Position numbers and translations under genes: made by a program. Below are positions 1 through 57,378 of a stretch of 57,378 bases of DNA, one piece after another (positions within the stretch are counted from its first letter, which is position 1; every line of letters begins with the position of its first letter). The notes under the pieces were generated by a model. The model worked only from the letters and a program-made list of their open reading frames with translations. It did not search any database and had not been told where the DNA came from. Source of the stretch: Proteobacteria bacterium UBA6156 (GTDB lineage Bacteria; Pseudomonadota; Alphaproteobacteria; UBA2136; UBA6156); contig DIUO01000031.1 of the NCBI GenBank assembly GCA_002422365.1, forward strand, positions 100,187 to 157,564, written 5' to 3'.

Positions 1-183
1 TTCAGGAAGGAATGGGTGGTGAACATCCGCTACGAACTGGCGGGCTTCAATGCCCCTGCCATGAAAATTGAAGCTTCAGAGATGGCCGATAACCCGAACC
101 CCTTGGGTGTACGGGTGGTGGGCTACACCTGGACGGAACGCAAAGACACGAAGAAGGAACCCCAAGATGTTGAAGCATTCTAG
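1..183 (+). CDS. virB8: VirB8-family T4SS protein, C-terminal fragment (5' end outside window)
   Basis: Frame +1 is open from the window edge to TAG 181-183 and reads FRKEWVVNIRYELAGFNAPAMKIEASEMADNPNPLGVRVVGYTWTERKDTKKEPQDVEAF. The NPLG-x-x-V-x-x-Y type C-terminus and the position directly upstream of virB9 fit VirB8. It is absent from the ORF track because no start lies in the window. Confidence 0.6.
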   Translation, partial: FRKEWVVNIRYELAGFNAPAMKIEASEMADNPNPLGVRVVGYTWTERKDTKKEPQDVEAF

Positions 184-1228
184 TTTGCTGGTACTGACCT
201 TGACCGTGTGCGCCAGCGCCCACGCCCAGATAGTGGACAAAAAGGTGCAGGGCATGGCCGAGGGCATCACACCTCCGAACCGGGCGGAGCGTGGGGAGGG
301 GCCTATGACCAATACCGATCCCCTGAAGCTCAACCTGAAAGCCGTTCAGGAGGCTTTTGACGATTCTCCGAATGACGCCAACGTGGCGACATTTGAATAC
401 CGCCCCGAATACACCGCCAAAGTCCGCACCCGCGTTGGGGTTCGCACCATCATCAATTTCGATCCTACCGAAACCATCAAATCCTTTGTGGTCGGTAATC
501 CTGAAATCTTCAACGTCATGCCCATTCAGAGCGGAGAATATAAAAAGGGCTTCATCCCCTACATGCTCACCGTCAAGGCCGCCTATGCGGGAACGGACAC
601 CAACCTGGCCGTGATTACCGAGAGTAATCGGATTTATAACTTCTACGTTCGGTCAGACCCCGTAAACAGCAAGTTTGTGCCGCATTTTACCGTCTATATG
701 AAGATTCCCGATAAAGGCACCGAGAAGCAAATTACCCTCTCTACGATTGCACGGATTACCGATATTTCGGAAACCGCCATATCTCAGACAACTTCTCTTG
801 AAGGCGATGAAGACAAACGGAAAGCCAAACCGAAGCTCTTCACCATCCAGCGGAGCGGTGATAACGATTACCTCAAAAGCCTGGAGGAATCGGACAACAT
901 CAATACCGATTATCGGATTAAGGGAGCCAAGGCCATAGCCCCCTACGCGGTCTATGACGATGGCAGCTTTACCTACTTCGATTACCGCGACCGGCTGGCC
1001 AGTGACCGTCTGCCAGTGGTTTACAAGGTGGTGGACGGATACGACACCCTCGTAAACTTCAATATCGTAAAAGGCTTTGTGGTAGCCGAAAGCCTTTCGC
1101 CGGAGGGTTGGACACTCCGCAACGGGCAGAAATACGCCTGCATCAAACCGACAAAGCCGGTAGGTGTCATCCAACGGGCGCCCCTGAAGGACGAACTGAA
1201 CGATGAGTACAAGGCGGCAACCGAATGA
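167..1228 (+). CDS. virB9: VirB9/TrbG-family T4SS outer-membrane core protein
   Basis: ATG 167 gives the signal peptide MLKHSSLLVLTLTVCASAHA followed by a VirB9-like core (YRPEYTAKVRTRVGVRTIINF, FVVGNPEIFNV). The ORF-track start at 68 would overlap virB8 and is not used. Confidence 0.85.
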   Translation: MLKHSSLLVLTLTVCASAHAQIVDKKVQGMAEGITPPNRAERGEGPMTNTDPLKLNLKAVQEAFDDSPNDANVATFEYRPEYTAKVRTRVGVRTIINFDPTETIKSFVVGNPEIFNVMPIQSGEYKKGFIPYMLTVKAAYAGTDTNLAVITESNRIYNFYVRSDPVNSKFVPHFTVYMKIPDKGTEKQITLSTIARITDISETAISQTTSLEGDEDKRKAKPKLFTIQRSGDNDYLKSLEESDNINTDYRIKGAKAIAPYAVYDDGSFTYFDYRDRLASDRLPVVYKVVDGYDTLVNFNIVKGFVVAESLSPEGWTLRNGQKYACIKPTKPVGVIQRAPLKDELNDEYKAATE

Positions 1229-2319
1229 TTGCCTGGACTTCTCCCGTAGCTTACGCAGTTTTTGCGGGCACCGCCCTGTTGACCGTAGGCACGGGCACCT
1301 ACTTCTACCTGTCCAAGCACAAGATAGACTTGCCGCTTCCCGGCAAGCCCTTTCTCATAGCCAATACCCAGCCACCGGCAGACTTCTTTGACACGGTTCC
1401 GGCCCCAGCTTTATCACCAACCATTCCGGCTACCATCCTTCAGCCGCCGCCCGTGGATAAGTCGAGAGAGACATTGTTGCCGCCGCCTAGCGAGATATTT
1501 GTGCCAGTCCAACCCCAGCCACCACAGATTCCGCCCGAAGAGCTGAAGCGCAATGAAATCCTGCGCCAATCGCTTTTTGCCTCGGAGAGCGCCAAGGAAA
1601 TCCGCAGCTTTGACGACCTTCATAAGGAGTTTTACGAAAAGCCTTACTCAGCGGAAGAGCAAAGCTTTGATAAGGACTTCCGCGAACATGGCGTGAAAAG
1701 CGAAACCGCCACATACCCCGTCAAGCTGGAACGGGTTTTAACCATGAACAAGTACATTCCCGCCGTGCTGGAAACAGAGATCGAATCCGAAATCCCCAGC
1801 CAGAAGGTGATTGCCATGGTGGAACAGGACGTGGTGGGCTTCCATGGCCGCAAAGTCCTTATTCCCAAAGGCTCAAAGGCCATCGGGAAGTATGAGGCAG
1901 TTGCCTCGCCGGACAGTACCCGCCTTGGCATATCCTGGTATCGCATCATCACTCCGGACGGCATCAACATTAAATTGACCGCAGAGGCCGTGGATTCCCA
2001 AGGCTCCAGCGGCCTAACCGGCTATGTGGATAGCAAATGGAAGGACAAGTACGGCAGCGCCTTGCTCTTCAGCAGCATCAGCGCCTTGGCCCAGATGAGT
2101 GTGCCGGTGGAAAACAACAACGCCAAAGCCGCGGCTGATTCCTTCTCCAACGCCCTTACGCCAGTTGTGGCCGAGCAGCTCCGCCGCTCTCTCGACGTTA
2201 TTCCTCGCATCAATATCCCCAAGGGTGAACGCATCATCATCTCCCCTCTGGTGGATATCTGGTTCAAGGAACCGAAAGACAACGAAATCGAAACCGAACC
2301 CTACAACAAGGAGCAATAA
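1225..2319 (+). CDS. virB10: VirB10/TrbI-family T4SS protein
   Basis: ATGA overlap with the virB9 stop. The product has an N-terminal TM helix, a Pro-rich linker (PPPVDKSRETLLPPPSEIFVPVQPQPPQIPP) and a C-terminal TrbI-like domain (VIAMVEQDVVGFHGRKVLIPKGSKAIG, SSGLTGYVDSKWKDKYG). Confidence 0.85.
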   Translation: MIAWTSPVAYAVFAGTALLTVGTGTYFYLSKHKIDLPLPGKPFLIANTQPPADFFDTVPAPALSPTIPATILQPPPVDKSRETLLPPPSEIFVPVQPQPPQIPPEELKRNEILRQSLFASESAKEIRSFDDLHKEFYEKPYSAEEQSFDKDFREHGVKSETATYPVKLERVLTMNKYIPAVLETEIESEIPSQKVIAMVEQDVVGFHGRKVLIPKGSKAIGKYEAVASPDSTRLGISWYRIITPDGINIKLTAEAVDSQGSSGLTGYVDSKWKDKYGSALLFSSISALAQMSVPVENNNAKAAADSFSNALTPVVAEQLRRSLDVIPRINIPKGERIIISPLVDIWFKEPKDNEIETEPYNKEQ

Positions 2320-2321
2320 TC

Positions 2322-4487
2322 ATGAAATCCCCCCTGTTTGCCGCCCTCGCTTTCTGCGCCCTGGCCTTTCCAGCCATGGCGGAAACCGTCAGATCCACCA
2401 TCAGCCCTACGGTAAGCGTTACGCCCACCGCACCCGTCACGGCGGCTATCGTCATATCAGGCACCAACATCCTTTTGCCTGTTGTGATTGATAAGACCGA
2501 TGGGGAAAAGAAGCTGGAAGCCCGTTTGGTCAACCTGCAAAGCGCAGGGGTCGAACTCGGCATGGAAGCCATGATTTTAGAAGGGGAAGCCGCCGCCAGC
2601 GATTCCCCGGAAGGTGGCAAGGATTACGCTATTAGCTGGGGTACGGCCTCCCTCCGCACTAAGGCGGGCGGGAAAGTAAGTACCTATATCACCAAACCTC
2701 TCCAATCTAATGTGTCCGCCAATCCTGCCGTTAAGGGCGGAGACAGCTTTACCGCTGAAGGCGACCCAGCAGAGCTTTTGGCCGCGTGGAAACGCCTGCA
2801 GGAGAAATTGAAAGATGAGGACAAAGAGGCAAAGGAGGATGCCGAAAAGAAAACCGACGCCCCGGCGCCGACAAAGGACTTTGGCGAAAACGCCAAGGAA
2901 CCTGAGCAAAAGGCCCAAACCCAAACACCCCAATTCCAGGTCAAGACCGACCCCGTAACCGTCAGCACCCGCGACGGATGCAGCATGAACGTGGATTTTG
3001 ATCAGATGGTGGCGATTGTTCAGGAACGCACCCTGCAGGACGGCAAAGAGGTTGCCGCCTGCCAAGACACGCTCACCCGTTACCCGTTGGAAAAGAAGTA
3101 CACGTCCTGCCCCAGCTTCGTGGATCTGGACGTCAAGAAAGTCTATAAGCAGTTTACCCTCAGCTATAACGACCCGGTTTCCGGAGGTGCTATCCAAGTC
3201 AAGGATTGCTCCAAGGATGTAGAGCAGGTCACGCCAATTACCTTAGACACTGCCAGTTGCAGCCTTCGTAACGACTTCACGGCGGGTAAATCCATCCAGC
3301 AGGGGCGGATGGTTTACACCGACAGCAACGGCACCATCCAAGAACTGCAATCCTGCACGGATACCGATATTACCTACCCGCACATCAAAACGGACGACAC
3401 CTGCAATGACGTGGTGGACGAGGCCAATAAGCTTGTCACCCACCAGTACCGCTACAAGATCAATAAGGATGGTACGGACGAGTTTGTATCCCAATGTGAG
3501 CCGGACATGGCGACCTCCACCCCACTTCAGGAGGAAATCTGCACCAGCCCCCGCTATACAAACGACTTTGCGGCCAACACCAGCTACCTCAACAAATCCT
3601 ATTTCTACAACAATACCCAAGGCGACCGCGTAGACGTGACCCACTGCCAAGCCAGCACAACGTCCTTCCAGCATAAGAAAGAGGAGGGGACTTGTACCGC
3701 CAGTAATGACGATAGCTCCCGCCAAACCACCATGTACGCCAAGACCTACATTGAAGAAACGGCTGGCGACAAGGTGTACCTCTCCGATTGCCAGCCCATC
3801 ACACCCAAGGTGCCCTATGTGAACATCGGCCAGAAATGGATCAAGACCAGCGGCGCCACCCAAGGCTTCAAGCTGAACGCAGACGAAAGCGGGGCATTAG
3901 CTGATTGGCTCGGAACACTCATCCGCAACACTAATAGTCCCATGCCAATACAGACGCCAACCATGGCTCAAGTACCTTGGCGTACTCAAATTCAAATTGA
4001 CTATTGGACGAACAAGCCGGGGTTAGCCATCAATGGGCAGGAATTCGTTATCAACACCCGAAACTGGTACTACTACACGGCGGATTCCTATGGCTACCAG
4101 CAGCAGAATATCCATGATTCGTCTTTTGGCGGAAGCATGAGCTGCCTCAAGCCCAAATCCCTGCCGTGGATCACGACAGGTGGACTTACGGTGGATTCAG
4201 CCAATTCCACGGAAACGCCTACCACCAACACGACCTATGCCTTGTCAAATTTCAGCATGAACTCCTCGGGCGGTAAGCTCAACTTCAACATGAACATCCC
4301 GACCAACCAGAACGGAACCGGGCAAATCAACTTCCAGTGCGGAGCGCCCACCTGCACCTTAAGCCAGTTTGCAGGGCGGAACGTCTACCGGCGCGGGGAT
4401 AATTCGGAGTTTGTGGATACCAGCGTAAGCACTGGCACCCAGGCTGTTTGCGGCGACGGCTCAAACCTTGACGGGAAAACCATGTAG
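2322..4487 (+). CDS. Secreted 721-aa Cys-rich tandem-repeat protein embedded in the virB operon (function unknown; possible surface or mating-pair protein)
   Basis: Starts 2 nt after the virB10 stop and ends 2 nt before the virB11 start. It has the signal peptide MKSPLFAALAFCALAFPAMA, a Lys/Glu-rich linker, six roughly 48-aa modules each bounded by a Cys pair (aa 220-490), and an Asn/Thr/Gly-rich C-terminal region. Confidence 0.75.
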   Translation: MKSPLFAALAFCALAFPAMAETVRSTISPTVSVTPTAPVTAAIVISGTNILLPVVIDKTDGEKKLEARLVNLQSAGVELGMEAMILEGEAAASDSPEGGKDYAISWGTASLRTKAGGKVSTYITKPLQSNVSANPAVKGGDSFTAEGDPAELLAAWKRLQEKLKDEDKEAKEDAEKKTDAPAPTKDFGENAKEPEQKAQTQTPQFQVKTDPVTVSTRDGCSMNVDFDQMVAIVQERTLQDGKEVAACQDTLTRYPLEKKYTSCPSFVDLDVKKVYKQFTLSYNDPVSGGAIQVKDCSKDVEQVTPITLDTASCSLRNDFTAGKSIQQGRMVYTDSNGTIQELQSCTDTDITYPHIKTDDTCNDVVDEANKLVTHQYRYKINKDGTDEFVSQCEPDMATSTPLQEEICTSPRYTNDFAANTSYLNKSYFYNNTQGDRVDVTHCQASTTSFQHKKEEGTCTASNDDSSRQTTMYAKTYIEETAGDKVYLSDCQPITPKVPYVNIGQKWIKTSGATQGFKLNADESGALADWLGTLIRNTNSPMPIQTPTMAQVPWRTQIQIDYWTNKPGLAINGQEFVINTRNWYYYTADSYGYQQQNIHDSSFGGSMSCLKPKSLPWITTGGLTVDSANSTETPTTNTTYALSNFSMNSSGGKLNFNMNIPTNQNGTGQINFQCGAPTCTLSQFAGRNVYRRGDNSEFVDTSVSTGTQAVCGDGSNLDGKTM

Positions 4488-4489
4488 CC

Positions 4490-5488
4490 ATGAAAGCCAC
4501 CAAGCCGCCGCTTGATCCGCTTGAGCGCGACCCGCTCATGCGGAACAAGCTCCTGCACCTTAAACCCTACCTCAGCGCAAAGAATCTGGTGGAAATCCGC
4601 ATTAACCAGCCGGGAATGGTCATTCAGACTTTTGCCGATGGAAAGAAGGTCACAAAGCCAGACCCCAAGCTCTCCTTCGATTACTTGGAGAACATGGGGA
4701 AGATTCTGGCGAATCTCACCTACCAGAGGTTCAGCGAGGATAAGCCCATTCTGGCCTGCAAGCTTCCGGGCGGGCACCGGGTTCAGATTGTGGCTTATGA
4801 GAGTGTCGCCAGCAGTTTTGCCATGGTTATCCGTATCAAACGGCAAGTGGTGTATAGCCTGGACGACTTTGGGCTGAGCCGAACCGAACAGAAGGGCGTT
4901 TTGAACGCTATAGCCAATAACAAAACCATTCTGGTGTCCGGCGGCACTGGCACGGGCAAAACTTCCCTCACCAACTGCCTTATCCCGCACATTCCGCTGG
5001 AACAGCGGATTTTGACGATTGAAGGGGTGGCGGAGCTGGTGGTGCCGCATGAGGATTGGTGCGCCTTAACTTATTCCGAGAATAAGTCCGGCATCTCCAG
5101 CAACGGCGCAGCGGAACTCCTGCGGGCTTCCTTGCGCCTCAGCCCCGACCGCATTCTGCTGGGGGAAATCCATACCGAGAATGCCGCTGTGTTCGCGTCC
5201 GCTATCAACACAGGGCATGAAGGCTCAATCGCCACCATCCATGCCAACAACCCCCGCGCCGCCATTGTGGCGCTCATCAGTAAAATGATTGTCAACGGCA
5301 GTATAGACAGTGGCAGCATCGGCATTGTCCAACGCCAGCTTTGCGAAGATATCCACGGCATCATCCAAATTGACAGGGATGCCAAAACCCACCGCCGCAA
5401 GGCGTACTTTGAAACGATGGACCGCCTTGCGGGCCTTGATCTCAAATCTGACGTGGACAGGGAGGTTCAGCAAAATGGGCATCCTTAG
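4490..5488 (+). CDS. virB11: VirB11-family T4SS ATPase
   Basis: Walker A motif VSGGTGTGKTS, RILLGEI, and a His-box-like GHEGSIATIHAN, as in the VirB11/GspE-type hexameric ATPase family. Confidence 0.9.
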   Translation: MKATKPPLDPLERDPLMRNKLLHLKPYLSAKNLVEIRINQPGMVIQTFADGKKVTKPDPKLSFDYLENMGKILANLTYQRFSEDKPILACKLPGGHRVQIVAYESVASSFAMVIRIKRQVVYSLDDFGLSRTEQKGVLNAIANNKTILVSGGTGTGKTSLTNCLIPHIPLEQRILTIEGVAELVVPHEDWCALTYSENKSGISSNGAAELLRASLRLSPDRILLGEIHTENAAVFASAINTGHEGSIATIHANNPRAAIVALISKMIVNGSIDSGSIGIVQRQLCEDIHGIIQIDRDAKTHRRKAYFETMDRLAGLDLKSDVDREVQQNGHP

Positions 5489-7118
5489 CCGCGTCCTCAT
5501 GGCGGCGCCGGCAGGTTACTTCGTAGCCTCGGCCGGCGTCTGGTATCAGCAACCCAATTTGGTGACGCGGCCGGAGGGGCTTTACAAAGCGTGGGCGGCC
5601 CTTGGCCTTCACGCCCCGAACAGCATGTGGCTGGCGGCGTATGCCGCCGCCTTCGCCGTGGCCTTCATTCTTGTGCATCCCAGCCTTGAGCGCAGCAAGT
5701 ACGGTAAGGCCAAGTGGGGTAATTGGCGCACGGCGCGGGAACTGAAGCTGAATGGCAAGCAGGGAATTTTCCTTGGCCTGCTGGACGGCAAACCTCTGCG
5801 CCTGGATGAAAGCCTGTCGGTTTTGATACTCGCCCCTCCCGGCACCGGCAAAACCTCCGCCATCGCTATTCCCACGCTTCTCACCAGCCGCAACAGCTTC
5901 ATCATCAGCGACCTCAAGGGAGAGTTATTCGACCTCACGGCGCCCACACGCAGCACGTTCAGCCGGGTTTGGTACTTCAACCCCACCAGCAAAGGCACCG
6001 CTCGCTTCAATATCTTCGCCGCCAGCATGATGCCGAAGAGCATATTGGACTTTAGCGGCCATGTTTTGAACGCGGCCCACATCATCATTGAAACTCCGCA
6101 AAAGGGCGAAGACTACTTTACCAAGGCGGCGCGGGATGCCTTCGCCTTCTTCGCCCAATGGCTGATATGGAAAAACGGGGCAACCTCCCTCCCTGAAATC
6201 CGCAGCCAAATCCTGTCCAGCGAGGATATTGCCGGTACGGTGGAGGACATGATTGCCGACCTGGAAGGCGAGGGGGCGTTGAGTTCGCATAATGATTGGA
6301 GCGAGTACGGCCCCGGCATTATCCAAAAGCTTATCGAGGACGGGCGCAGCACGCTTGTTGCCGCCAGAAGCGAGGAACAATGGGCGGGTGTAATGGGAAC
6401 ACTCTCCACTTCCCTACAGCCGTTTTCCGATCCCCGGATTGCCGCTGCCACCAGCGGGCCATCCGACCTCAACGCTGAAGACCTGAAGAAGGAATGCACC
6501 AGCATTTACCTTGTCATTCCCGACAAAGACCTGGCCCGCCTCTCTCCCATCGTCACGCTCATTTTTGAAGCTTTAGGCTCCCAGCTTATCTCCGAAATGC
6601 CGAAACCCGCCCAAGTGCCGGTCACGTTCCTGCTGGATGAGTTTATACGCCTCGGCAAGCTGAAACAGGTCAAGGAGCTTCCCGCCATCTCACGCGGCTA
6701 CCGCGTCAATGCGGTATTCATCGCCCAGGACTTCCAGCAGATAGCCGACAAATACGGGCGGGAAGCGGTAAGCATTTTCAACTCGACCTGCGCCTACAAG
6801 GTCATTTTCCGCCAGAACGACCTCAAGACCGCAAAGGATATCAGCGACACCATAGGCAACTTCACCACCACCAAACTCAGCACCAGCCGTTCCGCCAAAG
6901 GCATCCTCAAAACCGAGCGCAGCACCAGCGAAGCCGAAGAAGGCATAGCCCTAGTAAGCGCCCAAGAGATTCTCAACCTCAGCAAGGAGGAAAGCATAGT
7001 CATAGGGCAGGGGGAGCTTATGCACCCGCTGAAAGTGAAAAATGGATTTTGGTTCTCCCAGAAAGATATGATGTCCTTAATAAGAACTAATGCATTTCGG
7101 AGAGAGGTTTTGGGTTGA
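5475..7118 (+). CDS. virD4: VirD4/TraG-family type IV coupling protein
   Basis: ATG 5475 (MGILSRVLMAAPAGYF) overlaps the virB11 stop by 14 nt. The product has two N-terminal TM helices, Walker A LILAPPGTGKTS, and FLLDEF (Walker B region). The ORF-track start at 5310 lies inside virB11 and is rejected. Confidence 0.9.
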   Translation: MGILSRVLMAAPAGYFVASAGVWYQQPNLVTRPEGLYKAWAALGLHAPNSMWLAAYAAAFAVAFILVHPSLERSKYGKAKWGNWRTARELKLNGKQGIFLGLLDGKPLRLDESLSVLILAPPGTGKTSAIAIPTLLTSRNSFIISDLKGELFDLTAPTRSTFSRVWYFNPTSKGTARFNIFAASMMPKSILDFSGHVLNAAHIIIETPQKGEDYFTKAARDAFAFFAQWLIWKNGATSLPEIRSQILSSEDIAGTVEDMIADLEGEGALSSHNDWSEYGPGIIQKLIEDGRSTLVAARSEEQWAGVMGTLSTSLQPFSDPRIAAATSGPSDLNAEDLKKECTSIYLVIPDKDLARLSPIVTLIFEALGSQLISEMPKPAQVPVTFLLDEFIRLGKLKQVKELPAISRGYRVNAVFIAQDFQQIADKYGREAVSIFNSTCAYKVIFRQNDLKTAKDISDTIGNFTTTKLSTSRSAKGILKTERSTSEAEEGIALVSAQEILNLSKEESIVIGQGELMHPLKVKNGFWFSQKDMMSLIRTNAFRREVLG

Positions 7119-7119
7119 T

Positions 7120-7147
7120 TTGAATTGTACGCAGATAGTGTTATATT
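7120..7147 (+). promoter_or_regulatory. Putative sigma70 promoter with extended -10 for the AT-rich cargo operon
   Basis: TTGAAT (7120-7125), a 16-nt spacer, and TGtTATATT (7139-7147), located 20 nt upstream of the first cargo ORF. Confidence 0.35.
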
Positions 7148-7167
7148 ACCGACCTTAAACAAAGAAA

Positions 7168-7398
7168 GTGAGTGATATGACCGAAAAGAAAGATGGCGGC
7201 CGCCAGTTTGTCACAGATCAGGCTTTATCATCCGCATCATTGCAAAATGGTATGACCACAGCGTCGTTACAAAAAAGCCTTACTTCTGCAAATTTGCAAG
7301 CTGCATTAACACCCACACCTGCACCAGCTCAAACAGGTGCAACATCTGCAACTGCCGCCACTGTTGCTCAAGCATCAACCACTACAACTACAAAATAA
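7168..7398 (+). CDS. Small 76-aa protein with three 9-aa (27-nt) repeats and a Thr/Ala-rich tail; unknown function
   Basis: GTG 7168 (alternative ATG 7177). The motif (S/T)A(S/N)LQ recurs at aa 22-26, 31-35 and 40-44. The stop overlaps the next start as TAATG, which argues that it is translated. Confidence 0.45.
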   Translation: MSDMTEKKDGGRQFVTDQALSSASLQNGMTTASLQKSLTSANLQAALTPTPAPAQTGATSATAATVAQASTTTTTK

Positions 7399-7898
7399 TG
7401 TGCTTCATTGACTTTGCAGCACCCGTTGATTGGGAAGCGGTATCTTACATAGCAACGGCTATATCTACAGTGGTTGCTATTATTGGTTTCGGTGCTGTCA
7501 CCTATCAAATCCTGCAAGCCAGAAAGAGTTCTGATTTAGAGGGGATTCAAAGTTTCTTTAGCGGCATAACTCTCCGAGAACATGAGTTTATTACTGCTAC
7601 CATTTGCGATAATAAAACAAAGTCGTTTAATGAACTGGTTAATTATTTTGAAGTATATGCGCTGGCAATAAATAAGAAATTGTTGCCTAAAGCCAGCAGA
7701 GACTTAGTGATTGATAAATTGATCGAGGGCATTGCTCTTATTCATGTTGATGCAACATGGCTCACTAGCTATCAAAGTGCAAAAATTACACCTAATACAT
7801 TTTGTGAACTTGAAAAGTTTACAAATAAATATAAGAAGAAAATTGAAGCTCATAAGCTGCGCTTTCAGCCACCTCTAACCGAAGTAAAGTCTTCCTAA
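7398..7898 (+). CDS. 166-aa single-pass membrane protein, unknown function (layout reminiscent of DUF4760-type proteins, from memory only)
   Basis: N-terminal TM helix AVSYIATAISTVVAIIGFGAVTYQIL followed by a soluble helical region (NYFEVYALAINKKLL). It is translationally coupled to both neighbours and is AT-rich like them. Confidence 0.6.
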   Translation: MCFIDFAAPVDWEAVSYIATAISTVVAIIGFGAVTYQILQARKSSDLEGIQSFFSGITLREHEFITATICDNKTKSFNELVNYFEVYALAINKKLLPKASRDLVIDKLIEGIALIHVDATWLTSYQSAKITPNTFCELEKFTNKYKKKIEAHKLRFQPPLTEVKSS

Positions 7899-7900
7899 AC

Positions 7901-10378
7901 ATGGCTGAAGTATCCGCTACAATTCGTTTACGTCCAACCAGAATTGGTTTTTTGGTTAGACCAAACGATCTAAAATCAATCCGCCGATTTATGCAATATT
8001 CCACCACAATATGGGGTGGCATGTATAATCCTATTATACCTGTATGCAAGATACCGCCAAAACATTGGAGGACAGGGTTTAAGAGAGATTCTCAAAATAT
8101 TAGCCAAGGTTATGTAAAATTTTTTGAACCAGATGTGTTTGTAGAAGCTGAAAAAGGGCTTTTAGAAGAAGCGGGACTTGGCGCACTTCGGCCTAAACAC
8201 GCTATTTACTCAAGCGTTATTACTCTCGATGAATTCTTAAAACCAGAGCGTGCTAAAAATTGGTCTGAGCCTGCATTTAGCGTAAGCATGAATGATGTTT
8301 ATAACCACCTTTATGAAACCGAACAAAGGTTTGAGCAAAAGAAGAAAGCCAAAACCTTTCTCATTAAGCCCGATCCCAACAGTGGCATTACAGAAGCATT
8401 ATTCGGCGTGTTCCCAAATCACCGCCATTGTGACTATTTTAAGAAAAATTATAAAAGCTTGTATGGTGCCGTTGAAAAAGAGCCTGACATTGAAACCTGG
8501 CTTGAAGTATTCAAGAAAAATGCGAGGGTTCCCTTATATATCACGAGCCATGATTTAGATACGAAGAGATCATGGCATCATGATTCTGTTATATTTGTCT
8601 TTAATCCTAAACTAGCTACTGACCTCATTGATCTTTGGAATATGAGACTTGAGCCGAAACCTATTCTTCCAATACCCGTTGAATGGTTTGAAAAGCTTAT
8701 TCCAGAAATTTCAAAATTTATTAAAAGCGAACATAGGCCACTTCAAGGCAATGAACATGGGGTCATGCACCATTCAACTATTGAATTTAGTCGATCTATC
8801 AATGACGAGACTAGTAAATCTCTCATTAGCAAACTACCTAAATTTCCTTCCGGCGCGTTGGCCGTAAAAAACTGGCGCAACCGTATTTGGGTAGAGCATA
8901 AGGATGAATTCATTATGAGAGATAAACGGTTAGAAATAACCGTTGATGAGACACGGGCTAGTTTAGTCCTTAATCCAGAAAGAGATTCGCTATATGCAAA
9001 TTTTGAAGCCCTCTATCCTAAGTTTGCCTCAACATATGGTGGACATGATTACCGTTGGGTAAATGCAGTTCGTATCAGTACCTATGGCTCAGAAGTTGTG
9101 GGAAGTGTTCTTCCCTTTAATACATTCCAACGGATATGGCCGAGATTGGAAACTCTTGGGGGGGAAGCAACGTTAATTGGAACTGAAGGCTGGATATATC
9201 CCCAACGCTTTAAAAAATCGGATCAAAGCATTCGTTTCCTCACTAAGGAAGACGCCATTATTGGGGCACTCAAGCAAATGGGGGTTGAAGCGAAGCTTTC
9301 CGATCCAGGCCATATTGCAAAGCAAATGCTTGAACATCTCGGAAGGCTTTGGAGCGTCAAGGCTCTTGCAGACTTAAAAACTATTGAGCTTTTGAACAAG
9401 ATGGCTGGTGGGTTACGTCGGAAGTCAAATATGACAGACACTATTGAAGAGAGTTTTGAACGCCACTCCGTGCCTGTTAAAGATTGGGTAGATTTGATTG
9501 AGCGGAGAAAAAAGCAGGACTTCGGCCGGTTTGAGCTTGAAGATTTCACATCAAGAAATATCATTCGCTTAGGTTTGGAAACCTCTTGTCCTACCTGCAA
9601 GACAACAAACTGGCATAGCTTGACCGCTACAGATTATAAAATGTCATGTGAGCGCTGCCTGAATGAGTATGATTTTCCCCAAGCAAAGCTCCAACTCAAT
9701 AACAAAAATTGGGCGTACAGGGTGGTGGGACCATTTTCAGTCCCCGATTACGGGCAAGGGGCTTATAGCTCGCTCTTGACACTCAGAGCCTTAAATTGCC
9801 TGCATGGTGCCAGCGATGAAATGACATTTTCAACATCACTTAATGTTGCATTTGATGGGGAAAATGCAGAGGTTGATTTCGTAGCGTTTCATAGGCGAGA
9901 TACCCATGGTGATGAAACCATGCCAAATTTAGTGATTGGAGAAACCAAATCGCTTGGTAAAAGAGACCTCCTCAAACCTAAAGATATCTCCAAGCTTAAA
10001 CTTGTAGGGGCTAAGTTACCCGGTGCCTTTATAGCCGTATCCGTTATGAGAGATCATTTTACGAAAAATGAGAAAAAACTTTTAACAAGTCTGGTTAAGT
10101 GGGGGAGGCGCATAGATCAAAATGGAATGCCGACAAACCCAGTAATCCTGATGACTGGTAAAGAACTGTTTGTTGACCATTTTATATCATCGACATGGAA
10201 AAGCCTTGGTGAACCGCATTCTAAGTTTGAAGATTATAACCACACACGAAACCTTCATGCATTTGCTGATTCCACACAGCAAATTTATTTGGGATTATCC
10301 CCTACATCACAAGTTCATAGGCAAAAATTTGAAGCTCGAAGAGCTAAGGTGTTGGCGAAAAGGGCGGCGGCGGCTTAG
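7901..10378 (+). CDS. 825-aa protein of unknown family: large N-terminal region, CxxC-x16-CxxC zinc ribbon, C-terminal PD-(D/E)xK-like nuclease core
   Basis: Long uninterrupted ORF in AT-rich DNA. The zinc ribbon is C563/C566/C583/C586 (CPTCKTTNWHSLTATDYKMSCERC, nt 9587-9658). The putative nuclease core is D659 ... E681-x-K683 (EVDFVAFHRRDTHGDETMPNLVIGETK, nt 9875-9949). No Walker A motif is present anywhere. Confidence 0.8.
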   Translation: MAEVSATIRLRPTRIGFLVRPNDLKSIRRFMQYSTTIWGGMYNPIIPVCKIPPKHWRTGFKRDSQNISQGYVKFFEPDVFVEAEKGLLEEAGLGALRPKHAIYSSVITLDEFLKPERAKNWSEPAFSVSMNDVYNHLYETEQRFEQKKKAKTFLIKPDPNSGITEALFGVFPNHRHCDYFKKNYKSLYGAVEKEPDIETWLEVFKKNARVPLYITSHDLDTKRSWHHDSVIFVFNPKLATDLIDLWNMRLEPKPILPIPVEWFEKLIPEISKFIKSEHRPLQGNEHGVMHHSTIEFSRSINDETSKSLISKLPKFPSGALAVKNWRNRIWVEHKDEFIMRDKRLEITVDETRASLVLNPERDSLYANFEALYPKFASTYGGHDYRWVNAVRISTYGSEVVGSVLPFNTFQRIWPRLETLGGEATLIGTEGWIYPQRFKKSDQSIRFLTKEDAIIGALKQMGVEAKLSDPGHIAKQMLEHLGRLWSVKALADLKTIELLNKMAGGLRRKSNMTDTIEESFERHSVPVKDWVDLIERRKKQDFGRFELEDFTSRNIIRLGLETSCPTCKTTNWHSLTATDYKMSCERCLNEYDFPQAKLQLNNKNWAYRVVGPFSVPDYGQGAYSSLLTLRALNCLHGASDEMTFSTSLNVAFDGENAEVDFVAFHRRDTHGDETMPNLVIGETKSLGKRDLLKPKDISKLKLVGAKLPGAFIAVSVMRDHFTKNEKKLLTSLVKWGRRIDQNGMPTNPVILMTGKELFVDHFISSTWKSLGEPHSKFEDYNHTRNLHAFADSTQQIYLGLSPTSQVHRQKFEARRAKVLAKRAAAA

Positions 10379-10550
10379 CTAAAAGTCAGGAAATACCGCT
10401 ATCGAAAATTGCTGGAAATTGTTGACTTTTATTGGGACTATTTATCGGTATTAATATTTGAAATTATTGTCAGTATTCCCGAATCCATCACGCGCATAAG
10501 CCATCGTTGAGGGCAACCTCAGCTCGTATCAACAGATGGAGTATAAGCCA

Positions 10551-11312
10551 ATGGCTACCAAAGCAATCAACCATGAAGAGGCAATCACGGAAGCCGTGAA
10601 CAACCTCAGCAAGCGTGAGGTTCTTTTCTCTTACGCCGTTACCTTCGATAAGATCAGTAAGGACATCAGCGACAGCATCACCGCCCTTTCCCATAACAAG
10701 AAAGAGTTGGCTGGGCTGGATGAACGGGTGCTGAAGATTATCGGCAGTTCGTACACCAAGCCTGAAAAGGTGGTGGAGGATTTTAACAAAGCTCGCACCA
10801 GCCAACGTCTTGTGATGGTGGAAACCATGATGAGTGAACCTGAAAAGCTTGGGAACCTGAAAAAGGAACACACCCTGGACATACTCAAAACGCAGAAAAT
10901 CGGCATGGACTATAAGTTCCAGGTTGACCGTCGCGTGGATAACACCATCAAGACCAAAACCGCCAAAGGCGAAATCAAGCGCCATGCCGACCAGGTGTGG
11001 AGTACCGCGCAAAAGTTTGCCCGCGACAACGAATATAACGAGTTTGTCCGTGCCAAGACCCCGGCGGACAAGTTGGACAGCCGCCTTGTGAAGGGCTACC
11101 TGACCGACCAAGAGGCTTTGAAGCAGCTTGTCGCTAATGCGCCGGTTGTCGCCTTGGATGCCTTGAAGGAAAAGAAAATCGACTTCAACGGCAAGCTTCG
11201 GCCCCACCAAACCGTGCGTAGCCTGCAAGATCGCGCCGGTCGTGAGCAGGAGCAATCCAAAACCCAAACCCGCCAGCGCACCCAAAGCCGCCAACGTGGA
11301 TTGAACATCTAA
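10551..11312 (+). CDS. Hypothetical 253-aa Lys/Glu-rich protein with an Arg/Gln-rich C-terminal tail
   Basis: ATG 10551 lies 9 nt after GGAG; the ORF-track start is 10536. Composition is typical of a real soluble protein, whereas the overlapping minus-strand ORF 10488-11366 is Leu/Gly-rich antisense-type. The tail reads RAGREQEQSKTQTRQRTQSRQRGLNI. Confidence 0.6.
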   Translation: MATKAINHEEAITEAVNNLSKREVLFSYAVTFDKISKDISDSITALSHNKKELAGLDERVLKIIGSSYTKPEKVVEDFNKARTSQRLVMVETMMSEPEKLGNLKKEHTLDILKTQKIGMDYKFQVDRRVDNTIKTKTAKGEIKRHADQVWSTAQKFARDNEYNEFVRAKTPADKLDSRLVKGYLTDQEALKQLVANAPVVALDALKEKKIDFNGKLRPHQTVRSLQDRAGREQEQSKTQTRQRTQSRQRGLNI

Positions 11313-11315
11313 CAG

Positions 11316-11338
11316 GAAGCCCCTCAGGGGCTTCTTTT
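11316..11338 (+). terminator. Rho-independent terminator-like hairpin
   Basis: GAAGCCCC-TCA-GGGGCTTC followed by TTTT, immediately after the stop at 11312. Confidence 0.5.
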
Positions 11339-11355
11339 GAAGAAGGAGCAATGTA

Positions 11356-11544
11356 ATGACTGTCAAAGCTGAAATCTACCTCGACTTCCATCACAAGCAC
11401 GGCATCAGTCCTGCTGTTATCCTCTCGGCTATGGAGGATAACGGGGAAGAGGAGGGGGTTATCAAGGATGTGATTGGCCTGTTTGAGTATGAAGGCTATT
11501 CAGAAGCCGATATCCGTACCGCCATGCGGGAACTGGAATATTAA
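11356..11544 (+). CDS. Hypothetical 62-aa acidic protein
   Basis: GAAGGAG lies 7 nt upstream of ATG 11356. The ORF is followed by a clean terminator. I recognise no family. Confidence 0.5.
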   Translation: MTVKAEIYLDFHHKHGISPAVILSAMEDNGEEEGVIKDVIGLFEYEGYSEADIRTAMRELEY

Positions 11545-11558
11545 GGGATAATTCTGGA

Positions 11559-11582
11559 AAACCCGGTGAAGACCGGGTTTTT
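11559..11582 (+). terminator. Rho-independent terminator
   Basis: AAACCCGGT-GAAG-ACCGGGTTT running into TTTTT. Confidence 0.6.
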
Positions 11583-11595
11583 AATTAAAAAGTGC

Positions 11596-11626
11596 TTGAT
11601 TCTCTAGTGGCTAGAGCGTGCATAGA
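11596..11626 (+). promoter_or_regulatory. MerR-type promoter/operator P1 (19-bp spacer with dyad) upstream of the czcI-like/czcCBA operon
   Basis: -35 TTGATT (11596-11601), the 19-nt spacer CTCTAGtggCTAGAGcgtg containing a perfect 6+6 dyad, and -10 CATAGA (11621-11626). It is near-identical to the site at 17962-17992. Confidence 0.7.
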
Positions 11627-11685
11627 AGCCTCATGGCTCTTAATAGAAGGCTCTTAAAACTTGAACGCGCACGCAACAACATGGT

Positions 11686-12030
11686 ATGCATAGGCCAATG
11701 AAGAAGCTTTGGACTCTTTCTGTATTGGTAATGTGCGCGGCGCTGGCTATGGCTCAGTTCGCACACGCCGGTACGGCGGAGAATACCAACTGCGATGTTG
11801 TGAAATCTGAACAGCATATCCAATCTGCTGTTGAAAAGGTTTCTTCTATTCAGAATGAAGGCGACAAAGCCGCGCAGGAAAACTGCTGCGAGAGCTGCCA
11901 CCTTCAACTTATATCCCTTCCTGAAATTGCCGTGGATCGCACGGCACCCGAAGGCGAGCCTATGGCCGCCGTTCCCGCGTCTCCGCGTGGAATCTTCCTG
12001 GATACGCTATCCGAACCTCCTCAGGCGTAA
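11686..12030 (+). CDS. CzcI-like small periplasmic protein
   Basis: Signal peptide MKKLWTLSVLVMCAALAMAQFAHA, a Cys/His cluster ENCCESCH, and a C-terminal LSEPPQA tail. It is the first gene ahead of czcCBA. Confidence 0.6.
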   Translation: MHRPMKKLWTLSVLVMCAALAMAQFAHAGTAENTNCDVVKSEQHIQSAVEKVSSIQNEGDKAAQENCCESCHLQLISLPEIAVDRTAPEGEPMAAVPASPRGIFLDTLSEPPQA

Positions 12031-12119
12031 TGCTCGGCTAGCATGACCGCAACGGCCTATGTAGGCACGTTCCGGCATGTGGATTCCTGCAAGTGCAGGC
12101 ATCCCAATTCATCCAACCA

Positions 12120-12434
12120 ATGAAGTATAGAGATATGAAATATACCCTGATGATGGGCGCCGTAGCCATGGCTATGACTGTGGGTGCCGTTATGAATGTG
12201 ACCGCTGATGAACAGAACCACAGCAAACCCGGCCACCAGCACCGCTCGGAAAACTATGAACAAGGCAAAGTTGAGAAGGAAGTTACGAAAGTAGCTCAAA
12301 TCTCTCCTGCTGAAGGTGCAACTGATGGCAAGAAACTGCCGGGCCGCGACTGCAAGCTTTATGAAGGTGGCACACGCCAGCACACTTTCCCGCAGTACGA
12401 AATCGGCAACCCGAACCGCCCGGAATGCCAATAA
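12120..12434 (+). CDS. Small secreted His-rich protein, unknown (putative periplasmic metal binder)
   Basis: ATG 12120 or 12135. It has the signal peptide MKYTLMMGAVAMAMTVGAVMNVTA, the stretch DEQNHSKPGHQHRSENYEQ, and two C-terminal Cys. Confidence 0.5.
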   Translation: MKYRDMKYTLMMGAVAMAMTVGAVMNVTADEQNHSKPGHQHRSENYEQGKVEKEVTKVAQISPAEGATDGKKLPGRDCKLYEGGTRQHTFPQYEIGNPNRPECQ

Positions 12435-12498
12435 CCACCATGGATACAGGGCCGGAATTCTCCGGCCCTGCTTCCCATGTTTGTGAAAGAAGTTTGTA

Positions 12499-13802
12499 AT
12501 GAGAAATACCTTAACGGCCTGTTCAGCTCTGGCGATGCTCTTCTATATGAGTGCGTCCAATGCCACTGAGCAGAATGTGCCACCCGTCATTAGCCCGACG
12601 ACACATACGAATCATCAACGCTATTTGGGGCTTGCTGAGGCTATTCAGAAGGCGATGGCGAACTCTCCCCGCATCAAGGCGGCGGAAGCTGTTTTAAGTG
12701 CCTCCCGAGGGGCGGAGCGTCAGGCCGGTGCCTGGGCAAACCCCGAAGTTGGCGTGGAGGTCGAGAACCTTGCCGGAAGCGGCCCCTATAAAGGCACCAA
12801 ATCTGCTGAATTCACCTATAACCTTTCCCAAAAGGTGGAGCTTGGTAAGCGCCCCGCCCGTAGGCGTGTCGCCGGTGCCGAGCGGGAAACCGCCAGTATT
12901 GCCGTTTTGGCCGAGAAACTGGATATCGCCCGCGATGTGAAGATTGCTTACGCGGATGTGCTGGCCGCTGAGCGCACCTTACAATTAGCCGAGCAACAGG
13001 AAAAGCTGGCCGAAGATGTGCTGGCAAATGTCGCCAAGCGCGTAGGCGCGGCCCGCGACCCGTTGATTTACAAATCCCAAGCCGAAGTTTCACTGGCAAC
13101 GGCCAGGATGGCCCGCGCCCAAGTTATGCGGGATGTGCAACTGACCCGCAAAAAATTGGCTGCCCTTTGGGGCGGGGAACCGCTGGCGCAAGGGTTGGAC
13201 GAAAGTGTTTTGAACAGCGTTGAACAGCCAGCGCCTTTTGAAACCTATAAAGCCAGACTGGCGGAAAACCCGGACCTGACCCGCTTCATTTCCATGAAGC
13301 TTGCCAAGGCTGCCGCTATCAAGCTTGAGAAAGTCCAGAACATACCCGACCCCAGCGTGAATGTCGGCTTCCGCACGTTCCGCGAATCCAACGAGCAAGC
13401 GATGGTGGTTGGTGTTTCCATGCCGATCCCGGTGCTGGACCAGAACCAGGGCAACATCGCCAAGGCCCGTGCCGAACTAAACCAGGTCGAAAACGAAGGC
13501 CTCACCGCCGGACTGGATGCCGAGCAAGCCTTGCAGGAGGCTTGGCAGGAGTGGGAACTGGCCTACACGGAAGCCAAGCAACTGCATGACAGCATTATTC
13601 CGACTGCCGAGAAAGCCTTTACCTTATCCCGCGAAGGCTATGAACGCGGGCGCTTCTCCTATCTCGAAATCCTCAATGCCCAACGCACGCTTTACGAAGC
13701 AAGGGGCCAATACAACCAATCACTGCAACGTCAGGCCACGGCCAAGGCTCAGGTGCAACGCCTGACCGCCGAACCTGTCACCATTCTTAAGGGGGAAATC
13801 CA

Positions 13803-13806
<4 letters not shown>
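12499..13806 (+). CDS. czcC: Outer-membrane factor (TolC/CzcC family) of an HME-RND efflux system
   Basis: 435 aa with a signal peptide and the two-repeat coiled/beta OMF layout (LAEAIQKAMANSPRIKAAEA, LNAQRTLYEARGQY). It overlaps the next gene by ATGA. Confidence 0.85.
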
Positions 13807-17992
<4,186 letters not shown>

Positions 17993-18015
17993 AAGATCAA
18001 TGAAAGTGCCAAAAT

Positions 18016-18666
18016 ATGTCTAAGTCCTGCTGCGGAGGAGCCTGCGGTTCCAGTGAACTGCCTACGTTTGACGGTATGAACCCGCGTTATAAGCGGATTC
18101 TCTGGACGGTCATCGCCATCAACGGAGCCATGTTCCTCACCGAAATGGTGGCAGGGCACATGGCCGGGTCACAGGCCTTGCAGGCCGACGCCCTGGACTT
18201 TCTGGGCGATACTGTCACATACGGCCTCAGCTTGGCCGTGATTGGCGCGAGCCTGAAAGCACGATCTACAGCCGCCCTCTTCAAAGGCGTATCGCTGGCG
18301 CTTATGGCGATGTGGGTACTAGGTATGACCATCTACCGGACATTGATTCTCGGAGTTCCTAGTGCAGAAGTCATGGGCGTCATTGGCTTGCTTGCCCTAG
18401 CAGCCAACCTCGGCTCAGTCTTGCTTTTACTGCCTTATAAGGATGGCGACGCTAACGTGCGCTCAGTCTGGCTTTGCTCTCGCAACGATGCCATCGGCAA
18501 CGTCGCCGTTATGATCGCTGCCCTTGGCGTCTGGGGAACCGCTACCAAATGGCCTGACCTTGCGGTAGCAGGCTTCATGGCCGTGATGTTCCTGACCTCT
18601 TCAACCCAAATTCTGCGGCAGGCCTGGGCCGAATACCGCAGCGAAAAAGGAAAGACTGCAAAATGA
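18016..18666 (+). CDS. czcD: Cation diffusion facilitator (CzcD-like), short form without the cytoplasmic C-terminal domain
   Basis: N-terminal CCGGACG, then a CDF TM core (AINGAMFLTEMVAGHMAGSQALQADALDFLGD; CSRNDAIGNVAV). The protein ends about 20 aa after the last TM helix (216 aa in total). Confidence 0.8.
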   Translation: MSKSCCGGACGSSELPTFDGMNPRYKRILWTVIAINGAMFLTEMVAGHMAGSQALQADALDFLGDTVTYGLSLAVIGASLKARSTAALFKGVSLALMAMWVLGMTIYRTLILGVPSAEVMGVIGLLALAANLGSVLLLLPYKDGDANVRSVWLCSRNDAIGNVAVMIAALGVWGTATKWPDLAVAGFMAVMFLTSSTQILRQAWAEYRSEKGKTAK

Positions 18667-19019
18667 AAACATGGCTGATAGGCGTCCTTATGGCTGTGGC
18701 AATGCCCGTGCTGGCTGCCGAACCCATTGTTGGGAACTGGAAAACCGCCAGCGGCGAAACCGTGGAAGCCGCCCGCTGCGACAAACAGTTTTGCCTAACC
18801 CTCAAAACCGGCGAGTATGTCGGTAAACAAATCGGCGTACTGGTAGGCGATAGCATCCATTATAAAGGCAACGTCACCGACCCGAAGGAAAACAAAACCT
18901 ATACCGGTTCCGCCGTCGTCACGTCCAACCTGACCAGCCCGGATACGTTAAAGCTGAAAGGTTGCGTGCTTAAACTCCTGTGCAAAACGCAGGAGTGGGA
19001 ACGGATGAGCGCAAAATGA
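18663..19019 (+). CDS. DUF2147-family periplasmic protein
   Basis: Signal peptide, then GNWKTASGETVEAARC ... YKGNVTDPKENKTYTG ... LKLKGCVLKLLCKTQEWER, which matches the DUF2147 pattern as I remember it. ATGA overlaps on both sides. Confidence 0.7.
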   Translation: MKTWLIGVLMAVAMPVLAAEPIVGNWKTASGETVEAARCDKQFCLTLKTGEYVGKQIGVLVGDSIHYKGNVTDPKENKTYTGSAVVTSNLTSPDTLKLKGCVLKLLCKTQEWERMSAK

Positions 19020-19432
19020 AAAAAGCTCTAACTCCAACAACGAATTTTACGATTGGTGAACTTTCCAAGGCCACCGGCACGAAAATTCCGACTATCCGCT
19101 TCTACGAAAGCATCGGCATCCTGCCGGAAGTACCGCGCACCGCCAGCAACCGCCGCCTTTACAACGAAAATGCCATCATGAAGCTCCGCTTTATCCGCCA
19201 TGCGCGTGAGCTGGGCTTTGAACTAGACGCCATCCGCACCCTTCTTGCCATGCAGGAACAACCGGAAGCTTCATGCGAAGAAGCAGATATTTTGGCCCGT
19301 GCCCAACTGGCGGAAGTGGAAATGCGTCTAACCCGCCTTACTGCCATGCGGGAAGAGCTACAGCGTATGCTTTGCGAAAACACCCACAACAAAGTGGCTC
19401 AGTGCCGGATTATTGAAACGCTGGCCAGCTAG
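19016..19432 (+). CDS. MerR-family metal-responsive regulator (CadR/ZntR/PbrR-like, divalent-metal type)
   Basis: ATG 19016 overlaps the upstream stop. The product has the N-terminal wHTH FTIGELSKATGTKIPTIRFYESIGIL, a dimerisation helix and three Cys (SCEE, MLCEN, AQCRI) placed like ZntR/CadR metal ligands. The ORF-track start at 18980 is rejected. Confidence 0.85.
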   Translation: MKKALTPTTNFTIGELSKATGTKIPTIRFYESIGILPEVPRTASNRRLYNENAIMKLRFIRHARELGFELDAIRTLLAMQEQPEASCEEADILARAQLAEVEMRLTRLTAMREELQRMLCENTHNKVAQCRIIETLAS

Positions 19433-19436
19433 AGAA

Positions 19437-19456
19437 AAGGTGCCCGTAGGCACCTT
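19437..19456. terminator. Bidirectional terminator hairpin between convergent genes
   Basis: AAGGTGCC-CGTA-GGCACCTT lies between the merR stop (19432) and the minus-strand stop (19459). Confidence 0.55.
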
Positions 19457-19458
19457 GT

Positions 19459-19851
19459 TCAGAACAACAGCTTTGGCAGAACTATCGCCACGGTAAAGCC
19501 CGTAGCCCACAGAGCGGTAGCAATCCCCACCATCCACCACGAGAATACCCGCAGCCGTTGGCAGGCCAGCGCTAGCCGCTTATCGGCAGGGCAGGGGACA
19601 TATCGCTGCCGCCACACCGAATACCAGCTCACGCCAATCATCAAGGCGGAGATACCAAACACCCACACTTTATGCGCGGAAAGCCACACCAACCAAGGCG
19701 CAGCACTCACCAGGCCGACCAAGGCGGCACCCATGCCGAGGCTCACGAACACCAGCGGCAATACGCAACACACCAAAGTCCCCATGCTGGTAAAAAGTCC
19801 CAGCATGGGCATCAGCGTGTCGCGCCAGTTCAAGGTTTCTTGGCGCGCCAT
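19459..19851 (-). CDS. MerT/MerC-like inner-membrane heavy-metal transporter
   Basis: 130 aa and very hydrophobic. It has a vicinal Cys pair in TM1 (GTLVCCVLPLVFVSLG) and a second Cys pair in a loop (PCPADKRLALAC), as in mercuric-ion uptake proteins. Confidence 0.65.
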   Translation of the reverse strand: MARQETLNWRDTLMPMLGLFTSMGTLVCCVLPLVFVSLGMGAALVGLVSAAPWLVWLSAHKVWVFGISALMIGVSWYSVWRQRYVPCPADKRLALACQRLRVFSWWMVGIATALWATGFTVAIVLPKLLF

Positions 19852-19853
19852 GG

Positions 19854-20240
19854 TTATTGCACCTTGTAGGCGGTCATGTCGTAACCGGCATCCTTCAGCA
19901 GGCCCTTGAGGCGGGCTTCCTCAAGGGTGGCATCAGCTTTAAGGCCTACGGTGACGGTTTTGGCCGTAAGGTCAACCTTCACATCGGTTACACCATTCTC
20001 TTTCATCAGGGTTTTCTTGATGGCCTGGGCACAGAAATCACAGACAAGGCCGTTCACCTTGGCGATAATAACCTTGTCGCCCTGGGCTTGCTGTGCCGCA
20101 GTGGCGGGCTTATCCATGGAGGACATATCCATATCCTTCATCATACCGTCCGGCATCTTGTGCATATTTTCATGACTTTCCGCAGCGAAAGCCGGAAGGC
20201 TCAGGGCGGTAAGGGCAAGGGTAATGTATTGGAGTTTCAT
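19854..20240 (-). CDS. Periplasmic heavy-metal-associated (HMA, MerP/CopZ-like) protein with a Met/His-rich N-terminal region
   Basis: ATG 20240 (the ORF-track start at 20255 is TTG). It has the signal peptide MKLQYITLALTALSLPAFA, then HENMHKMPDGMMKDMDMSSMD, and an HMA fold with GLVCDFCA. Confidence 0.75.
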   Translation of the reverse strand: MKLQYITLALTALSLPAFAAESHENMHKMPDGMMKDMDMSSMDKPATAAQQAQGDKVIIAKVNGLVCDFCAQAIKKTLMKENGVTDVKVDLTAKTVTVGLKADATLEEARLKGLLKDAGYDMTAYKVQ

Positions 20241-20261
20241 GTTCGTATCTTTCAATTTTAC

Positions 20262-20897
20262 TTAGAAGGTTTTCATCAAATTCAGCATGACGCCGCCACG
20301 GGTACTGACCCCGGCTTCCCAGAGGTAATCCCCCCAGAATTGCCGCAGCATCGGCGTGGCACTCCACGTCTTGGCTTCACCGGGCGTATGGTCTACCTGA
20401 AGCATCAGCCAGCTATGCAGGCCTCCGGCTTCCGCAATGTACGGAGCAACCCCGACCCGCGCAGATTGCCAGAGGAAGTCCGGCCCGTTGGCCGTGGTTT
20501 GGAAATTAGTACCGGCCTGCGTATAAAACCGCCGGTCTTCCCAATCCACTGAGGCACCGCCCCAACCGCTCAAACGGGTCTTGTCGTCAATGAAGGTGGG
20601 GCCTGCCCCGCCACTCACATAGACATTCGCTTGGCTATCCGGGTAGTTCCAGCGCCAGCCCCGCGTCACCTGCGGGCCGTGGGTGTTGTAATCATCCTGC
20701 CGGTAATTGGTATCAGCCCAGCCGACAGCCCAGTTTTTGTTAATCGTATAGTCGGTATGAACCATATCCATTAAAGGATCATGGCCCACCATGACATTCA
20801 CGCCTCCAGGGTAGGTAATGGGCCTCGCCCACACCGCCAAGGGCAGCGTCCCGGCCAAAAGGCCGGAGATCGCTGCAAGTTGATATGACGGACGCAT
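20262..20897 (-). CDS. Putative outer-membrane beta-barrel protein, unknown family
   Basis: Signal-like N-terminus, alternating aromatic/Gly beta-strand pattern, and a C-terminal ...VMLNLMKTF ending in Phe. It sits 2 nt downstream of the preceding gene in the operon. Confidence 0.55.
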   Translation of the reverse strand: MRPSYQLAAISGLLAGTLPLAVWARPITYPGGVNVMVGHDPLMDMVHTDYTINKNWAVGWADTNYRQDDYNTHGPQVTRGWRWNYPDSQANVYVSGGAGPTFIDDKTRLSGWGGASVDWEDRRFYTQAGTNFQTTANGPDFLWQSARVGVAPYIAEAGGLHSWLMLQVDHTPGEAKTWSATPMLRQFWGDYLWEAGVSTRGGVMLNLMKTF

Positions 20898-20899
20898 GG

Positions 20900-21082
20900 C
20901 TACTTTCCTGCGGTTGTCGGGCTTGTCGTGGAAACGACAGCCTGAGGCCTCACGTTCCCGATGTCATAGGCCGCAAAGCGGTGCCAGATGCCATGCGCCT
21001 TACCACTTGTTGCTGTTTCGGCACTTGCCGCACTGGCAAGGCTCCATGAGGCTAATACAGCCATCATTATAACGATTTTCAT
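20900..21082 (-). CDS. Small secreted protein (60 aa), unknown
   Basis: ATG 21082 gives MKIVIMMAVLASWSLASAASA followed by a short mature peptide containing His and Trp. Confidence 0.4.
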   Translation of the reverse strand: MKIVIMMAVLASWSLASAASAETATSGKAHGIWHRFAAYDIGNVRPQAVVSTTSPTTAGK

Positions 21083-21148
21083 AGGTAATATCCTTAATTC
21101 GTTTAACGCAAAGCCAACCAGCACCATGCTGGTAGCCTTAATCAGGCG

Positions 21149-21511
21149 TTAAGCGAAGTTGGGAGGAGGGGTTGGAACACTCTGGCCGCGGCTGAACATA
21201 AGCTGGCTGCCATGCTCAACCGGACCGTCAAAGGCAAGCGGAGCCTCAAAGAAAGCAGGAAGCGGCTCCAACAAAGCGGAAGTCGCCAGCCCGTAACAGG
21301 ACAAAGCACACTTGCCGATATCCATTTTCATCATACTGGATTTGCTGGAAGGGCAATCGCTCATATTCATGCCTGGCATGTCCATGGAAGCCTGTTGGGA
21401 ACTCATCATGGAAGCCTGCTGGCCTACTCCAACAGCAAAGGAACTGGACGCAAAACCAACCCAGGCCATAACAATGGCCATCGCAAGAAGGGCGAGTCGG
21501 GTTTGTTTCAT
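21149..21511 (-). CDS. CzcI-like small periplasmic Met-rich protein
   Basis: Signal peptide, Met-rich stretches (QQASMMSSQQASMDMPGMNMSDCPSSKSSMMKMD), the motif CALSC, and a C-terminal PTPPPNFA tail. Confidence 0.55.
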   Translation of the reverse strand: MKQTRLALLAMAIVMAWVGFASSSFAVGVGQQASMMSSQQASMDMPGMNMSDCPSSKSSMMKMDIGKCALSCYGLATSALLEPLPAFFEAPLAFDGPVEHGSQLMFSRGQSVPTPPPNFA

Positions 21512-21680
21512 TACCTATTATTATAGGAGCTGGCGAAAGCGATTGCAAACAGTGAATTTATCCATGGAATCATTAGTATGACCAATGTTTACCGGAAAGT
21601 GACAGGGGGCAACAAATGCAGGATATAGATTACGCCGAAAACTTGACAATCTTCGTTTAAGGTTCATGCTGACCCTATAC

Positions 21681-22079
21681 ATGAAAAAGCTGCTTGCCAT
21701 TGCCGTGTTCTCATTGGGCCTCTTTGTAGGCCTGCCGAGCTTCGCCATGGCTCACGTAAATACCCCGCATGACGTTCAGCCAGCAGTTTCTTCTCCCATA
21801 CAGACTTCCCAGCAAGCCCGCACGGAAAGCAAAAGCTTTGGCGTCATTGCGTCTGCCGATAAGCAGGTCCAGGAAAAAGCCAACCCCGGCAAGTGTCCCT
21901 GCGGCAAGGATTGTGCAAAATGTATGTGTTCCATGGCGACTTGCTGCCAGTTCATGGGCAAAACAGCCAGTAACCTTAATCTGCCTATTCTCAATAAAGA
22001 GGATAGCCAGGATATCGCTGAATTTTTGGTTTACGGCTTATCGCCGGAAACCTTGGCCGAACCTCCCCGAATTTCCTAA
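21681..22079 (+). CDS. CzcI-like small periplasmic Cys-rich protein
   Basis: ATG 21681 gives MKKLLAIAVFSLGLFVGLPSFAMA, the Cys cluster KCPCGKDCAKCMCSMATCCQF, and a C-terminal LAEPPRIS tail. Confidence 0.55.
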   Translation: MKKLLAIAVFSLGLFVGLPSFAMAHVNTPHDVQPAVSSPIQTSQQARTESKSFGVIASADKQVQEKANPGKCPCGKDCAKCMCSMATCCQFMGKTASNLNLPILNKEDSQDIAEFLVYGLSPETLAEPPRIS

Positions 22080-22180
22080 CTCATCACCGCCTTGTGCGGC
22101 CCTTTGACGCGGCGTGGTGCCCGTCAGAGTATATGGCCGCATAAGTATCTCAATTCCAATGATGAATAGGAAACAATACT

Positions 22181-22456
22181 ATGAAAACAATCTCTAAAAT
22201 CAGCTTTGCCATACTTGCGCTGGGCTTTGTCACCGTCGCCAATGTTCATGCCGAAGAAGTCATGACTGTGGATGAAAAGCTGGAAGCCTTCCGTGATGGT
22301 AAGGCGGGCGTCTATGGCGTCAGCCCCGCTACCGATATCGGCAACGTCATTCACCATGAAAACGGCGAAAAGAAGAAGATGAACTGCGCCGACATGCCCC
22401 ACAAAGGCATGAAGATGGACATGAAAGACTGCGAGAAGACGGAGAAAGCCAAATAA
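22181..22456 (+). CDS. Small periplasmic Met/His-rich protein (putative copper binder)
   Basis: Signal peptide MKTISKISFAILALGFVTVANVHA, then HHENGEKKKMNCADMPHKGMKMDMKDCEK. Confidence 0.5.
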   Translation: MKTISKISFAILALGFVTVANVHAEEVMTVDEKLEAFRDGKAGVYGVSPATDIGNVIHHENGEKKKMNCADMPHKGMKMDMKDCEKTEKAK

Positions 22457-22528
22457 GCCTGAAAGCCGTAGGCTCTTTCCCATCCGGGCAGGAGCCTACC
22501 CCTTATATAGTTCAAAAAGGTCATTCTA

Positions 22529-24184
22529 ATGCCAATTATCATAAAACGAACCATCGGTAGCATGGCGGCTGCCTGCCTGATGGCGGTATTCGCCTATTCA
22601 TCCGCCCTGGCGGCAACTACCGAATATACGCTGAACATCGCCCGCCAGCCGGTCAACATCACCGGCAAGCCGATTGAAAAAGTTACCGTCAACGGCGGTA
22701 TCCCGGCACCTACCCTAAGGTTTAGGGAAGGGGATGAAGCGGTGATCCACGTCACCAACACCATGAAGGAGGATTCCTCCATTCACTGGCACGGCCTTAT
22801 CCTGCCGGGTGGGATGGACGGGGTTCCCGGCCTGAACGGTTTTGCCGGTATCAAACCCGGCAAGACTTTCACCTATCGCTTTCCGCTGAAGCAAACCGGC
22901 ACCTACTGGTATCACGCCCACTCGGAAGGGCAGGAACAGGACGGCCTCTACGGCTCCATCATTGTTGATCCTAAGGGCAAAGACCCCATCAAGGCCGACC
23001 GCGATTACGTTGTAGTGGTGTCGGACTTCACACCTGAAAAATCAGGTGATGTGATGAAGAACCTGAAGATGGACTCCGAGTATTACGCCAACGCCCGCCG
23101 CACGATGGGAGACTTCTGGCGTGATGTGAAGGCCAAGGGCTTCAGCAAGGCATGGGAGAACTCCAAGATGTGGGGGCAGATGCGTATGGCGCAAACCGAC
23201 CTCGCGGACGTGACCGGCTACACCTTCCTCATCAACGGCAAAAGCCCGGACCAGAACTGGACAGGCTTGTTCAAGCCGGGCGAGAAAGTGCGCCTGCGCT
23301 TTATCAACGCCTCCGCCATGTCGTTTTTCGACGTGCGGATACCGGACCTGAAAATGAGCGTGGTGCAGTCGGACGGCCAGAACGTGGAGCCGGTGGCGGT
23401 GGATGACTTCCGCTTTGCCCCTGCTGAAACCTATGACGTGGTGGTGACGCCAAAAGACGACAAGGCCTATACCATTGCCGCCGAGCCGATTGACCGTACC
23501 GGCTTTGCCTTGGCTACACTTGCGCCGCGTGAGGGGATGAAAGGTGAAGTTCCCGCCCAGCGTAAACGTGCGCTCCTAACCATGAGCGACATGGGCAGCA
23601 TGGACGATATGGACATGGGCGACATGACCATGACCCCTGCAGACATGGTGAGCGGCTGGGCCAAAACCGGCGCACCGGCTGGCGACAAGGTGCTGGACTA
23701 CGCCGACCTTCGTTACGCAGGTATCCAGAAGGATACGCGCGAACCGGGCCGTACCATCGACGTGCGCTTGGGCGGAAACATGGAGCGTTACATCTGGACG
23801 ATCAACGGCAAGAAGTTTTCGGAAGCCGAACCCATCCGCCTGAAATACGGCGAACGGGTGAGGCTGAACTTCACCAACGAAACCATGATGGCGCACCCCA
23901 TGCACCTGCACGGCATGTTTGTGCAGTTGGAGAACGGCCAGCCTGCCGAGAAGCTTCCCAACAAGCACACCGTCATTGTGCCTCCGGGGAAATCCTATTC
24001 GGTCTTGCTGACGGCGGATGAAGTGGGAGAGTGGGCGTTCCATTGCCACCTGCTGTACCACATGATGTCCGGCATGATGACTACGGCAGTTGTCGCCAAG
24101 CTGGATGCCGCCGACATGCCGCAGCAGGCAAAACCTCAACCCCAATCTATGAAAATGGAGGGCATGAATCATGGCAGCCACTAA
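22529..24184 (+). CDS. pcoA: Periplasmic multicopper oxidase (CopA/PcoA family)
   Basis: All four copper-ligand motifs are present: HWHGL, WYHAHS, HPMHLHG and HCHLLYHMMSGMM. A Met/Asp-rich insert reads MSDMGSMDDMDMGDMTM. Confidence 0.9.
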   Translation: MPIIIKRTIGSMAAACLMAVFAYSSALAATTEYTLNIARQPVNITGKPIEKVTVNGGIPAPTLRFREGDEAVIHVTNTMKEDSSIHWHGLILPGGMDGVPGLNGFAGIKPGKTFTYRFPLKQTGTYWYHAHSEGQEQDGLYGSIIVDPKGKDPIKADRDYVVVVSDFTPEKSGDVMKNLKMDSEYYANARRTMGDFWRDVKAKGFSKAWENSKMWGQMRMAQTDLADVTGYTFLINGKSPDQNWTGLFKPGEKVRLRFINASAMSFFDVRIPDLKMSVVQSDGQNVEPVAVDDFRFAPAETYDVVVTPKDDKAYTIAAEPIDRTGFALATLAPREGMKGEVPAQRKRALLTMSDMGSMDDMDMGDMTMTPADMVSGWAKTGAPAGDKVLDYADLRYAGIQKDTREPGRTIDVRLGGNMERYIWTINGKKFSEAEPIRLKYGERVRLNFTNETMMAHPMHLHGMFVQLENGQPAEKLPNKHTVIVPPGKSYSVLLTADEVGEWAFHCHLLYHMMSGMMTTAVVAKLDAADMPQQAKPQPQSMKMEGMNHGSH

Positions 24185-24893
24185 ACTTACCGTCACGGCA
24201 GCCCTGCTGGGCTTGGCGTTTACGGCTCAGGCCGAAGACATGAAGCACGACATGGCGATGGAACACGGCGGCAACGTCAACCATATGTTCCGGCTGGAAA
24301 CCGATTATGGCGCCAGCGAGGAAGGTGGCCTTGCGACATGGGATCTCGACGGCTGGGTGGGAACCGATGAAAACAAGCTCTGGCTGAAAAGCGAGGGCAC
24401 CCATACGGACGGTGAGCTGGAAGACGGTGAATTCTGGGGCATGTACAGCCGCAACATCGCCACCTTCTGGGACGCCCAAGCCGGTATCCGCATGGATGCA
24501 GGCCCGGATGCTGCCACCTACGGGGTTTTGGGGGTTACGGGGCTGGCTCCGTATTACTTTGAAACCGAGGCGCATATGTTCGTCAGCACCAAGGGGGACG
24601 TAACCGCCCGCCTGCGGGAGGAAAACGACTTCCTCCTTACGCAAAAGCTCATTCTCCAACCCTACGCGGAAGTGAACCTTGCCGCGCAGGATGTGCCGGA
24701 GCGTGACTTGGGCGCTGGCCTGACCGACGGCAAAATAGGCCTGCAAACCCGCTATGAGTTCACCAAGAAATTCGCGCCCTATGTGGATCTCCACTATGGC
24801 CGGAAGTTCGGGGAAACCTCATCCCTCGCCAAGCAACACGGCGAAGATGACAACGGATTCGTCGGCGCGGTCGGCCTGCGCCTGATGTTCTAA
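24171..24893 (+). CDS. pcoB: Copper resistance outer-membrane protein (CopB/PcoB family)
   Basis: Overlaps the pcoA end. It has a signal peptide, a Met/His-rich N-terminus (EDMKHDMAMEHGGNVNHM) and a CopB-like barrel (GWVGTDENKLWLKSEG ... GLRLMF). Confidence 0.85.
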   Translation: MAATKLTVTAALLGLAFTAQAEDMKHDMAMEHGGNVNHMFRLETDYGASEEGGLATWDLDGWVGTDENKLWLKSEGTHTDGELEDGEFWGMYSRNIATFWDAQAGIRMDAGPDAATYGVLGVTGLAPYYFETEAHMFVSTKGDVTARLREENDFLLTQKLILQPYAEVNLAAQDVPERDLGAGLTDGKIGLQTRYEFTKKFAPYVDLHYGRKFGETSSLAKQHGEDDNGFVGAVGLRLMF

Positions 24894-24934
24894 CAACTAT
24901 CCAACCTAACAAATCAAAACCAAAGGAAACTATA

Positions 24935-25609
24935 ATGAAAAACGTAATGCTCACCTCCGCCTCCGTACTGGCCCTTACCCTCCTGGCAAGCCCCGCCTTC
25001 GCCAAGGAATATATCGTCAAGGAGGAAGGCGTAGCCTTCCAGCCCAGCAAGCTCACTATCCAGCCGGGAGACACCATGACCTTTGTGAACACCGAGGACA
25101 AAAAGCATGATGTCATGTTCGTCAGCGTCCCCAAGGGCGTGGACGAAATGATTATGAGTCCCATGCTGAAGAAGGATGAAAAGTTCTCCTACACCTTCAC
25201 CGTTCCCGGCACCTACCAATTCCACTGCCACCCACATGAGGAAGCAGGCATGAAGGGCACCCTGATTGTCGGCGCACCGTCAAAGCCCGGTGAAACCGTA
25301 ACCATGGATCACCATAAAATGGGTGTCAGCGCAGAAAAGGGTGCCCCCGCCAAGGTAGCTCCCGCCGCAGGTGCCAACGCCGCCGCAGGCCCGCAAGCCA
25401 CCGGTACCGTGAACAGCGTGGATGCCGCAGGCCGCACCCTGAACGTCACCCATGATCCCATCAAAGCCCTCGGCTGGCCGAAGATGAAGATGCAGTTCAC
25501 CGTGGATGCAGGCGTTGACCTCAGTACCGTCAAGGCGGGCGATAAGGTAGGCTTCACCCTCAAAGGCACAGGCGATGACTACACCATCTCCGAAGTCCAC
25601 AAGCAATAA
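24935..25609 (+). CDS. Fusion protein: type-1 cupredoxin (plastocyanin/pseudoazurin-like) plus a CusF-like Cu(I)-binding domain
   Basis: The N-terminal domain carries H-C-H-M ligands (KKHDVMF; YQFHCHPHEEAGMKG). An Ala/Pro linker follows. The C-terminal domain reads TGTVNSVDAAGRTLNVTHDPIKALGWPKMKMQFTV ... GDKVGF, typical of CusF-like proteins. Confidence 0.75.
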   Translation: MKNVMLTSASVLALTLLASPAFAKEYIVKEEGVAFQPSKLTIQPGDTMTFVNTEDKKHDVMFVSVPKGVDEMIMSPMLKKDEKFSYTFTVPGTYQFHCHPHEEAGMKGTLIVGAPSKPGETVTMDHHKMGVSAEKGAPAKVAPAAGANAAAGPQATGTVNSVDAAGRTLNVTHDPIKALGWPKMKMQFTVDAGVDLSTVKAGDKVGFTLKGTGDDYTISEVHKQ

Positions 25610-25615
25610 GGAGCC

Positions 25616-26158
25616 ATGATGGGTTCAAACCTTAACCCCTCTCAACGCTACGATACCGTGAGCCAGTCCTTGCACTGGCTCATGGCCTTTCTTCTTATCG
25701 GTATGCTGGTCATGGGATTAACCTTTGAAACCATTCCCGACGAATGGCGCAAATCCGCAGTCACCACCCACAAGGCTACCGGTATCCTGTTGCTGGGTTT
25801 GGTGTTGATGCGTGTCCTCTGGCGGTTTATCAAGCCTGCGCCCGCCTTGCTACCCGCTCCGCGCCCGCAAAAGATCATGGCAACTCTCACCCATGGCATC
25901 CTCTATGGCTTGATGGTCATTATCCCCTTGCTGGGATTGCTGATGGTGTCGGCCAGAGGCCGTGCCGTGGACTTTTTCGGCCTTGTCCAAATCCCGCCAC
26001 TGATTGCTGAAAGCGATACCGTGGGCGCCGCTTTTTATAAGTGGCATGTGCTTGGGGCGTATATTTTGATTGGCTTGATCTGCCTGCATATTGTTGGTGC
26101 GCTATATCACAGCTTCATCCTCAAGGATGGAACGCTACGGCGTATGACCGATGCCTAA
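25616..26158 (+). CDS. Cytochrome b561 family membrane protein
   Basis: 180 aa with 4 TM helices. Conserved His residues sit in the expected places (SLHWLMAF; TTHKATG; KWHVLGAY; LHIVGALYH). Confidence 0.8.
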   Translation: MMGSNLNPSQRYDTVSQSLHWLMAFLLIGMLVMGLTFETIPDEWRKSAVTTHKATGILLLGLVLMRVLWRFIKPAPALLPAPRPQKIMATLTHGILYGLMVIIPLLGLLMVSARGRAVDFFGLVQIPPLIAESDTVGAAFYKWHVLGAYILIGLICLHIVGALYHSFILKDGTLRRMTDA

Positions 26159-26200
26159 TGAAATATTCTGACGACTGTCAGGCTTTTTTACTTGCTGAAA

Positions 26201-26236
26201 TATACCCTGTGGGGGTATATACCCCCACAGGGTATA
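26201..26236. promoter_or_regulatory. 36-bp perfect palindrome made of two abutting CsoR-type operator half-sites
   Basis: TATACCCTGTGGGGGTAT|ATACCCCCACAGGGTATA. Each 17-mer has ATACCC-N5-GGGTAT arms. It lies 15 nt upstream of the csoR start and overlaps its RBS region. Confidence 0.75.
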
Positions 26237-26250
26237 AAGGAGATAGAATC

Positions 26251-26544
26251 ATGACCCATAAGCATCCTTCGTATAAAGACAGCCTGCCGCTGCTAAACCG
26301 TATTTCCGGGCAGTTGAATGGAGCAGGTAAAATGATAGAGGAGGGGCGGTACTGTCCTGATATCCTTAACCAGCTCCGGGCATCACGAGCCGCGCTAAGG
26401 ACGTTGGAAGGGCGTATTTTGGAACAGCATTTAAGGGCATGCGTCTGCGAAACATTTGAAGGTGGCGACAAGGCATCCAAAGACAGCAAGATTGAAGAAT
26501 TGCTAGACCTCTTTCGCCGGTACGATAACGATGCACAAGGATAG
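26251..26544 (+). CDS. csoR: CsoR/RcnR-family metal-sensing repressor (Cu(I)-type C-H-C ligand set)
   Basis: ATG 26251 follows AAAGGAG. The product shows LNRISGQLNGAGKMIEEGRYCPDILNQL and EQHLRAC (Cys ... His-x3-Cys). The ORF-track start at 26041 is rejected. Confidence 0.85.
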   Translation: MTHKHPSYKDSLPLLNRISGQLNGAGKMIEEGRYCPDILNQLRASRAALRTLEGRILEQHLRACVCETFEGGDKASKDSKIEELLDLFRRYDNDAQG

Positions 26545-26554
26545 GAAAAACACC

Positions 26555-28777
26555 ATGGAACACCACCACGACCACACAAAACATTCTTGCTGCTCTCCTA
26601 AACCGGCGGAGAGCCATGATCACAAGGCATGTGAACATCATCATGCCAAGCCTGCACACGCGGTTGATAAAGAAGCAATCTACACCTGTCCCATGCACCC
26701 GCAAATTCGCCAGAAAGGCCCCGGCAGCTGCCCTATCTGCGGCATGACGCTGGAACCGGAGAACGCCGCCCAGGCAGCAGACGACGGCGAACTGCGCGAC
26801 ATGACCCGGCGCTTCTGGATATCCGCCGTTCTCTCGGCGCCGCTGGCGCTGGCAGTGATGGTGCTGCACTGGCCCGGATTTCCTTATGCTTGGCTGAGTC
26901 ACAATACCGGCTATATGTGGGTTCAGTTGGCTTTGGCGACGCCTGTGGTGGCCTGGGGCGGCTGGCCGTTCTTCGTAAAAGGCGTGCAATCTTTCAAGAC
27001 CTTGCGCTTCAATATGTTTACGCTGATCGCCTTGGGCGTAGGCGTTGCCTACGGCTATAGCCTGTTTGCCAGTTTCTTCCCGCAGATGGTGGCGACGAGT
27101 GGCATGGAAATGCCCGACCTCTACTACGAAGCCGCGGCAGTCATCATAACCCTGGTACTGCTGGGACAGGTGCTGGAACTGAAAGCCCGCAACCAGACCG
27201 GTGCCGCCGTGCGCGAACTGCTGGAGCTGGCGCCTGATATCGCCTACCTCATTCACCCGGATGGCCGGGAAGAGGAAGTTCCCCTGTCGCAGGTGCAAGT
27301 GGGCGACCTGCTGCGCGTGCGCCCCGGCGGGCGCGTGCCGGTGGATGGCATTGTGCAGGAAGGCTCCGCCAGCGTGGATCAATCCATGATGACTGGCGAA
27401 CCGGTGCCGGTGGAGTGCAAGGCGGGCGATAAAGTCGTCGGCGGAACCATCCTGACGGGCGGCAGCTTCATCATGCGGGCGGAAAAGGTCGGCGGGGAAA
27501 CCCTGCTGTCGCGCATCGTCGAATTGGTCGGCAAGGCCCAGCGCAGCCGCGCCCCCATCCAGAAGCTGGTGGATACTGTCTCCGCGTGGTTTGTGCCGCT
27601 GGTATTGGCGGTAGCACTGCTATCCGCATCGGCATGGTGGTATTTCGGGCCGGAGCCGCACCTTACCTATGCACTGTTGGCGGCGGTGGCAGTGCTTATC
27701 ATTGCCTGCCCCTGCGCCTTGGGTTTGGCAACGCCCATGTCGATCATGGTCGGCACCGGGCGCGGTGCCAAATCCGGCGTCCTCATCCGCGATGCCGAGG
27801 CGCTGGAAGTGCTGGGCAAGGTGGATACCCTCCTTATCGACAAGACGGGTACCCTGACGCTGGGCAAGCCGGTGCTGGGAGACGTGGTGGCGCAAAAGGG
27901 ATTCACGGAAGAAGAGGTGCTGACTCTTGCCGCCGCCTTGGAACAAAACAGCGAACACCCCATGTCCGCCGCCGTGGTGGCGGGGGCGCAGGCCAAGGGG
28001 CTGAAGCTACCCGCCGTGATGGACTTCAAGTCCGACTCCGGCAAAGGCATTCGCGGCACAGTCGGCAAAAAGCGCCTGGTGTTGGGCAACGCCATGCTGC
28101 TGGCGGAGGAAAAGATCGACCTAGGCCCGCTCACCAAGCACGCGGAAACCCTCCGCGCCGAAGGCAGTACGGTGGTGTTTCTGGGCGTGGACGGCAAGTT
28201 GGCCGGGCTACTGGCCGCCGCCGATCCCATCAAGGAAGATGCCGCCTCTGCTATTGAGCAACTCAAAGCGCTTGGCGTAAATGTCGTCATGGTGACGGGT
28301 GACAACCGTACCACCGCTCAGGCTGTTGCCGGAAAGTTGGGTATCTCGCAGGTGGAAGCAGATATCCTGCCCGATCAGAAAAATGCCATTGTCCAGAAAT
28401 ACCAGCAGCAGGGTCACACTGTCGCCATGTCCGGTGACGGTGTGAACGACGCCCCGGCACTGGCACAGGCCCACGTCGGCATAGCCATGGGTACGGGCAC
28501 GGACATCGCCATGGAAAGCTCCGGCGTGACGCTGGTGAAGGGAGATGTGGCCGGGATTGTAAGGGCCATTCACCTCAGCCGCGCCACCATGGCCAACATC
28601 CGGCAGAACCTATTCCTGGCGTTCATCTACAATGGACTCAGCGTGCCGGTGGCGGCGGGGGTATTCTATCCGCTGTTCGGCTGGACACTCAGCCCAATCA
28701 TAGCCAGCGCGGCCATGGCCCTGAGTTCGGTCTCGGTAATCGGTAACGCCATAAGGCTCAAATCGGTCAAACTGTAA
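26555..28777 (+). CDS. copA: P1B-type Cu(I)/Ag(I)-translocating ATPase with a His-rich, CxxC-containing N-terminus
   Basis: ATG 26555 lies just after the csoR stop. The N-terminus reads MEHHHDHTKHSCC ... YTCPMHPQIRQKGPGSCPICGM. Other motifs are the TM CPC (IIACPCALGLATP), DKTGTLT and GDGVNDAP. Confidence 0.9.
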   Translation: MEHHHDHTKHSCCSPKPAESHDHKACEHHHAKPAHAVDKEAIYTCPMHPQIRQKGPGSCPICGMTLEPENAAQAADDGELRDMTRRFWISAVLSAPLALAVMVLHWPGFPYAWLSHNTGYMWVQLALATPVVAWGGWPFFVKGVQSFKTLRFNMFTLIALGVGVAYGYSLFASFFPQMVATSGMEMPDLYYEAAAVIITLVLLGQVLELKARNQTGAAVRELLELAPDIAYLIHPDGREEEVPLSQVQVGDLLRVRPGGRVPVDGIVQEGSASVDQSMMTGEPVPVECKAGDKVVGGTILTGGSFIMRAEKVGGETLLSRIVELVGKAQRSRAPIQKLVDTVSAWFVPLVLAVALLSASAWWYFGPEPHLTYALLAAVAVLIIACPCALGLATPMSIMVGTGRGAKSGVLIRDAEALEVLGKVDTLLIDKTGTLTLGKPVLGDVVAQKGFTEEEVLTLAAALEQNSEHPMSAAVVAGAQAKGLKLPAVMDFKSDSGKGIRGTVGKKRLVLGNAMLLAEEKIDLGPLTKHAETLRAEGSTVVFLGVDGKLAGLLAAADPIKEDAASAIEQLKALGVNVVMVTGDNRTTAQAVAGKLGISQVEADILPDQKNAIVQKYQQQGHTVAMSGDGVNDAPALAQAHVGIAMGTGTDIAMESSGVTLVKGDVAGIVRAIHLSRATMANIRQNLFLAFIYNGLSVPVAAGVFYPLFGWTLSPIIASAAMALSSVSVIGNAIRLKSVKL

Positions 28778-28807
28778 AAGAAGGCCCTTTGGGCCTTCTT
28801 CATTTTT
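28778..28807. terminator. Bidirectional rho-independent terminator
   Basis: AAGAAGGCCC-TTT-GGGCCTTCTT followed by CATTTTT, located between the convergent copA and DUF305 genes. Confidence 0.65.
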
Positions 28808-28819
28808 CGCATACAGGCC

Positions 28820-29287
28820 TCAGTATTTCTGAAGAATCGTCTTCATTTGCTCGATTTCACGATTCTGTGATTCGATGATCTGTTGGCAGAGGGGCACGAT
28901 ATCCGGGTCCGTGATATTCGCCTCACGACACATGAGAATTGCGCCGGAATGGTGGGGTATCATGGATTTCAGGAATTGCTCATTTCCAACCGCCAGTTGG
29001 CTCCGCATCCCGTAAAAGCTTATGCCGAAGATAATGACCGCAGCCACGATGATCCCAGTATTGACTGAACGGGAAGGGAACATCGAGCGCATGAACAGCA
29101 GCATAACAACAGCCATGGGCGCTACCATCATCAGGGTCATGTAGACGTTGTTGAGATTCAGGTAAAAATGGTCGAGGGTGGCGATCATCGTGTACATGAC
29201 GAGATACATGATAACGAAATCAACGGCCAGTTCGATACCGAAGTGCATGTAGCTTTGCTTCGCCATCTTATGTTCATCGTGTTGCAT
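28820..29287 (-). CDS. DUF305-family membrane-anchored protein (common in copper islands)
   Basis: N-terminal TM helices, then MIPHHSGAILMCREA ... LCQQIIESQNREIEQMK, which matches the DUF305 pattern. Confidence 0.75.
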   Translation of the reverse strand: MQHDEHKMAKQSYMHFGIELAVDFVIMYLVMYTMIATLDHFYLNLNNVYMTLMMVAPMAVVMLLFMRSMFPSRSVNTGIIVAAVIIFGISFYGMRSQLAVGNEQFLKSMIPHHSGAILMCREANITDPDIVPLCQQIIESQNREIEQMKTILQKY

Positions 29288-29655
29288 GATGCTTTCCTTT
29301 CAAGATATGACACCATCTCAAAGTGAGAATTCTTGTGTAAAATATCAATTTGATACCGCAATAAATGTTTCCATTTTGTAGAAAATATCGTCGGCCTTGC
29401 CGGAGGAGAGTTGAAGCCCCATGCGGGGCTTAACCTGTTTGTCGGTGATCTGATGCCGGCCAGGAACCCGTCAAGCCTTTCCCCCAACCTTCCCCCTCCG
29501 GGGTGCAGGCTGGGTGGTCCCCCCTTGGCTTGACTGAACCCTGTCCTGCACCGGGGCGGGGAAACTGGCTCCGCCCAGTTTCCCCGAACCCCTTCAGGCT
29601 CGCCAGGTTAAGCGCCGCTTTTGTGTGGTGCCTTAATCAACAGGAGAGCATTCCC

Positions 29656-31347
29656 ATGACCACCATACAGACCATAGCCCTCAACAAGCTTTTTCCTTCC
29701 AAGGCCAATGTACGCCGGACGGATAGCGGGGAGGGGCTTGCCGAGTTAGCCAACAGCATCGCCGTTCACGGCCTGCGCCAGAATTTGAACGTCAAGGCGA
29801 CCGAAGGCGGCAAGTTTGAGGTAGTGGCGGGTGGGCGGCGGTTCCGTGCCTTGAAGCTGCTGGCGAAGCAGGGTGCGATGCCGAAAAACTTTGAGGTTCC
29901 CTGCAATGTGTTGGGTGAGGGGGATGATGCGGTGGAGATTTCCCTTGTGGAGAATACGATGCGGGTGGCGATGCACCCTGACGACCAGTTTGAGGCTTTC
30001 CAGCAGCTAGTGCAGGCAGGGAAGGGGGTTGAGGAGATTGCGGCCCGTTTCGGGGTGACGCCTTCGGTGGTGGAGCGGCGCTTGAAGCTGGCGAAGGTAT
30101 CCCCCAAGTTGCGGGCGGTATTCCGTGCGGGTGAGTTGACCCTTGACCAGATGATGGCGTTTGCGGTGAGTGACGACCACGAGCAGCAGGAAGAAGCTTT
30201 CAAGAACCTTCAAAGCTGGAACAGCACGCCCCGCGATATTCGGGCGGTGTTGACCCAAGAGGCCGTGCCCCTCTCCCATCCGCTGGCGCGGTTCGTGACC
30301 GAGGCCAGCTATATAGCGGCGGGTGGGGTGATGCAACGCGACCTTTTTGACGAGCAAAACGAGGGCTACATGCCTGACCGTGGGTTAGTGTTGCAACTTG
30401 CCAGCCATAAGCTTGAAGCGGCGGTGAGTATGATTGAGGCCGAGGGCTGGAAATGGGTGAAGGCGGAAATGGAGCGCGACTACTCCACCAACTATGGGCG
30501 CATTCATCCCACCTATGAGGAAAACGAAGAAGGGGAGCGGGTGCCGCTGTACGACGAGGACGACAAGGCCCGTGGCGGAGCCATCATCCGCATAGGCCAC
30601 GAGGGCGAACTGGACGTGACTAGGGGGCTTGTCCATCCTGACGATGTGAAGGCCATTAGCAGGGAGCCGGAAGAAGGCGAGAGCGCCCCCAAGGAGGCTG
30701 CAACCATTCCGGCCTCGGTCATTCGGGAACTGTCGGCACACCGTACCGCCGCCATCCGCCTTGCCATGGCGGAAAACCCCCAAGTTGCCTTGGCGGCAAC
30801 CGTTCACGCCGTAGCCCTGCCGCTGTTTGGCAATCACGGCTATCACACCAGCCTAGACATAACCCTAAGAAGCCAGCGCGTGGCCGACATGGTGACGGTG
30901 AAAGCGGATTGCAAGGCACATGAGGCCATGGCTGACCATGCCGCCTATTGGGGGGAGCGCCTTCCCAGCCATCCGGCGGACTTGTTCGCATGGTGTCTTG
31001 AGCAACCGCAAGACGTGCTGTTGGCGCTTCTCGCCTATTGCACGGCCTCCAGCGTGAACGCTGTGCAAGACAAGTTCGACAATGGCAATTCTCCACGCCT
31101 CGCCCATGCCTCCGTCTTGGCGGAGTTCCTTGCATTAGATATGGCCTCCCAATGGCAACCGAGCGTTGAGGGCTTTTACAACAAGCTGTCCAAAGCCGCC
31201 TTGTTGATGCTGGCAAAGGATGCCGGAGCAACCTTGAGCCTTGTTGTGGGGAATGTGAAGAAGCTGGAAGCCGCCCGCGATGTGATGCAGGCCATTGCCC
31301 AGACCAACTGGCTCCCGCAGATTTTCCGCAACGCGGAGGCCCGTTAA
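29656..31347 (+). CDS. ParB/Srx-superfamily N-terminal domain protein (ICE/plasmid ParB-like)
   Basis: ATG 29656 follows CAGGAGAG. The product shows IALNKLFPSKANVRRTD, LAELANSIAVHGLRQNLNV and FEVVAGGRRFRALKLL (ParB box), followed by a long C-terminal extension. The ORF-track start at 29503 is rejected. Confidence 0.8.
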   Translation: MTTIQTIALNKLFPSKANVRRTDSGEGLAELANSIAVHGLRQNLNVKATEGGKFEVVAGGRRFRALKLLAKQGAMPKNFEVPCNVLGEGDDAVEISLVENTMRVAMHPDDQFEAFQQLVQAGKGVEEIAARFGVTPSVVERRLKLAKVSPKLRAVFRAGELTLDQMMAFAVSDDHEQQEEAFKNLQSWNSTPRDIRAVLTQEAVPLSHPLARFVTEASYIAAGGVMQRDLFDEQNEGYMPDRGLVLQLASHKLEAAVSMIEAEGWKWVKAEMERDYSTNYGRIHPTYEENEEGERVPLYDEDDKARGGAIIRIGHEGELDVTRGLVHPDDVKAISREPEEGESAPKEAATIPASVIRELSAHRTAAIRLAMAENPQVALAATVHAVALPLFGNHGYHTSLDITLRSQRVADMVTVKADCKAHEAMADHAAYWGERLPSHPADLFAWCLEQPQDVLLALLAYCTASSVNAVQDKFDNGNSPRLAHASVLAEFLALDMASQWQPSVEGFYNKLSKAALLMLAKDAGATLSLVVGNVKKLEAARDVMQAIAQTNWLPQIFRNAEAR

Positions 31348-31790
31348 TGAAGACCATGGAGCAACTAGCGCAGGACTTGCGCCAAGACTTTGAGCGGCGT
31401 GAACGGGATAACGGGGAGGGGTTTTATTGCCTCCCCGATGTCGAACATCCGGCCAAGCCCATGGTGTACGAAGCCCATGACGGGGAGTGGGCCAATGATT
31501 TCGTATATGAAGCCATTGTGGACACTCTCGACAACATCGCAGGCGGGGCAGGGGAGGACGATTGCGCCCCTGCCGCCGATGTCTACCACAGCCGCCTGCT
31601 GGACTGGGTAGGGGAGAACCTCTACCGGATGGCGTATGTGGATGAAGCGATGAAAGAGTGGGGAGCCAAAACCCTTTCAGAGGCCCTAATATGGGGCCAA
31701 GCGCGACAACTGGAGCATATCGCCCGCACCGTTTGGAACTATCTGGAGGAAGCCTGCAATTCTCAACCCCTCAGCATGGAGGGCGCTTAA
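31347..31790 (+). CDS. Hypothetical acidic 147-aa protein (ICE accessory)
   Basis: Coupled to the ParB-like gene by a TAATG overlap. It is Asp/Glu-rich and I recognise no family. Confidence 0.55.
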   Translation: MKTMEQLAQDLRQDFERRERDNGEGFYCLPDVEHPAKPMVYEAHDGEWANDFVYEAIVDTLDNIAGGAGEDDCAPAADVYHSRLLDWVGENLYRMAYVDEAMKEWGAKTLSEALIWGQARQLEHIARTVWNYLEEACNSQPLSMEGA

Positions 31791-32036
31791 ATGAGAGCCG
31801 GAAGCTGGACTTCCTTTGAGAAGAAGTTTGAACCCCAGCCCGCCCCCTCCCATGATTTTATATGGGAGAAGTGGGAGATGCCGAAAGACGTGGATTGGAA
31901 TTACTGGTGGACAATGGTTGAAGGCGAAAATGGGCGCTGGTATGCCGCCCCCGGCTTTCACTTCGTCAACCGCATCGGCTACATCAACACTCGCCAAAAA
32001 TGGACGGATGATATGAGGGATTACCTTTACGACTAA
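31791..32036 (+). CDS. Hypothetical 81-aa Trp-rich protein (ICE accessory)
   Basis: ATG directly follows the upstream TAA. A terminator follows the ORF. Confidence 0.5.
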   Translation: MRAGSWTSFEKKFEPQPAPSHDFIWEKWEMPKDVDWNYWWTMVEGENGRWYAAPGFHFVNRIGYINTRQKWTDDMRDYLYD

Positions 32037-32060
32037 AAAAGGCACCCATAGGGTGCTTTT
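32035..32060. terminator. Bidirectional terminator hairpin
   Basis: AAAAAAG-GCACCC-ATA-GGGTGC-TTTT lies between convergent genes. The T-run overlaps the alpA-like stop. Confidence 0.6.
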
Positions 32061-32265
32061 AAGTGGGTAGCTCTTTCAAACTCTCTAACCAGAGATTGAA
32101 AGCCTCCCTATCAAGGTAAATTCTCCCGCCAACCCTCACAATCGCCACTTTCAATCCATTCTTATCCGAGTTGTAAACCCACCAGCGGAGCTTGCCTTCG
32201 GTAAAAATGGGGGCCGCTTCGGCGGCCAGTTGTTTAATTGTGCGAAGGTTTTTGAAATCTACCAT
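32059..32265 (-). CDS. AlpA/excisionase-family small HTH DNA-binding protein
   Basis: 68 aa, reading TIKQLAAEAAPIFTEGKLRWWVYNSDKNGLKVAIVRVGGRIYLDREAFNLWL. This is the HTH_17/Xis-like pattern. It is the last gene before the tRNA boundary. Confidence 0.7.
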   Translation of the reverse strand: MVDFKNLRTIKQLAAEAAPIFTEGKLRWWVYNSDKNGLKVAIVRVGGRIYLDREAFNLWLESLKELPT

Positions 32266-32574
32266 GTGTCTCTCCCAGTTCTCGATTCTAAATACTCAAT
32301 ACAATGTGTTTGTAATCTTCCCCGTCTTCAAATTCCAAGCAACGAAAAGATAAGGTAAAAGCCAAATTTACCGCTTAAACGGAGCCAATCGGCTTGTTGA
32401 TAAGTCCGAAATCTGCCGATTTTCTATAAACTTATTACTCAAACTGTTGGAAATGTTGTTCAGTTTGAAATTTTTCCAAAGTCATACCTCATACTTATAA
32501 AACCAATAAAAACCAACAAAAGAGCCGCGATGTCAGAAACGGCTAAAAGCCCAAGAGCTTTTAACAAACCCTTT

Positions 32575-32613
32575 TTGGTACCTTTTTAGGCATTGGTACC
32601 TAATTTGGTACCT
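32575..32613 (+). repeat. Three direct TTGGTACCT repeats (candidate recombinase/Xis arm-type sites)
   Basis: Copies at 32575-32583, 32593-32601 and 32605-32613, within the AT-rich non-coding stretch 60-100 nt from the tRNA-Arg 3' end. Confidence 0.45.
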
Positions 32614-32627
32614 GTTAGCGATTTGAG

Positions 32628-32661
32628 ACAAAAAATGGGGTTTAGGAAACTCCTAAACCCC
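32628..32661 (-). terminator. Rho-independent terminator downstream of tRNA-Arg
   Basis: On the minus strand, GGGGTTTAGGA-GTT-TCCTAAACCCC is followed by ATTTTTTG. It begins 10 nt after the tRNA CCA end. Confidence 0.6.
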
Positions 32662-32670
32662 TGTAATTCT

Positions 32671-32747
32671 TGGCGCGCCCGAAGAGATTCGAACTCCTGA
32701 CCCTCAGATTCGTAGTCTGATACTCTATCCAGCTGAGCTACGGGCGC
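32671..32747 (-). tRNA. tRNA-Arg (anticodon ACG), CCA encoded
   Basis: The reverse complement is GCGCCCGTAGCTCAGCTGGATAGAGTATCAGACTACGAATCTGAGGGTCAGGAGTTCGAATCTCTTCGGGCGCGCCA. It folds as a cloverleaf with a 7-bp acceptor stem, the anticodon loop CT-ACG-AA and the T-loop GTTCGAATC. Confidence 0.9.
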
Positions 32748-32806
32748 GTTGAGGTGGGAGTATCAAACCCTTTTACCTGCGTCAAGCGTTTCTGTATGAT
32801 ACCGCC

Positions 32807-33454
32807 ATGAAGAAACCCCAAAAAGCTGCGGCGCCTGCCGCCGAAGTGCGTGAGCTGAATGCCGTTAACTGGGCTGTGACCAACCCTTTTGCGTTGATTA
32901 TGGCCGGATTGTTGACCATGTGGGGTGGGGCGGCGGTGGGGCAGGTGGTGGCGCCCACGCTGGCGCTTTTTGTGCTGGCCGTGTTGCTGGCGCTGCTGAC
33001 CGTGATTGACATTAAACACGGCATTTTGCCGCATGCGCTGACGGGAACGCTGGTGGCCCTGGGGGTTATGCTGGCGCCGATATTTGGCCGTGGCTATGGC
33101 GAAGCGTTGATGGCTGGGGGCTTAGCCTTTGGCGGATTGCTGCTGTGTGCAGGCCTGACGCGGCTGGCCACGGGCAAAGAGGCGCTGGGGGGAGGCGACC
33201 TGTGGCTGGTGCTGGGGCTTGGGGTGTGGATGGGCGCGGCTGCGTTGCCGATGTTTGTGATGATGGTGGCGGTGTTGGGGGCGCTGAGTGTGGCCTTGAA
33301 GCGATGGTTGACCCAAGGTTACCCGGTGTTGACCGAGCATGAGGCGCAGCGCTTTGCCTTTGGCCCGGCGCTGTGCGGGGCTGGGTGGCTGGCGGTGCTG
33401 TATGGAGATGCTTATTGGCGGGCGATTGATATGCTTATGCTTTTGGCAGCATAA
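32807..33454 (+). CDS. Prepilin peptidase (A24 family, CpaA-like)
   Basis: Polytopic membrane protein with the two catalytic Asp contexts LTVIDIKHGILP and GGGDLWLVLGLG. Confidence 0.75.
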   Translation: MKKPQKAAAPAAEVRELNAVNWAVTNPFALIMAGLLTMWGGAAVGQVVAPTLALFVLAVLLALLTVIDIKHGILPHALTGTLVALGVMLAPIFGRGYGEALMAGGLAFGGLLLCAGLTRLATGKEALGGGDLWLVLGLGVWMGAAALPMFVMMVAVLGALSVALKRWLTQGYPVLTEHEAQRFAFGPALCGAGWLAVLYGDAYWRAIDMLMLLAA

Positions 33455-33492
33455 TTGCTTTTACAAAGCCTTGGCCGTAGGGTGGCAGCCTT

Positions 33493-34188
33493 ATGAATGC
33501 CCTGCTTGACCGTGTGAAGCCGTTGCTGGACGCCCTGGAAGGGCTGGATGTGCGTTTGGTGGGGGGGGCGGTGCGCGCCTGGTTGCGCAAAGACCCGTTA
33601 ACCAGCGTGGAAATTGACCTGGCGGTGGCTGCCCTGCCGGAGGATGTGGAAAAAGCGTTGCACGCCGCCGGGATTGTGACCACCGACGAGGGGAAGCGCT
33701 GGGGCACCGTAACCGCCCACCTGAACGGTGTGGCGTATGAACTGACCTGCTTGCGGACGGATAAGTATTTGCCGGGTTCGCGCTACCCCAGCGTGGCCTT
33801 TGGGGTGGACTGGGAAACCGACGCCGCGCGGCGCGATTTTAGCTTTAATGCCCTTTATTTAGGGCCGGATGAGGTGCTTTATGACCCCTTTGGCGGTGCG
33901 GAAGACCTTAAAAACGGCATTGTGCGCTTTATAGGTGACCCCGAAAAGCGGCTGGCGGAAGACCCGTTGCGGATGTACCGTTTTTGGCGGTTTTGCGCCT
34001 ATTACGGCATGGGGGGCGTGACGCCGGAAGTGCTGGAGTGTTGCCGGAATGCGTTGCCGGGTGTGGTTTCGGCATCGCGCAGCCGCAGGGCTGAGGAATG
34101 GCGGAAGATTATGGAGGCGCCGCAGGGGCCAAGTGTGCTGGCGGAGATGGAGCGGCAGGGGCTGGCGGATGGGATGCGGGTGGAGTAG
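33493..34188 (+). CDS. Short (231-aa) tRNA nucleotidyltransferase / poly(A) polymerase family protein
   Basis: Head-domain motifs VRLVGGAVRAWL ... EIDLAV and RRDFSFNALY, and ED...R in the neck. It lacks the long C-terminal body/tail typical of roughly 400-aa CCA-adding enzymes. Confidence 0.7.
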   Translation: MNALLDRVKPLLDALEGLDVRLVGGAVRAWLRKDPLTSVEIDLAVAALPEDVEKALHAAGIVTTDEGKRWGTVTAHLNGVAYELTCLRTDKYLPGSRYPSVAFGVDWETDAARRDFSFNALYLGPDEVLYDPFGGAEDLKNGIVRFIGDPEKRLAEDPLRMYRFWRFCAYYGMGGVTPEVLECCRNALPGVVSASRSRRAEEWRKIMEAPQGPSVLAEMERQGLADGMRVE

Positions 34189-34260
34189 GTTTTGGGCGTT
34201 GGGTGGGGGCGGATTTACGGGGCGTGCTTTGGGTTAAACTGTGTAATTTCAATAAATTCG

Positions 34261-34350
34261 TGCTGGTATTTTCGAGATCCCGGATACGGGCGGGGGCCCC
34301 ACATTTGTTCCAAATGTGACCCCGCCGCGTTCCGGGAAACGGTGCTGGAA
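34261..34350 (+). repeat. Structured dispersed repeat, copy A
   Basis: TGCTGGTATTTTCGAGATCCCGGATACGGGCGGGGGCCCCACATTTGTTCCAAATGTGACCCCGCCGCGTTCCGGGAAACGGTGCTGGAAG aligns along its length with copy B at 35511-35598. Confidence 0.7.
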
Positions 34351-34376
34351 GGGGATGGGATTGATATTTTTGAATG

Positions 34377-34415
34377 CCCAACGCCGGCCCCTTGTGGAGG
34401 GGGGCCGGCGTTGGG
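34377..34415. terminator. Strong GC-rich hairpin (15-bp stem) next to the SleB-like gene 3' end
   Basis: CCCAACGCCGGCCCC-TTGTGGAGG-GGGGCCGGCGTTGGG followed by TTT on the plus strand. It lies 6 nt from the minus-strand stop at 34421. Confidence 0.55.
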
Positions 34416-34420
34416 TTTCG

Positions 34421-35191
34421 TTACTGGGCGGCGAGGATGAGCTTGGCGAGCTCGTCTTTCCTCTCCGCCGGGCGGGGCAGGGGGCGGGGGGCCCGCCGGG
34501 GTAGCTTGACGCCATCCATGCGGTCCGCCTTTAGTGAGGCGGCGAGCGCCTGGGCGGAGCGGCATGCTGCACGCTCCTCCGCAGTCTCGACCGCAGCGTA
34601 GAAGAGGTGGTACGTGTCGGTCTTCATTTTGACCAACTCGCAGGTTTCCACCCCCTTTTTGGCCCAGCGGGGCGAGACGTAAGGCGCGTGATAGTTCATC
34701 GCGCCTTCGGTCAGCTCTCCGTGACGGTGGGCGGCGAGGATCTCGAAGGAGATCTTGCCCGCCGCCCGCCAGTCGGGGTGCCGCTTGTCCGGGGCCGGGC
34801 GGTTGTCGAAGATGTAGCTGTACATAGCTACCTTCTTGCCGTCCGACCGTTTCCTCACCTCGTTTACGACACCGCAGACGGTGTCGGGATATGACGGAGA
34901 ATCGACGCGCGTCATGATGTTGCGCGCGATTTCTCGCATATCCTTCTCGTTGCGGCGCTGCGGCTCCCAGTACAGGGTGAGCTGCATGCAGGCCACTTCT
35001 TTGAGGAGCGCCTCGCGGCGGGCTTCGAAAGCGGCTTGCTCGCGGGCCTCGACGTACTCCTGGTAGCGCTGATGGATGTTCAGCGCTGCGAGGAGGAGGA
35101 GGGTGCCCACGATGAGGGCGGTGAGGAATTCTCCTCCCCAGAAGGCCTGACGGCGGGTGGGGAGGTACGACTTGTTACGCAGGTTACGCAT
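34421..35191 (-). CDS. Cell-wall hydrolase, SleB/Hydrolase_2 family, membrane-anchored
   Basis: N-terminal TM helix (FLTALIVGTLLLLAAL), then LTLYWEPQRRNEKDMREIARNIMTRV ... PDTVCGVV ... MNYHAPYVSPRWA, typical of the SleB-like domain. Confidence 0.75.
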   Translation of the reverse strand: MRNLRNKSYLPTRRQAFWGGEFLTALIVGTLLLLAALNIHQRYQEYVEAREQAAFEARREALLKEVACMQLTLYWEPQRRNEKDMREIARNIMTRVDSPSYPDTVCGVVNEVRKRSDGKKVAMYSYIFDNRPAPDKRHPDWRAAGKISFEILAAHRHGELTEGAMNYHAPYVSPRWAKKGVETCELVKMKTDTYHLFYAAVETAEERAACRSAQALAASLKADRMDGVKLPRRAPRPLPRPAERKDELAKLILAAQ

Positions 35192-35510
35192 TTCCCAAAA
35201 CTCCTTACACGTTGGGAAATCAAAAAAAAGACATGGTGTCGCCTATCCGCAAACATACGGAACCGACATCATGTCGGTTTTTAGCTTAAGGACTTATATG
35301 GGGCAGCGCGAAGGGTTTGGGAAGGGGGCTGACAGGGGGATTTATTTTGTATTTACAGGAAGTACTGGGGATGGTTGGGGGTGGTGCCGGGACGGTGATA
35401 TCGGGACAAAATGGGATTTTGTCTCCGATATCATCCGCCTGGCACGGTGGCAGAATTGAGGCTCTGGAATTCCTTTGTGGGCTTGGGTGTGAATAGTTTG
35501 GTTGTTTGTG

Positions 35511-35598
35511 CTTGTATATTCGAGATCCCGGGTCTGGGCGGGGGCCCGCGATTTCTTTGAAATCGGCAGCCCGCCGCAGCCTGGGAAACGTGCTGGGG
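35511..35598 (+). repeat. Structured dispersed repeat, copy B
   Basis: TGCTTGTATATTCGAGATCCCGGGTCTGGGCGGGGGCCCGCGATTTCTTTGAAATCGGCAGCCCGCCGCAGCCTGGGAAACGTGCTGGGGA has the same three-tier hairpin as copy A, with a different but still complementary apical stem. Confidence 0.7.
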
Positions 35599-35611
35599 AG
35601 AGAGTTTACAG

Positions 35612-35787
35612 TAAAGCTGTTTAAATAATAAATTGCAGTGCCTGCAAGCCTGCGGGCGGGCTAAAAAGGCATCTGGATTGCGTCGGCAAAACAGGAAAAG
35701 AGGGCCACTCTTACCCTGTTTTCCCACCACAACCAGCTGCCTTTTTATCTCCGCCATGCACCGCAATTTATTATTTAAACAGCTTTA
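35612..35787. repeat. 176-bp element bounded by 25-bp perfect inverted repeats (MITE-like or long hairpin)
   Basis: TAAAGCTGTTTAAATAATAAATTGC (35612-35636) and its exact reverse complement GCAATTTATTATTTAAACAGCTTTA (35763-35787). The right arm contains the gltX stop codon. Confidence 0.7.
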
Positions 35788-37116
35788 GTGATGGTGGCCG
35801 CCGTTTTCGTGGATGTGGTGGAGGGCGACTTTAAGGCGGCGGAGGCATTCGTTTTGGCCCAGGGCGCCCATGATGCGGGACATATCTGGCCCGCCAAGTT
35901 GGGCGGTGAGGGCCACGCGCAGCGGGCGGCCCACGGTTTTGAAGCTGCCGCCGTGGTGCTGCACCTGGTTGGCGATGACCTCGTGCAGGATGTCGCCATT
36001 CCACTCGGTGACCGCGCTGAAGGTGTCGTAGAGCTCGTGCAGCAGGTGGTGGGCTTCTATCAGGATTTGGGTGTGTTCCGGCGTGTAGGTGGTGGTTGGG
36101 TCGGCGAGGAGGTAGCTGGCGGCGGTGGCGACCTCTGGCAGGGTTTGGGCGCGGGTGGTGAGGTCGGCCCAGAGGAGTTCCAGCTTTTTGAGGTCGGCGG
36201 GGTGGGTGTTCGTGCCTTCCGGCAGGAAGGGCATGAGGTGGGGCTTGACCTCGGCAAAGGGCAGGGCCTTGAGGTATTGGGCGTTGAACCAGTTGAGTTT
36301 GGCGGTGTCGAACCGGGCGGCGCCCTTGCTGACGTGGGAGATGTCGAACTTGCTGACGGCGTCGTCGCGGGTGAAGATTTCTTGCTCGGCAAAGCCCCAG
36401 CCCATGCGCAGCAGCACGTTGAAAATGGCTTGGGGGAGGTAGCCTGCGTCGCGGAGGTCTTGCACGCTGGCGGCACCGTGGCGTTTGGAGAGTTTTTCGC
36501 CGGATTCGGAGAGTATCAGCGGCAAGTGGCCAAACTGGGGCACGGCGGCACCCAGTGCGCGGTAGAGCAGGATTTGCTTGGGCGTGTTGTTGATGTGGTC
36601 GTCTCCGCGAATGATGTGGGTGACGCCTTGGGTGATGTCGTCGCAGACCACGCTGAGGTGGTAGGTGGGGGTGCCGTCGGAGCGGAGGAGCGCGAAGGGC
36701 TCGATTTGTTTGCTTTCTATGGTGATGTCGCCCTGAACGAGGTCGGCCCAGTGGACGGGGCCTTCGGGTACTTTGAAACGGATGACGCCGTCGCTGTCGG
36801 TAAAGGCGTGGCCGCTGGTGACGAGCTGATGGGCGATGGTTTTGTGATTTTCCAGCTGCGTGGACTGGATGAGGGGCTCGCGGTCGGAAGTGAGGCCGAG
36901 CCAGTCCATGGCTTCGAAGATGAAGGTGGTGTTTTCCGGCGTGGAGCGTTCGGCGTCGGTGTCTTCTATGCGGAGCAGGAATTGCCCGCCGGTGTGCTTG
37001 GCGTAAAGCCAGTTAAACAGTGCCGTGCGGGCACTGCCGATGTGCATTTTGCCGGTGGGCGATGGCGCGAATCTGACCACTGGCGCTGCGGTGGGCTGGG
37101 GCGTGGTGACTGACAT
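35785..37116 (-). CDS. gltX: Glutamyl-tRNA synthetase
   Basis: VVRFAPSPTGKMHIGSARTALFNWLYAK (HIGH region), LLRIEDTDAERS and KLSKRHG (KMSKS region). Confidence 0.95.
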   Translation of the reverse strand: MSVTTPQPTAAPVVRFAPSPTGKMHIGSARTALFNWLYAKHTGGQFLLRIEDTDAERSTPENTTFIFEAMDWLGLTSDREPLIQSTQLENHKTIAHQLVTSGHAFTDSDGVIRFKVPEGPVHWADLVQGDITIESKQIEPFALLRSDGTPTYHLSVVCDDITQGVTHIIRGDDHINNTPKQILLYRALGAAVPQFGHLPLILSESGEKLSKRHGAASVQDLRDAGYLPQAIFNVLLRMGWGFAEQEIFTRDDAVSKFDISHVSKGAARFDTAKLNWFNAQYLKALPFAEVKPHLMPFLPEGTNTHPADLKKLELLWADLTTRAQTLPEVATAASYLLADPTTTYTPEHTQILIEAHHLLHELYDTFSAVTEWNGDILHEVIANQVQHHGGSFKTVGRPLRVALTAQLGGPDMSRIMGALGQNECLRRLKVALHHIHENGGHHH

Positions 37117-37144
37117 GGCGAACCTCTTGTATTAGCTTAACGGC

Positions 37145-39055
37145 ATGCAACCTAAACAGTTCCGGGCCGAGATGCAAGCGTGGCAGCGTGCGTTGGCGCC
37201 CCATGCCGTGCCGCTGTGTGCCGCTGCCGGGGCGATGGCGGGGGCGGGGCTTTATTTTGCCCTGCCGCAGGAGCCCGCCGCCTGGTGGGGCGGCTTGGTG
37301 GTGCTGCTGGGGCTGGGTGTGGCCGTGGCAGCGCGCACAAGGTGGCAATGGGCGCTGGCTGTGGCGCTGATTGTGGCCGCCGCAGGCTTTGTGCTGGGGC
37401 AAGTGCAGGTGAGGTTGGCGAAGCCTATCGATTACGCCGCCGCCCAAAAACCCCATTGGCTGGTGGGCACGGTAGATGAGGTGGCAGTGAAGCCCGACAA
37501 CCCCAAGCGGGCGGTAGTGCGCCTGAGGGATGTGGAGCTTTATGGGTTAGGGGTGACTGAGGTGGCGCGGGCGAGTGTGGGGGTGTTTAGTAGCCAGGTG
37601 CGCGATGTGGAGGTGGGGCAGGGGTTGGCGATACAGGCGGTGCTGCTGCCCCCCGAGCCGCCGAAGGTGGAAGGCCAGCGGGATGGAAGAATTTGGCGCT
37701 TTTGGGATGATGCGCGCGTGAGCGGATATGCCAAAGGGGCGGTGGAAGTGACGGAACGAAGCCCTGAACAAGGGGTGTATGAACAAGGGTGGGCATGGCT
37801 GGAAGGCTTGCGCGACACGCTGAATGCACGAACGCACCACCTGGCCGGTGGCACCGTGACCGCCCTGCTGACCGGCGAAGAACGGTGGGTGGAGCCTGCG
37901 ATACGCGATGCGTATCGGGATACGGGGTTGAGCCATTTGCTGGCGATATCTGGCATGCAATTGACGCTGGTGGGCTTGGGGATATTTGGGGTGGTGGTGT
38001 GGGTGCTGGGGTGGGTGCCCGACCTTGCACTGCGCGTGAACATAAGGCTGATTGCCGCGCTGGCGGCGATGGTGGGTGTGGTGTTTTATACGTTTTTGGC
38101 AGGGGCGAGCATTAGCCTGGTGCGCGCCATGGTGATGAGCCTGCTGGTGATGCTGGCGATTGTGGCAGGGCGCACTAGCAGCGGCCTGCGCGCCTGGTGT
38201 GTGGCGGTGGTGGTGATTTGTTTAGTGCACCCGGTGATGGTGCTGCGGGCGGGGTTTCAGTTAAGTGCGGCGGCGGTGCTGGGGTTGCTGTTGCTGGCCA
38301 TGAAGCGCCGGGAAGCCGGAGATTTTGAGATAAAAGGTGCGCAGTGGGTAAAGCAACTGGCGCTGGCCACGGTGGTGGCCGGGGCGATGACGGCGCCGGT
38401 GGTGGTGATGCAATTTGGGCAATTTAGTATGGTGGGTTTGCTGGGCAACCTGGTGGCGGTGCCGCTGATGACCCTGGCGACCTATGCCGGGATGCTGGCG
38501 CTGGCGCTGTGGCCGCTGGGGCTGGAGCATGTGCCGTTGGTGGTGATGACGGAGGTTGTGGGGGTGGTAAATACCTGGGCGGCGTGGCTGGCGGGGTGGG
38601 AGCATGCGCGGCTGGATATACCCCGCGCCCTGGGGTGGGTGCTGGTGCCCTGCGCCGCCGCCGTGGTGGGCGCCGTGTTGCTGGGCCGCTGGCGGTGGGT
38701 GGGGGCGAGTGTGGCGGTGATGTCTTTAATAGCTTTTGGATTGGCCGAGCTGCGGCCCCAGCCGGAGGTGTGGGTGTGGGACGGCGGCAAAGTGGGGCTG
38801 GTGCGCCATGGCGAGGACTATAGGATTGCCTGGGCGGAAAGTGGGGTGGAGGATGTGCAGTGGATGGCACGCAACGCCAGTGTGGACGTGCAGATTGACG
38901 GCCCGGTAAGCCGGGTGGTGGATGAACGCCTGATGCCGGTGGTGGGCACCGAAGACTTTGCCTGGGCGCGGAAAACTGCTGGCCGCTGGCATGTGCAGCC
39001 TGTAGCATGCGGCAGGCCGTGGCACCTGCTTGCCGAGGCGTGTTTTGAGAAGTGA
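37145..39055 (+). CDS. comEC: ComEC/Rec2-family competence membrane protein
   Basis: Polytopic. It shows RDAYRDTGLSHLLAISGMQLTLVG and VVFYTFLAGASISLVRAMVMS, typical of the ComEC core domain. Confidence 0.8.
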   Translation: MQPKQFRAEMQAWQRALAPHAVPLCAAAGAMAGAGLYFALPQEPAAWWGGLVVLLGLGVAVAARTRWQWALAVALIVAAAGFVLGQVQVRLAKPIDYAAAQKPHWLVGTVDEVAVKPDNPKRAVVRLRDVELYGLGVTEVARASVGVFSSQVRDVEVGQGLAIQAVLLPPEPPKVEGQRDGRIWRFWDDARVSGYAKGAVEVTERSPEQGVYEQGWAWLEGLRDTLNARTHHLAGGTVTALLTGEERWVEPAIRDAYRDTGLSHLLAISGMQLTLVGLGIFGVVVWVLGWVPDLALRVNIRLIAALAAMVGVVFYTFLAGASISLVRAMVMSLLVMLAIVAGRTSSGLRAWCVAVVVICLVHPVMVLRAGFQLSAAAVLGLLLLAMKRREAGDFEIKGAQWVKQLALATVVAGAMTAPVVVMQFGQFSMVGLLGNLVAVPLMTLATYAGMLALALWPLGLEHVPLVVMTEVVGVVNTWAAWLAGWEHARLDIPRALGWVLVPCAAAVVGAVLLGRWRWVGASVAVMSLIAFGLAELRPQPEVWVWDGGKVGLVRHGEDYRIAWAESGVEDVQWMARNASVDVQIDGPVSRVVDERLMPVVGTEDFAWARKTAGRWHVQPVACGRPWHLLAEACFEK

Positions 39056-39065
39056 GGAGTGTTGT

Positions 39066-39740
39066 ATGGGGTTGATGGTTGCGCCTTCGGTTTTAGCCGT
39101 ATGGGACAAAAGTGGCGGCGATGTGAATGAAGTGGTGCGCATGGCCCGGATGGCGCGGGGGGCGGGGGCGGATTGGATTCATGTTGACGTGATGGACGGG
39201 CGCTTTGTGCCTGCCAAAACCTTTGGGCCGGAAATGGTGCAAGCGCTGCGCCATGTGGGCCCGCTGGATGTTCACCTTATGGTGGAGCGGCCGGAGGATG
39301 TGGTGGCGCGGTATGTGGAGGCGGGTGCGGATCGGGTGGTTTTCCACCCCCGCGCGAGCGACGATGTGGGGGGCACCTTGCGCAAAATTGCTGCGATGGG
39401 CGCTGTGGCAGGGTTAGCGCTGGATGTGGATGAAGACGTGAGCTGGCTGGAGCCCTGGGTGGAAGACCCCGAGCAAATGCTGGTGCAACAGGTGTTGGTG
39501 ATGACCGTGAAGGCTGGGGCGGGGGGGCAGGGCTTCCGGGAGGATATGCTGGCGAAAATCAACCATGTGCGGCGGCTGGTGGGGCCGCGTGTGGCCGTGG
39601 TGGCCGATGGTGGCGTTACGCCCGAGCACGCTGCCAAGTGCCAGGTGGCGGGGGCGAGTTGTGTGGTGGCGGGGAGTGCGGTATTTAACGCACCGGATGT
39701 GGCGGCGGCGATTGCGGCGCTGCGCTGTGATGGTGCATAA
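39066..39740 (+). CDS. rpe: Ribulose-phosphate 3-epimerase
   Basis: ATG 39066 follows GAGGAG. The product shows APSVLA ... ADWIHVDVMDGRFVP ... DVHLMV ... GGQGF ... VADGGV. The ORF-track start at 39030 is rejected. Confidence 0.85.
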   Translation: MGLMVAPSVLAVWDKSGGDVNEVVRMARMARGAGADWIHVDVMDGRFVPAKTFGPEMVQALRHVGPLDVHLMVERPEDVVARYVEAGADRVVFHPRASDDVGGTLRKIAAMGAVAGLALDVDEDVSWLEPWVEDPEQMLVQQVLVMTVKAGAGGQGFREDMLAKINHVRRLVGPRVAVVADGGVTPEHAAKCQVAGASCVVAGSAVFNAPDVAAAIAALRCDGA

Positions 39741-39830
39741 TTATAGGGCAGTTTTGATTTATGTTACGTTATTTTATTTGACAGGAATGATTTTTGTTTT
39801 TAAATTCTAACTAAGAGAAGGTTATTGATA

Positions 39831-41021
39831 ATGAGCAAGGTTTGCGTTGTTGGGTTGGGGTATATGGGGTTGCCGATGGCGGCGATTTTGGCCCGTGCCG
39901 GGCATGATGTGGTGGGTGTGGACATTAACCCCAAGGTGGTGGAGCGCGTAAACCAAGGTGTGTGCCCCTTTAGCGAACCCGGAATGCCGGAACTGATTGC
40001 GGAAGCGCACAAAAGTGGGCGGTTGAAGGCTGTTGCTGTGCCGGAGGCAGCGGAGATTTATGTGCTGAGCCTGCCAACCCCCGTTGACCACACTACGCAT
40101 GAGGCGGACATGAGCTATGTGGTGGCCGGGGCGCGCAGCCTGGCGCCCGTGCTGCAAGGGGGCGAGTTGGTGGTGCTGGAAAGCACAAGCCCGATTGGGG
40201 CTACCCGCCGCGATGTGAAAGACGTGATTGAAAAGTTGCGGCCGGAGCTGGCGGGGAAGGTGGAGTATGTGTTCTGCCCCGAGCGGGCCATACCCGGTAA
40301 CACCTTGAAGGAAATGGTGGAGAATGATCGCTTGGTGGGAGGGCTGACGCCCGAAGCCACGGCGCGGGGTAAGGCGCTGTATGCCAGCTTTTGCAAGGGG
40401 GCGCTGCTGGAGGCCAGTGCGGAGGAGGCGGAGATGGTCAAGCTGGTGGAAAATGCCAGCCGCGACGTGCAACTGGCCTTTTGCAACGAATTGCACATGG
40501 TGTGCGACCGGTTGGGGTTGGACTTTTTTAAGGTGGTGGATTTGGCGAATCATCATCCGCGCGTGAATATTTTTAAGCCGAATTCGGCGGGAGTGGGAGG
40601 GCACTGTATTGCGGTTGACCCCTGGTTTATTATTAATGCCGTGGCGGGTTATGCGCCGCTGATGCGCGCTGCGCGGGGTGTTAATGATGCCAAGCCCGGT
40701 TGGGTGTTGGAGAAAGTGCAAGCCGTAGCCAAACCCGGTGCCGTGGTGGCGTGTTTGGGCCTTGCCTATAAGCCTGATGTGGATGATTTGCGCGAAAGCC
40801 CGGGTGTGGAGGTTGCGCGTGAACTTGTGAAACAGGGGTATGATGTGCGGGTGGTTGAGCCGCATTTGGATGAGTGGGAGATCCCGCTTGTTGGCTTGGA
40901 AGCTGCTGTGGGCGCGGCAGATGTGGTGGTGACGTTGACCGGGCACAGTGCTTTTAAGGGCTTGGACCGTAGCTTGCTGAAGGGTAAGGCGGTTGTGGAT
41001 GCGGTGGGGTTGTGGCGGTAG
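39831..41021 (+). CDS. Nucleotide-sugar dehydrogenase (WecC/Cap5O-like UDP-N-acetyl-D-mannosamine dehydrogenase family)
   Basis: N-terminal Rossmann motif MSKVCVVGLGYMGLPMAAILA, AEMVKLVENASRDVQLAFCNE, and catalytic Cys context GVGGHCIAVDP. Confidence 0.8.
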   Translation: MSKVCVVGLGYMGLPMAAILARAGHDVVGVDINPKVVERVNQGVCPFSEPGMPELIAEAHKSGRLKAVAVPEAAEIYVLSLPTPVDHTTHEADMSYVVAGARSLAPVLQGGELVVLESTSPIGATRRDVKDVIEKLRPELAGKVEYVFCPERAIPGNTLKEMVENDRLVGGLTPEATARGKALYASFCKGALLEASAEEAEMVKLVENASRDVQLAFCNELHMVCDRLGLDFFKVVDLANHHPRVNIFKPNSAGVGGHCIAVDPWFIINAVAGYAPLMRAARGVNDAKPGWVLEKVQAVAKPGAVVACLGLAYKPDVDDLRESPGVEVARELVKQGYDVRVVEPHLDEWEIPLVGLEAAVGAADVVVTLTGHSAFKGLDRSLLKGKAVVDAVGLWR

Positions 41022-41197
41022 GAGGGTTTCATAGTTTCACGGCCTGATTATAATTTAAGCAGTGTGAAAATGTGGAACATGAACCGGACGCTGCTTTATG
41101 CAGCGCTGCCGTGCCTGGCGCAGTGGCGGGTTGGGGGTGGGTGCGGTATGAGTAGGGTAATGGAATTCTGAACGCAATAAGGAGCTTTACCAGCGAG

Positions 41198-43339
41198 ATG
41201 AAACAGGTTGTACAGAATTTGCGGAGCGGCAAAGTGGAATTGCGGGAGGTTCCGCAGCCGAGCGTGGGCAAAAACGAGGTGCTGGTGCGCACGCAGGCCA
41301 GTTTGATTAGTGCCGGCACCGAGCGGATGATGATGGACTTTGCGGGTAAGAGTTTGGTGGGGAAGGCGAAGGATCGGCCTGACCTGGCAAGCAAGGTGAT
41401 TAACAAAATGCAGCGCGATGGCGTGGTGGACACGTTAAGCAGCGTGTTTGCGCGTTTGGATGAACCGATGCCGCTGGGTTATAGCGCGGCGGGCGAAGTG
41501 ATTGCGGTAGGCACCGGTGTTGCCCATGAATTTACGGTAGGAGACCGGGTGGCTGTGGCCGGTGCGGGCCAAGCCAACCACGCCGAGGTGAATGCGGTGC
41601 CGCGTAACTTGTGCGTGAAGCTGCCCGAGGGCGTGGACTATGCGCAGGGGTGCTATGCCACGCTGGGTGCGATTGCCCTGCATGGTGTGCGCAATGCGGG
41701 AGTGGCGCTGGGTGACCGGGTTTTGGTAGTTGGTTTAGGGTTGGTAGGCCAATTGGTGAGCCAGTTGTGTGTGGCGGCAGGTGCGCGTGTGGCGGGAGTA
41801 GACCACAACCTGGAGCGCTGCATGCTGGCGCGGCAGGGTGGTGCCCATTGGGCGGTGGGGCCGCAAGGGCTGGCGGAAGGTTGGCGCACGTTTACGGATG
41901 GGCGCGGGTTTGATGCGATTTTGATATGCGCCGCCACCGACAGCGACGGGCCGATTGAACAGGCCGCCGAGTGGGCGCGTGACCGGGCGACGGTGATTTT
42001 GGTGGGGAAGGTGGGGACGCGGTTCCCCTATGCAACCTATATGAAAAAAGAGCTGACGGTGCGCGTGAGCCGGAGCTACGGGCCGGGCCGTTATGACCCG
42101 GCTTTTGAGGCGCAGGGGTTGAGTTATCCGATAGGTTTTGTGCCCTGGACAGAGCGTGAAAACCTGGGCGAGGTGGTGCGTTTGATTGGGAACGGGCGCC
42201 TTGATGTGAAGATGTTGACGACGCATACGTTTGGGCTGGAGGAGTCTCTCAAGGGTTATGAGATGATTGCCAAGGGCGTGCCTTGTTTGGGGGTGGTGTT
42301 ACGGTATGGGGATGGCAAGGCCCAGGGGAGCAAACCTGCCCAGGCCGTAGGTGAAGCAAAGGTGGCGAAGACTGAGGGGAAGGTGGGGATTTCTCTGTTA
42401 GGGGTGGGGGGATTTGCACGGAGCGTGATTTTACCGGCTTTGGGTAAGCTGCGCGGTGTGGAATTGCGTGGTGTGGTGAGCAAGGGTGGCCTGAGCAGCG
42501 CCCATGTGACCACCAAATATGATGCGGCGTGGGCGGGCACCGATGCCGACACCGTGCTGCGCGATGGGGGCACGGATGCGGTGATGATTATGACCCGCCA
42601 CAACCTGCATGCCCAGCAAGCGCTGGATGTGCTAAAAGCCGGGAAGCATGTGTGGGTGGAAAAACCGCTGGCGCTGACGCTGGCTGAGCTTGCGAAGATT
42701 GAGAAGGCTGCCGCCGGGGCCGGGCGGGCGGTGATGGTGGGGTTCAACCGCCGCTACAGTCCGGCGCTGCTGCCGCTGAAAGCCAAGCTGGATGCGGTGA
42801 GCGGGCCCAAGCAAGTGCTGGTGCGCATTAATGCTGGTCGGCTGGAGGAGGGCGGTTGGCAACAAAGCGATGAGGGCGGGGGCCGGTTGTTGGGGGAAGT
42901 GTGCCACTTTACCGATGTGTGCCTGTGGATGGTGGGAGCCAAGTTGACCGATGTGCATGCCGTGCAGGGGGCCGGGCAGGATGATTATGTGATTACGCTG
43001 CGGTTTGATGACGGCAGTGTGGCGACGGTGTTTTATTCCAGCGAGGGTGACCCGAGCCAGGCGAAGGAGCGCGTGGAAGTGTTTGGCGGCGGGGGAATAG
43101 GTGTGATGGATAATTATATGAGCACCACCTGGAGCGTGAAAGGGCGCAAGCGCAGCCTTTATAAGAAGCCGATGATGACCGGCCAGCAAAAGGGCCATGC
43201 GCCGGCGCTGGCGGCATGGGTGAGGGCGTGCCGGGGCGAGCTGGGGGTGATACCTACTGTGCAGGAATTGTGTTTGAGTTCTCGGGTTACGTTTTGGGCG
43301 GCGGAGAGTATTCAAACCGGCCACACTGTGCGCCTGTAA
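41198..43339 (+). CDS. Bi-domain oxidoreductase: N-terminal MDR/zinc-type alcohol dehydrogenase plus C-terminal Gfo/Idh/MocA
   Basis: The N-terminal half reads VLVRTQASLISAGTE ... GYSAAGEV ... VLVVGLGLVGQL. The C-terminal half reads ISLLGVGGFARSVILPAL ... AVMIMTRHNLHAQQALDVLKAGKHVWVEKP. Confidence 0.8.
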   Translation: MKQVVQNLRSGKVELREVPQPSVGKNEVLVRTQASLISAGTERMMMDFAGKSLVGKAKDRPDLASKVINKMQRDGVVDTLSSVFARLDEPMPLGYSAAGEVIAVGTGVAHEFTVGDRVAVAGAGQANHAEVNAVPRNLCVKLPEGVDYAQGCYATLGAIALHGVRNAGVALGDRVLVVGLGLVGQLVSQLCVAAGARVAGVDHNLERCMLARQGGAHWAVGPQGLAEGWRTFTDGRGFDAILICAATDSDGPIEQAAEWARDRATVILVGKVGTRFPYATYMKKELTVRVSRSYGPGRYDPAFEAQGLSYPIGFVPWTERENLGEVVRLIGNGRLDVKMLTTHTFGLEESLKGYEMIAKGVPCLGVVLRYGDGKAQGSKPAQAVGEAKVAKTEGKVGISLLGVGGFARSVILPALGKLRGVELRGVVSKGGLSSAHVTTKYDAAWAGTDADTVLRDGGTDAVMIMTRHNLHAQQALDVLKAGKHVWVEKPLALTLAELAKIEKAAAGAGRAVMVGFNRRYSPALLPLKAKLDAVSGPKQVLVRINAGRLEEGGWQQSDEGGGRLLGEVCHFTDVCLWMVGAKLTDVHAVQGAGQDDYVITLRFDDGSVATVFYSSEGDPSQAKERVEVFGGGGIGVMDNYMSTTWSVKGRKRSLYKKPMMTGQQKGHAPALAAWVRACRGELGVIPTVQELCLSSRVTFWAAESIQTGHTVRL

Positions 43340-43355
43340 ACGCAAATGGGCTTTG

Positions 43356-43381
43356 CGCGGCCCCTTTGCGGGCCGCGTTTT
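43356..43381 (+). terminator. Rho-independent terminator
   Basis: CGCGGCCC-CTTTGC-GGGCCGCG followed by TTTT, 17 nt after the stop at 43339. Confidence 0.6.
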
Positions 43382-43439
43382 GTAAGGTAGGCTGGGTTAT
43401 ATTTAGTTTGAGATGCAACAGAAGAAAGTACTCCCCCTT

Positions 43440-43565
43440 ATGAAAACGATGGTTATGGCTTTGGTTTTGGTGGCTGTGGCGGCGGGTTTGGCAGCCTGCG
43501 AGACGGTGAAAGGCGCCGGGCGCGATGTAACTCACAGCGCCGAGACAGTTCAGGGCTGGTTTTAA
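43440..43565 (+). CDS. Entericidin (EcnA/EcnB)-family small lipoprotein, 41 aa
   Basis: It is not in the ORF track because it is shorter than 60 aa. ATG 43440 gives MKTMVMALVLVAVAAGLAACETVKGAGRDVTHSAETVQGWF, with the lipobox LAAC followed by the Gly-rich amphipathic entericidin pattern (G-x-G-x-D). Confidence 0.65.
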   Translation: MKTMVMALVLVAVAAGLAACETVKGAGRDVTHSAETVQGWF

Positions 43566-43590
43566 GGTTTAGGGCAGGGGGGAAGGGCGC

Positions 43591-45495
43591 GTGTGCGGCA
43601 TTGCAGGGTATTTGGGGGCCAAGTTTGAGCCTGCCCTGTTGCAGGACATGCTGTGCCGCCTTGCCCACCGTGGCCCGGATGGGGAAGGGGAGTGGCACGA
43701 TGCGGACGCCGGGGTGGGGCTGGGCCAGCGGCGGCTGAGTATTATTGACCTGAGCACGGCGGCGAGCCAGCCGATGCATGCGGTGGGGGGGCGATATACG
43801 ATCACATTTAATGGAGAGATCTATAACTTCAAGGAGATTGTCAGGGAACTTAAAGCTAAAGGTTATAAGTTTAATGAGAACAGTGACACGGCGGTGCTGT
43901 GCCCGCTGTATGACCTTTATGGCGCCCGGATGTTGGACAAGCTGGAAGGCATGTTTGCCTTTGCGATTTGGGATGCCGAGGCGCGGGAGCTGTTTGTGGC
44001 CCGCGACCATGCGGGCATAAAGCCGCTGTATTATGCCGAAACGGCCGGTGGGGTGGTTTTTGCCAGCGAGCTGAAAAGCCTGCTGGGGGTGAAAGGCTTG
44101 CGCAAAGGCATTGATGGCACGGCGCTGGCTGAATATGCGACCTATTTGTGGACGCCGGGCGAGCGCACGCTGTTGCAGGGTGTGAAAAAGCTGCGCCCCG
44201 GGCACTTTATGCGCAGCAAGCTGGTGGGGAAAAAAGTGAATGTGGAGCACGCGCGCTGGTATGTGCCGCCGCAAGCGCCGCTGGTGGATGGCAAACCCCG
44301 CTATGACCGCCGCAAAACCCCGGCCCAGCTGCTGCACCTGCTGGACGATGTGGTGAATGAGCAGTGCGTGGCGGATGTTCCGCTGGGGGCCTTTTTGAGC
44401 GGTGGCGTGGACAGCAGCGCGATTGTGGCCAGCATGTGTGCCACCGGGCACAAGCCGGAGCAGACCTATTGCATTGCGTTTGAAGGGGCAGGCATGGCCA
44501 GCGAAGGGTTTGGTGAAGATATTGATTTTGCGAAGATAGTCGCCAAGCGTTACAATGTGAATTTGCAGGAAGTGCGGGTGGATGCCCATGGAATTTTAGC
44601 CCGCCTGCCGGGCCTGGCCCCCCTGCTGGATGAGCCCCAGGCCGACCCGGCGCCCCTGTTTGTGCAGGATATTTGTGCGCGGGCGCGCCACGACGGCATT
44701 AAGGTGCTGATGAGTGGCACCGGGGGAGATGATGTGTTTACGGGGTACAGGCGCCACCTGACTGCGCGGATGCGGCAGAAACTGGGGTTTTTGAGGGCTC
44801 CGGCAGGACATGCGGCCGGGGTGGCGGCGCAATTTTTAGATGGGGCGCGGAAGCGGCGTGCGGAGCGGCTTTCTGGCTTGTTGCTGGCCGATGAGCATGC
44901 GTTTTTGCGGTTGGCGTTTTCCACCAACAGTCAGCCGGATGCGTGGCGGTTGTTGAAGGGGGAATACAGGGCCCAAGTTGAGCAGGACTGGTTTAATGAC
45001 CTGGACGTGGCGATTGCCGAGAGCGAGGGGCAAGATTTGGTGAACCGGGTGCTTTATGCGGAGTTGTTCGGGTTTTTGCCCGACCACAATTTGAATTACA
45101 GTGACAAGGCGAGCATGGCCAGCGGTGTGGAGGTGCGTGTGCCGCTGATTGACCGGCGGCTGATGGCTTTTATGGCCGATGTGAACCCGGCGGTGAAGCT
45201 GAACGGGACGCGGTTGAAGGCGTTTTTTAAGGACAGCCTGGCCACCCGTCTGAGCCCGGATGTGCTGGACCGCAGCAAGAGTGGCTTTGGTGCCCCGGTG
45301 CGCGGGTGGCTGACCGGCGAAGGGCGTGGGCTGGTGGAAGGGGCGTTATTTGATGGCGGCATTGCGGAAGAATGGTTTGATATACCTGCCGTGCAGACCT
45401 TTTGGGCGCAGACGCGGGCAGGCCGTGTGGATGGCGCCTACACCATGCTGGCGCTGTGCATGGCGGTGTGGTGGTATGAAGGGATGATGCGTTAG
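43591..45495 (+). CDS. asnB: Asparagine synthase (glutamine-hydrolysing) family protein, polysaccharide-cluster type
   Basis: GTG start giving MCGIAGY (N-terminal nucleophile Cys), RGPDGEG, the SGGVDSS PP-loop, and an AsnB C-terminal domain. Confidence 0.85.
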   Translation: MCGIAGYLGAKFEPALLQDMLCRLAHRGPDGEGEWHDADAGVGLGQRRLSIIDLSTAASQPMHAVGGRYTITFNGEIYNFKEIVRELKAKGYKFNENSDTAVLCPLYDLYGARMLDKLEGMFAFAIWDAEARELFVARDHAGIKPLYYAETAGGVVFASELKSLLGVKGLRKGIDGTALAEYATYLWTPGERTLLQGVKKLRPGHFMRSKLVGKKVNVEHARWYVPPQAPLVDGKPRYDRRKTPAQLLHLLDDVVNEQCVADVPLGAFLSGGVDSSAIVASMCATGHKPEQTYCIAFEGAGMASEGFGEDIDFAKIVAKRYNVNLQEVRVDAHGILARLPGLAPLLDEPQADPAPLFVQDICARARHDGIKVLMSGTGGDDVFTGYRRHLTARMRQKLGFLRAPAGHAAGVAAQFLDGARKRRAERLSGLLLADEHAFLRLAFSTNSQPDAWRLLKGEYRAQVEQDWFNDLDVAIAESEGQDLVNRVLYAELFGFLPDHNLNYSDKASMASGVEVRVPLIDRRLMAFMADVNPAVKLNGTRLKAFFKDSLATRLSPDVLDRSKSGFGAPVRGWLTGEGRGLVEGALFDGGIAEEWFDIPAVQTFWAQTRAGRVDGAYTMLALCMAVWWYEGMMR

Positions 45496-45613
45496 CATGG
45501 GCCCGGGGGATATTGCGCAGCCGTTTGTGGAGGTGGGGGTGTGGTTTGTGAAAAGTGTGGTGACGGTTTTGCAGTATGCGGTGGCGGGGTGGATTGGGAG
45601 GATTTAGGGATTT

Positions 45614-45808
45614 TTAATCAATTTTGTGATTAATTCCGGCTTGTTTAAGAATAGCGTTTGCCGTGTGGCGGCTTTTAACTGGCTTTGGCACTATTACTGT
45701 AAAGCCGAGGGGGCTTACCCATTTCTCATGGCTGCCCACGCAGGACTTATAAGTAAATCCGGCCTCCTTAAGAAGCCGGATGACGTCATGATAATAGCCC
45801 GTGACCAT
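45614..45808 (-). CDS. hicA: HicA-family mRNA interferase toxin
   Basis: 64 aa reading VIRLLKEAGFTYKSCVGSHEKWVSP ... PKPVKSRHTANAILKQAG, the HicA dsRBD-like pattern with the catalytic His. Confidence 0.8.
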   Translation of the reverse strand: MVTGYYHDVIRLLKEAGFTYKSCVGSHEKWVSPLGFTVIVPKPVKSRHTANAILKQAGINHKID

Positions 45809-45811
45809 AGG

Positions 45812-46057
45812 TTAACAATGTGAGGGGTTGATGATGAATGGTTCAGGAATAATGTGGTAAGGAATGCCAGTTATATTCGTTACATTTTCCATGAATTTCG
45901 CGTTCTCGTGCAGAAGCTGGGGAGCAAGTTCTGATACGATTTTAACCAATTCTTGAAATGTATCGGCTTCTGCTACCAACCCAGGAACGTCGTCACTGCG
46001 TGCGGAATGAACCTGTGCTTCCGGGTCCCATGTCACGTAGACTCTGATTACTTTCAT
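45812..46057 (-). CDS. HicB-like / DUF1902-type antitoxin
   Basis: ATG 46057 lies 9 nt after GGAG. The product reads MKVIRVYVTWDPEAQVHSARSDDVPGLVAEADTFQELVKIV. It lies 3 nt upstream of hicA. Confidence 0.65.
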   Translation of the reverse strand: MKVIRVYVTWDPEAQVHSARSDDVPGLVAEADTFQELVKIVSELAPQLLHENAKFMENVTNITGIPYHIIPEPFIINPSHC

Positions 46058-46186
46058 GTCCGTCATCTCCTGTACTCTAACATATAGAGTGCTGCACAAA
46101 CAGCTTGTTCCTGACTATTCACTTGATACGTTATTTTTGTAGCACAGTTATCTGGTATTACCTATCCTGTAAGCCATATATGTAGG

Positions 46187-47059
46187 TTAAGCGTTAGCGG
46201 GGTAGGTGCCCATGAGACGGATGGAGGCGGTGAAGTGGGCGAGTTCGCTTAGGGCGTTTTGCATGGGGGCGGTTGCGGGGTGGCCTTCGATGTCGATGAA
46301 GAATTCGGCGGCTTGGAAGTCTCCGCCGACGAGATAACTTTCGAGCCGCGAGAGGTTGAGGCCGTTGGTGGCGAAGCCGCCGAGGGCTTTGTAGAGTGCG
46401 GCGGGGATATCTTTCACGCGGAAGAGCAGTGTGGTTTTGGTGGGTTCGGTGAGAGGCGGATTCCAGCCCTGGGGGCCGAGGAGGAGGAAGCGCGTGGTGT
46501 TGTTGGCTTGGTCGTTCATCGGTGATTTTAAGATGCTGAGGCCATAGGTGGTGGCGGCCAAGCTGCTGGCCAGGGCGGCTAAGGTGGGGTCGGCACGCTC
46601 GGCCACCATTTTGGCGGAGCCTGCGGTGTCGAGGTAGGATTCGTGGGCTAAGCCCATGGAAGAAAGCGTGTTTTGGCACTGCTGGATGGCGGGAAGTTGG
46701 CTGTAGACGGTACGGATTTGGCTGATTTCTGCGCCCGGAAGGCCCATGAGGCAGTGGGAAATGGGCAGGAAGTGCTCGGCAACGATGTGGAGGGAGGTTT
46801 GGGGGAGGAGGGCGTGGATATCGGCAATGCGGCCGGTGGTGGAATTTTCGACTGGAAGGATGGCGCCGGAGGCTTGGCCGGATTCGACGAGGTGGACAGC
46901 CTCGGCAAACGAGGGGCATGCCAGGGGTTGGGCATGTGGTGCGGCTTGTTGGGCGGCAATGTGTGCGTAGGCGCCGGGCACGCCTTGGAAGGCGATGGTT
47001 TGCCACTGAGTGACGGGGTTGGCGGTGTGAGGCTGAATGGGGCTGAAAAGGCTGTTCAT
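46187..47059 (-). CDS. pheA: Prephenate dehydratase
   Basis: IAFQGVPGAYAHIAA, NTTRFLLLG, and an ACT domain KTTLLFRVKDIPAALYKALGGFATNGLNLSRLES. Confidence 0.85.
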   Translation of the reverse strand: MNSLFSPIQPHTANPVTQWQTIAFQGVPGAYAHIAAQQAAPHAQPLACPSFAEAVHLVESGQASGAILPVENSTTGRIADIHALLPQTSLHIVAEHFLPISHCLMGLPGAEISQIRTVYSQLPAIQQCQNTLSSMGLAHESYLDTAGSAKMVAERADPTLAALASSLAATTYGLSILKSPMNDQANNTTRFLLLGPQGWNPPLTEPTKTTLLFRVKDIPAALYKALGGFATNGLNLSRLESYLVGGDFQAAEFFIDIEGHPATAPMQNALSELAHFTASIRLMGTYPANA

Positions 47060-47388
47060 GGAGAGGAGTTATGGTAGGTTTGGGAAGTGTGGTCAAGGCT
47101 GTGTGTAGAGCCCCCCTGCGGTTAGTTATTTACTTCGCATAATATATATTATGTTAAATTCAGAAATGGGCGGAATGGGTAGCATGTGGGGCATATGGGG
47201 GTGTGGTGGGTTCTTACCGGAGGTTTACTGAGGCTGTGGCCCCTGCCCGGTGTGAGGCTTGGGTGGGATTGATTCGGCGCTGAAACGGAGTAGGGTTGTG
47301 GAGTGAGTTCGGGCCCCTCTGGCGGTTTATGTGAAATCGTGATGTCGGATTTGCTGGTTTGTTGATTTGTACAAATGAGTGAAAGTTG

Positions 47389-48387
47389 ATGGCTTTTATG
47401 GAGCTGCTGGATGGGCTGTTGCTGGCCGTGTTTATGGGCAAACCCGTATGGATGTGGTGCGTGTTTATGGCCATTGTGCTGGCCCTGCTGGTGTTTGACC
47501 TGGGTGTGTTGCACCGTAAGGCGCATGAGATTGAGGTTAAGGAAAGCCTGATGCTTTCGGCAGGTTATATAACCGCTGGTGTGGCCTATGGCGGCTGGGT
47601 GTGGTGGTATTTGGGTGCGACCAGCGGCATGCAGTATTTGACCGGGTTTGTGGTGGAAAAGACGCTGGCGATGGATAACGTGTTTATTATTGCGATGATA
47701 TTTTCGTTTTTTGCCATACCCCGCCTGCACCAGCACCGTGTGCTGTTTTGGGGCATTTTGGGAGTGATTGTATTGCGTGCGCTGATGATTGGCCTGGGTG
47801 CCCCGCTGGTGGAGAACTTTGAGTGGCTGCTGTATGTGCTGGCGCTGTTTTTGATGGTGACAGGCGCGCGCATGCTGGTGATGGGCGATAAGGAACCGGA
47901 TTTTTCTCGGAACAGGTTGCTGCTGTTTTTGAAGCGGCACTTCCGAATTACCGACACCCTGCATGGCGAGGCTTTTTTTGTGAAAAAGCGCCACCCGGCC
48001 ACAGGCAAAATGGTGCGCTACATGACCCCCCTGATGCTGGCCCTGCTGATGATTGAAGTGGCGGATGTGGTGTTTGCGGTGGATAGTGTGCCGGCGATTT
48101 TTCTTATCACGACTGACCCGTTCTTGGTTTATACCTCGAACATCTTTGCTATTTTAGGGTTGCGTGCGCTGTATTTTGCGCTGGCTGCAATGGTGCACCG
48201 GTTTGCGTATTTGAGCTATGCGCTCTCGGTGTTGCTGATCTTTATCGGCAGCAAGATATTTGTGGCGTGGGCGATGGGTTGGGAGAAATTCCCGCCGATG
48301 TGGAGCCTGGGCCTTACGTTGCTGATTTTGATGAGTGGGGTTGGGTTTTCTCTCTGGAAAACGCGGCCTGCGGCGAAGGCGGCATAA
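47389..48387 (+). CDS. terC: TerC-family integral membrane protein
   Basis: The product shows YLTGFVVEKTLAMDNVFIIAMIF, LMIEVADVVFAVDSVPAI and YTSNIFAILGLRALYF, the duplicated TerC motifs. Confidence 0.85.
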   Translation: MAFMELLDGLLLAVFMGKPVWMWCVFMAIVLALLVFDLGVLHRKAHEIEVKESLMLSAGYITAGVAYGGWVWWYLGATSGMQYLTGFVVEKTLAMDNVFIIAMIFSFFAIPRLHQHRVLFWGILGVIVLRALMIGLGAPLVENFEWLLYVLALFLMVTGARMLVMGDKEPDFSRNRLLLFLKRHFRITDTLHGEAFFVKKRHPATGKMVRYMTPLMLALLMIEVADVVFAVDSVPAIFLITTDPFLVYTSNIFAILGLRALYFALAAMVHRFAYLSYALSVLLIFIGSKIFVAWAMGWEKFPPMWSLGLTLLILMSGVGFSLWKTRPAAKAA

Positions 48388-48424
48388 GGCAATTGGGGTT
48401 GTTGCCCCCTGCCCTTGAACGGAA

Positions 48425-49612
48425 TTAATTATCTTTATTTTGGAAGAGGTTAGCGAGGTTGGTGTTGCAGGTGATGAGGAGGTCGCGCTCGGGCACAAAA
48501 AGCATTTTGGCGGCGGCCTGGAGTGAGTTTTTGAGGAATTTGGGCTGGTTGAAGTGCCCGGAAAAGCCGTGCGGTGCCACCAGCGCGTTGCCGGAGCCGA
48601 GCAGGCGTTTTGCGGACGGGATGCTGCGGTAGAGGTGCGCGTGGGGAAAGTCTGGCGCTGTGAGCTCGGGCCGGATGATAACCGACATGTTGAAGCGGTT
48701 GACCAGTTCGGCGTCGGCCTCGGACGTGAGAACGTCCATCCAGATGAGTGGCGGGAGGTGTTCGGCCTGCCCCAGCACCTGCGCCATGTGCGGCAGGCTT
48801 TGGCGGTGCGTGAGGATGACCGGGAGGGCGAAGTCGGCGGCGATATCCAGCTGGAGGGCGAGTTGGTCCTTCTGCTGTTGCAGCTTATAGCTGGCGAAGG
48901 GTTCGTCTATCCCCAGCGGGCCCAGTGCGATGAGCTTGGGGTGGCTGTTAAGCAAGGTGGTGAGGGCTTCGTCGAGGGCATCCAGGCTGGGCCACAGCTG
49001 GCGCGGGCCTGCGCCGATGGCGCCGTAGACGCGGGGTTCATCCAGTGCTTTGAGGAGTGTGAGGAGGAGCATGTCTTCGGCGACCACCACACCCCCCTCG
49101 TCCAGCTCTTCTTCCAGCGGTGCTTGCAGCACCATGCCGAGGATGCCCATGGTGAAGGGGGCGGTGGACTCGGTGGCGACGGCGCGTTTGTAGCCCTCGA
49201 TATCGGCGGTGGTGAGGGCGTGGTAGCAGGCGTCGCTGTGCAGGCGGGGCGAATAATCTGGGTTGCGAAGAGCGGCCCAGAGGTTGCCGGGGGGCAGGCC
49301 GAGCGGGGCAGCTTTTTTCGGGTCTTCCGGCCGGGTGGGGTCGGGCTCGGGTGGCAAGGGGGGGACGTCGGAATCGACGATGTTCTCAGACAAACCTGCT
49401 GTAGATTGACCGACGAGGCCCATGACGTTGCGGTTGCGGGCCTCTTGCTCGGCCTGCTTTTTCTTGTCGCCTTGGTCGGGCGGGGTCATGGCTTTGAGGT
49501 CGGCTTTGACCTCGTTCACCACGTCGTCGATGCCGTCGGTCACGGATTTGAAAAAGCCGCTGAGGCCGGAGGGCGGCTTTTTATCGGCGGGGCGGTTTTT
49601 ATCGTTCGACAT
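48425..49612 (-). CDS. TatD-like protein with a degenerate active site and a low-complexity N-terminal region
   Basis: ATG 49612 (MSNDKNRPADKKPP...). The C-terminal 250 aa align by eye with the adjacent TatD, but ligand positions differ: GPLGIDEPF against GETGLDYYY, and LLGSGNALVAP against LIETDAPYLAP. The ORF-track start at 49762 overlaps tatD and is rejected. Confidence 0.65.
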   Translation of the reverse strand: MSNDKNRPADKKPPSGLSGFFKSVTDGIDDVVNEVKADLKAMTPPDQGDKKKQAEQEARNRNVMGLVGQSTAGLSENIVDSDVPPLPPEPDPTRPEDPKKAAPLGLPPGNLWAALRNPDYSPRLHSDACYHALTTADIEGYKRAVATESTAPFTMGILGMVLQAPLEEELDEGGVVVAEDMLLLTLLKALDEPRVYGAIGAGPRQLWPSLDALDEALTTLLNSHPKLIALGPLGIDEPFASYKLQQQKDQLALQLDIAADFALPVILTHRQSLPHMAQVLGQAEHLPPLIWMDVLTSEADAELVNRFNMSVIIRPELTAPDFPHAHLYRSIPSAKRLLGSGNALVAPHGFSGHFNQPKFLKNSLQAAAKMLFVPERDLLITCNTNLANLFQNKDN

Positions 49613-49622
49613 TGCCCCTACC

Positions 49623-50405
49623 CTAACCTGCGGCCATGCGGCTGAACAGCCGAAGGGTGTTGGTGGCGGTGATTTTGGCGGCATGTTCTGTGCTGCATTG
49701 CCACACCCCGGCCAGGGCGGCGCAGGTGTGCGGCAGCAGGTGCGGGGCGTTGCGTTTGCCACGGAAGGGATGTGGCGCCAGATAGGGGGCGTCGGTTTCG
49801 ATCAGGACTTTCTCTTGCGGGAGGGAGGCGGCGATGGTGCGGAGGGTATCCGACTTTTTAAAGCTGAGGATGCCGCTGAAGGAGATGTAGCCGCCGAGCT
49901 GCACCCCCTGCCCGGCCAGCCAGGCGCTGCCGGTGAAGCAGTGGAGGACGAAGGGGACGCCCGGGTGTTCCTTCAGGATGGCGATGGTGTCTTCTTCGGC
50001 GTCGCGGGTGTGAATCACTGCCGGAAGGCCTGCCTTGGCGCAGGCTTGCAGGTGGGTGTGGAAGCTGGCGTGTTGGGCGGCTTTGGGGGAGTTTTCGTAG
50101 TAATAATCCAGCCCGGTTTCGCCTAGGGCGACGACTTGGGGGTGCTGGGCGATGGCGATGAGTTCGGCTTCGGTTATGGGGGCTTCTTCGGCGACGTCTT
50201 GCGGGTGCATTCCGGCAGCCATAGAGACTTGCGGGTGGGCTTGGCAGAATTGGAGGGCGGGTTGCCACTCCTTCCGCCTGCAGGCGATGGTGACGATGCG
50301 GGTGACGCCTGCGGCTTGGGCGGTGGTGAGGAGGAGTTCGGGTGTGAGGGCAGGTTCTTCCGATTGGAAGCGGGGGTGTTGGAGGTGGGTGTGGCTGTCG
50401 ATCAT
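49623..50405 (-). CDS. tatD: TatD-family metal-dependent hydrolase/DNase
   Basis: The product shows MIDSHTHL, GETGLDYYY, VIHTRDA, VLHCFTG and LIETDAPYLAP. Confidence 0.9.
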   Translation of the reverse strand: MIDSHTHLQHPRFQSEEPALTPELLLTTAQAAGVTRIVTIACRRKEWQPALQFCQAHPQVSMAAGMHPQDVAEEAPITEAELIAIAQHPQVVALGETGLDYYYENSPKAAQHASFHTHLQACAKAGLPAVIHTRDAEEDTIAILKEHPGVPFVLHCFTGSAWLAGQGVQLGGYISFSGILSFKKSDTLRTIAASLPQEKVLIETDAPYLAPHPFRGKRNAPHLLPHTCAALAGVWQCSTEHAAKITATNTLRLFSRMAAG

Positions 50406-50414
50406 TATCGTGTT

Positions 50415-51347
50415 TTAGTGTTTCGTGTTTTCGTGTTTAGTATTTTGGGATTGGGTTGTGGATTCGTAGATTGTGTGGGCGGTTTGGGCGATGAGGTGGG
50501 TGGGGAGGTTTTTGTCGGCGGCGTCTCGCTGGAGGGTGGCGAGTTTGAAGTAGGCCTCGGCCTGGGCCAGCCCCGGTTGCTGCTGCGCCAGGTGCTGCAT
50601 GAGCAGCCCCACGAAGCCGGGGGTGGTGAGGTTGGGTGCCTGCCCCGCCTGCAACGCCAGAAGGGCGGTTGCGCGGGCCTTGGCCCCTGCCCCCAGCACG
50701 CTGCCGGGGGCGCCGGAGGCGACGGCGGCGAGGGTGGGATCTTCTTTCAGGGATTGGAGGACGAGTTGGGTTTCAGCCAAGCTGAGTGGTTGCAGCGGAA
50801 TGAGGCGGCAGCGGCTGCGGATGGTGGGCAGTGTGGCGGAAAGTTGGTGCGCGATGAGCAGAAAAAAGATGCCGGGGCGCGGTTCTTCCAGCGTTTTAAG
50901 CAATGTGTTGGCGGCTTCGGGCGTCAGGTCTTCTAAGCTATCGACTATCACGGTGCGGGCGGTGTCGGCGGTGCGGAGGAGGGTTTCCAACAGCTCTTGC
51001 ACTTGTTTGATGCCGATGGATTTTTTGCCGTCGAGCGGAGCGAGGATGTGGTAGTCCGGGCAGCTTTCGGCTTGGATTTGGGCGTATTGGGGGCTGGAGG
51101 TGTTGAATGCGAGGGGCCCTTGCTCGGGTGCAGCTTCGGTGGGGGTGCCGAACATGTCGACTTCGGTGCTTGCAGCCTGTGCCGGGCCGCAGATGAGGCG
51201 CAGCGCGAGGTGCTGCGCCAGCAGCCGCTTGCCGACGCCCTGCGGGCCGTGGAGCAGGATGGCGTGGGGGAAGCGGCCGGACTCCAGCAGCTTGGCCAGC
51301 TGGGTTTGGGTGGCGTGGTGGCCAATGAGGGGTGGGCAAAGAGACAT
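50415..51347 (-). CDS. holB: DNA polymerase III delta-prime subunit
   Basis: The product shows GRFPHAILLHGPQGVGKRLLAQHLA, VIVDSLEDLTPEAANTLLKTLEEP and TIRSRC. Confidence 0.85.
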   Translation of the reverse strand: MSLCPPLIGHHATQTQLAKLLESGRFPHAILLHGPQGVGKRLLAQHLALRLICGPAQAASTEVDMFGTPTEAAPEQGPLAFNTSSPQYAQIQAESCPDYHILAPLDGKKSIGIKQVQELLETLLRTADTARTVIVDSLEDLTPEAANTLLKTLEEPRPGIFFLLIAHQLSATLPTIRSRCRLIPLQPLSLAETQLVLQSLKEDPTLAAVASGAPGSVLGAGAKARATALLALQAGQAPNLTTPGFVGLLMQHLAQQQPGLAQAEAYFKLATLQRDAADKNLPTHLIAQTAHTIYESTTQSQNTKHENTKH

Positions 51348-51386
51348 GCCGCCATCTTAGCAGATGGCGGCATGGGGGGCGAGATG

Positions 51387-52028
51387 TTATGCGGCCATGA
51401 GTCGCTCGACGTGAGGGCGAATCTCGGCAAAAACATCGTTGGGCGGCTGGTTGCCATTGATGACGACGACGTTGGGAAGCTCTTTGTAGTAAAGATAGCC
51501 TTCGCGGATGCGCTTTTTTTCCTGCAAGTCCATGTCGTCGTAGCGGCGACCTTCACCACGGTCGGCACGGGTGCGGGCCAGCGAGACTTCCGGCGGGATG
51601 TCGAGCAGCAGAGTGAGGTCGGGCCAGGCAGGCCGCAGTACCGGCAACATCATATCTTCCATTTGCTGCCATTCGATCCATTCGGTTGGAGACCTAAGGG
51701 AGTAGCCCTGATAGGCAAAGATACCGAGATTGAAGCGGTCGCTGACAAGTGAGGTGCCACTTGCGAGAGTGGGCAGAATTACCTGTTCAATCATATCTAC
51801 CTTGATGGCGGCGAAGAGCAGAAATTCGCTGCGGCGGGAGAGCCCGTTGGGGTAGGACTCTGGGTTTTTGAGTATGGGGCGCAGGTAGTGGCCGAGAGGC
51901 CCACTTTCGGGGTCCTTCGCTTGCCGCACCTTGTGACCTAAAGATTCGATAAGTTGTGTGACGCGAGGGGCTTGCGTGGTTTTACCCGCGCCGTTCATCC
52001 CCTCTAGGACGACAAATTTGCCTTTCAT
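51387..52028 (-). CDS. tmk: Thymidylate kinase
   Basis: ATG 52028 follows AAGGAA. The product has the P-loop FVVLEGMNGAGKTT and the DR motif LVSDRF, with LLDIPPEVSLARTR in the lid region. The ORF-track start at 52091 is rejected. Confidence 0.8.
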   Translation of the reverse strand: MKGKFVVLEGMNGAGKTTQAPRVTQLIESLGHKVRQAKDPESGPLGHYLRPILKNPESYPNGLSRRSEFLLFAAIKVDMIEQVILPTLASGTSLVSDRFNLGIFAYQGYSLRSPTEWIEWQQMEDMMLPVLRPAWPDLTLLLDIPPEVSLARTRADRGEGRRYDDMDLQEKKRIREGYLYYKELPNVVVINGNQPPNDVFAEIRPHVERLMAA

Positions 52029-52140
52029 GGGATGTTCCTTTGCAGAGCATTGAAGATGTATTTGTATACTATGATACGGATTTGGTGGCAAGCCGAAAGG
52101 GCGGCACGGGGCCGCCCTTTGGGATTACGTTGGTGAGGGC

Positions 52141-52662
52141 TTAGAAGCCCCAAGCGGTGAGCCGCTGGTTGATGCGGCGGCGGCGGCGTTTATCGCGCTC
52201 TTGGATGTACATCATCCAGCGGTGCTCCCTTTTCTGGGGTAGCCACATGGTGAAGATGCAGAGGAATGTCCAAGACAACGTGGGCGGGACATAGAAGACG
52301 AGCCACAACAATGTGCGCAGCATGCGTTGGGGGCTGCTGCCCCACGCGATGAAGGCCCGGGTGTTGCGCCGGATGAACATGGCCAATGCCCGATAGAATA
52401 CAGGCCAGCGGTTGTGGGCGCGCGGGAGGATGAGCAGAAGGAGAACACCTACAACGAACCATGCCATGCCGAGAGGTATGAAAAGACCCATATGCTCGGC
52501 CATAAACGGCATGTAGCCTGTTTGCCCCGGTGAGTATGGGGTGATTATGAGCGGAATATAGCTGATGGGATATAAAATGATACCGAACAGCACCAGCAGA
52601 TTGGCAAGAATGCGCAGGCTGAGAGGGACTGTGTTGAAGCGTTTTTCAGAAGCGGGGGTCAT
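52141..52662 (-). CDS. Hypothetical 4-TM membrane protein with an Arg-rich C-terminus
   Basis: ATG 52662 (MTPASEKRFNTVPLSLRILANLLVLFGII...). The ORF-track extension to 52830 overlaps the upstream gene and is Pro/Ser/Thr-rich. Confidence 0.55.
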   Translation of the reverse strand: MTPASEKRFNTVPLSLRILANLLVLFGIILYPISYIPLIITPYSPGQTGYMPFMAEHMGLFIPLGMAWFVVGVLLLLILPRAHNRWPVFYRALAMFIRRNTRAFIAWGSSPQRMLRTLLWLVFYVPPTLSWTFLCIFTMWLPQKREHRWMMYIQERDKRRRRRINQRLTAWGF

Positions 52663-52741
52663 ACCGCAATCCTTTTCTGAAACGAGGAATGATGACTTAA
52701 TTAACACGCTTAGCGGAAATTTTGCAAGGTGCTTGAGTAAG

Positions 52742-53389
52742 TTAGAGGCTGGGTTGGAGGTTGGTGCCGAAGCGGGTGTTGATGGCGGTGAGGATGGCGT
52801 TGTGGACAGTGGCTTTGTCGGCGTTGGCATCGATAATCTGGTAGGGTTTGCCCGTAAGCGAGACTTCTTTCAGCAATGCATTACGGACGCGCTCTTGCAG
52901 GGGCAGCCCTTCGCGTTCGAAGCGGTCAAGATTATCTTCGCCCTTCTGGATGGATTTGCGCGCCATGCCGACTTCCGGGGCGACATCGAGGATCAGGTAG
53001 AAGTCTGGCGCGCGTTCCATTGCCGCGTTTTGCATGGTACGGCAGAGGTCGATATCCATCCCCTTTCCGTAAGCCTGATAGGCAAGAGTGGTGAGTGGTG
53101 AACGGTGGGTGATGACCCAGCGCCCTTCCGCCAGCGCCGGTTGGGTATAGGTGATGTTGGCCTTGTTGCGGGCGGCTGTCCAAAGGCAGGCTTCGGCAAA
53201 GGCGGACCAACGGTTAGCGTCGCCTTTGGTGGCCATATCGTACAACACTTTGCCGTCATCGGTTGCGTGGGGTTCGTTGATGATTTGGCAGGGTATGTCG
53301 GCGGCAGCAAAGGCTTTGACGAGAAGGTCGGCCTGAAAGTCTTTGCCTGCTCCGTCGGCGCTGTCGATGGCGATGTAAGCTGCTTTCAT
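52742..53389 (-). CDS. Thymidylate-kinase-like paralog with divergent P-loop and DR motifs
   Basis: ATG 53389 gives MKAAYIAIDSADGAGKDF ... VITHRSPLTTLAYQAYG ... LILDVAPEVGMAR. It has the Tmk fold pattern, but GKD replaces GK(S/T) and HR replaces DR. Confidence 0.65.
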   Translation of the reverse strand: MKAAYIAIDSADGAGKDFQADLLVKAFAAADIPCQIINEPHATDDGKVLYDMATKGDANRWSAFAEACLWTAARNKANITYTQPALAEGRWVITHRSPLTTLAYQAYGKGMDIDLCRTMQNAAMERAPDFYLILDVAPEVGMARKSIQKGEDNLDRFEREGLPLQERVRNALLKEVSLTGKPYQIIDANADKATVHNAILTAINTRFGTNLQPSL

Positions 53390-53399
53390 GCCCCCGGCC

Positions 53400-54548
53400 C
53401 TAGAAACCAAAGTTGCTGGCGAGGGTTTGGACGAAGCGGCCGAGGAAGCCTGCGCGCGCGACGGGGTGTTGCACGACAAGAGCCTCGGTGAAGGTTTGGC
53501 CGGATGGCAGGGTGACTTTGAGCTCGCCCACGGGTTGGTCGGCGGCCAAAGGTGCCACCAAAGGCTTGTTGTAGGTGATGCTGGCGGTGATTTGGCCGGG
53601 GCTGGTGCGGCTGAGGAAGACATTCAGCGGCTTGGCAACGGTGAGATTAACCCGGCCTGCGCTGCCGTGCCAGACGGGGATGTTTTCGGCCAGCACGTCT
53701 CCTGGCTGGAACAGCGTGCGGGTGGCGTGGGTGGCGTAGAAGGTGCGGTAGGCTTGGAGGGATTGGCCCTCCCGCGCGCTGAAGCCGTTGGTGCCCATGA
53801 CGACGACGACGAGGCGCTCGCCGTTTTGCTCGGCAGTGGAGGCGAGGTGGTAGCCGCTCTCTTCCGTGTGGCCGGTTTTACCGGCGTCGATACCGATACC
53901 CGCGTGCAGCAGGCCGTTGCGGTTTTGCTGGCGGATGTTGTTCCAGGTGAATTCTTCTTCGGCCAGGAAGTGCTTGTATTGCGGGAAGTCTCGGAAAATG
54001 GCGGTGAGGAGCATGGCGATGTCGTGAGCGGTGGTGCGTTGCGCCGGGTGCGGCATGCCGCTGGCGTTGCGGAAGGTGGTGTTGACCATGCCGAGTTGCT
54101 TGGCTTTGGTGTTCATCATTTCGGCGAAGCCGTCTTCGGTGCCGCCAAGTTTTTCGGCCATGGCCACGCAGGCGTCATTCCCGCTGACAATGGAGATGCC
54201 TTTGATGAGCATTTCGACGGGGACTTCTTTGCCGACCTCGATAAACATTTTGCTGCCGCCGGTGCGCCAGGCTTTCTCGGACACTGTGACGGGGGTGGTG
54301 AGTTGGAGGCGGTCTTCTTGCAGAGCCTCGAACGTGAGGTAGAGAGTCATCAGCTTGGTGAGGCTGGCGGGGCCTGCGAGGGTATCGGCATTGACGCTGG
54401 AGAGCACCGTGCCGGTGGCGGGGTGGTAGACGAATTGGGCCTGGGTGTAGGTGGGCTGGGCTTCGGCCTCTGGCTGGGTGGGTGAGGTTTGCGCCAGGGC
54501 GGCGTGGGTGAAAGTGAGGGCCAGGAGCGTGAAGAGGATGCGTGTCAT
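53400..54548 (-). CDS. D-alanyl-D-alanine carboxypeptidase (PBP5/6, S11 family)
   Basis: ATG 54548 gives the signal peptide MTRILFTLLALTFTHAALA. Active-site motifs are SLTK (SxxK), SGND (SxN) and KTGHT (KTG). The ORF-track start at 54584 is TTG. Confidence 0.85.
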   Translation of the reverse strand: MTRILFTLLALTFTHAALAQTSPTQPEAEAQPTYTQAQFVYHPATGTVLSSVNADTLAGPASLTKLMTLYLTFEALQEDRLQLTTPVTVSEKAWRTGGSKMFIEVGKEVPVEMLIKGISIVSGNDACVAMAEKLGGTEDGFAEMMNTKAKQLGMVNTTFRNASGMPHPAQRTTAHDIAMLLTAIFRDFPQYKHFLAEEEFTWNNIRQQNRNGLLHAGIGIDAGKTGHTEESGYHLASTAEQNGERLVVVVMGTNGFSAREGQSLQAYRTFYATHATRTLFQPGDVLAENIPVWHGSAGRVNLTVAKPLNVFLSRTSPGQITASITYNKPLVAPLAADQPVGELKVTLPSGQTFTEALVVQHPVARAGFLGRFVQTLASNFGF

Positions 54549-54804
54549 GGGGGGTAAGGTACGGGAAAAGGGGGTGGGTAACAAGTTGGAAGCCGCTTGT
54601 GAGGCTTAAGGTTTGGGCAGTGGTGGGGGGGGTGGGCGTTGGAAGGGGGATCTTTGATTTCCAGGAAGTGCCTGGGATGGGTAGGGGTGGTGCCTGGTCG
54701 GACATAGGCACCAAGAAACGGGGCCCCTACCCCGTTTGCTTGGGCCTCTGTTCCCGCAAGGCACGGTTTCCCGCTAGTTTATTGGGGCCGGGTTGTTGGG
54801 TGGG

Positions 54805-55761
54805 TTAGTCGTCGACTTTGAGTTGGGCTTCGGGGAAGCCGGCTTCCAGTGCTTTTTGGAGGGCGGCGTCGGCGTCGGCAACGCTGTGGAAGGGGCCGGC
54901 GCGGACGCGGAGGAGGCTTTGGCCGCCAGCTTCGAATTGGCTGAGGGCGGCGGTGTCGAAGGTTTCGCTTAACTTTTGCATTTGCGCGGTGGCGTTGGTT
55001 TGGCTGCTGTAGGCCCCCACTTGCACGTAGACGAAGGTTTTGTTGAGGGGTTTGGTGTTGGTGACGACGCGTTTTTCGAACGGGGGTGGCTTGGGCAGGC
55101 TGGTGGCCGGGGGCGGTGCGGCCTGCGCCAGATGGGGTTGGGGCGTGAAGGTGCCGAGGGTTTCTTCCTCGACACTGCCGGTACCGACGCTGGGGAGGCG
55201 TTCGGCGCGGATGTCGTTCCCCACCAGTTGCGGCGCCTTATAGTAGCCGCCACGGTAGCCGCCTGCTACGTGGTGGGGGCCGCCGATGGCCTCGACCTGC
55301 ACGGGGGCGGTGCCGTAGCGCACCATATCCAGCGATTGGGCGGCGGCGTAGGAGAGGTCGATAATGCGGCCACGGACGAAGGGGCCGCGATCGTTGATTT
55401 TGACGACTACGCTTTTGCCGTTTTCTAAGTTAGTCACCCGCGCGATGGTGGGTAGGGGGAGGGTTTTGTGGGCGGCGGTGAAAGCGTACATGTTGTAGCA
55501 CTCGCCGTTGGCGGAGGGCTTGCTGTGGAAGTCTTCTCCGTACCAGCTGGCGATGCCTTTTTCCGAGTAGTCGAGGCTTTCTTTCTGGGGGCTGTAGCGG
55601 ATGCCATCGACAATGTAGGGATTGCCGACTTTGAGGTGGCCTTCGGCGACGCAGGTGGGGGCGTCGGCTTTTTTCAGCAAATGGCTGCCGACCTGCACCT
55701 GGGTGCAACCGGCTACGAGGTAAGAGGCTATGAGGGTAAGAGGTAGGAGGTAGCTGCGCAT
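54805..55761 (-). CDS. rlpA: Septal-ring lytic transglycosylase RlpA-family lipoprotein with a C-terminal SPOR domain
   Basis: Lipobox LVAGC, a DPBB domain GIASWYGEDFHSKPSANGE ... VKINDRGPF, and the C-terminal stretch VYVQVGAYSSQTNATAQ ... LRVRAGPF. Confidence 0.85.
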   Translation of the reverse strand: MRSYLLPLTLIASYLVAGCTQVQVGSHLLKKADAPTCVAEGHLKVGNPYIVDGIRYSPQKESLDYSEKGIASWYGEDFHSKPSANGECYNMYAFTAAHKTLPLPTIARVTNLENGKSVVVKINDRGPFVRGRIIDLSYAAAQSLDMVRYGTAPVQVEAIGGPHHVAGGYRGGYYKAPQLVGNDIRAERLPSVGTGSVEEETLGTFTPQPHLAQAAPPPATSLPKPPPFEKRVVTNTKPLNKTFVYVQVGAYSSQTNATAQMQKLSETFDTAALSQFEAGGQSLLRVRAGPFHSVADADAALQKALEAGFPEAQLKVDD

Positions 55762-55779
55762 GGGGTTTGCTTTGTGAGG

Positions 55780-56784
55780 TTATTCGGTTTCGAGGGAGTC
55801 GGCCAGGGCGAGGACAGACCAGGCGAAGTAGGAGGAGTTGTTCCAGCTGAGAATGACGCTGAAGTTGGGGCCGAGGAGGTGTGCGGGGGCGTCTTCCTGC
55901 GGTTTGTAATAGCGCAGTTTGGTGCTGGCGGGCAGGTTGGCGGGGGCTTTGAAGCCGCGCTTCTTCCAATACGACAGCGGGTGCTGGGGGGAGAGGCCGC
56001 GGGAGTTGAGGTCCAGCCCTTCGGCCTTGAATGTGGTGGGTAACGTGTAGCGCCAGGCTTGGCCGGATTGCCAGCCGCGTTTGGAGAGATAGGTGGCGGC
56101 GGAAGCGAAGACGTCGGCCTCGTTGCTCCAGATATCGGCGATACCGTCGCCGTCGCCGTCTGCCCCGTAGGCCAGCCAGCTGCTGGGCATAAACTGGCAT
56201 TGGCCCATGGCCCCTGCCCAGCTGCCGAGGAGTTTATCGGGCTCCTTTCCGGTTTGCTCCACGACCTTTAACGCAGCGAAGGTTTCTTTGCGGAAGTAGT
56301 CGGGGCGGTGGGACTTCCAGGCCAGGGTGGCGAGGGCGGGGATGACCGGGTGGGAGCCCTGGACTTCGCCGAAGCGGGATTCGATCCCCCACAAAGCCAC
56401 CACTACGCTTGCCGAGACGCCGGTGCGGGCGGCGGTGGCGGAGAGGTCTTGTGCGTGGGCGGCCAAATTGGCGCGGCCGCGCATAATGCGGGTGCTGGTG
56501 AGCATGCTGCCGGTGTATTCGGCGAAGGTGCGGACGGATTCCGGTTGGGATTTTTCCGACTGCAAAACCTGGGGCACGGGGGCGATGGTGCCGCTGAAGG
56601 CGGCGTCCAACATGGCGGGGCTGTGGCCTTTTTGGGCGGCTTCTTTACGGAGTTGGGCGTAGAAGCGTTGGAAGTCAGGGTTTGTTTTGGCTTGGGCTGG
56701 AACGGGCGCACTGGTGGTAGCACAGGCCGCCAGGGCCAGGGCTGCGAGAGTGAGGGCGGAGTTACGGAGAGTCATGTTCACCAT
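55780..56784 (-). CDS. Lytic murein transglycosylase (MltB/Slt35-like) lipoprotein
   Basis: Lipobox LAAC, ALWGIESRFG (catalytic Glu context), GAMGQCQFMPSSW and PADLPASTKL. An alternative ATG lies at 56775. Confidence 0.8.
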   Translation of the reverse strand: MVNMTLRNSALTLAALALAACATTSAPVPAQAKTNPDFQRFYAQLRKEAAQKGHSPAMLDAAFSGTIAPVPQVLQSEKSQPESVRTFAEYTGSMLTSTRIMRGRANLAAHAQDLSATAARTGVSASVVVALWGIESRFGEVQGSHPVIPALATLAWKSHRPDYFRKETFAALKVVEQTGKEPDKLLGSWAGAMGQCQFMPSSWLAYGADGDGDGIADIWSNEADVFASAATYLSKRGWQSGQAWRYTLPTTFKAEGLDLNSRGLSPQHPLSYWKKRGFKAPANLPASTKLRYYKPQEDAPAHLLGPNFSVILSWNNSSYFAWSVLALADSLETE

Positions 56785-56985
56785 GCTACCAAATGAGAGC
56801 GGTTTGGCGAGGGGCGAGTGAGGCCCCCTGCCCTTTTTAAGGGATTTTTGAGGGGCCAGAGCGCGCTTTAGGGGTGGGGGTGGTGCAGTTTTGCGGCTTG
56901 GGGCGCTGTGGGAGTGATGGGATTGTCATCAGCCCCCGTTTAGAAACCCTTGGCGGCTGGCGCGTGTTGTTGTATGTCAGCAGGT

Positions 56986-57073
56986 GGAAGCGTGGCAGAG
57001 TGGTCTAATGCGCCGGTCTCGAAAACCGGTTGGGTGCAAGCCCTCGGGGGTTCGAATCCCCCCGCTTCCGCCA
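56986..57073 (+). tRNA. tRNA-Ser (anticodon CGA), CCA encoded
   Basis: GGAAGCGTGGCAGAGTGGTCTAATGCGCCGGTCTCGAAAACCGGTTGGGTGCAAGCCCTCGGGGGTTCGAATCCCCCCGCTTCCGCCA. It has the 7-bp acceptor GGAAGCG/CGCTTCC, the anticodon loop CT-CGA-AA and a long variable arm. Confidence 0.9.
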
Positions 57074-57078
57074 AATGC

Positions 57079-57166
57079 GGAGGAATGGCAGAGTGGTCGA
57101 ATGCGTCGGTCTTGAAAACCGAAGAACCGCAAGGTTCCGTGGGTTCGAATCCTACTTCCTCCGCCA
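57079..57166 (+). tRNA. tRNA-Ser (anticodon UGA), CCA encoded
   Basis: GGAGGAATGGCAGAGTGGTCGAATGCGTCGGTCTTGAAAACCGAAGAACCGCAAGGTTCCGTGGGTTCGAATCCTACTTCCTCCGCCA. It has the anticodon loop CT-TGA-AA and a long variable arm. Confidence 0.9.
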
Positions 57167-57224
57167 TTTATTTTAGCGTTACTTCTGGACAGACTGGGCT
57201 ATTGCTATTACAAACGCCGCAGTT

Positions 57225-57301
<77 letters not shown>

Positions 57302-57308
57302 TTATTTC

Positions 57309-57347
57309 AAGGCTTGTCGGTTTTTGACCGACAAGCCTTTGCTTTTT
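57309..57347 (+). terminator. Rho-independent terminator after the tRNA cluster
   Basis: AAGGCTTGTCGG-TTTTTGA-CCGACAAGCCTT followed by TGCTTTTT. Confidence 0.7.
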
Positions 57348-57378
57348 GCGCTCAGCCCGCCAATTTGTTCCCGGCATG

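Follow-up and report, generated by a model that had tools for sequence, protein, structure and literature searches.

The window analysed here is the whole 57,378-nucleotide stretch of DNA from Proteobacteria bacterium UBA6156. It contains three genes, orfA, orfB and orfC, lodged between virD4 (5475..7118), which encodes the T4SS coupling protein, and the backbone genes p258 and p62 (10536..11544). All features of the window described in this paper lie on the + strand. VirD4 is recognised by the Pfam families T4SS-DNA_transf (E=1.9e-66), TraG-D_C and TrwB_AAD_bind. Its start at 5475 (547 aa) follows the public gene calls on identical contigs, while the mechanical ORF opens at 5310, and we verified that the protein ends in VKNGFWFSQKDMMSLIRTNAFRREVLG before the stop codon. 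Family searches gave no match for p258 and p62, which are conserved in sibling integrative conjugative elements (ICEs) at 86-94% amino acid identity regardless of what lies between the two flanks.

The base composition changes abruptly between these flanks. An earlier note on this DNA had claimed this from three 60-nt samples, which we could reproduce (G+C of 23/60 at 8041-8100 and 26/60 at 9001-9060, against 32/60 at 6001-6060). The GC content of the AT-rich block is 0.407 and that of the rest of the window is 0.578±0.026 (mean and sd of the 468 3.47-kb windows lying wholly outside the block; minimum 0.533), a shift far beyond chance. Sliding GC and GC3 both set the block apart, with GC3 at 0.72 in virD4, 0.29 in orfA, 0.33 in orfB, 0.36 in orfC and 0.68 in p258. 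GC begins to drop at about 6990-7050, which is before the virD4 stop as had been proposed. The proposed end of the block near 10,480 is correct in that GC is low there, but the sequence between 10384 and about 10470 belongs to the conserved AT-rich backbone and not to the cargo. The block is foreign, horizontally acquired cargo covering about 7055-10383 of the window.

Comparison of four ICE variants, which have common flanks and differing content between them, identifies the slot as a variable cargo hotspot of a T4SS ICE, and so bears out the position right after the T4SS genes that had been assigned to the block. The hotspot is bounded by the fast-diverging last ~16-21 codons of virD4 and, upstream of p258, by an intergenic element that is AT-rich and conserved. 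On the left, the suspicion that the junction lies inside the coupling protein gene was well founded: blastn homology to three sibling ICEs stops at 7053 (L001), 7054 (L100) and 7069 (L102), which places the recombination junction in a divergent C-terminal tail (7054..7118) with a GC content of 0.385. Ungapped identity to L001 falls from ~19-21/30 to 7-9/30 beyond ~7070. The four VirD4 tails part ways past 'NGFWF' and their lengths stay similar, at 19-23 residues. The right-side junctions with the siblings fall at 7902, 10384 and 10449. The AT-rich element that forms the right boundary (10384..10535) is common to all four variants and adjoins whichever gene closes the slot, in the empty-slot variant too. 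It contains GTCAG/TTGTCAG repeats, TTGGAAATTGTTG repeats and a hairpin just 5' of the p258 start, and an inverted repeat (I8) is found at 10380-10431.

Related ICEs that lack the insert, which the earlier note proposed to look for, do exist: L100 and L101 carry an empty slot. The slot of L001 and L002 holds a HEPN_LA2681 gene and an orfC homolog. In L102 it is filled by a Lamassu/ABC-3C-like system (CTD12+MC8+DUF2326), a DUF3800 gene and UmuDC-like genes. The DUF2326 protein of L102 matches PADLOC PDC-M68B with E=8e-53, with weaker matches to LmuB, and its DUF3800 protein matches PDC-S51 with E=3e-106. Defence-type genes of the sort that the earlier note expected at this position are present in the same slot of sibling ICEs. 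Discrete hotspots are known to concentrate defence genes in ICEs (PMC12629846), and the LA2681 HEPN proteins are a predicted conflict RNase family (PMC3710099).

The three genes of the cargo run in the same direction. OrfA (7177..7398) has 73 residues from the ATG at 7177, or 76 from an alternative GTG at 7168, and is followed by orfB (7398..7898; 166 aa) and orfC (7901..10378; 825 aa). The joints between them are as first described: the orfA stop overlaps the orfB start in TAATG at 7396-7400, and TAA-AC-ATG at 7896-7903 leaves a 2-nt gap between orfB and orfC. We found no terminator between the three genes. The overlap, the short gap and the absence of a terminator make co-transcription in this ICE probable. 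A candidate sigma-70-like promoter lies upstream of orfA within the cargo (7120..7147). Its hexamers and spacing exist as reported, with TTGAAT at 7120-7125, a 16-nt spacer and an extended -10 element, TGTTATATT, at 7139-7147, and the promoter scan gives 9/12 hexamer matches plus the TG. But the region has 7 promoter-like matches compared to 8.3±2.9 in shuffled sequence, and because such matches are no commoner than in shuffles the promoter is plausible by position only.

This compact arrangement, which is repeated on at least six metagenome contigs, though as copies of the same element, argues for the view that all three genes belong to a single integrated defence or addiction system driven by a promoter of its own. 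When we looked for the trio elsewhere, neither orfA nor orfB was found at any of 81 loci with an orfC homolog, and the gene tables of six other independent loci with orfB relatives list no orfC-sized gene. The closest sibling ICE retains orfC and has an oppositely oriented HEPN gene in place of orfA-orfB, with homology resuming at the orfC start codon. As the trio was not found in any other genome, the single-system view fails; we consider it very improbable and largely refuted by the missing co-occurrence. No neighbour family exceeds 4 of 79 orfC loci, and co-directional neighbours within 60 nt of orfC are seen in 11/49 cases upstream and 6/52 downstream. The cargo is composed of two unrelated modules placed head to tail, the orfA-orfB pair and a solo orfC, and the probable co-transcription of all three is an accident of juxtaposition.

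In orfA a (S/T)-(S/A)-x-L-Q-type repeat occurs three times and the tail is rich in Pro, Ala and Thr; its overlap with orfB predicts that the two are translationally coupled. A small ORF whose product has the motif GL(S/T)Sx(L)LQxAL and ends in low-complexity sequence is found directly 5' of orfB relatives in all 7 independent loci sampled, so that orfA can be described as a conserved partner of orfB. OrfB is predicted to be a single-pass membrane protein, with an N-terminal transmembrane helix at residues 17-35 (Kyte-Doolittle maximum 1.87 over YIATAISTVVAIIGFGAVT) and a helical domain. Exhaustive phmmer searching gave 122 representative relatives at E<=1e-3, 47 of them at E<=1e-10, and nearly all have 150-170 aa. 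The earlier note could assign none of the three products to a named family. This holds for orfC, whose family is large and named by no library, but not entirely for orfB, which is distantly DUF4760-like. Most of the Pfam DUF4760 model is covered by the alignment with the helical domain of orfB (E=0.005) and the two are of comparable length (~150-170 aa), but the score of 17.4 bits is under the gathering threshold of 25. Four of 50 orfB relatives reach DUF4760 at E<=1e-3, and in a limited literature search we did not meet an upstream partner with the GL(S/T)SxLLQxAL repeat alongside DUF4760. Elsewhere the orfA-orfB pair adjoins toxin-antitoxin and defence genes.

The stand-alone orfC protein has a multidomain structure in its AF2 model (pLDDT 84.7, pTM 0.82), and appears to combine a sensor with a DNA nuclease. 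We place its start at 7901, as supported by the family-wide conservation of residues 1-30; public gene callers begin at M31. The N-terminal region (7901..9238), presumed to be the sensor or regulatory part, is modelled as two domains, one alpha/beta and two-lobed (aa 1-335), the other all-beta (aa 345-446). It has the conserved motifs WGGxYNPIIPV, FEPDV and TDLIDLWN(L/M)RLEP, of which WGGxxNP and DLxxxWNLR are still present in a 24%-identical homolog. It is followed by a helical region (9245..9565; aa 449-555) of three helices and a beta-hairpin, which we tentatively describe as a winged helix on the basis of the models. DSSP assigns H468-480, H483-489, H492-502, E505-509 and E515-519 in the full-length model, and the hairpin is of low confidence in a second model. 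LLNKMAGGLRRK is conserved in this region and the hairpin bears a conserved GGLRRK; no fold match was obtained for the region.

The C-terminal third of orfC is predicted to consist of a zinc ribbon and a PD-(D/E)xK nuclease, as judged from conserved residues and the modelled fold. The four cysteines of the ribbon (9572..9676; C563, C566, C583 and C586), which is modelled as four short strands, are invariant in 44 sequences and also kept in the 24%-identical homolog, which is from a plasmid. The nuclease domain (9698..10180) has an alpha-beta-beta-beta-alpha-beta core in the model, and its candidate catalytic residues E657, D659, E681 and K683 (E-x-D…E-x-K) are invariant across 52 homologs down to 32% identity. 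Neither Pfam nor PDB gave a sequence match for the nuclease, even with a 52-sequence sub-profile. In structure searches of the PDB with Foldseek the full-length model matches Cdn1 (9u49, E=1.6e-5) and VC1899 (1xmx, E=3.3e-5), followed in order by Can2, Card1, Cap4 and NotI. The invariant residues and these matches uphold the claim of a nuclease-type module in the large protein.

That Cdn1 bound to cA4, VC1899, Can2 and Card1 are the top folds, with Cap4 weaker, raises the question whether orfC works like Can2, Card1 and Cdn1, as an effector switched on by a signal. A type III CRISPR or CBASS system encoded elsewhere would then supply a cyclic oligonucleotide, which would act on a CARF- or SAVED-like N-terminal sensor and trigger the nuclease. 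The Foldseek matches disappear once the nuclease domain is deleted: with residues 601-825 removed no CARF or SAVED structure is among the top 50 and none is significant, so the likeness is confined to the nuclease domain. The model of residues 1-600 has nothing significant in the PDB (best E 0.014, probability 0.2). Pfam gives no CARF or SAVED match, and cyclase or CRISPR genes do not recur near orfC homologs. We think it very unlikely that orfC is such an effector.

The orfC family comprises at least 486 homologs, every one labelled 'hypothetical' and without Pfam domains, and searches of Pfam, NCBIfam, PADLOC and PHROGs gave no match for orfC itself. Members of the family occur in scattered lineages, among them Alphaproteobacteria, Nitrospirota, Acidobacteriota, Planctomycetota, Myxococcota and Spirochaetota. 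A pattern scan of one genome each of 185,579 species found 86 matching stretches at 75 distinct loci, which is a lower bound. In 48 of 51 loci the GC content of orfC is below that of its flanks (median -6.4 points), and about 10 of the 75 loci show decay, through an IS insertion, a frameshift or a truncation. Homologs were found in 2 of 72,556 plasmid records and in none of the phages searched. Because orfC is nearly absent from plasmids and absent from phages, its tie to mobile elements is looser than that of many defence genes.

Defence and toxin-antitoxin genes (PbeA, PsyrT, AriAB, AbiEi/Eii, HipA, a type I S subunit, HEPN, AbiJ and PrlF-YhaV) and mobile-element genes (integrases, resolvases and a relaxase) often adjoin orfC, but many neighbours are ordinary metabolic genes, for example FTHFS, AtuA, SDRs and EF-Tu. 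The position of many homologs amid metabolic genes on large chromosomal contigs would fit an ordinary cellular nuclease of DNA repair or recombination, or else a regulator that binds DNA and whose nuclease fold has degenerated; the AT-richness would then be incidental. The architecture is also kept end to end at 24% identity, a sign that a defined activity is under strong purifying selection. Against a cellular role stand the very patchy spread, the low GC, the frequent decay, the lack of a conserved gene context and the presence or absence of orfC among near-identical ICE backbones, and we regard it as unlikely.

Solo occurrence without a conserved partner, many horizontal transfers and many decayed copies could also be expected of a nuclease that is selfish or addictive and mainly secures its own retention, as a homing-type or a solitary restriction endonuclease would. 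Addiction would call for a cognate methyltransferase or antitoxin, and orfC has neither, no DNA methyltransferase family being among the orfC neighbours listed; unlike homing endonucleases orfC is not inserted in conserved host genes. With 825 aa and large conserved domains besides the nuclease, it looks regulated and not minimal, and we find such a selfish role quite unlikely. Exclusion and anti-restriction functions are among those that ICEs can carry as cargo beside their transfer genes. As orfC comes straight after virD4 in two ICE variants, it might be the ICE's own T4SS-tied nuclease for DNA processing, entry exclusion, maintenance or anti-defence. But a T4SS context is seen at only 2 of ~56 independent orfC loci, and the gene is missing from two siblings that have the same ICE backbone, so that we give such a service function only a small chance.

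The reading we favour, at a little better than an even chance, is that of a hotspot cargo of two independent modules in which orfC is a self-contained sensor-nuclease defence gene. Probably both modules are defence genes. A library of known systems does not recognise them: the PADLOC search (v2) proposed in the earlier note gave no match at E<=1 for orfA, orfB or orfC. We suggest that orfC would act alone, as sensor and nuclease in one protein, in the manner of restriction or abortive infection. DNA, the likely substrate, may be bound by the zinc ribbon together with the helical region and would then be cleaved at the E-x-D…E-x-K site. The N-terminal domains, as the putative sensor, might gate cleavage or direct it onto invading DNA, be it a phage, a rival plasmid or another ICE. 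Such gating would explain how a nuclease is tolerated without a methyltransferase or antitoxin partner.

Among known systems, the nuclease domains of the CARF effectors Can2, Card1, Cdn1 and VC1899 (DUF1887-type) are the best structural matches of orfC, with 7bdv, 6wxw and 6xl1 following 9u49 and 1xmx. Both have a PD-(D/E)xK core, with the pattern D…E-x-K in orfC, and a nuclease joined to a larger part that is regulatory in the effectors and presumably so in orfC. Unlike these effectors, orfC has no detectable CARF domain, sequence similarity or association with CRISPR or cyclase genes, and possesses an extra zinc ribbon and, at its N-terminus, unrelated domains of ~555 residues. Type IV and solitary restriction endonucleases with an Mrr-like logic resemble orfC in being lone nuclease genes without a methyltransferase partner, in their modular structure with putative DNA-binding elements ahead of the PD-(D/E)xK domain, and in their horizontal mobility and patchy distribution. 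In contrast to them, orfC matches neither Mrr_cat nor any other restriction-enzyme Pfam family, has no known modified-base reader domain that we could detect, and yielded no solved structural relative for its N-terminal domains with Foldseek against the PDB. Defence hotspots of mobile elements are a documented concept (PMC12629846, PMC9122126). The slot described here differs from them in that its left edge lies inside the virD4 3' tail, its host ICE family is known from metagenomes alone, and the window's own cargo matches no known system. It shares with the hotspots of SXT-ICEs, P2/P4 and Pseudomonas islands the conserved flanks around mutually exclusive cargo, and the likeness extends to an empty-site variant and to recognised defence-type cargo, found here in the siblings.

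The AT-rich block between virD4 and the backbone gene p258, at about 7020-10490, is best read as composite cargo in a defence hotspot of an integrative conjugative element (ICE). Its G+C content of 0.407 is 6.6 standard deviations below the mean of 468 other 3.47-kb windows (mean 0.578, sd 0.026, minimum 0.533). In a sliding profile the value falls from about 0.56 to 0.35-0.45 between roughly 6900 and 10600. Third-position G+C is 0.72 in virD4 and 0.68 in p258, against 0.29, 0.33 and 0.36 in the three block ORFs orfA, orfB and orfC. The block is a real feature, and every number in the earlier note was reproduced, including sampled G+C counts of 23/60, 26/60 and 32/60 at their original positions; the VirD4 tail also reads as it was quoted there. 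The element that bears the block is a T4SS ICE. The window opens with VirB9 (CagX), VirB10 (TrbI), a 721-aa protein without assignment, VirB11 and VirD4, and to the right of the block follow p258, a second backbone gene p62, about 18 kb of metal-resistance genes (CzcCBA-like efflux, multicopper oxidase, P-type ATPase), a ParB_N protein and a tRNA-Arg at 32.7 kb. The identical element is present in at least six metagenome assemblies. Plasmids gave no match to a megablast of window 4500-12500 or to a tblastn of p258, and a p258 pattern scan of metagenomes found nothing.

By anchoring on p258 and on an orfC homolog we found three sibling ICEs with the same backbone, whose flanking DNA is 78-84% identical to that of the window. 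The slot between virD4 and p258 holds something different in each of the four variants. It is empty, a 184-nt gap, in L100/L101. In L001/L002 it carries an oppositely oriented HEPN_LA2681 gene (506 aa, E=8e-51) followed by an 82%-identical orfC. In L102 it carries a CTD12, MC8 and DUF2326 set of ABC-3C/Lamassu-like type (PADLOC PDC-M68B, E=8e-53), a DUF3800 protein (PDC-S51, E=3e-106) and UmuD/UmuC-like genes, and in the window orfA-orfB and then orfC. The suggestion that the block is cargo is thus borne out by shared flanks around differing content, and the site shows what marks a defence hotspot of a mobile element: conserved flanks, mutually exclusive cargo, an empty site and defence-type cargo elsewhere. 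The UmuD (Peptidase_S24) and UmuC (IMS) error-prone polymerase pair of L102 (5831-7513 of that locus) lies in the virD4-proximal slot together with the candidate defence genes.

The sibling comparison also places the edges. Homology between the window and its siblings breaks at 7053, 7054 and 7069, so that the left junction does lie inside virD4 as had been proposed, at about 50-65 nt before the stop rather than about 100 nt. As far as 'NGFWF' the VirD4 proteins of the four variants are collinear and conserved; over their last 19-23 residues they diverge, at similar lengths. On the right, the point where homology restarts depends on the sibling: in L001 it is 7902, base two of the orfC start codon, in L102 it is 10384, just past the stop codon of orfC, and in L100 it is 10449. 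This puts the true right edge at about 10384 and not near 10,480, and the low-GC remainder belongs to the backbone. An AT-rich intergenic element (10384-10535) with GTCAG/TTGTCAG and TTGGAAATTGTTG repeats stands directly after the last gene of the slot, whichever gene that is, in 4/4 variants. No transposon-like or att-like repeats were found around the cargo, only short two-copy repeats which are probably due to chance. An imperfect direct repeat (23/29 nt), with one copy in virD4 (6825-6853) and the other in p258 (10650-10678), brackets the low-GC region; both copies encode KDISD(T/S)I and sit either side of the hotspot, and this repeat is probably a chance one as well.

Several other features of the backbone deserve mention. 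The metal-resistance genes fill about 18 kb (11600-29500) between p62 and the ParB_N gene (29503-31347) and include CzcC/OEP (12499-13806), CzcB (13803-14807), an RND pump (14831-17965), a multicopper oxidase (22529-24184) and a P-type ATPase (26531-28777). Only a few hundred bases separate p62 from ParB_N in L001, and the same interval holds a different metal set in L102 and unrelated genes in L100; it looks like a second cargo hotspot of the same ICE. A tRNA-Arg(ACG) gene on the minus strand (32671-32747) lies shortly past the ParB gene and ahead of apparently chromosomal genes (ComEC at 37145-39055, asparagine synthase, oxidoreductases), and plausibly marks the attachment site and the end of the element. 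The 721-aa protein between VirB10 and VirB11 (2322-4487, plus strand) has no Pfam hit. All sibling ICEs have a conserved counterpart of 698-717 aa at this position, which makes the protein an uncharacterised component of the backbone, associated with the T4SS. A 292-aa antisense ORF (10488-11366, minus strand) overlaps p258 fully and was rejected as a gene, being a shadow ORF of the GC-rich p258.

The three block ORFs are orfA (7168/7177-7398), orfB (7398-7898) and orfC (7901-10378), and the described junctions, TAATG at 7396-7400 and TAA-AC-ATG at 7896-7903, were confirmed. Public gene calls start orfC at M31, giving a protein of 795 aa and a false 93-nt gap after orfB. Judged by conservation, orfC really begins with the ATG at 7901, because residues 1-30 (RLRPTRIGFLVRP…) are among the best conserved in the orfC family; the annotated start is thus placed 30 codons too late. 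The promoter that had been proposed upstream of orfA is present as written (TTGAAT, 16 nt, TGTTATATT at 7120-7147), but such matches are no commoner than in shuffled sequence, with 7 found in the region against 8.3±2.9 expected. We found no convincing terminator between virD4, orfA, orfB and orfC, and Rfam reported nothing above gathering score on either strand of 6800-11700. An RsmY-like match at 11464-11581 (plus strand), which covers the end of p62 and runs into the spacer behind it, scores 27.7 bits where the gathering score is 57 (E=7e-4); it is sub-threshold and probably spurious.

The close spacing of these genes had been taken as a sign of one three-gene operon. This reading is contradicted by the co-occurrence data: tblastn with orfA and orfB gave no hit in any of 81 loci with orfC homologs. 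No neighbour family is found in more than 4/79 orfC loci after all-against-all clustering, and co-directional neighbours lie within 60 nt of orfC homologs in only 11/49 cases upstream and 6/52 downstream. Taken together, these observations mean that orfC is a solo gene. For annotation, the lesson is that tight spacing and shared orientation within a hotspot do not make a system.

orfA and orfB are a conserved two-gene module, which entered the slot independently of orfC. A word-indexed homolog search had left orfB as an orphan, a result overturned by exhaustive phmmer, which returned 122 representatives (47 at E<=1e-10), nearly all of 150-170 aa. We sampled loci of orfB relatives one by one and looked up six. 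In 7/7 independent loci, window included, an ORF of 42-86 aa lies directly upstream of the orfB relative, usually abutting or overlapping its start, and encodes 1-3 copies of GL(S/T)Sx(L)LQxAL together with a Pro/Ala/Ser/Thr/Gly-rich tail. Beside the pair, no orfC-sized gene appears in the gene tables of the other six loci. Among the neighbours of such pairs are Gp49/HigB-type toxin-antitoxin genes with a caspase-helicase on a ParA-bearing contig, a PIN/VapC gene, RelE-MqsA, and SMODS plus SLATT. In this last case (L094, 134-2529) the pair stands directly 3' of a SMODS nucleotidyltransferase and SLATT_4, a known conflict-system architecture, which suggests that defence islands are where the module resides. 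orfB is predicted to have a single transmembrane helix near its N-terminus and shows a distant likeness to Pfam DUF4760, at 17.4 bits below the gathering threshold of 25; among 50 of its relatives only 4 reach E<=1e-3 for this family. orfA, orfB and orfC have no hit at E<=1 among the PADLOC-DB v2.0.0 system HMMs and none in PHROGs.

The 825-aa orfC belongs to a family of at least 486 proteins (clusters at 90% identity, E<=1e-3 among the scored candidates), which are 50-57% identical over their full length, are all labelled 'hypothetical' and carry no Pfam domain. orfC itself has no match in Pfam, NCBIfam, PADLOC or PHROGs, and two distant homologs have none in PADLOC at E<=0.001. A pattern scan of one genome per species in 185,579 species gave, as lower bounds, 86 confirmed stretches in 75 distinct loci. 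The hosts include Alphaproteobacteria, Nitrospirota, Nitrospinota, Acidobacteriota, Planctomycetota, Myxococcota, Desulfobacterota, Spirochaetota and Latescibacterota. The gene was found in 2/72,556 plasmid records and 0/50,697 phage records. Anaeromyxobacter sp. PSR-1 has two full-length paralogs (L056 and L067) on separate contigs, both 34-35% identical to the window protein.

The AF2 model of orfC (pLDDT 84.7, pTM 0.82) shows a two-lobed alpha/beta domain (residues 1-335), an all-beta domain (345-446), a helical region that is tentatively a winged helix (449-555), a four-Cys zinc ribbon (C563, C566, C583, C586), a PD-(D/E)xK core (600-760) and a helical tail at the C-terminal end. A plasmid homolog of only 24% identity aligns over its full length (hhalign probability 99.5%, 697 columns), and therefore the architecture is inherited as a unit. 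A Bradyrhizobium plasmid hit to residues 461-797 only was considered as an alternative architecture and rejected, as hhalign finds full-length homology. The core has the alpha-beta-beta-beta-alpha-beta order in the model (H615-632, E640-651, E654-665, E676-683, H693-705, E710-715), and Foldseek matches it to PD-(D/E)xK nucleases at probability 1.00. The D…(D/E)-x-K residues on strands 2 and 3 (E657, D659, E681, K683) are invariant in 44 close and 52 diverse homologs, down to 32% identity, and are also kept in the 24%-identical plasmid homolog. Sequence profiles recognise none of this: 0/52 C-terminal fragments hit a curated nuclease family at E<=1 in a permissive Pfam scan, and profile searches of the PDB gave no nuclease family either. 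The C-terminal domain is most likely a PD-(D/E)xK nuclease, as predicted from the model, and would cleave nucleic acid in a metal-dependent way.

The 140 genes within two positions of an orfC homolog include no family more than twice. Mobile-element genes are among them (integrases, resolvases, capsids, a TrwC relaxase), as are conflict genes (PbeA twice, PsyrT, AriAB, AbiEi/Eii, HipA, a type I S subunit, DUF2971, DUF4411, HEPN, TumE, PrlF-YhaV, AbiJ) and ordinary metabolic genes. G+C content is lower in the homolog than in its flanks in 48/51 loci (median difference -6.4 points). Decay has affected about 10 of the 75 loci, through frameshifts, truncations, rearranged fragments or IS-sized insertions, some of the frameshifts in long-read MAGs being possible sequencing errors. 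In the complete chromosome of Nitrobacter sp. JJSN (L061, 4057-9065) two insertions, each of about 1.3 kb and presumably an IS element, break the homolog into three pieces, a clear inactivation in a finished genome. A nuclease that serves the ICE itself becomes less probable, as some sibling ICEs lack orfC and the contexts of the family are mostly non-ICE; a housekeeping enzyme and a selfish nuclease are further rivals. Guilt by association and the predicted fold make a self-contained sensor-nuclease the most likely reading of orfC. In such a protein the zinc ribbon and helical region would bind DNA, the PD-(D/E)xK site would cleave the bound DNA, and the N-terminal domains would gate or target the nuclease. 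Gating of this kind would explain how a partnerless nuclease is tolerated.

A bolder joint reading, which we hold tentatively and find somewhat doubtful as a whole, is that orfC is the founding member of a new class of immune sensor-nucleases that consist of a single protein, that orfA-orfB is a separate new membrane-acting conflict module, and that both sit in an undescribed hotspot with its left edge inside virD4. The N-terminal domain pair of about 450 residues would sense a novel invader cue and license the zinc-ribbon/PD-(D/E)xK nuclease, and the repeat-bearing small protein orfA would control the DUF4760-like membrane protein orfB. In the libraries and literature searched we found no prior description of the orfC family with its unmatched N-terminal domains, of the orfA-orfB pairing rule or of a hotspot edge within the virD4 tail. 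If the composite-cargo reading is right, a library-unnamed family in many phyla would gain a testable one-gene nuclease defence function, with a sensor domain lacking a solved structural relative. A second uncharacterised two-gene module, small repeat protein then membrane protein, would become minable and testable. The virD4 3' tail would offer a ready route to further defence-gene candidates in this family of ICEs, and the C-terminus of the coupling protein would be shown to tolerate recombination. The candidates are solid and testable and their function is putative; the current literature on defence discovery offers many comparable ones.

Among known systems, the CARF-type signal effectors were considered because a Foldseek search of the full orfC model against the PDB ranks Cdn1-cA4, VC1899, Can2 and Card1 at the top, followed by Cap4, NotI and McrC. 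The N-terminal fold search and the gene contexts contradict this identity. When residues 1-600 are folded alone, nothing significant is found (best E 0.014, probability 0.2), no CARF/SAVED protein is among the top 50 matches and Pfam gives no hit, so it is only in the nuclease domain that orfC resembles Can2/Card1-type proteins, and for its N-terminal 600 residues we found no solved structural relative. Unlike the CARF/SAVED-nuclease effectors Can2, Card1, Cdn1 and Cap4, orfC has no detectable ligand-sensing domain of their kind, and it shows no association with type III CRISPR or a CD-NTase generator: there is no recurring neighbour in 79 loci, and no cyclase or Cas family among those shown for the 140 neighbours. 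No known modified-DNA reader domain was detected in orfC by sequence or fold, although its N-terminal domains, which have no solved structural relative, may yet act as a reader. The families shown for the 140 flanking genes include no DNA methyltransferase, and the one restriction-modification component is the type I specificity (S) subunit. As a solitary nuclease without a cognate methyltransferase, orfC resembles the type IV restriction enzymes. Precedents exist both for ICE hotspots and for sensor-plus-PD-(D/E)xK effectors (PMC12629846, PMC9122126, PMC12825302, PMC3710099).

Follow-up and report, generated by a model that had tools for sequence, protein, structure and literature searches.

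Can2, Card1, Cdn1 and VC1899 are effector nucleases of type III CRISPR-Cas systems, in which a CARF domain is combined with a PD-(D/E)xK nuclease. Shedu (SduA, DUF4263) is a single-gene defence nuclease with a C-terminal PD-(D/E)xK domain and variable N-terminal sensor domains, and the restriction enzyme NotI carries a Cys4 metal-binding motif N-terminal to its catalytic domain. In the Can2/Card1 family, the N-terminal domain binds a ligand, upon which the nuclease domains are rearranged and a metal-dependent site becomes active (PMC12825302). END nucleases are single-gene, methylase-less defence endonucleases directed against hypermodified phage DNA and combine a nuclease of the PLD family with an EndoIII-like sensor that is inactive (PMC12191111).

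The window, i.e. the whole stretch of 57,378 nucleotides that was analysed, contains a gene for an 825-aa protein (Table 1) with Can2/Card1/Cdn1/VC1899 (DUF1887) as its best and only significant structural matches. Common to both is a C-terminal PD-(D/E)xK nuclease, predicted in the present case, that follows an N-terminal alpha/beta domain. However, the protein is twice the size of Can2/Card1, possesses extra beta-rich, helical and zinc-ribbon modules, and lacks both a CARF match (residues 1-450, sub-model pLDDT 61.9) and a DUF1887 Pfam match (0 of 58 members); type III CRISPR and cyclase genes were not seen beside members of its family (75 loci), one locus being near a type I Cas3 only. The likeness to Shedu consists of a single protein with a C-terminal nuclease domain, a large non-NTPase N-terminus and an occurrence in defence islands. 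In contrast to the variable sensors of Shedu, the N-terminal domain here stays constant and strongly conserved across the family, and neither a PADLOC family (E<=0.1, SduA included) nor Pfam DUF4263 is matched. NotI and McrC share the PD-(D/E)xK core as weak Foldseek matches below significance (E 0.16-0.24), but a cognate methyltransferase or a McrB-type GTPase is not found near the gene. END enzymes are similar in being encoded by one gene, in the lack of a methylase and in the junction of a nuclease with a recognition domain (PMC12191111); an identity with them was rejected, as the PLD-family nuclease and the EndoIII-like sensor are both absent.

Table 1. Position of the gene, its upstream ORFs and the regions of the encoded protein in the window
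Feature	Position	Strand	Basis or remarks
76-aa low-complexity ORF	7168..7398	+	stop overlaps start of 166-aa ORF (TAATG); GC 0.46 vs 0.55 in backbone
166-aa ORF, one N-terminal hydrophobic segment	7398..7898	+	stop 2 nt before ATG at 7901
Gene for 825-aa protein	7901..10378	+	stop codon included; ORF list and translation
Two-lobed alpha/beta (Rossmann-like) N-terminal region, aa 1-335	7901..8905	+	model, conservation
Beta-rich domain, aa 336-447	8906..9241	+	strands 345-446; full-length model pLDDT ~83-88
Mainly helical module, aa 448-552	9242..9556	+	DSSP of model; S467, G470 invariant
Four-Cys zinc ribbon (predicted), aa 553-600	9557..9700	+	Cys codons 9587-9598, 9647-9658
PD-(D/E)xK-type nuclease core (predicted), aa 601-760	9701..10180	+	E657/D659 at 9869-9877; E681/K683 at 9941-9949
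Helical C-terminal tail, aa 761-825	10181..10375	+	model; conservation poor at its end

Gene model and local setting

The gene is the longest ORF at its position, and full-length homologues of 22-82% identity are alignable to its product from residue 1. In public annotations the product is called with 795 aa (P0001, L004), at the cost of 30 N-terminal residues; these are conserved family-wide, and the 825-aa start is the correct one. The protein contains seven Cys, four of them in the arrangement C563-P-T-C566 ... C583-E-R-C586. Codon positions given in the initial annotation for C563 (nt 9587-9589), C586 (nt 9656-9658), D659 (nt 9875-9877) and K683 (nt 9947-9949) are all exact on recheck, and its statement that an NTPase motif is missing is borne out, with [AG]xxxxGK[ST], GxxxxGK and GK[ST] absent from the whole 825-aa protein.

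The gene sits in an integrative conjugative element (ICE), in a low-GC cassette (0.41 vs 0.55) directly after virD4. The 76-aa ORF may be the first cistron of this cassette. The 166-aa ORF is confined to copies of this element (L004-L007), i.e. it is a local neighbour and no family-wide partner, and its only Pfam hits, DUF4760 and LAGLIDADG_1, are both under the curated cut-offs. A promoter-like site at 7120-7147 matches the consensus, at a frequency no higher than in shuffles, and promoter and terminator scans near the gene likewise gave nothing better than shuffles. A megablast search of sequenced plasmids with positions 5300-12500 did not return a match to the host element. In a sister ICE, whose family gene is 82% identical, a HEPN_LA2681 gene is present in place of the 166-aa ORF. 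In both ICEs the family gene has kept its place, with virD4 on one side and a conserved gene for 253/258 aa on the other, and its 82% identity compares with 72-88% for VirB10, VirB11, VirD4, the 258/253-aa protein and ParB.

Predicted zinc ribbon and nuclease core

A four-Cys ribbon had been read from the translation in the initial annotation, and three kinds of evidence support it. The Cys motif, CxxC-x16-CxxC (C563/C566/C583/C586), is invariant among homologues (see below), and the pattern CxxC-x8-30-CxxC occurs in none of 20,000 shuffles of the protein. In the AlphaFold2 (AF2) model, four short strands at 555-591 (555-562, 569-573, 580-582, 589-591) surround the Cys knuckles, which gives two CxxC knuckles on beta-hairpins with four conserved Cys. 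Weak Pfam votes among 58 members fall on zinc ribbons only (Phage_zn_bind_2 12, Zn_ribbon_4 11, Zn_ribbon_IS1595 6). The assignment of residues 553-600 as a zinc ribbon is thus supported by sequence and model, with metal binding as a prediction.

The downstream core contains E657-x-D659 and E681-x-K683. A bare D...(D/E)xK motif proves nothing by itself, because the pattern D-x10-30-(D/E)xK is present in 19,946 of 20,000 shuffles (99.7%); its weight comes from conservation and from its position on predicted strands. None of the eight residues C563, C566, C583, C586, E657, D659, E681 and K683 varies among 40 homologues at 50-82% identity or among 58 homologues at 22-82% identity. In a set of 110 sequences down to 22% identity, which includes one unrelated control protein as the exception at every one of the eight positions, the four Cys, D659, E681 and K683 are each found in 109 sequences and E657 in 107. 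Conservation of D659/E681/K683 and of the Cys, proposed in the initial annotation as a check, therefore holds throughout the sampled range. The acidic residue of helix 1, D616, is not strictly conserved (of the 110 sequences, 44 have D, 41 have N and 25 have another residue).

The full-length AF2 model (pLDDT 83.4, pTM 0.82) displays a core in the order alpha-beta-beta-beta-alpha-beta, comprising helix 615-632, strands 640-651, 654-665 and 676-683, helix 693-705 and strand 710-715. Block means of pLDDT range from ~64 to 96 between helix 615 and strand 715 and exceed 90 at 641-660 and 691-730. E657/D659 are located on strand 2 and E681-x-K683 at the end of strand 3. Foldseek against the PDB returns only VC1899 (1xmx, E 6.1e-5, prob 1.00) and Cdn1 (9u49, E 9.4e-5, prob 1.00) at E<=1e-3, both PD-(D/E)xK effector nucleases, followed by Card1 (6xl1, 0.018, also 0.045) and then McrC and NotI. 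TM-scores are low (TMt 0.33-0.35), as each chain is aligned only in part, and the output does not list the aligned residues.

The protein accordingly combines the core fold of the superfamily, a conserved acid on strand 2 with a conserved (D/E)xK on strand 3, and likeness to solved members. The PD-(D/E)xK-like core suggested in the initial annotation is supported by invariant residues, by strand order and by the top matches of the fold search, which are all PD-(D/E)xK nucleases. Sequence profiles of curated PD-(D/E)xK families are not matched in Pfam, NCBIfam or PDB sequences, either by the query, by 10 divergent members or by 58 members (E<=0.5); such failure is common in this highly divergent superfamily. 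Identity of the C-terminal core as a nuclease is well supported by conservation and model, and cleavage is predicted.

N-terminal and middle regions

Conservation within the protein is highest in the N-terminal lobe (lobe A), with 26% of its columns at >=90% conservation versus 13% in the nuclease core. Invariant or near-invariant residues of aa 1-335 comprise R11, P12, R14, W38-G39-G40, N43, P77-D78, G169, D241, D244 and W246-N247, and the strings IRLRPTRIGFLV, WGGMYNPIIPV and FVFNP..ATDLIDLWN, quoted in the initial annotation, rank with the best-conserved motifs of the family. The domain is also highly conserved in a paralogue of 22% identity. A "sensor-like" N-terminus, as the initial annotation had put it, is not supported in that wording: Shedu-type sensors are fast-evolving or swappable, unlike this lobe. 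Conservation to this degree points either to the binding of a ligand or nucleic-acid feature that is itself conserved, or to a further catalytic site. The wording "Zn-ribbon-gated" for the nuclease is likewise not supported. A domain so conserved is untypical of sensors of phage proteins, a counterpoint to a reading of the gene as defence.

Residues 1-450 modelled alone (pLDDT 61.9) have no Foldseek match in the PDB at E<=1e-3, which is weak negative evidence because the quality of this sub-model is modest. The weak matches, all with prob <0.6, are NSF, ANL adenylation domains, glutamate racemase and UDP-GlcNAc 2-epimerase, i.e. generic two-lobed Rossmann-like folds; those to NSF and AAA proteins have prob <=0.16. 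A CARF identity was rejected, as no CARF protein is among the top 50 matches of this sub-model.

The beta-rich domain gives a poor model when folded in isolation. In the helical module, the succession helix-helix-helix-strand-strand (468-518) suggests a winged helix, judged from the order of secondary structure in the model.

Family size and distribution

At 50% identity the family falls into 2,742 clusters (E<=1e-3), and 848 of them have E-values under 1e-30. It is patchily distributed across many phyla, among them Proteobacteria, Nitrospirota, Acidobacteriota, Planctomycetota, Spirochaetota, Latescibacterota and CPR bacteria. A pattern scan of one genome per species (185,579 species) detected at least 85 relatives, a lower bound given the restrictive patterns. 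All public copies examined are labelled "hypothetical protein".

Profiles of Pfam, PADLOC, PHROGs and NCBIfam are not matched by the query, and Pfam searches with 10 divergent members and with 58 members (E<=0.5) yield nothing except the weak zinc-ribbon votes. PDB sequences, searched with the single sequence and two profiles, have no match either. The view in the initial annotation that the combination of domains is unlike any recognised family agrees with these searches. The family is absent from 50,697 phage records; in IMG/VR, it is present in one Mu-like prophage.

Genomic neighbourhoods and mobility

Clustering of all ORFs within +-6 kb at 75 loci reveals no recurrent neighbour except in copies of the same element. 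A conserved partner gene was rejected, as neither this clustering nor direct BLAST of the neighbours gave one. A small membrane protein always upstream, an idea prompted by the window and by L001, L003 and L010, was dropped because TM-like segments occur upstream in 26% of cases versus 12-24% at control positions. Immediate neighbours across the family include Type I S subunits (2 of 126), AbiEii, DUF4411 and MADS proteins. A recurring methyltransferase is not found beside the gene (75 loci, 126 immediate neighbours), Cas10 or a cyclase is not among the top neighbour families, and no association with relaxases, T4SS or integrases recurs over the 75 loci. This census has no control set, and housekeeping genes (FTHFS, L17) are among the neighbours.

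Carriers of the gene include ICEs, a plasmid and a Mu-like prophage, in which it lies in the early region; further copies are located in integrase islands and in defence islands. Copies in the Mu-like prophage and in a Photobacterium plasmid are 90% identical in nucleotides across the gene alone, with unrelated flanks, and in 57 of 70 loci the GC content of the gene is below that of its flanks. Conflict-type genes in the company of the family gene include AbiGi as well as HipA, TIR and DUF499/DUF1156; an integrase, a recombinase and Cas3 (type I) are also encountered, as is a Tn7-like element. A Bradyrhizobium paralogue is flanked by AbiJ and YhaV/PrlF. Some loci (L003, L088) show no mobile or defence signature.

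Proposed function and alternative explanations

With a slightly better than even chance, the gene is a self-contained and horizontally mobile unit for a metal-dependent nuclease with a PD-(D/E)xK fold; it travels as accessory cargo of mobile elements, and the most likely role of its product is that of a one-protein system for conflict or defence. The C-terminal core (E657/D659/E681/K683) would cleave nucleic acid, and the substrate would be held by the zinc ribbon together with the helical module, which may be a winged helix. The N-terminal domain (WGG, N43, E76-P77-D78, D241, D244, W246-N247) would bind a conserved ligand or nucleic-acid feature or, alternatively, possess a second metal-dependent activity; either way it would control the timing or the target of the nuclease. 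As models of PADLOC, Pfam, NCBIfam and PHROGs all fail to match, an anti-phage or other defence role is suggested by the genomic context alone, and the trigger, too, is conjectural.

More tentatively, the protein could be the first representative of an immune or exclusion system that is new, widespread and encoded by one gene. The trigger would be read by its N-terminal alpha/beta domain, which is deeply conserved and was not described before. This domain would either belong to a novel class of sensors for small molecules or nucleic acids or hold a second metal-dependent catalytic site formed by E76/D78/D241/D244, and would control a PD-(D/E)xK nuclease tethered by a zinc ribbon, carried as a lone cassette in ICEs, plasmids and Mu-like prophages of more than 10 phyla.

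The family is large and widespread and stands without any Pfam, NCBIfam, PADLOC or PHROGs model. Should its members act as nucleases in defence or exclusion, this would add one more single-gene system to the catalogue, a function for a cargo gene of heavy-metal-resistance ICEs and a new regulatory domain. A direct test by expression and point mutation is possible, because a single gene with clear candidate catalytic and zinc-binding residues is concerned.

A solitary Type IV-style restriction enzyme appears unlikely, but is the strongest of the other explanations. The N-terminal and beta-rich domains would then read a DNA modification or another non-self feature and the nuclease would cut the invader directly, with neither a signal molecule nor abortive infection. 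The lack of a conserved methyltransferase or other partner, the fusion of the nuclease to a zinc ribbon and a helical module that may both bind DNA, and the presence of NotI and McrC among the weaker fold matches are consistent with such an enzyme; moreover, a conserved N-terminal pocket fits an invariant chemical feature better than a variable phage protein, and modularity of sensor and nuclease is known from modification-dependent enzymes (PMC12191111). However, SRA, EVE, PUA, YTH or other known reader folds are not among the top Foldseek matches of either model, reader domains are matched by Pfam in 0 of 58 members, and the best fold matches are ligand-activated effector nucleases and not restriction enzymes.

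Less probable still is a gene that serves the mobile element itself, as a nuclease for competition or exclusion between elements, an addiction-like module or a DNA-processing factor in transfer or integration. Its constant place next to virD4 in the two related ICEs, its divergence in step with the backbone proteins and its occurrence on a plasmid as well as within the early part of a Mu-like prophage favour this explanation. Most members, however, are located away from transfer, replication and integration genes, several of them in plain chromosomal or defence-island settings; the lack of a conserved relaxase, T4SS or integrase association and a foreign GC content, which is not normal for backbone functions, also argue against it.

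A cellular nuclease of DNA repair or recombination, or a selfish homing-type endonuclease, in either case with no role in defence, is very improbable. Repair often employs PD-(D/E)xK nucleases, some loci have housekeeping genes around them and the gene inserts by itself, but the patchy distribution (at least 85 relatives detected by restrictive patterns), the prevalence of a GC content below that of the flanks and the absence of conserved synteny speak against this explanation, and known homing endonucleases are far smaller than 825 aa with five or more domains. A protein with a catalytically inactive nuclease-like core that serves only in DNA binding or as a scaffold, for which the variable D616 might be cited, is hardly credible, as E657, D659, E681 and K683 are essentially invariant family-wide, which is unexpected for a decayed active site.

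Predicted nuclease and its motifs

It is well supported that the 825-aa protein is a predicted nuclease of the PD-(D/E)xK fold placed after a four-Cys zinc ribbon, that it lacks an NTPase and works without a dedicated partner, and that its gene is horizontally mobile accessory cargo. The ATG at 7901 is the true start of the gene. The 795-aa public gene calls (P0001, the database entry of the same gene, and L004, a copy of the window's own element) drop 30 N-terminal residues that are conserved family-wide. About one fifth of the gene calls in the family begin some 30 codons late and lose the conserved first strand RLRPTRIGFLV (window 7901-7990; L004 10001).

All positions in the initial annotation are correct (C563, 9587-9589; C586, 9656-9658; D659, 9875-9877; K683, 9947-9949). 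Four of the seven Cys form CPTC-x16-CERC; the proposed ribbon pattern is reproduced by none of 20,000 shuffles of the protein, and all four Cys are conserved in the family. A bare D-x10-30-(D/E)xK pattern is meaningless alone, because it is present in 99.7% of 20,000 shuffles. A motif scan found neither Walker A nor GK[ST], as expected from the initial reading that the protein has no NTPase motif.

The initial reading did not recognise the combination, and the query indeed has no match in Pfam, PADLOC, PHROGs, NCBIfam or the PDB sequences. Ten divergent members likewise possess no Pfam match, nor do two family profiles match the PDB. Pfam searches with 58 members at E<=0.5 gave repeated votes for zinc-ribbon families only (Phage_zn_bind_2 12, Zn_ribbon_4 11, Zn_ribbon_IS1595 6). 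A literature search returned no published description of the family.

Family size and conservation

When 5.8 billion proteins were searched by word index, the 825-aa protein had 486 matches, the best 120 of which are 775-860 aa long with 50-82% identity and at least 92% query coverage, lack a Pfam domain, and are labelled 'hypothetical protein' or nameless. Searching 1.84 billion cluster representatives with a full HMMER profile recovered 2,742 clusters at E<=1e-3, of which 848 reach E<=1e-30. Among the top 150 clusters most are full-length, and the shorter matches are partial and may be fragments from short contigs.

The four Cys, E657, D659, E681 and K683 are invariant in 40 of 40 homologues, the conservation on which the proposed ribbon and active site depended. 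In a set of 110 sequences reaching 22% identity, the four Cys, D659, E681 and K683 each occur in 109 and E657 in 107; an unrelated protein added as a control accounts for one exception at each position. The same eight residues are equally conserved in 58 genome-derived members. Both sets also share invariant N-terminal residues (P12, R14, G39-G40, D78, G169, D241, W246-N247) and near-invariant ones (R11, W38, N43, E76-P77, D244). Columns at least 90% conserved make up 26% of N-terminal lobe A, 23% of the zinc ribbon, 13% of the nuclease core and 6-8% of the remainder. Anaeromyxobacter sp. PSR-1 carries two family copies on different contigs (L063, L075), with 34-35% identity to the query.

Predicted structure and comparison with known systems

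An AlphaFold2 model from a 40-sequence alignment is confident (mean pLDDT 83.4, pTM 0.82). It bears out the anticipated restriction-endonuclease-like order, with E657 and D659 on the second strand of the C-terminal alpha/beta unit and E681-x-K683 closing the third, and its significant PDB matches are PD-(D/E)xK nucleases. The helical module preceding the ribbon may be a winged helix. A Foldseek search of the PDB returned just two matches at E<=1e-3, VC1899 (1xmx, 6.1e-5) and cA4-bound Cdn1 (9u49, 9.4e-5); Card1 comes next (0.018 and 0.045), and McrC and NotI, lower in the list, are not significant. A BFVD search gave one unnamed match (5.5e-4). Cdn1, Card1 and Can2 are DUF1887 proteins, which combine a CARF domain with a PD-(D/E)xK nuclease and are activated by cyclic oligoadenylate (PMC12825302).

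As the Foldseek output gives no aligned residue ranges, residues 1-450 were modelled alone. This weaker sub-model (pLDDT 61.9) has no PDB match at E<=1e-3 and recovers only generic tandem-Rossmann-like folds (probability <0.6), none of them a CARF protein. A CARF domain at the N-terminus was rejected on this ground. With no CARF protein among these matches, the similarity to CARF nucleases probably arises from the C-terminal half, and the N-terminal region appears to lack a recognisable relative among solved structures.

CARF-nuclease effectors and Shedu-type single-protein nucleases are most similar in their way of working, but the 825-aa protein has neither a CARF domain nor a DUF1887 match, and neither DUF4263 nor PADLOC matches it. 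It is a member of neither group, and qualifies for the PD-(D/E)xK superfamily by fold and active-site residues, not by any curated sequence model. New here are the domain architecture of a predicted, putatively regulated stand-alone nuclease and a deeply conserved N-terminal domain without family assignment.

Relatives, neighbours and mobility

Scanning a single genome for each species found 85 relatives at 75 loci, in Alpha-, Beta-, Gamma- and Deltaproteobacteria, Nitrospirota, Nitrospinota, Acidobacteriota, Planctomycetota, Spirochaetia, Latescibacterota, Binatia, Oligoflexales and a CPR bacterium. Clustering of all ORFs within 6 kb on either side at the 75 loci revealed no partner gene: no neighbour is common to more than four independent loci, and all clusters above four loci are copies of the window's own element. 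In an uncontrolled census, the 126 immediate neighbours are heterogeneous, comprising T4SS coupling proteins, integrases, resolvases, Type I S subunits, HEPN, AbiEii, DUF4411, ArdC-like metallopeptidase and MADS components, besides housekeeping genes, e.g. FTHFS and ribosomal protein L17. Single loci lie in an integrase island (L001), next to a Tn7-like element (L002), near AbiGi (L010), in an island with SNase, integrase, recombinase and Cas3 (L089) and in a defence island with HipA, TIR and DUF499/DUF1156/helicase (L090). The annotated contexts of L003 and L088 contain no mobile- or defence-type signature.

The Bradyrhizobium barranii plasmid pCC829_2 (L012 6702-12276) possesses a 768-aa paralogue of 22% identity that retains the N-terminal RPxR...WGGxxNP motif as well as both CxxC, the Asp and GExK. 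The surrounding island also contains AbiJ, DUF2971, an S8 peptidase and the toxin-antitoxin pair PrlF/YhaV, and the paralogue is followed by a further large protein (758 aa) without Pfam match.

In 57 of 70 loci the family gene is poorer in GC than its flanks (median difference -6.4 points). None of 50,697 phage records contains the family. In one Mu-like prophage (L091), which has repressor, MuA, MuB, DUF3164 and baseplate J, a copy lies in the early region. Between this copy (7862-10411) and that of a Photobacterium damselae plasmid (L011 7861-10411), nucleotide identity is 90% within the gene only, the flanks being unrelated; the pair represents a recent transfer of one gene between phage and plasmid. 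What moves is the single gene.

Possible role

The protein would act in inter-genome conflict, defending against either phage or other mobile DNA, and its N-terminal domain may control the nuclease. The N-terminus had been called sensor-like; the very high conservation of lobe A speaks against sensing of variable phage proteins. It favours recognition of a conserved ligand or a conserved DNA/RNA feature, or a putative second catalytic site made up of the invariant acidic residues. Rival explanations are a Type IV-style solitary restriction enzyme, a nuclease serving the element, one for repair or homing, and a catalytically dead nuclease.

Integrative conjugative element or genomic island

Features in the window and domains of the 825-aa protein (model secondary structure)
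Feature	Position	Strand	Remarks
T4SS: VirB9/CagX, VirB10/TrbI, 721-aa protein, VirB11, VirD4/TraG coupling protein	left end		GC 0.55
721-aa ORF	2322-4487		between virB10 and virB11; no match in Pfam, PHROGs, NCBIfam
Upstream slot, 76-aa and 166-aa ORFs	7168-7898		low-GC cassette with 825-aa gene (GC 0.46, 0.38); 76-aa low-complexity, 166-aa with one hydrophobic segment
825-aa gene	7901-10378	+	ORF and translation; GC 0.41
Two-lobed alpha/beta region	residues 1-335		
Beta-rich domain	residues 336-447		
Helical module	residues 448-552		helix-helix-helix-strand-strand order
Four short strands	residues 555-591		bear two CxxC knuckles
Alpha-beta-beta-beta-alpha-beta unit	residues 601-760		
Helical tail	residues 761-825		
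258-aa backbone gene	10536-11312	+	backbone-like GC, GC3 0.68; no family match
Heavy-metal cargo			CzcCBA-type (RND) efflux, cation diffusion facilitator, MerR, multicopper oxidase, CopB, CusF, P-type ATPase
ParB-like gene	29503-31347		right of metal cargo
tRNA-Arg	32671-32747	-	

The left 32.6 kb of the window (about 1-32750) is an integrative conjugative element or genomic island, because composition and GC skew shift abruptly past tRNA-Arg and the genes there are housekeeping. The 76-aa stop and 166-aa start overlap (TAATG), which suggests translational coupling of the two ORFs, and the 166-aa stop lies 2 nt short of the ATG at 7901. The 166-aa ORF has only sub-threshold Pfam matches (DUF4760, LAGLIDADG_1). 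The 258-aa ORF overlaps a long opposite-strand ORF (10488-11366) and is the real gene of the pair, by its GC3 and 88% identity to the 253-aa gene of L008.

A sister element (L008/L009), whose clear backbone orthologues have 72-88% identity to the window element's proteins, carries an 82%-identity homologue at the same site, with virD4 on one side and the 253-aa gene on the other; the 825-aa gene therefore diverged together with the backbone. The 258/253-aa gene adjoins the nuclease gene in both sister ICEs. The upstream slot of L008/L009 holds an opposite-strand HEPN_LA2681 gene (506 aa, L008 8460-9980) in place of the 76/166-aa pair. The site between virD4 and the 253/258-aa gene behaves as a cargo hotspot, of which the 825-aa gene is the stable resident. 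The homologue of the 721-aa ORF is duplicated in tandem in L008 (711 aa, 65% identity; 698 aa, 45%); the 721-aa protein is an unassigned, duplicating part of the T4SS locus.

Across the chromosomal stretch (33000-57378) GC skew is positive and unusually strong (+0.18 to +0.36 per kb) and AT skew is negative, unlike the nearly skew-free inserted element. This skew is independent of gene orientation, because the housekeeping genes occupy both strands (ComEC, Ugd, AsnB on plus; GltX, TatD, RlpA, MltB on minus). Three tRNA genes (Ser-CGA, Ser-TGA, Pro-TGG) cluster at the right end of the window (56986-57301).
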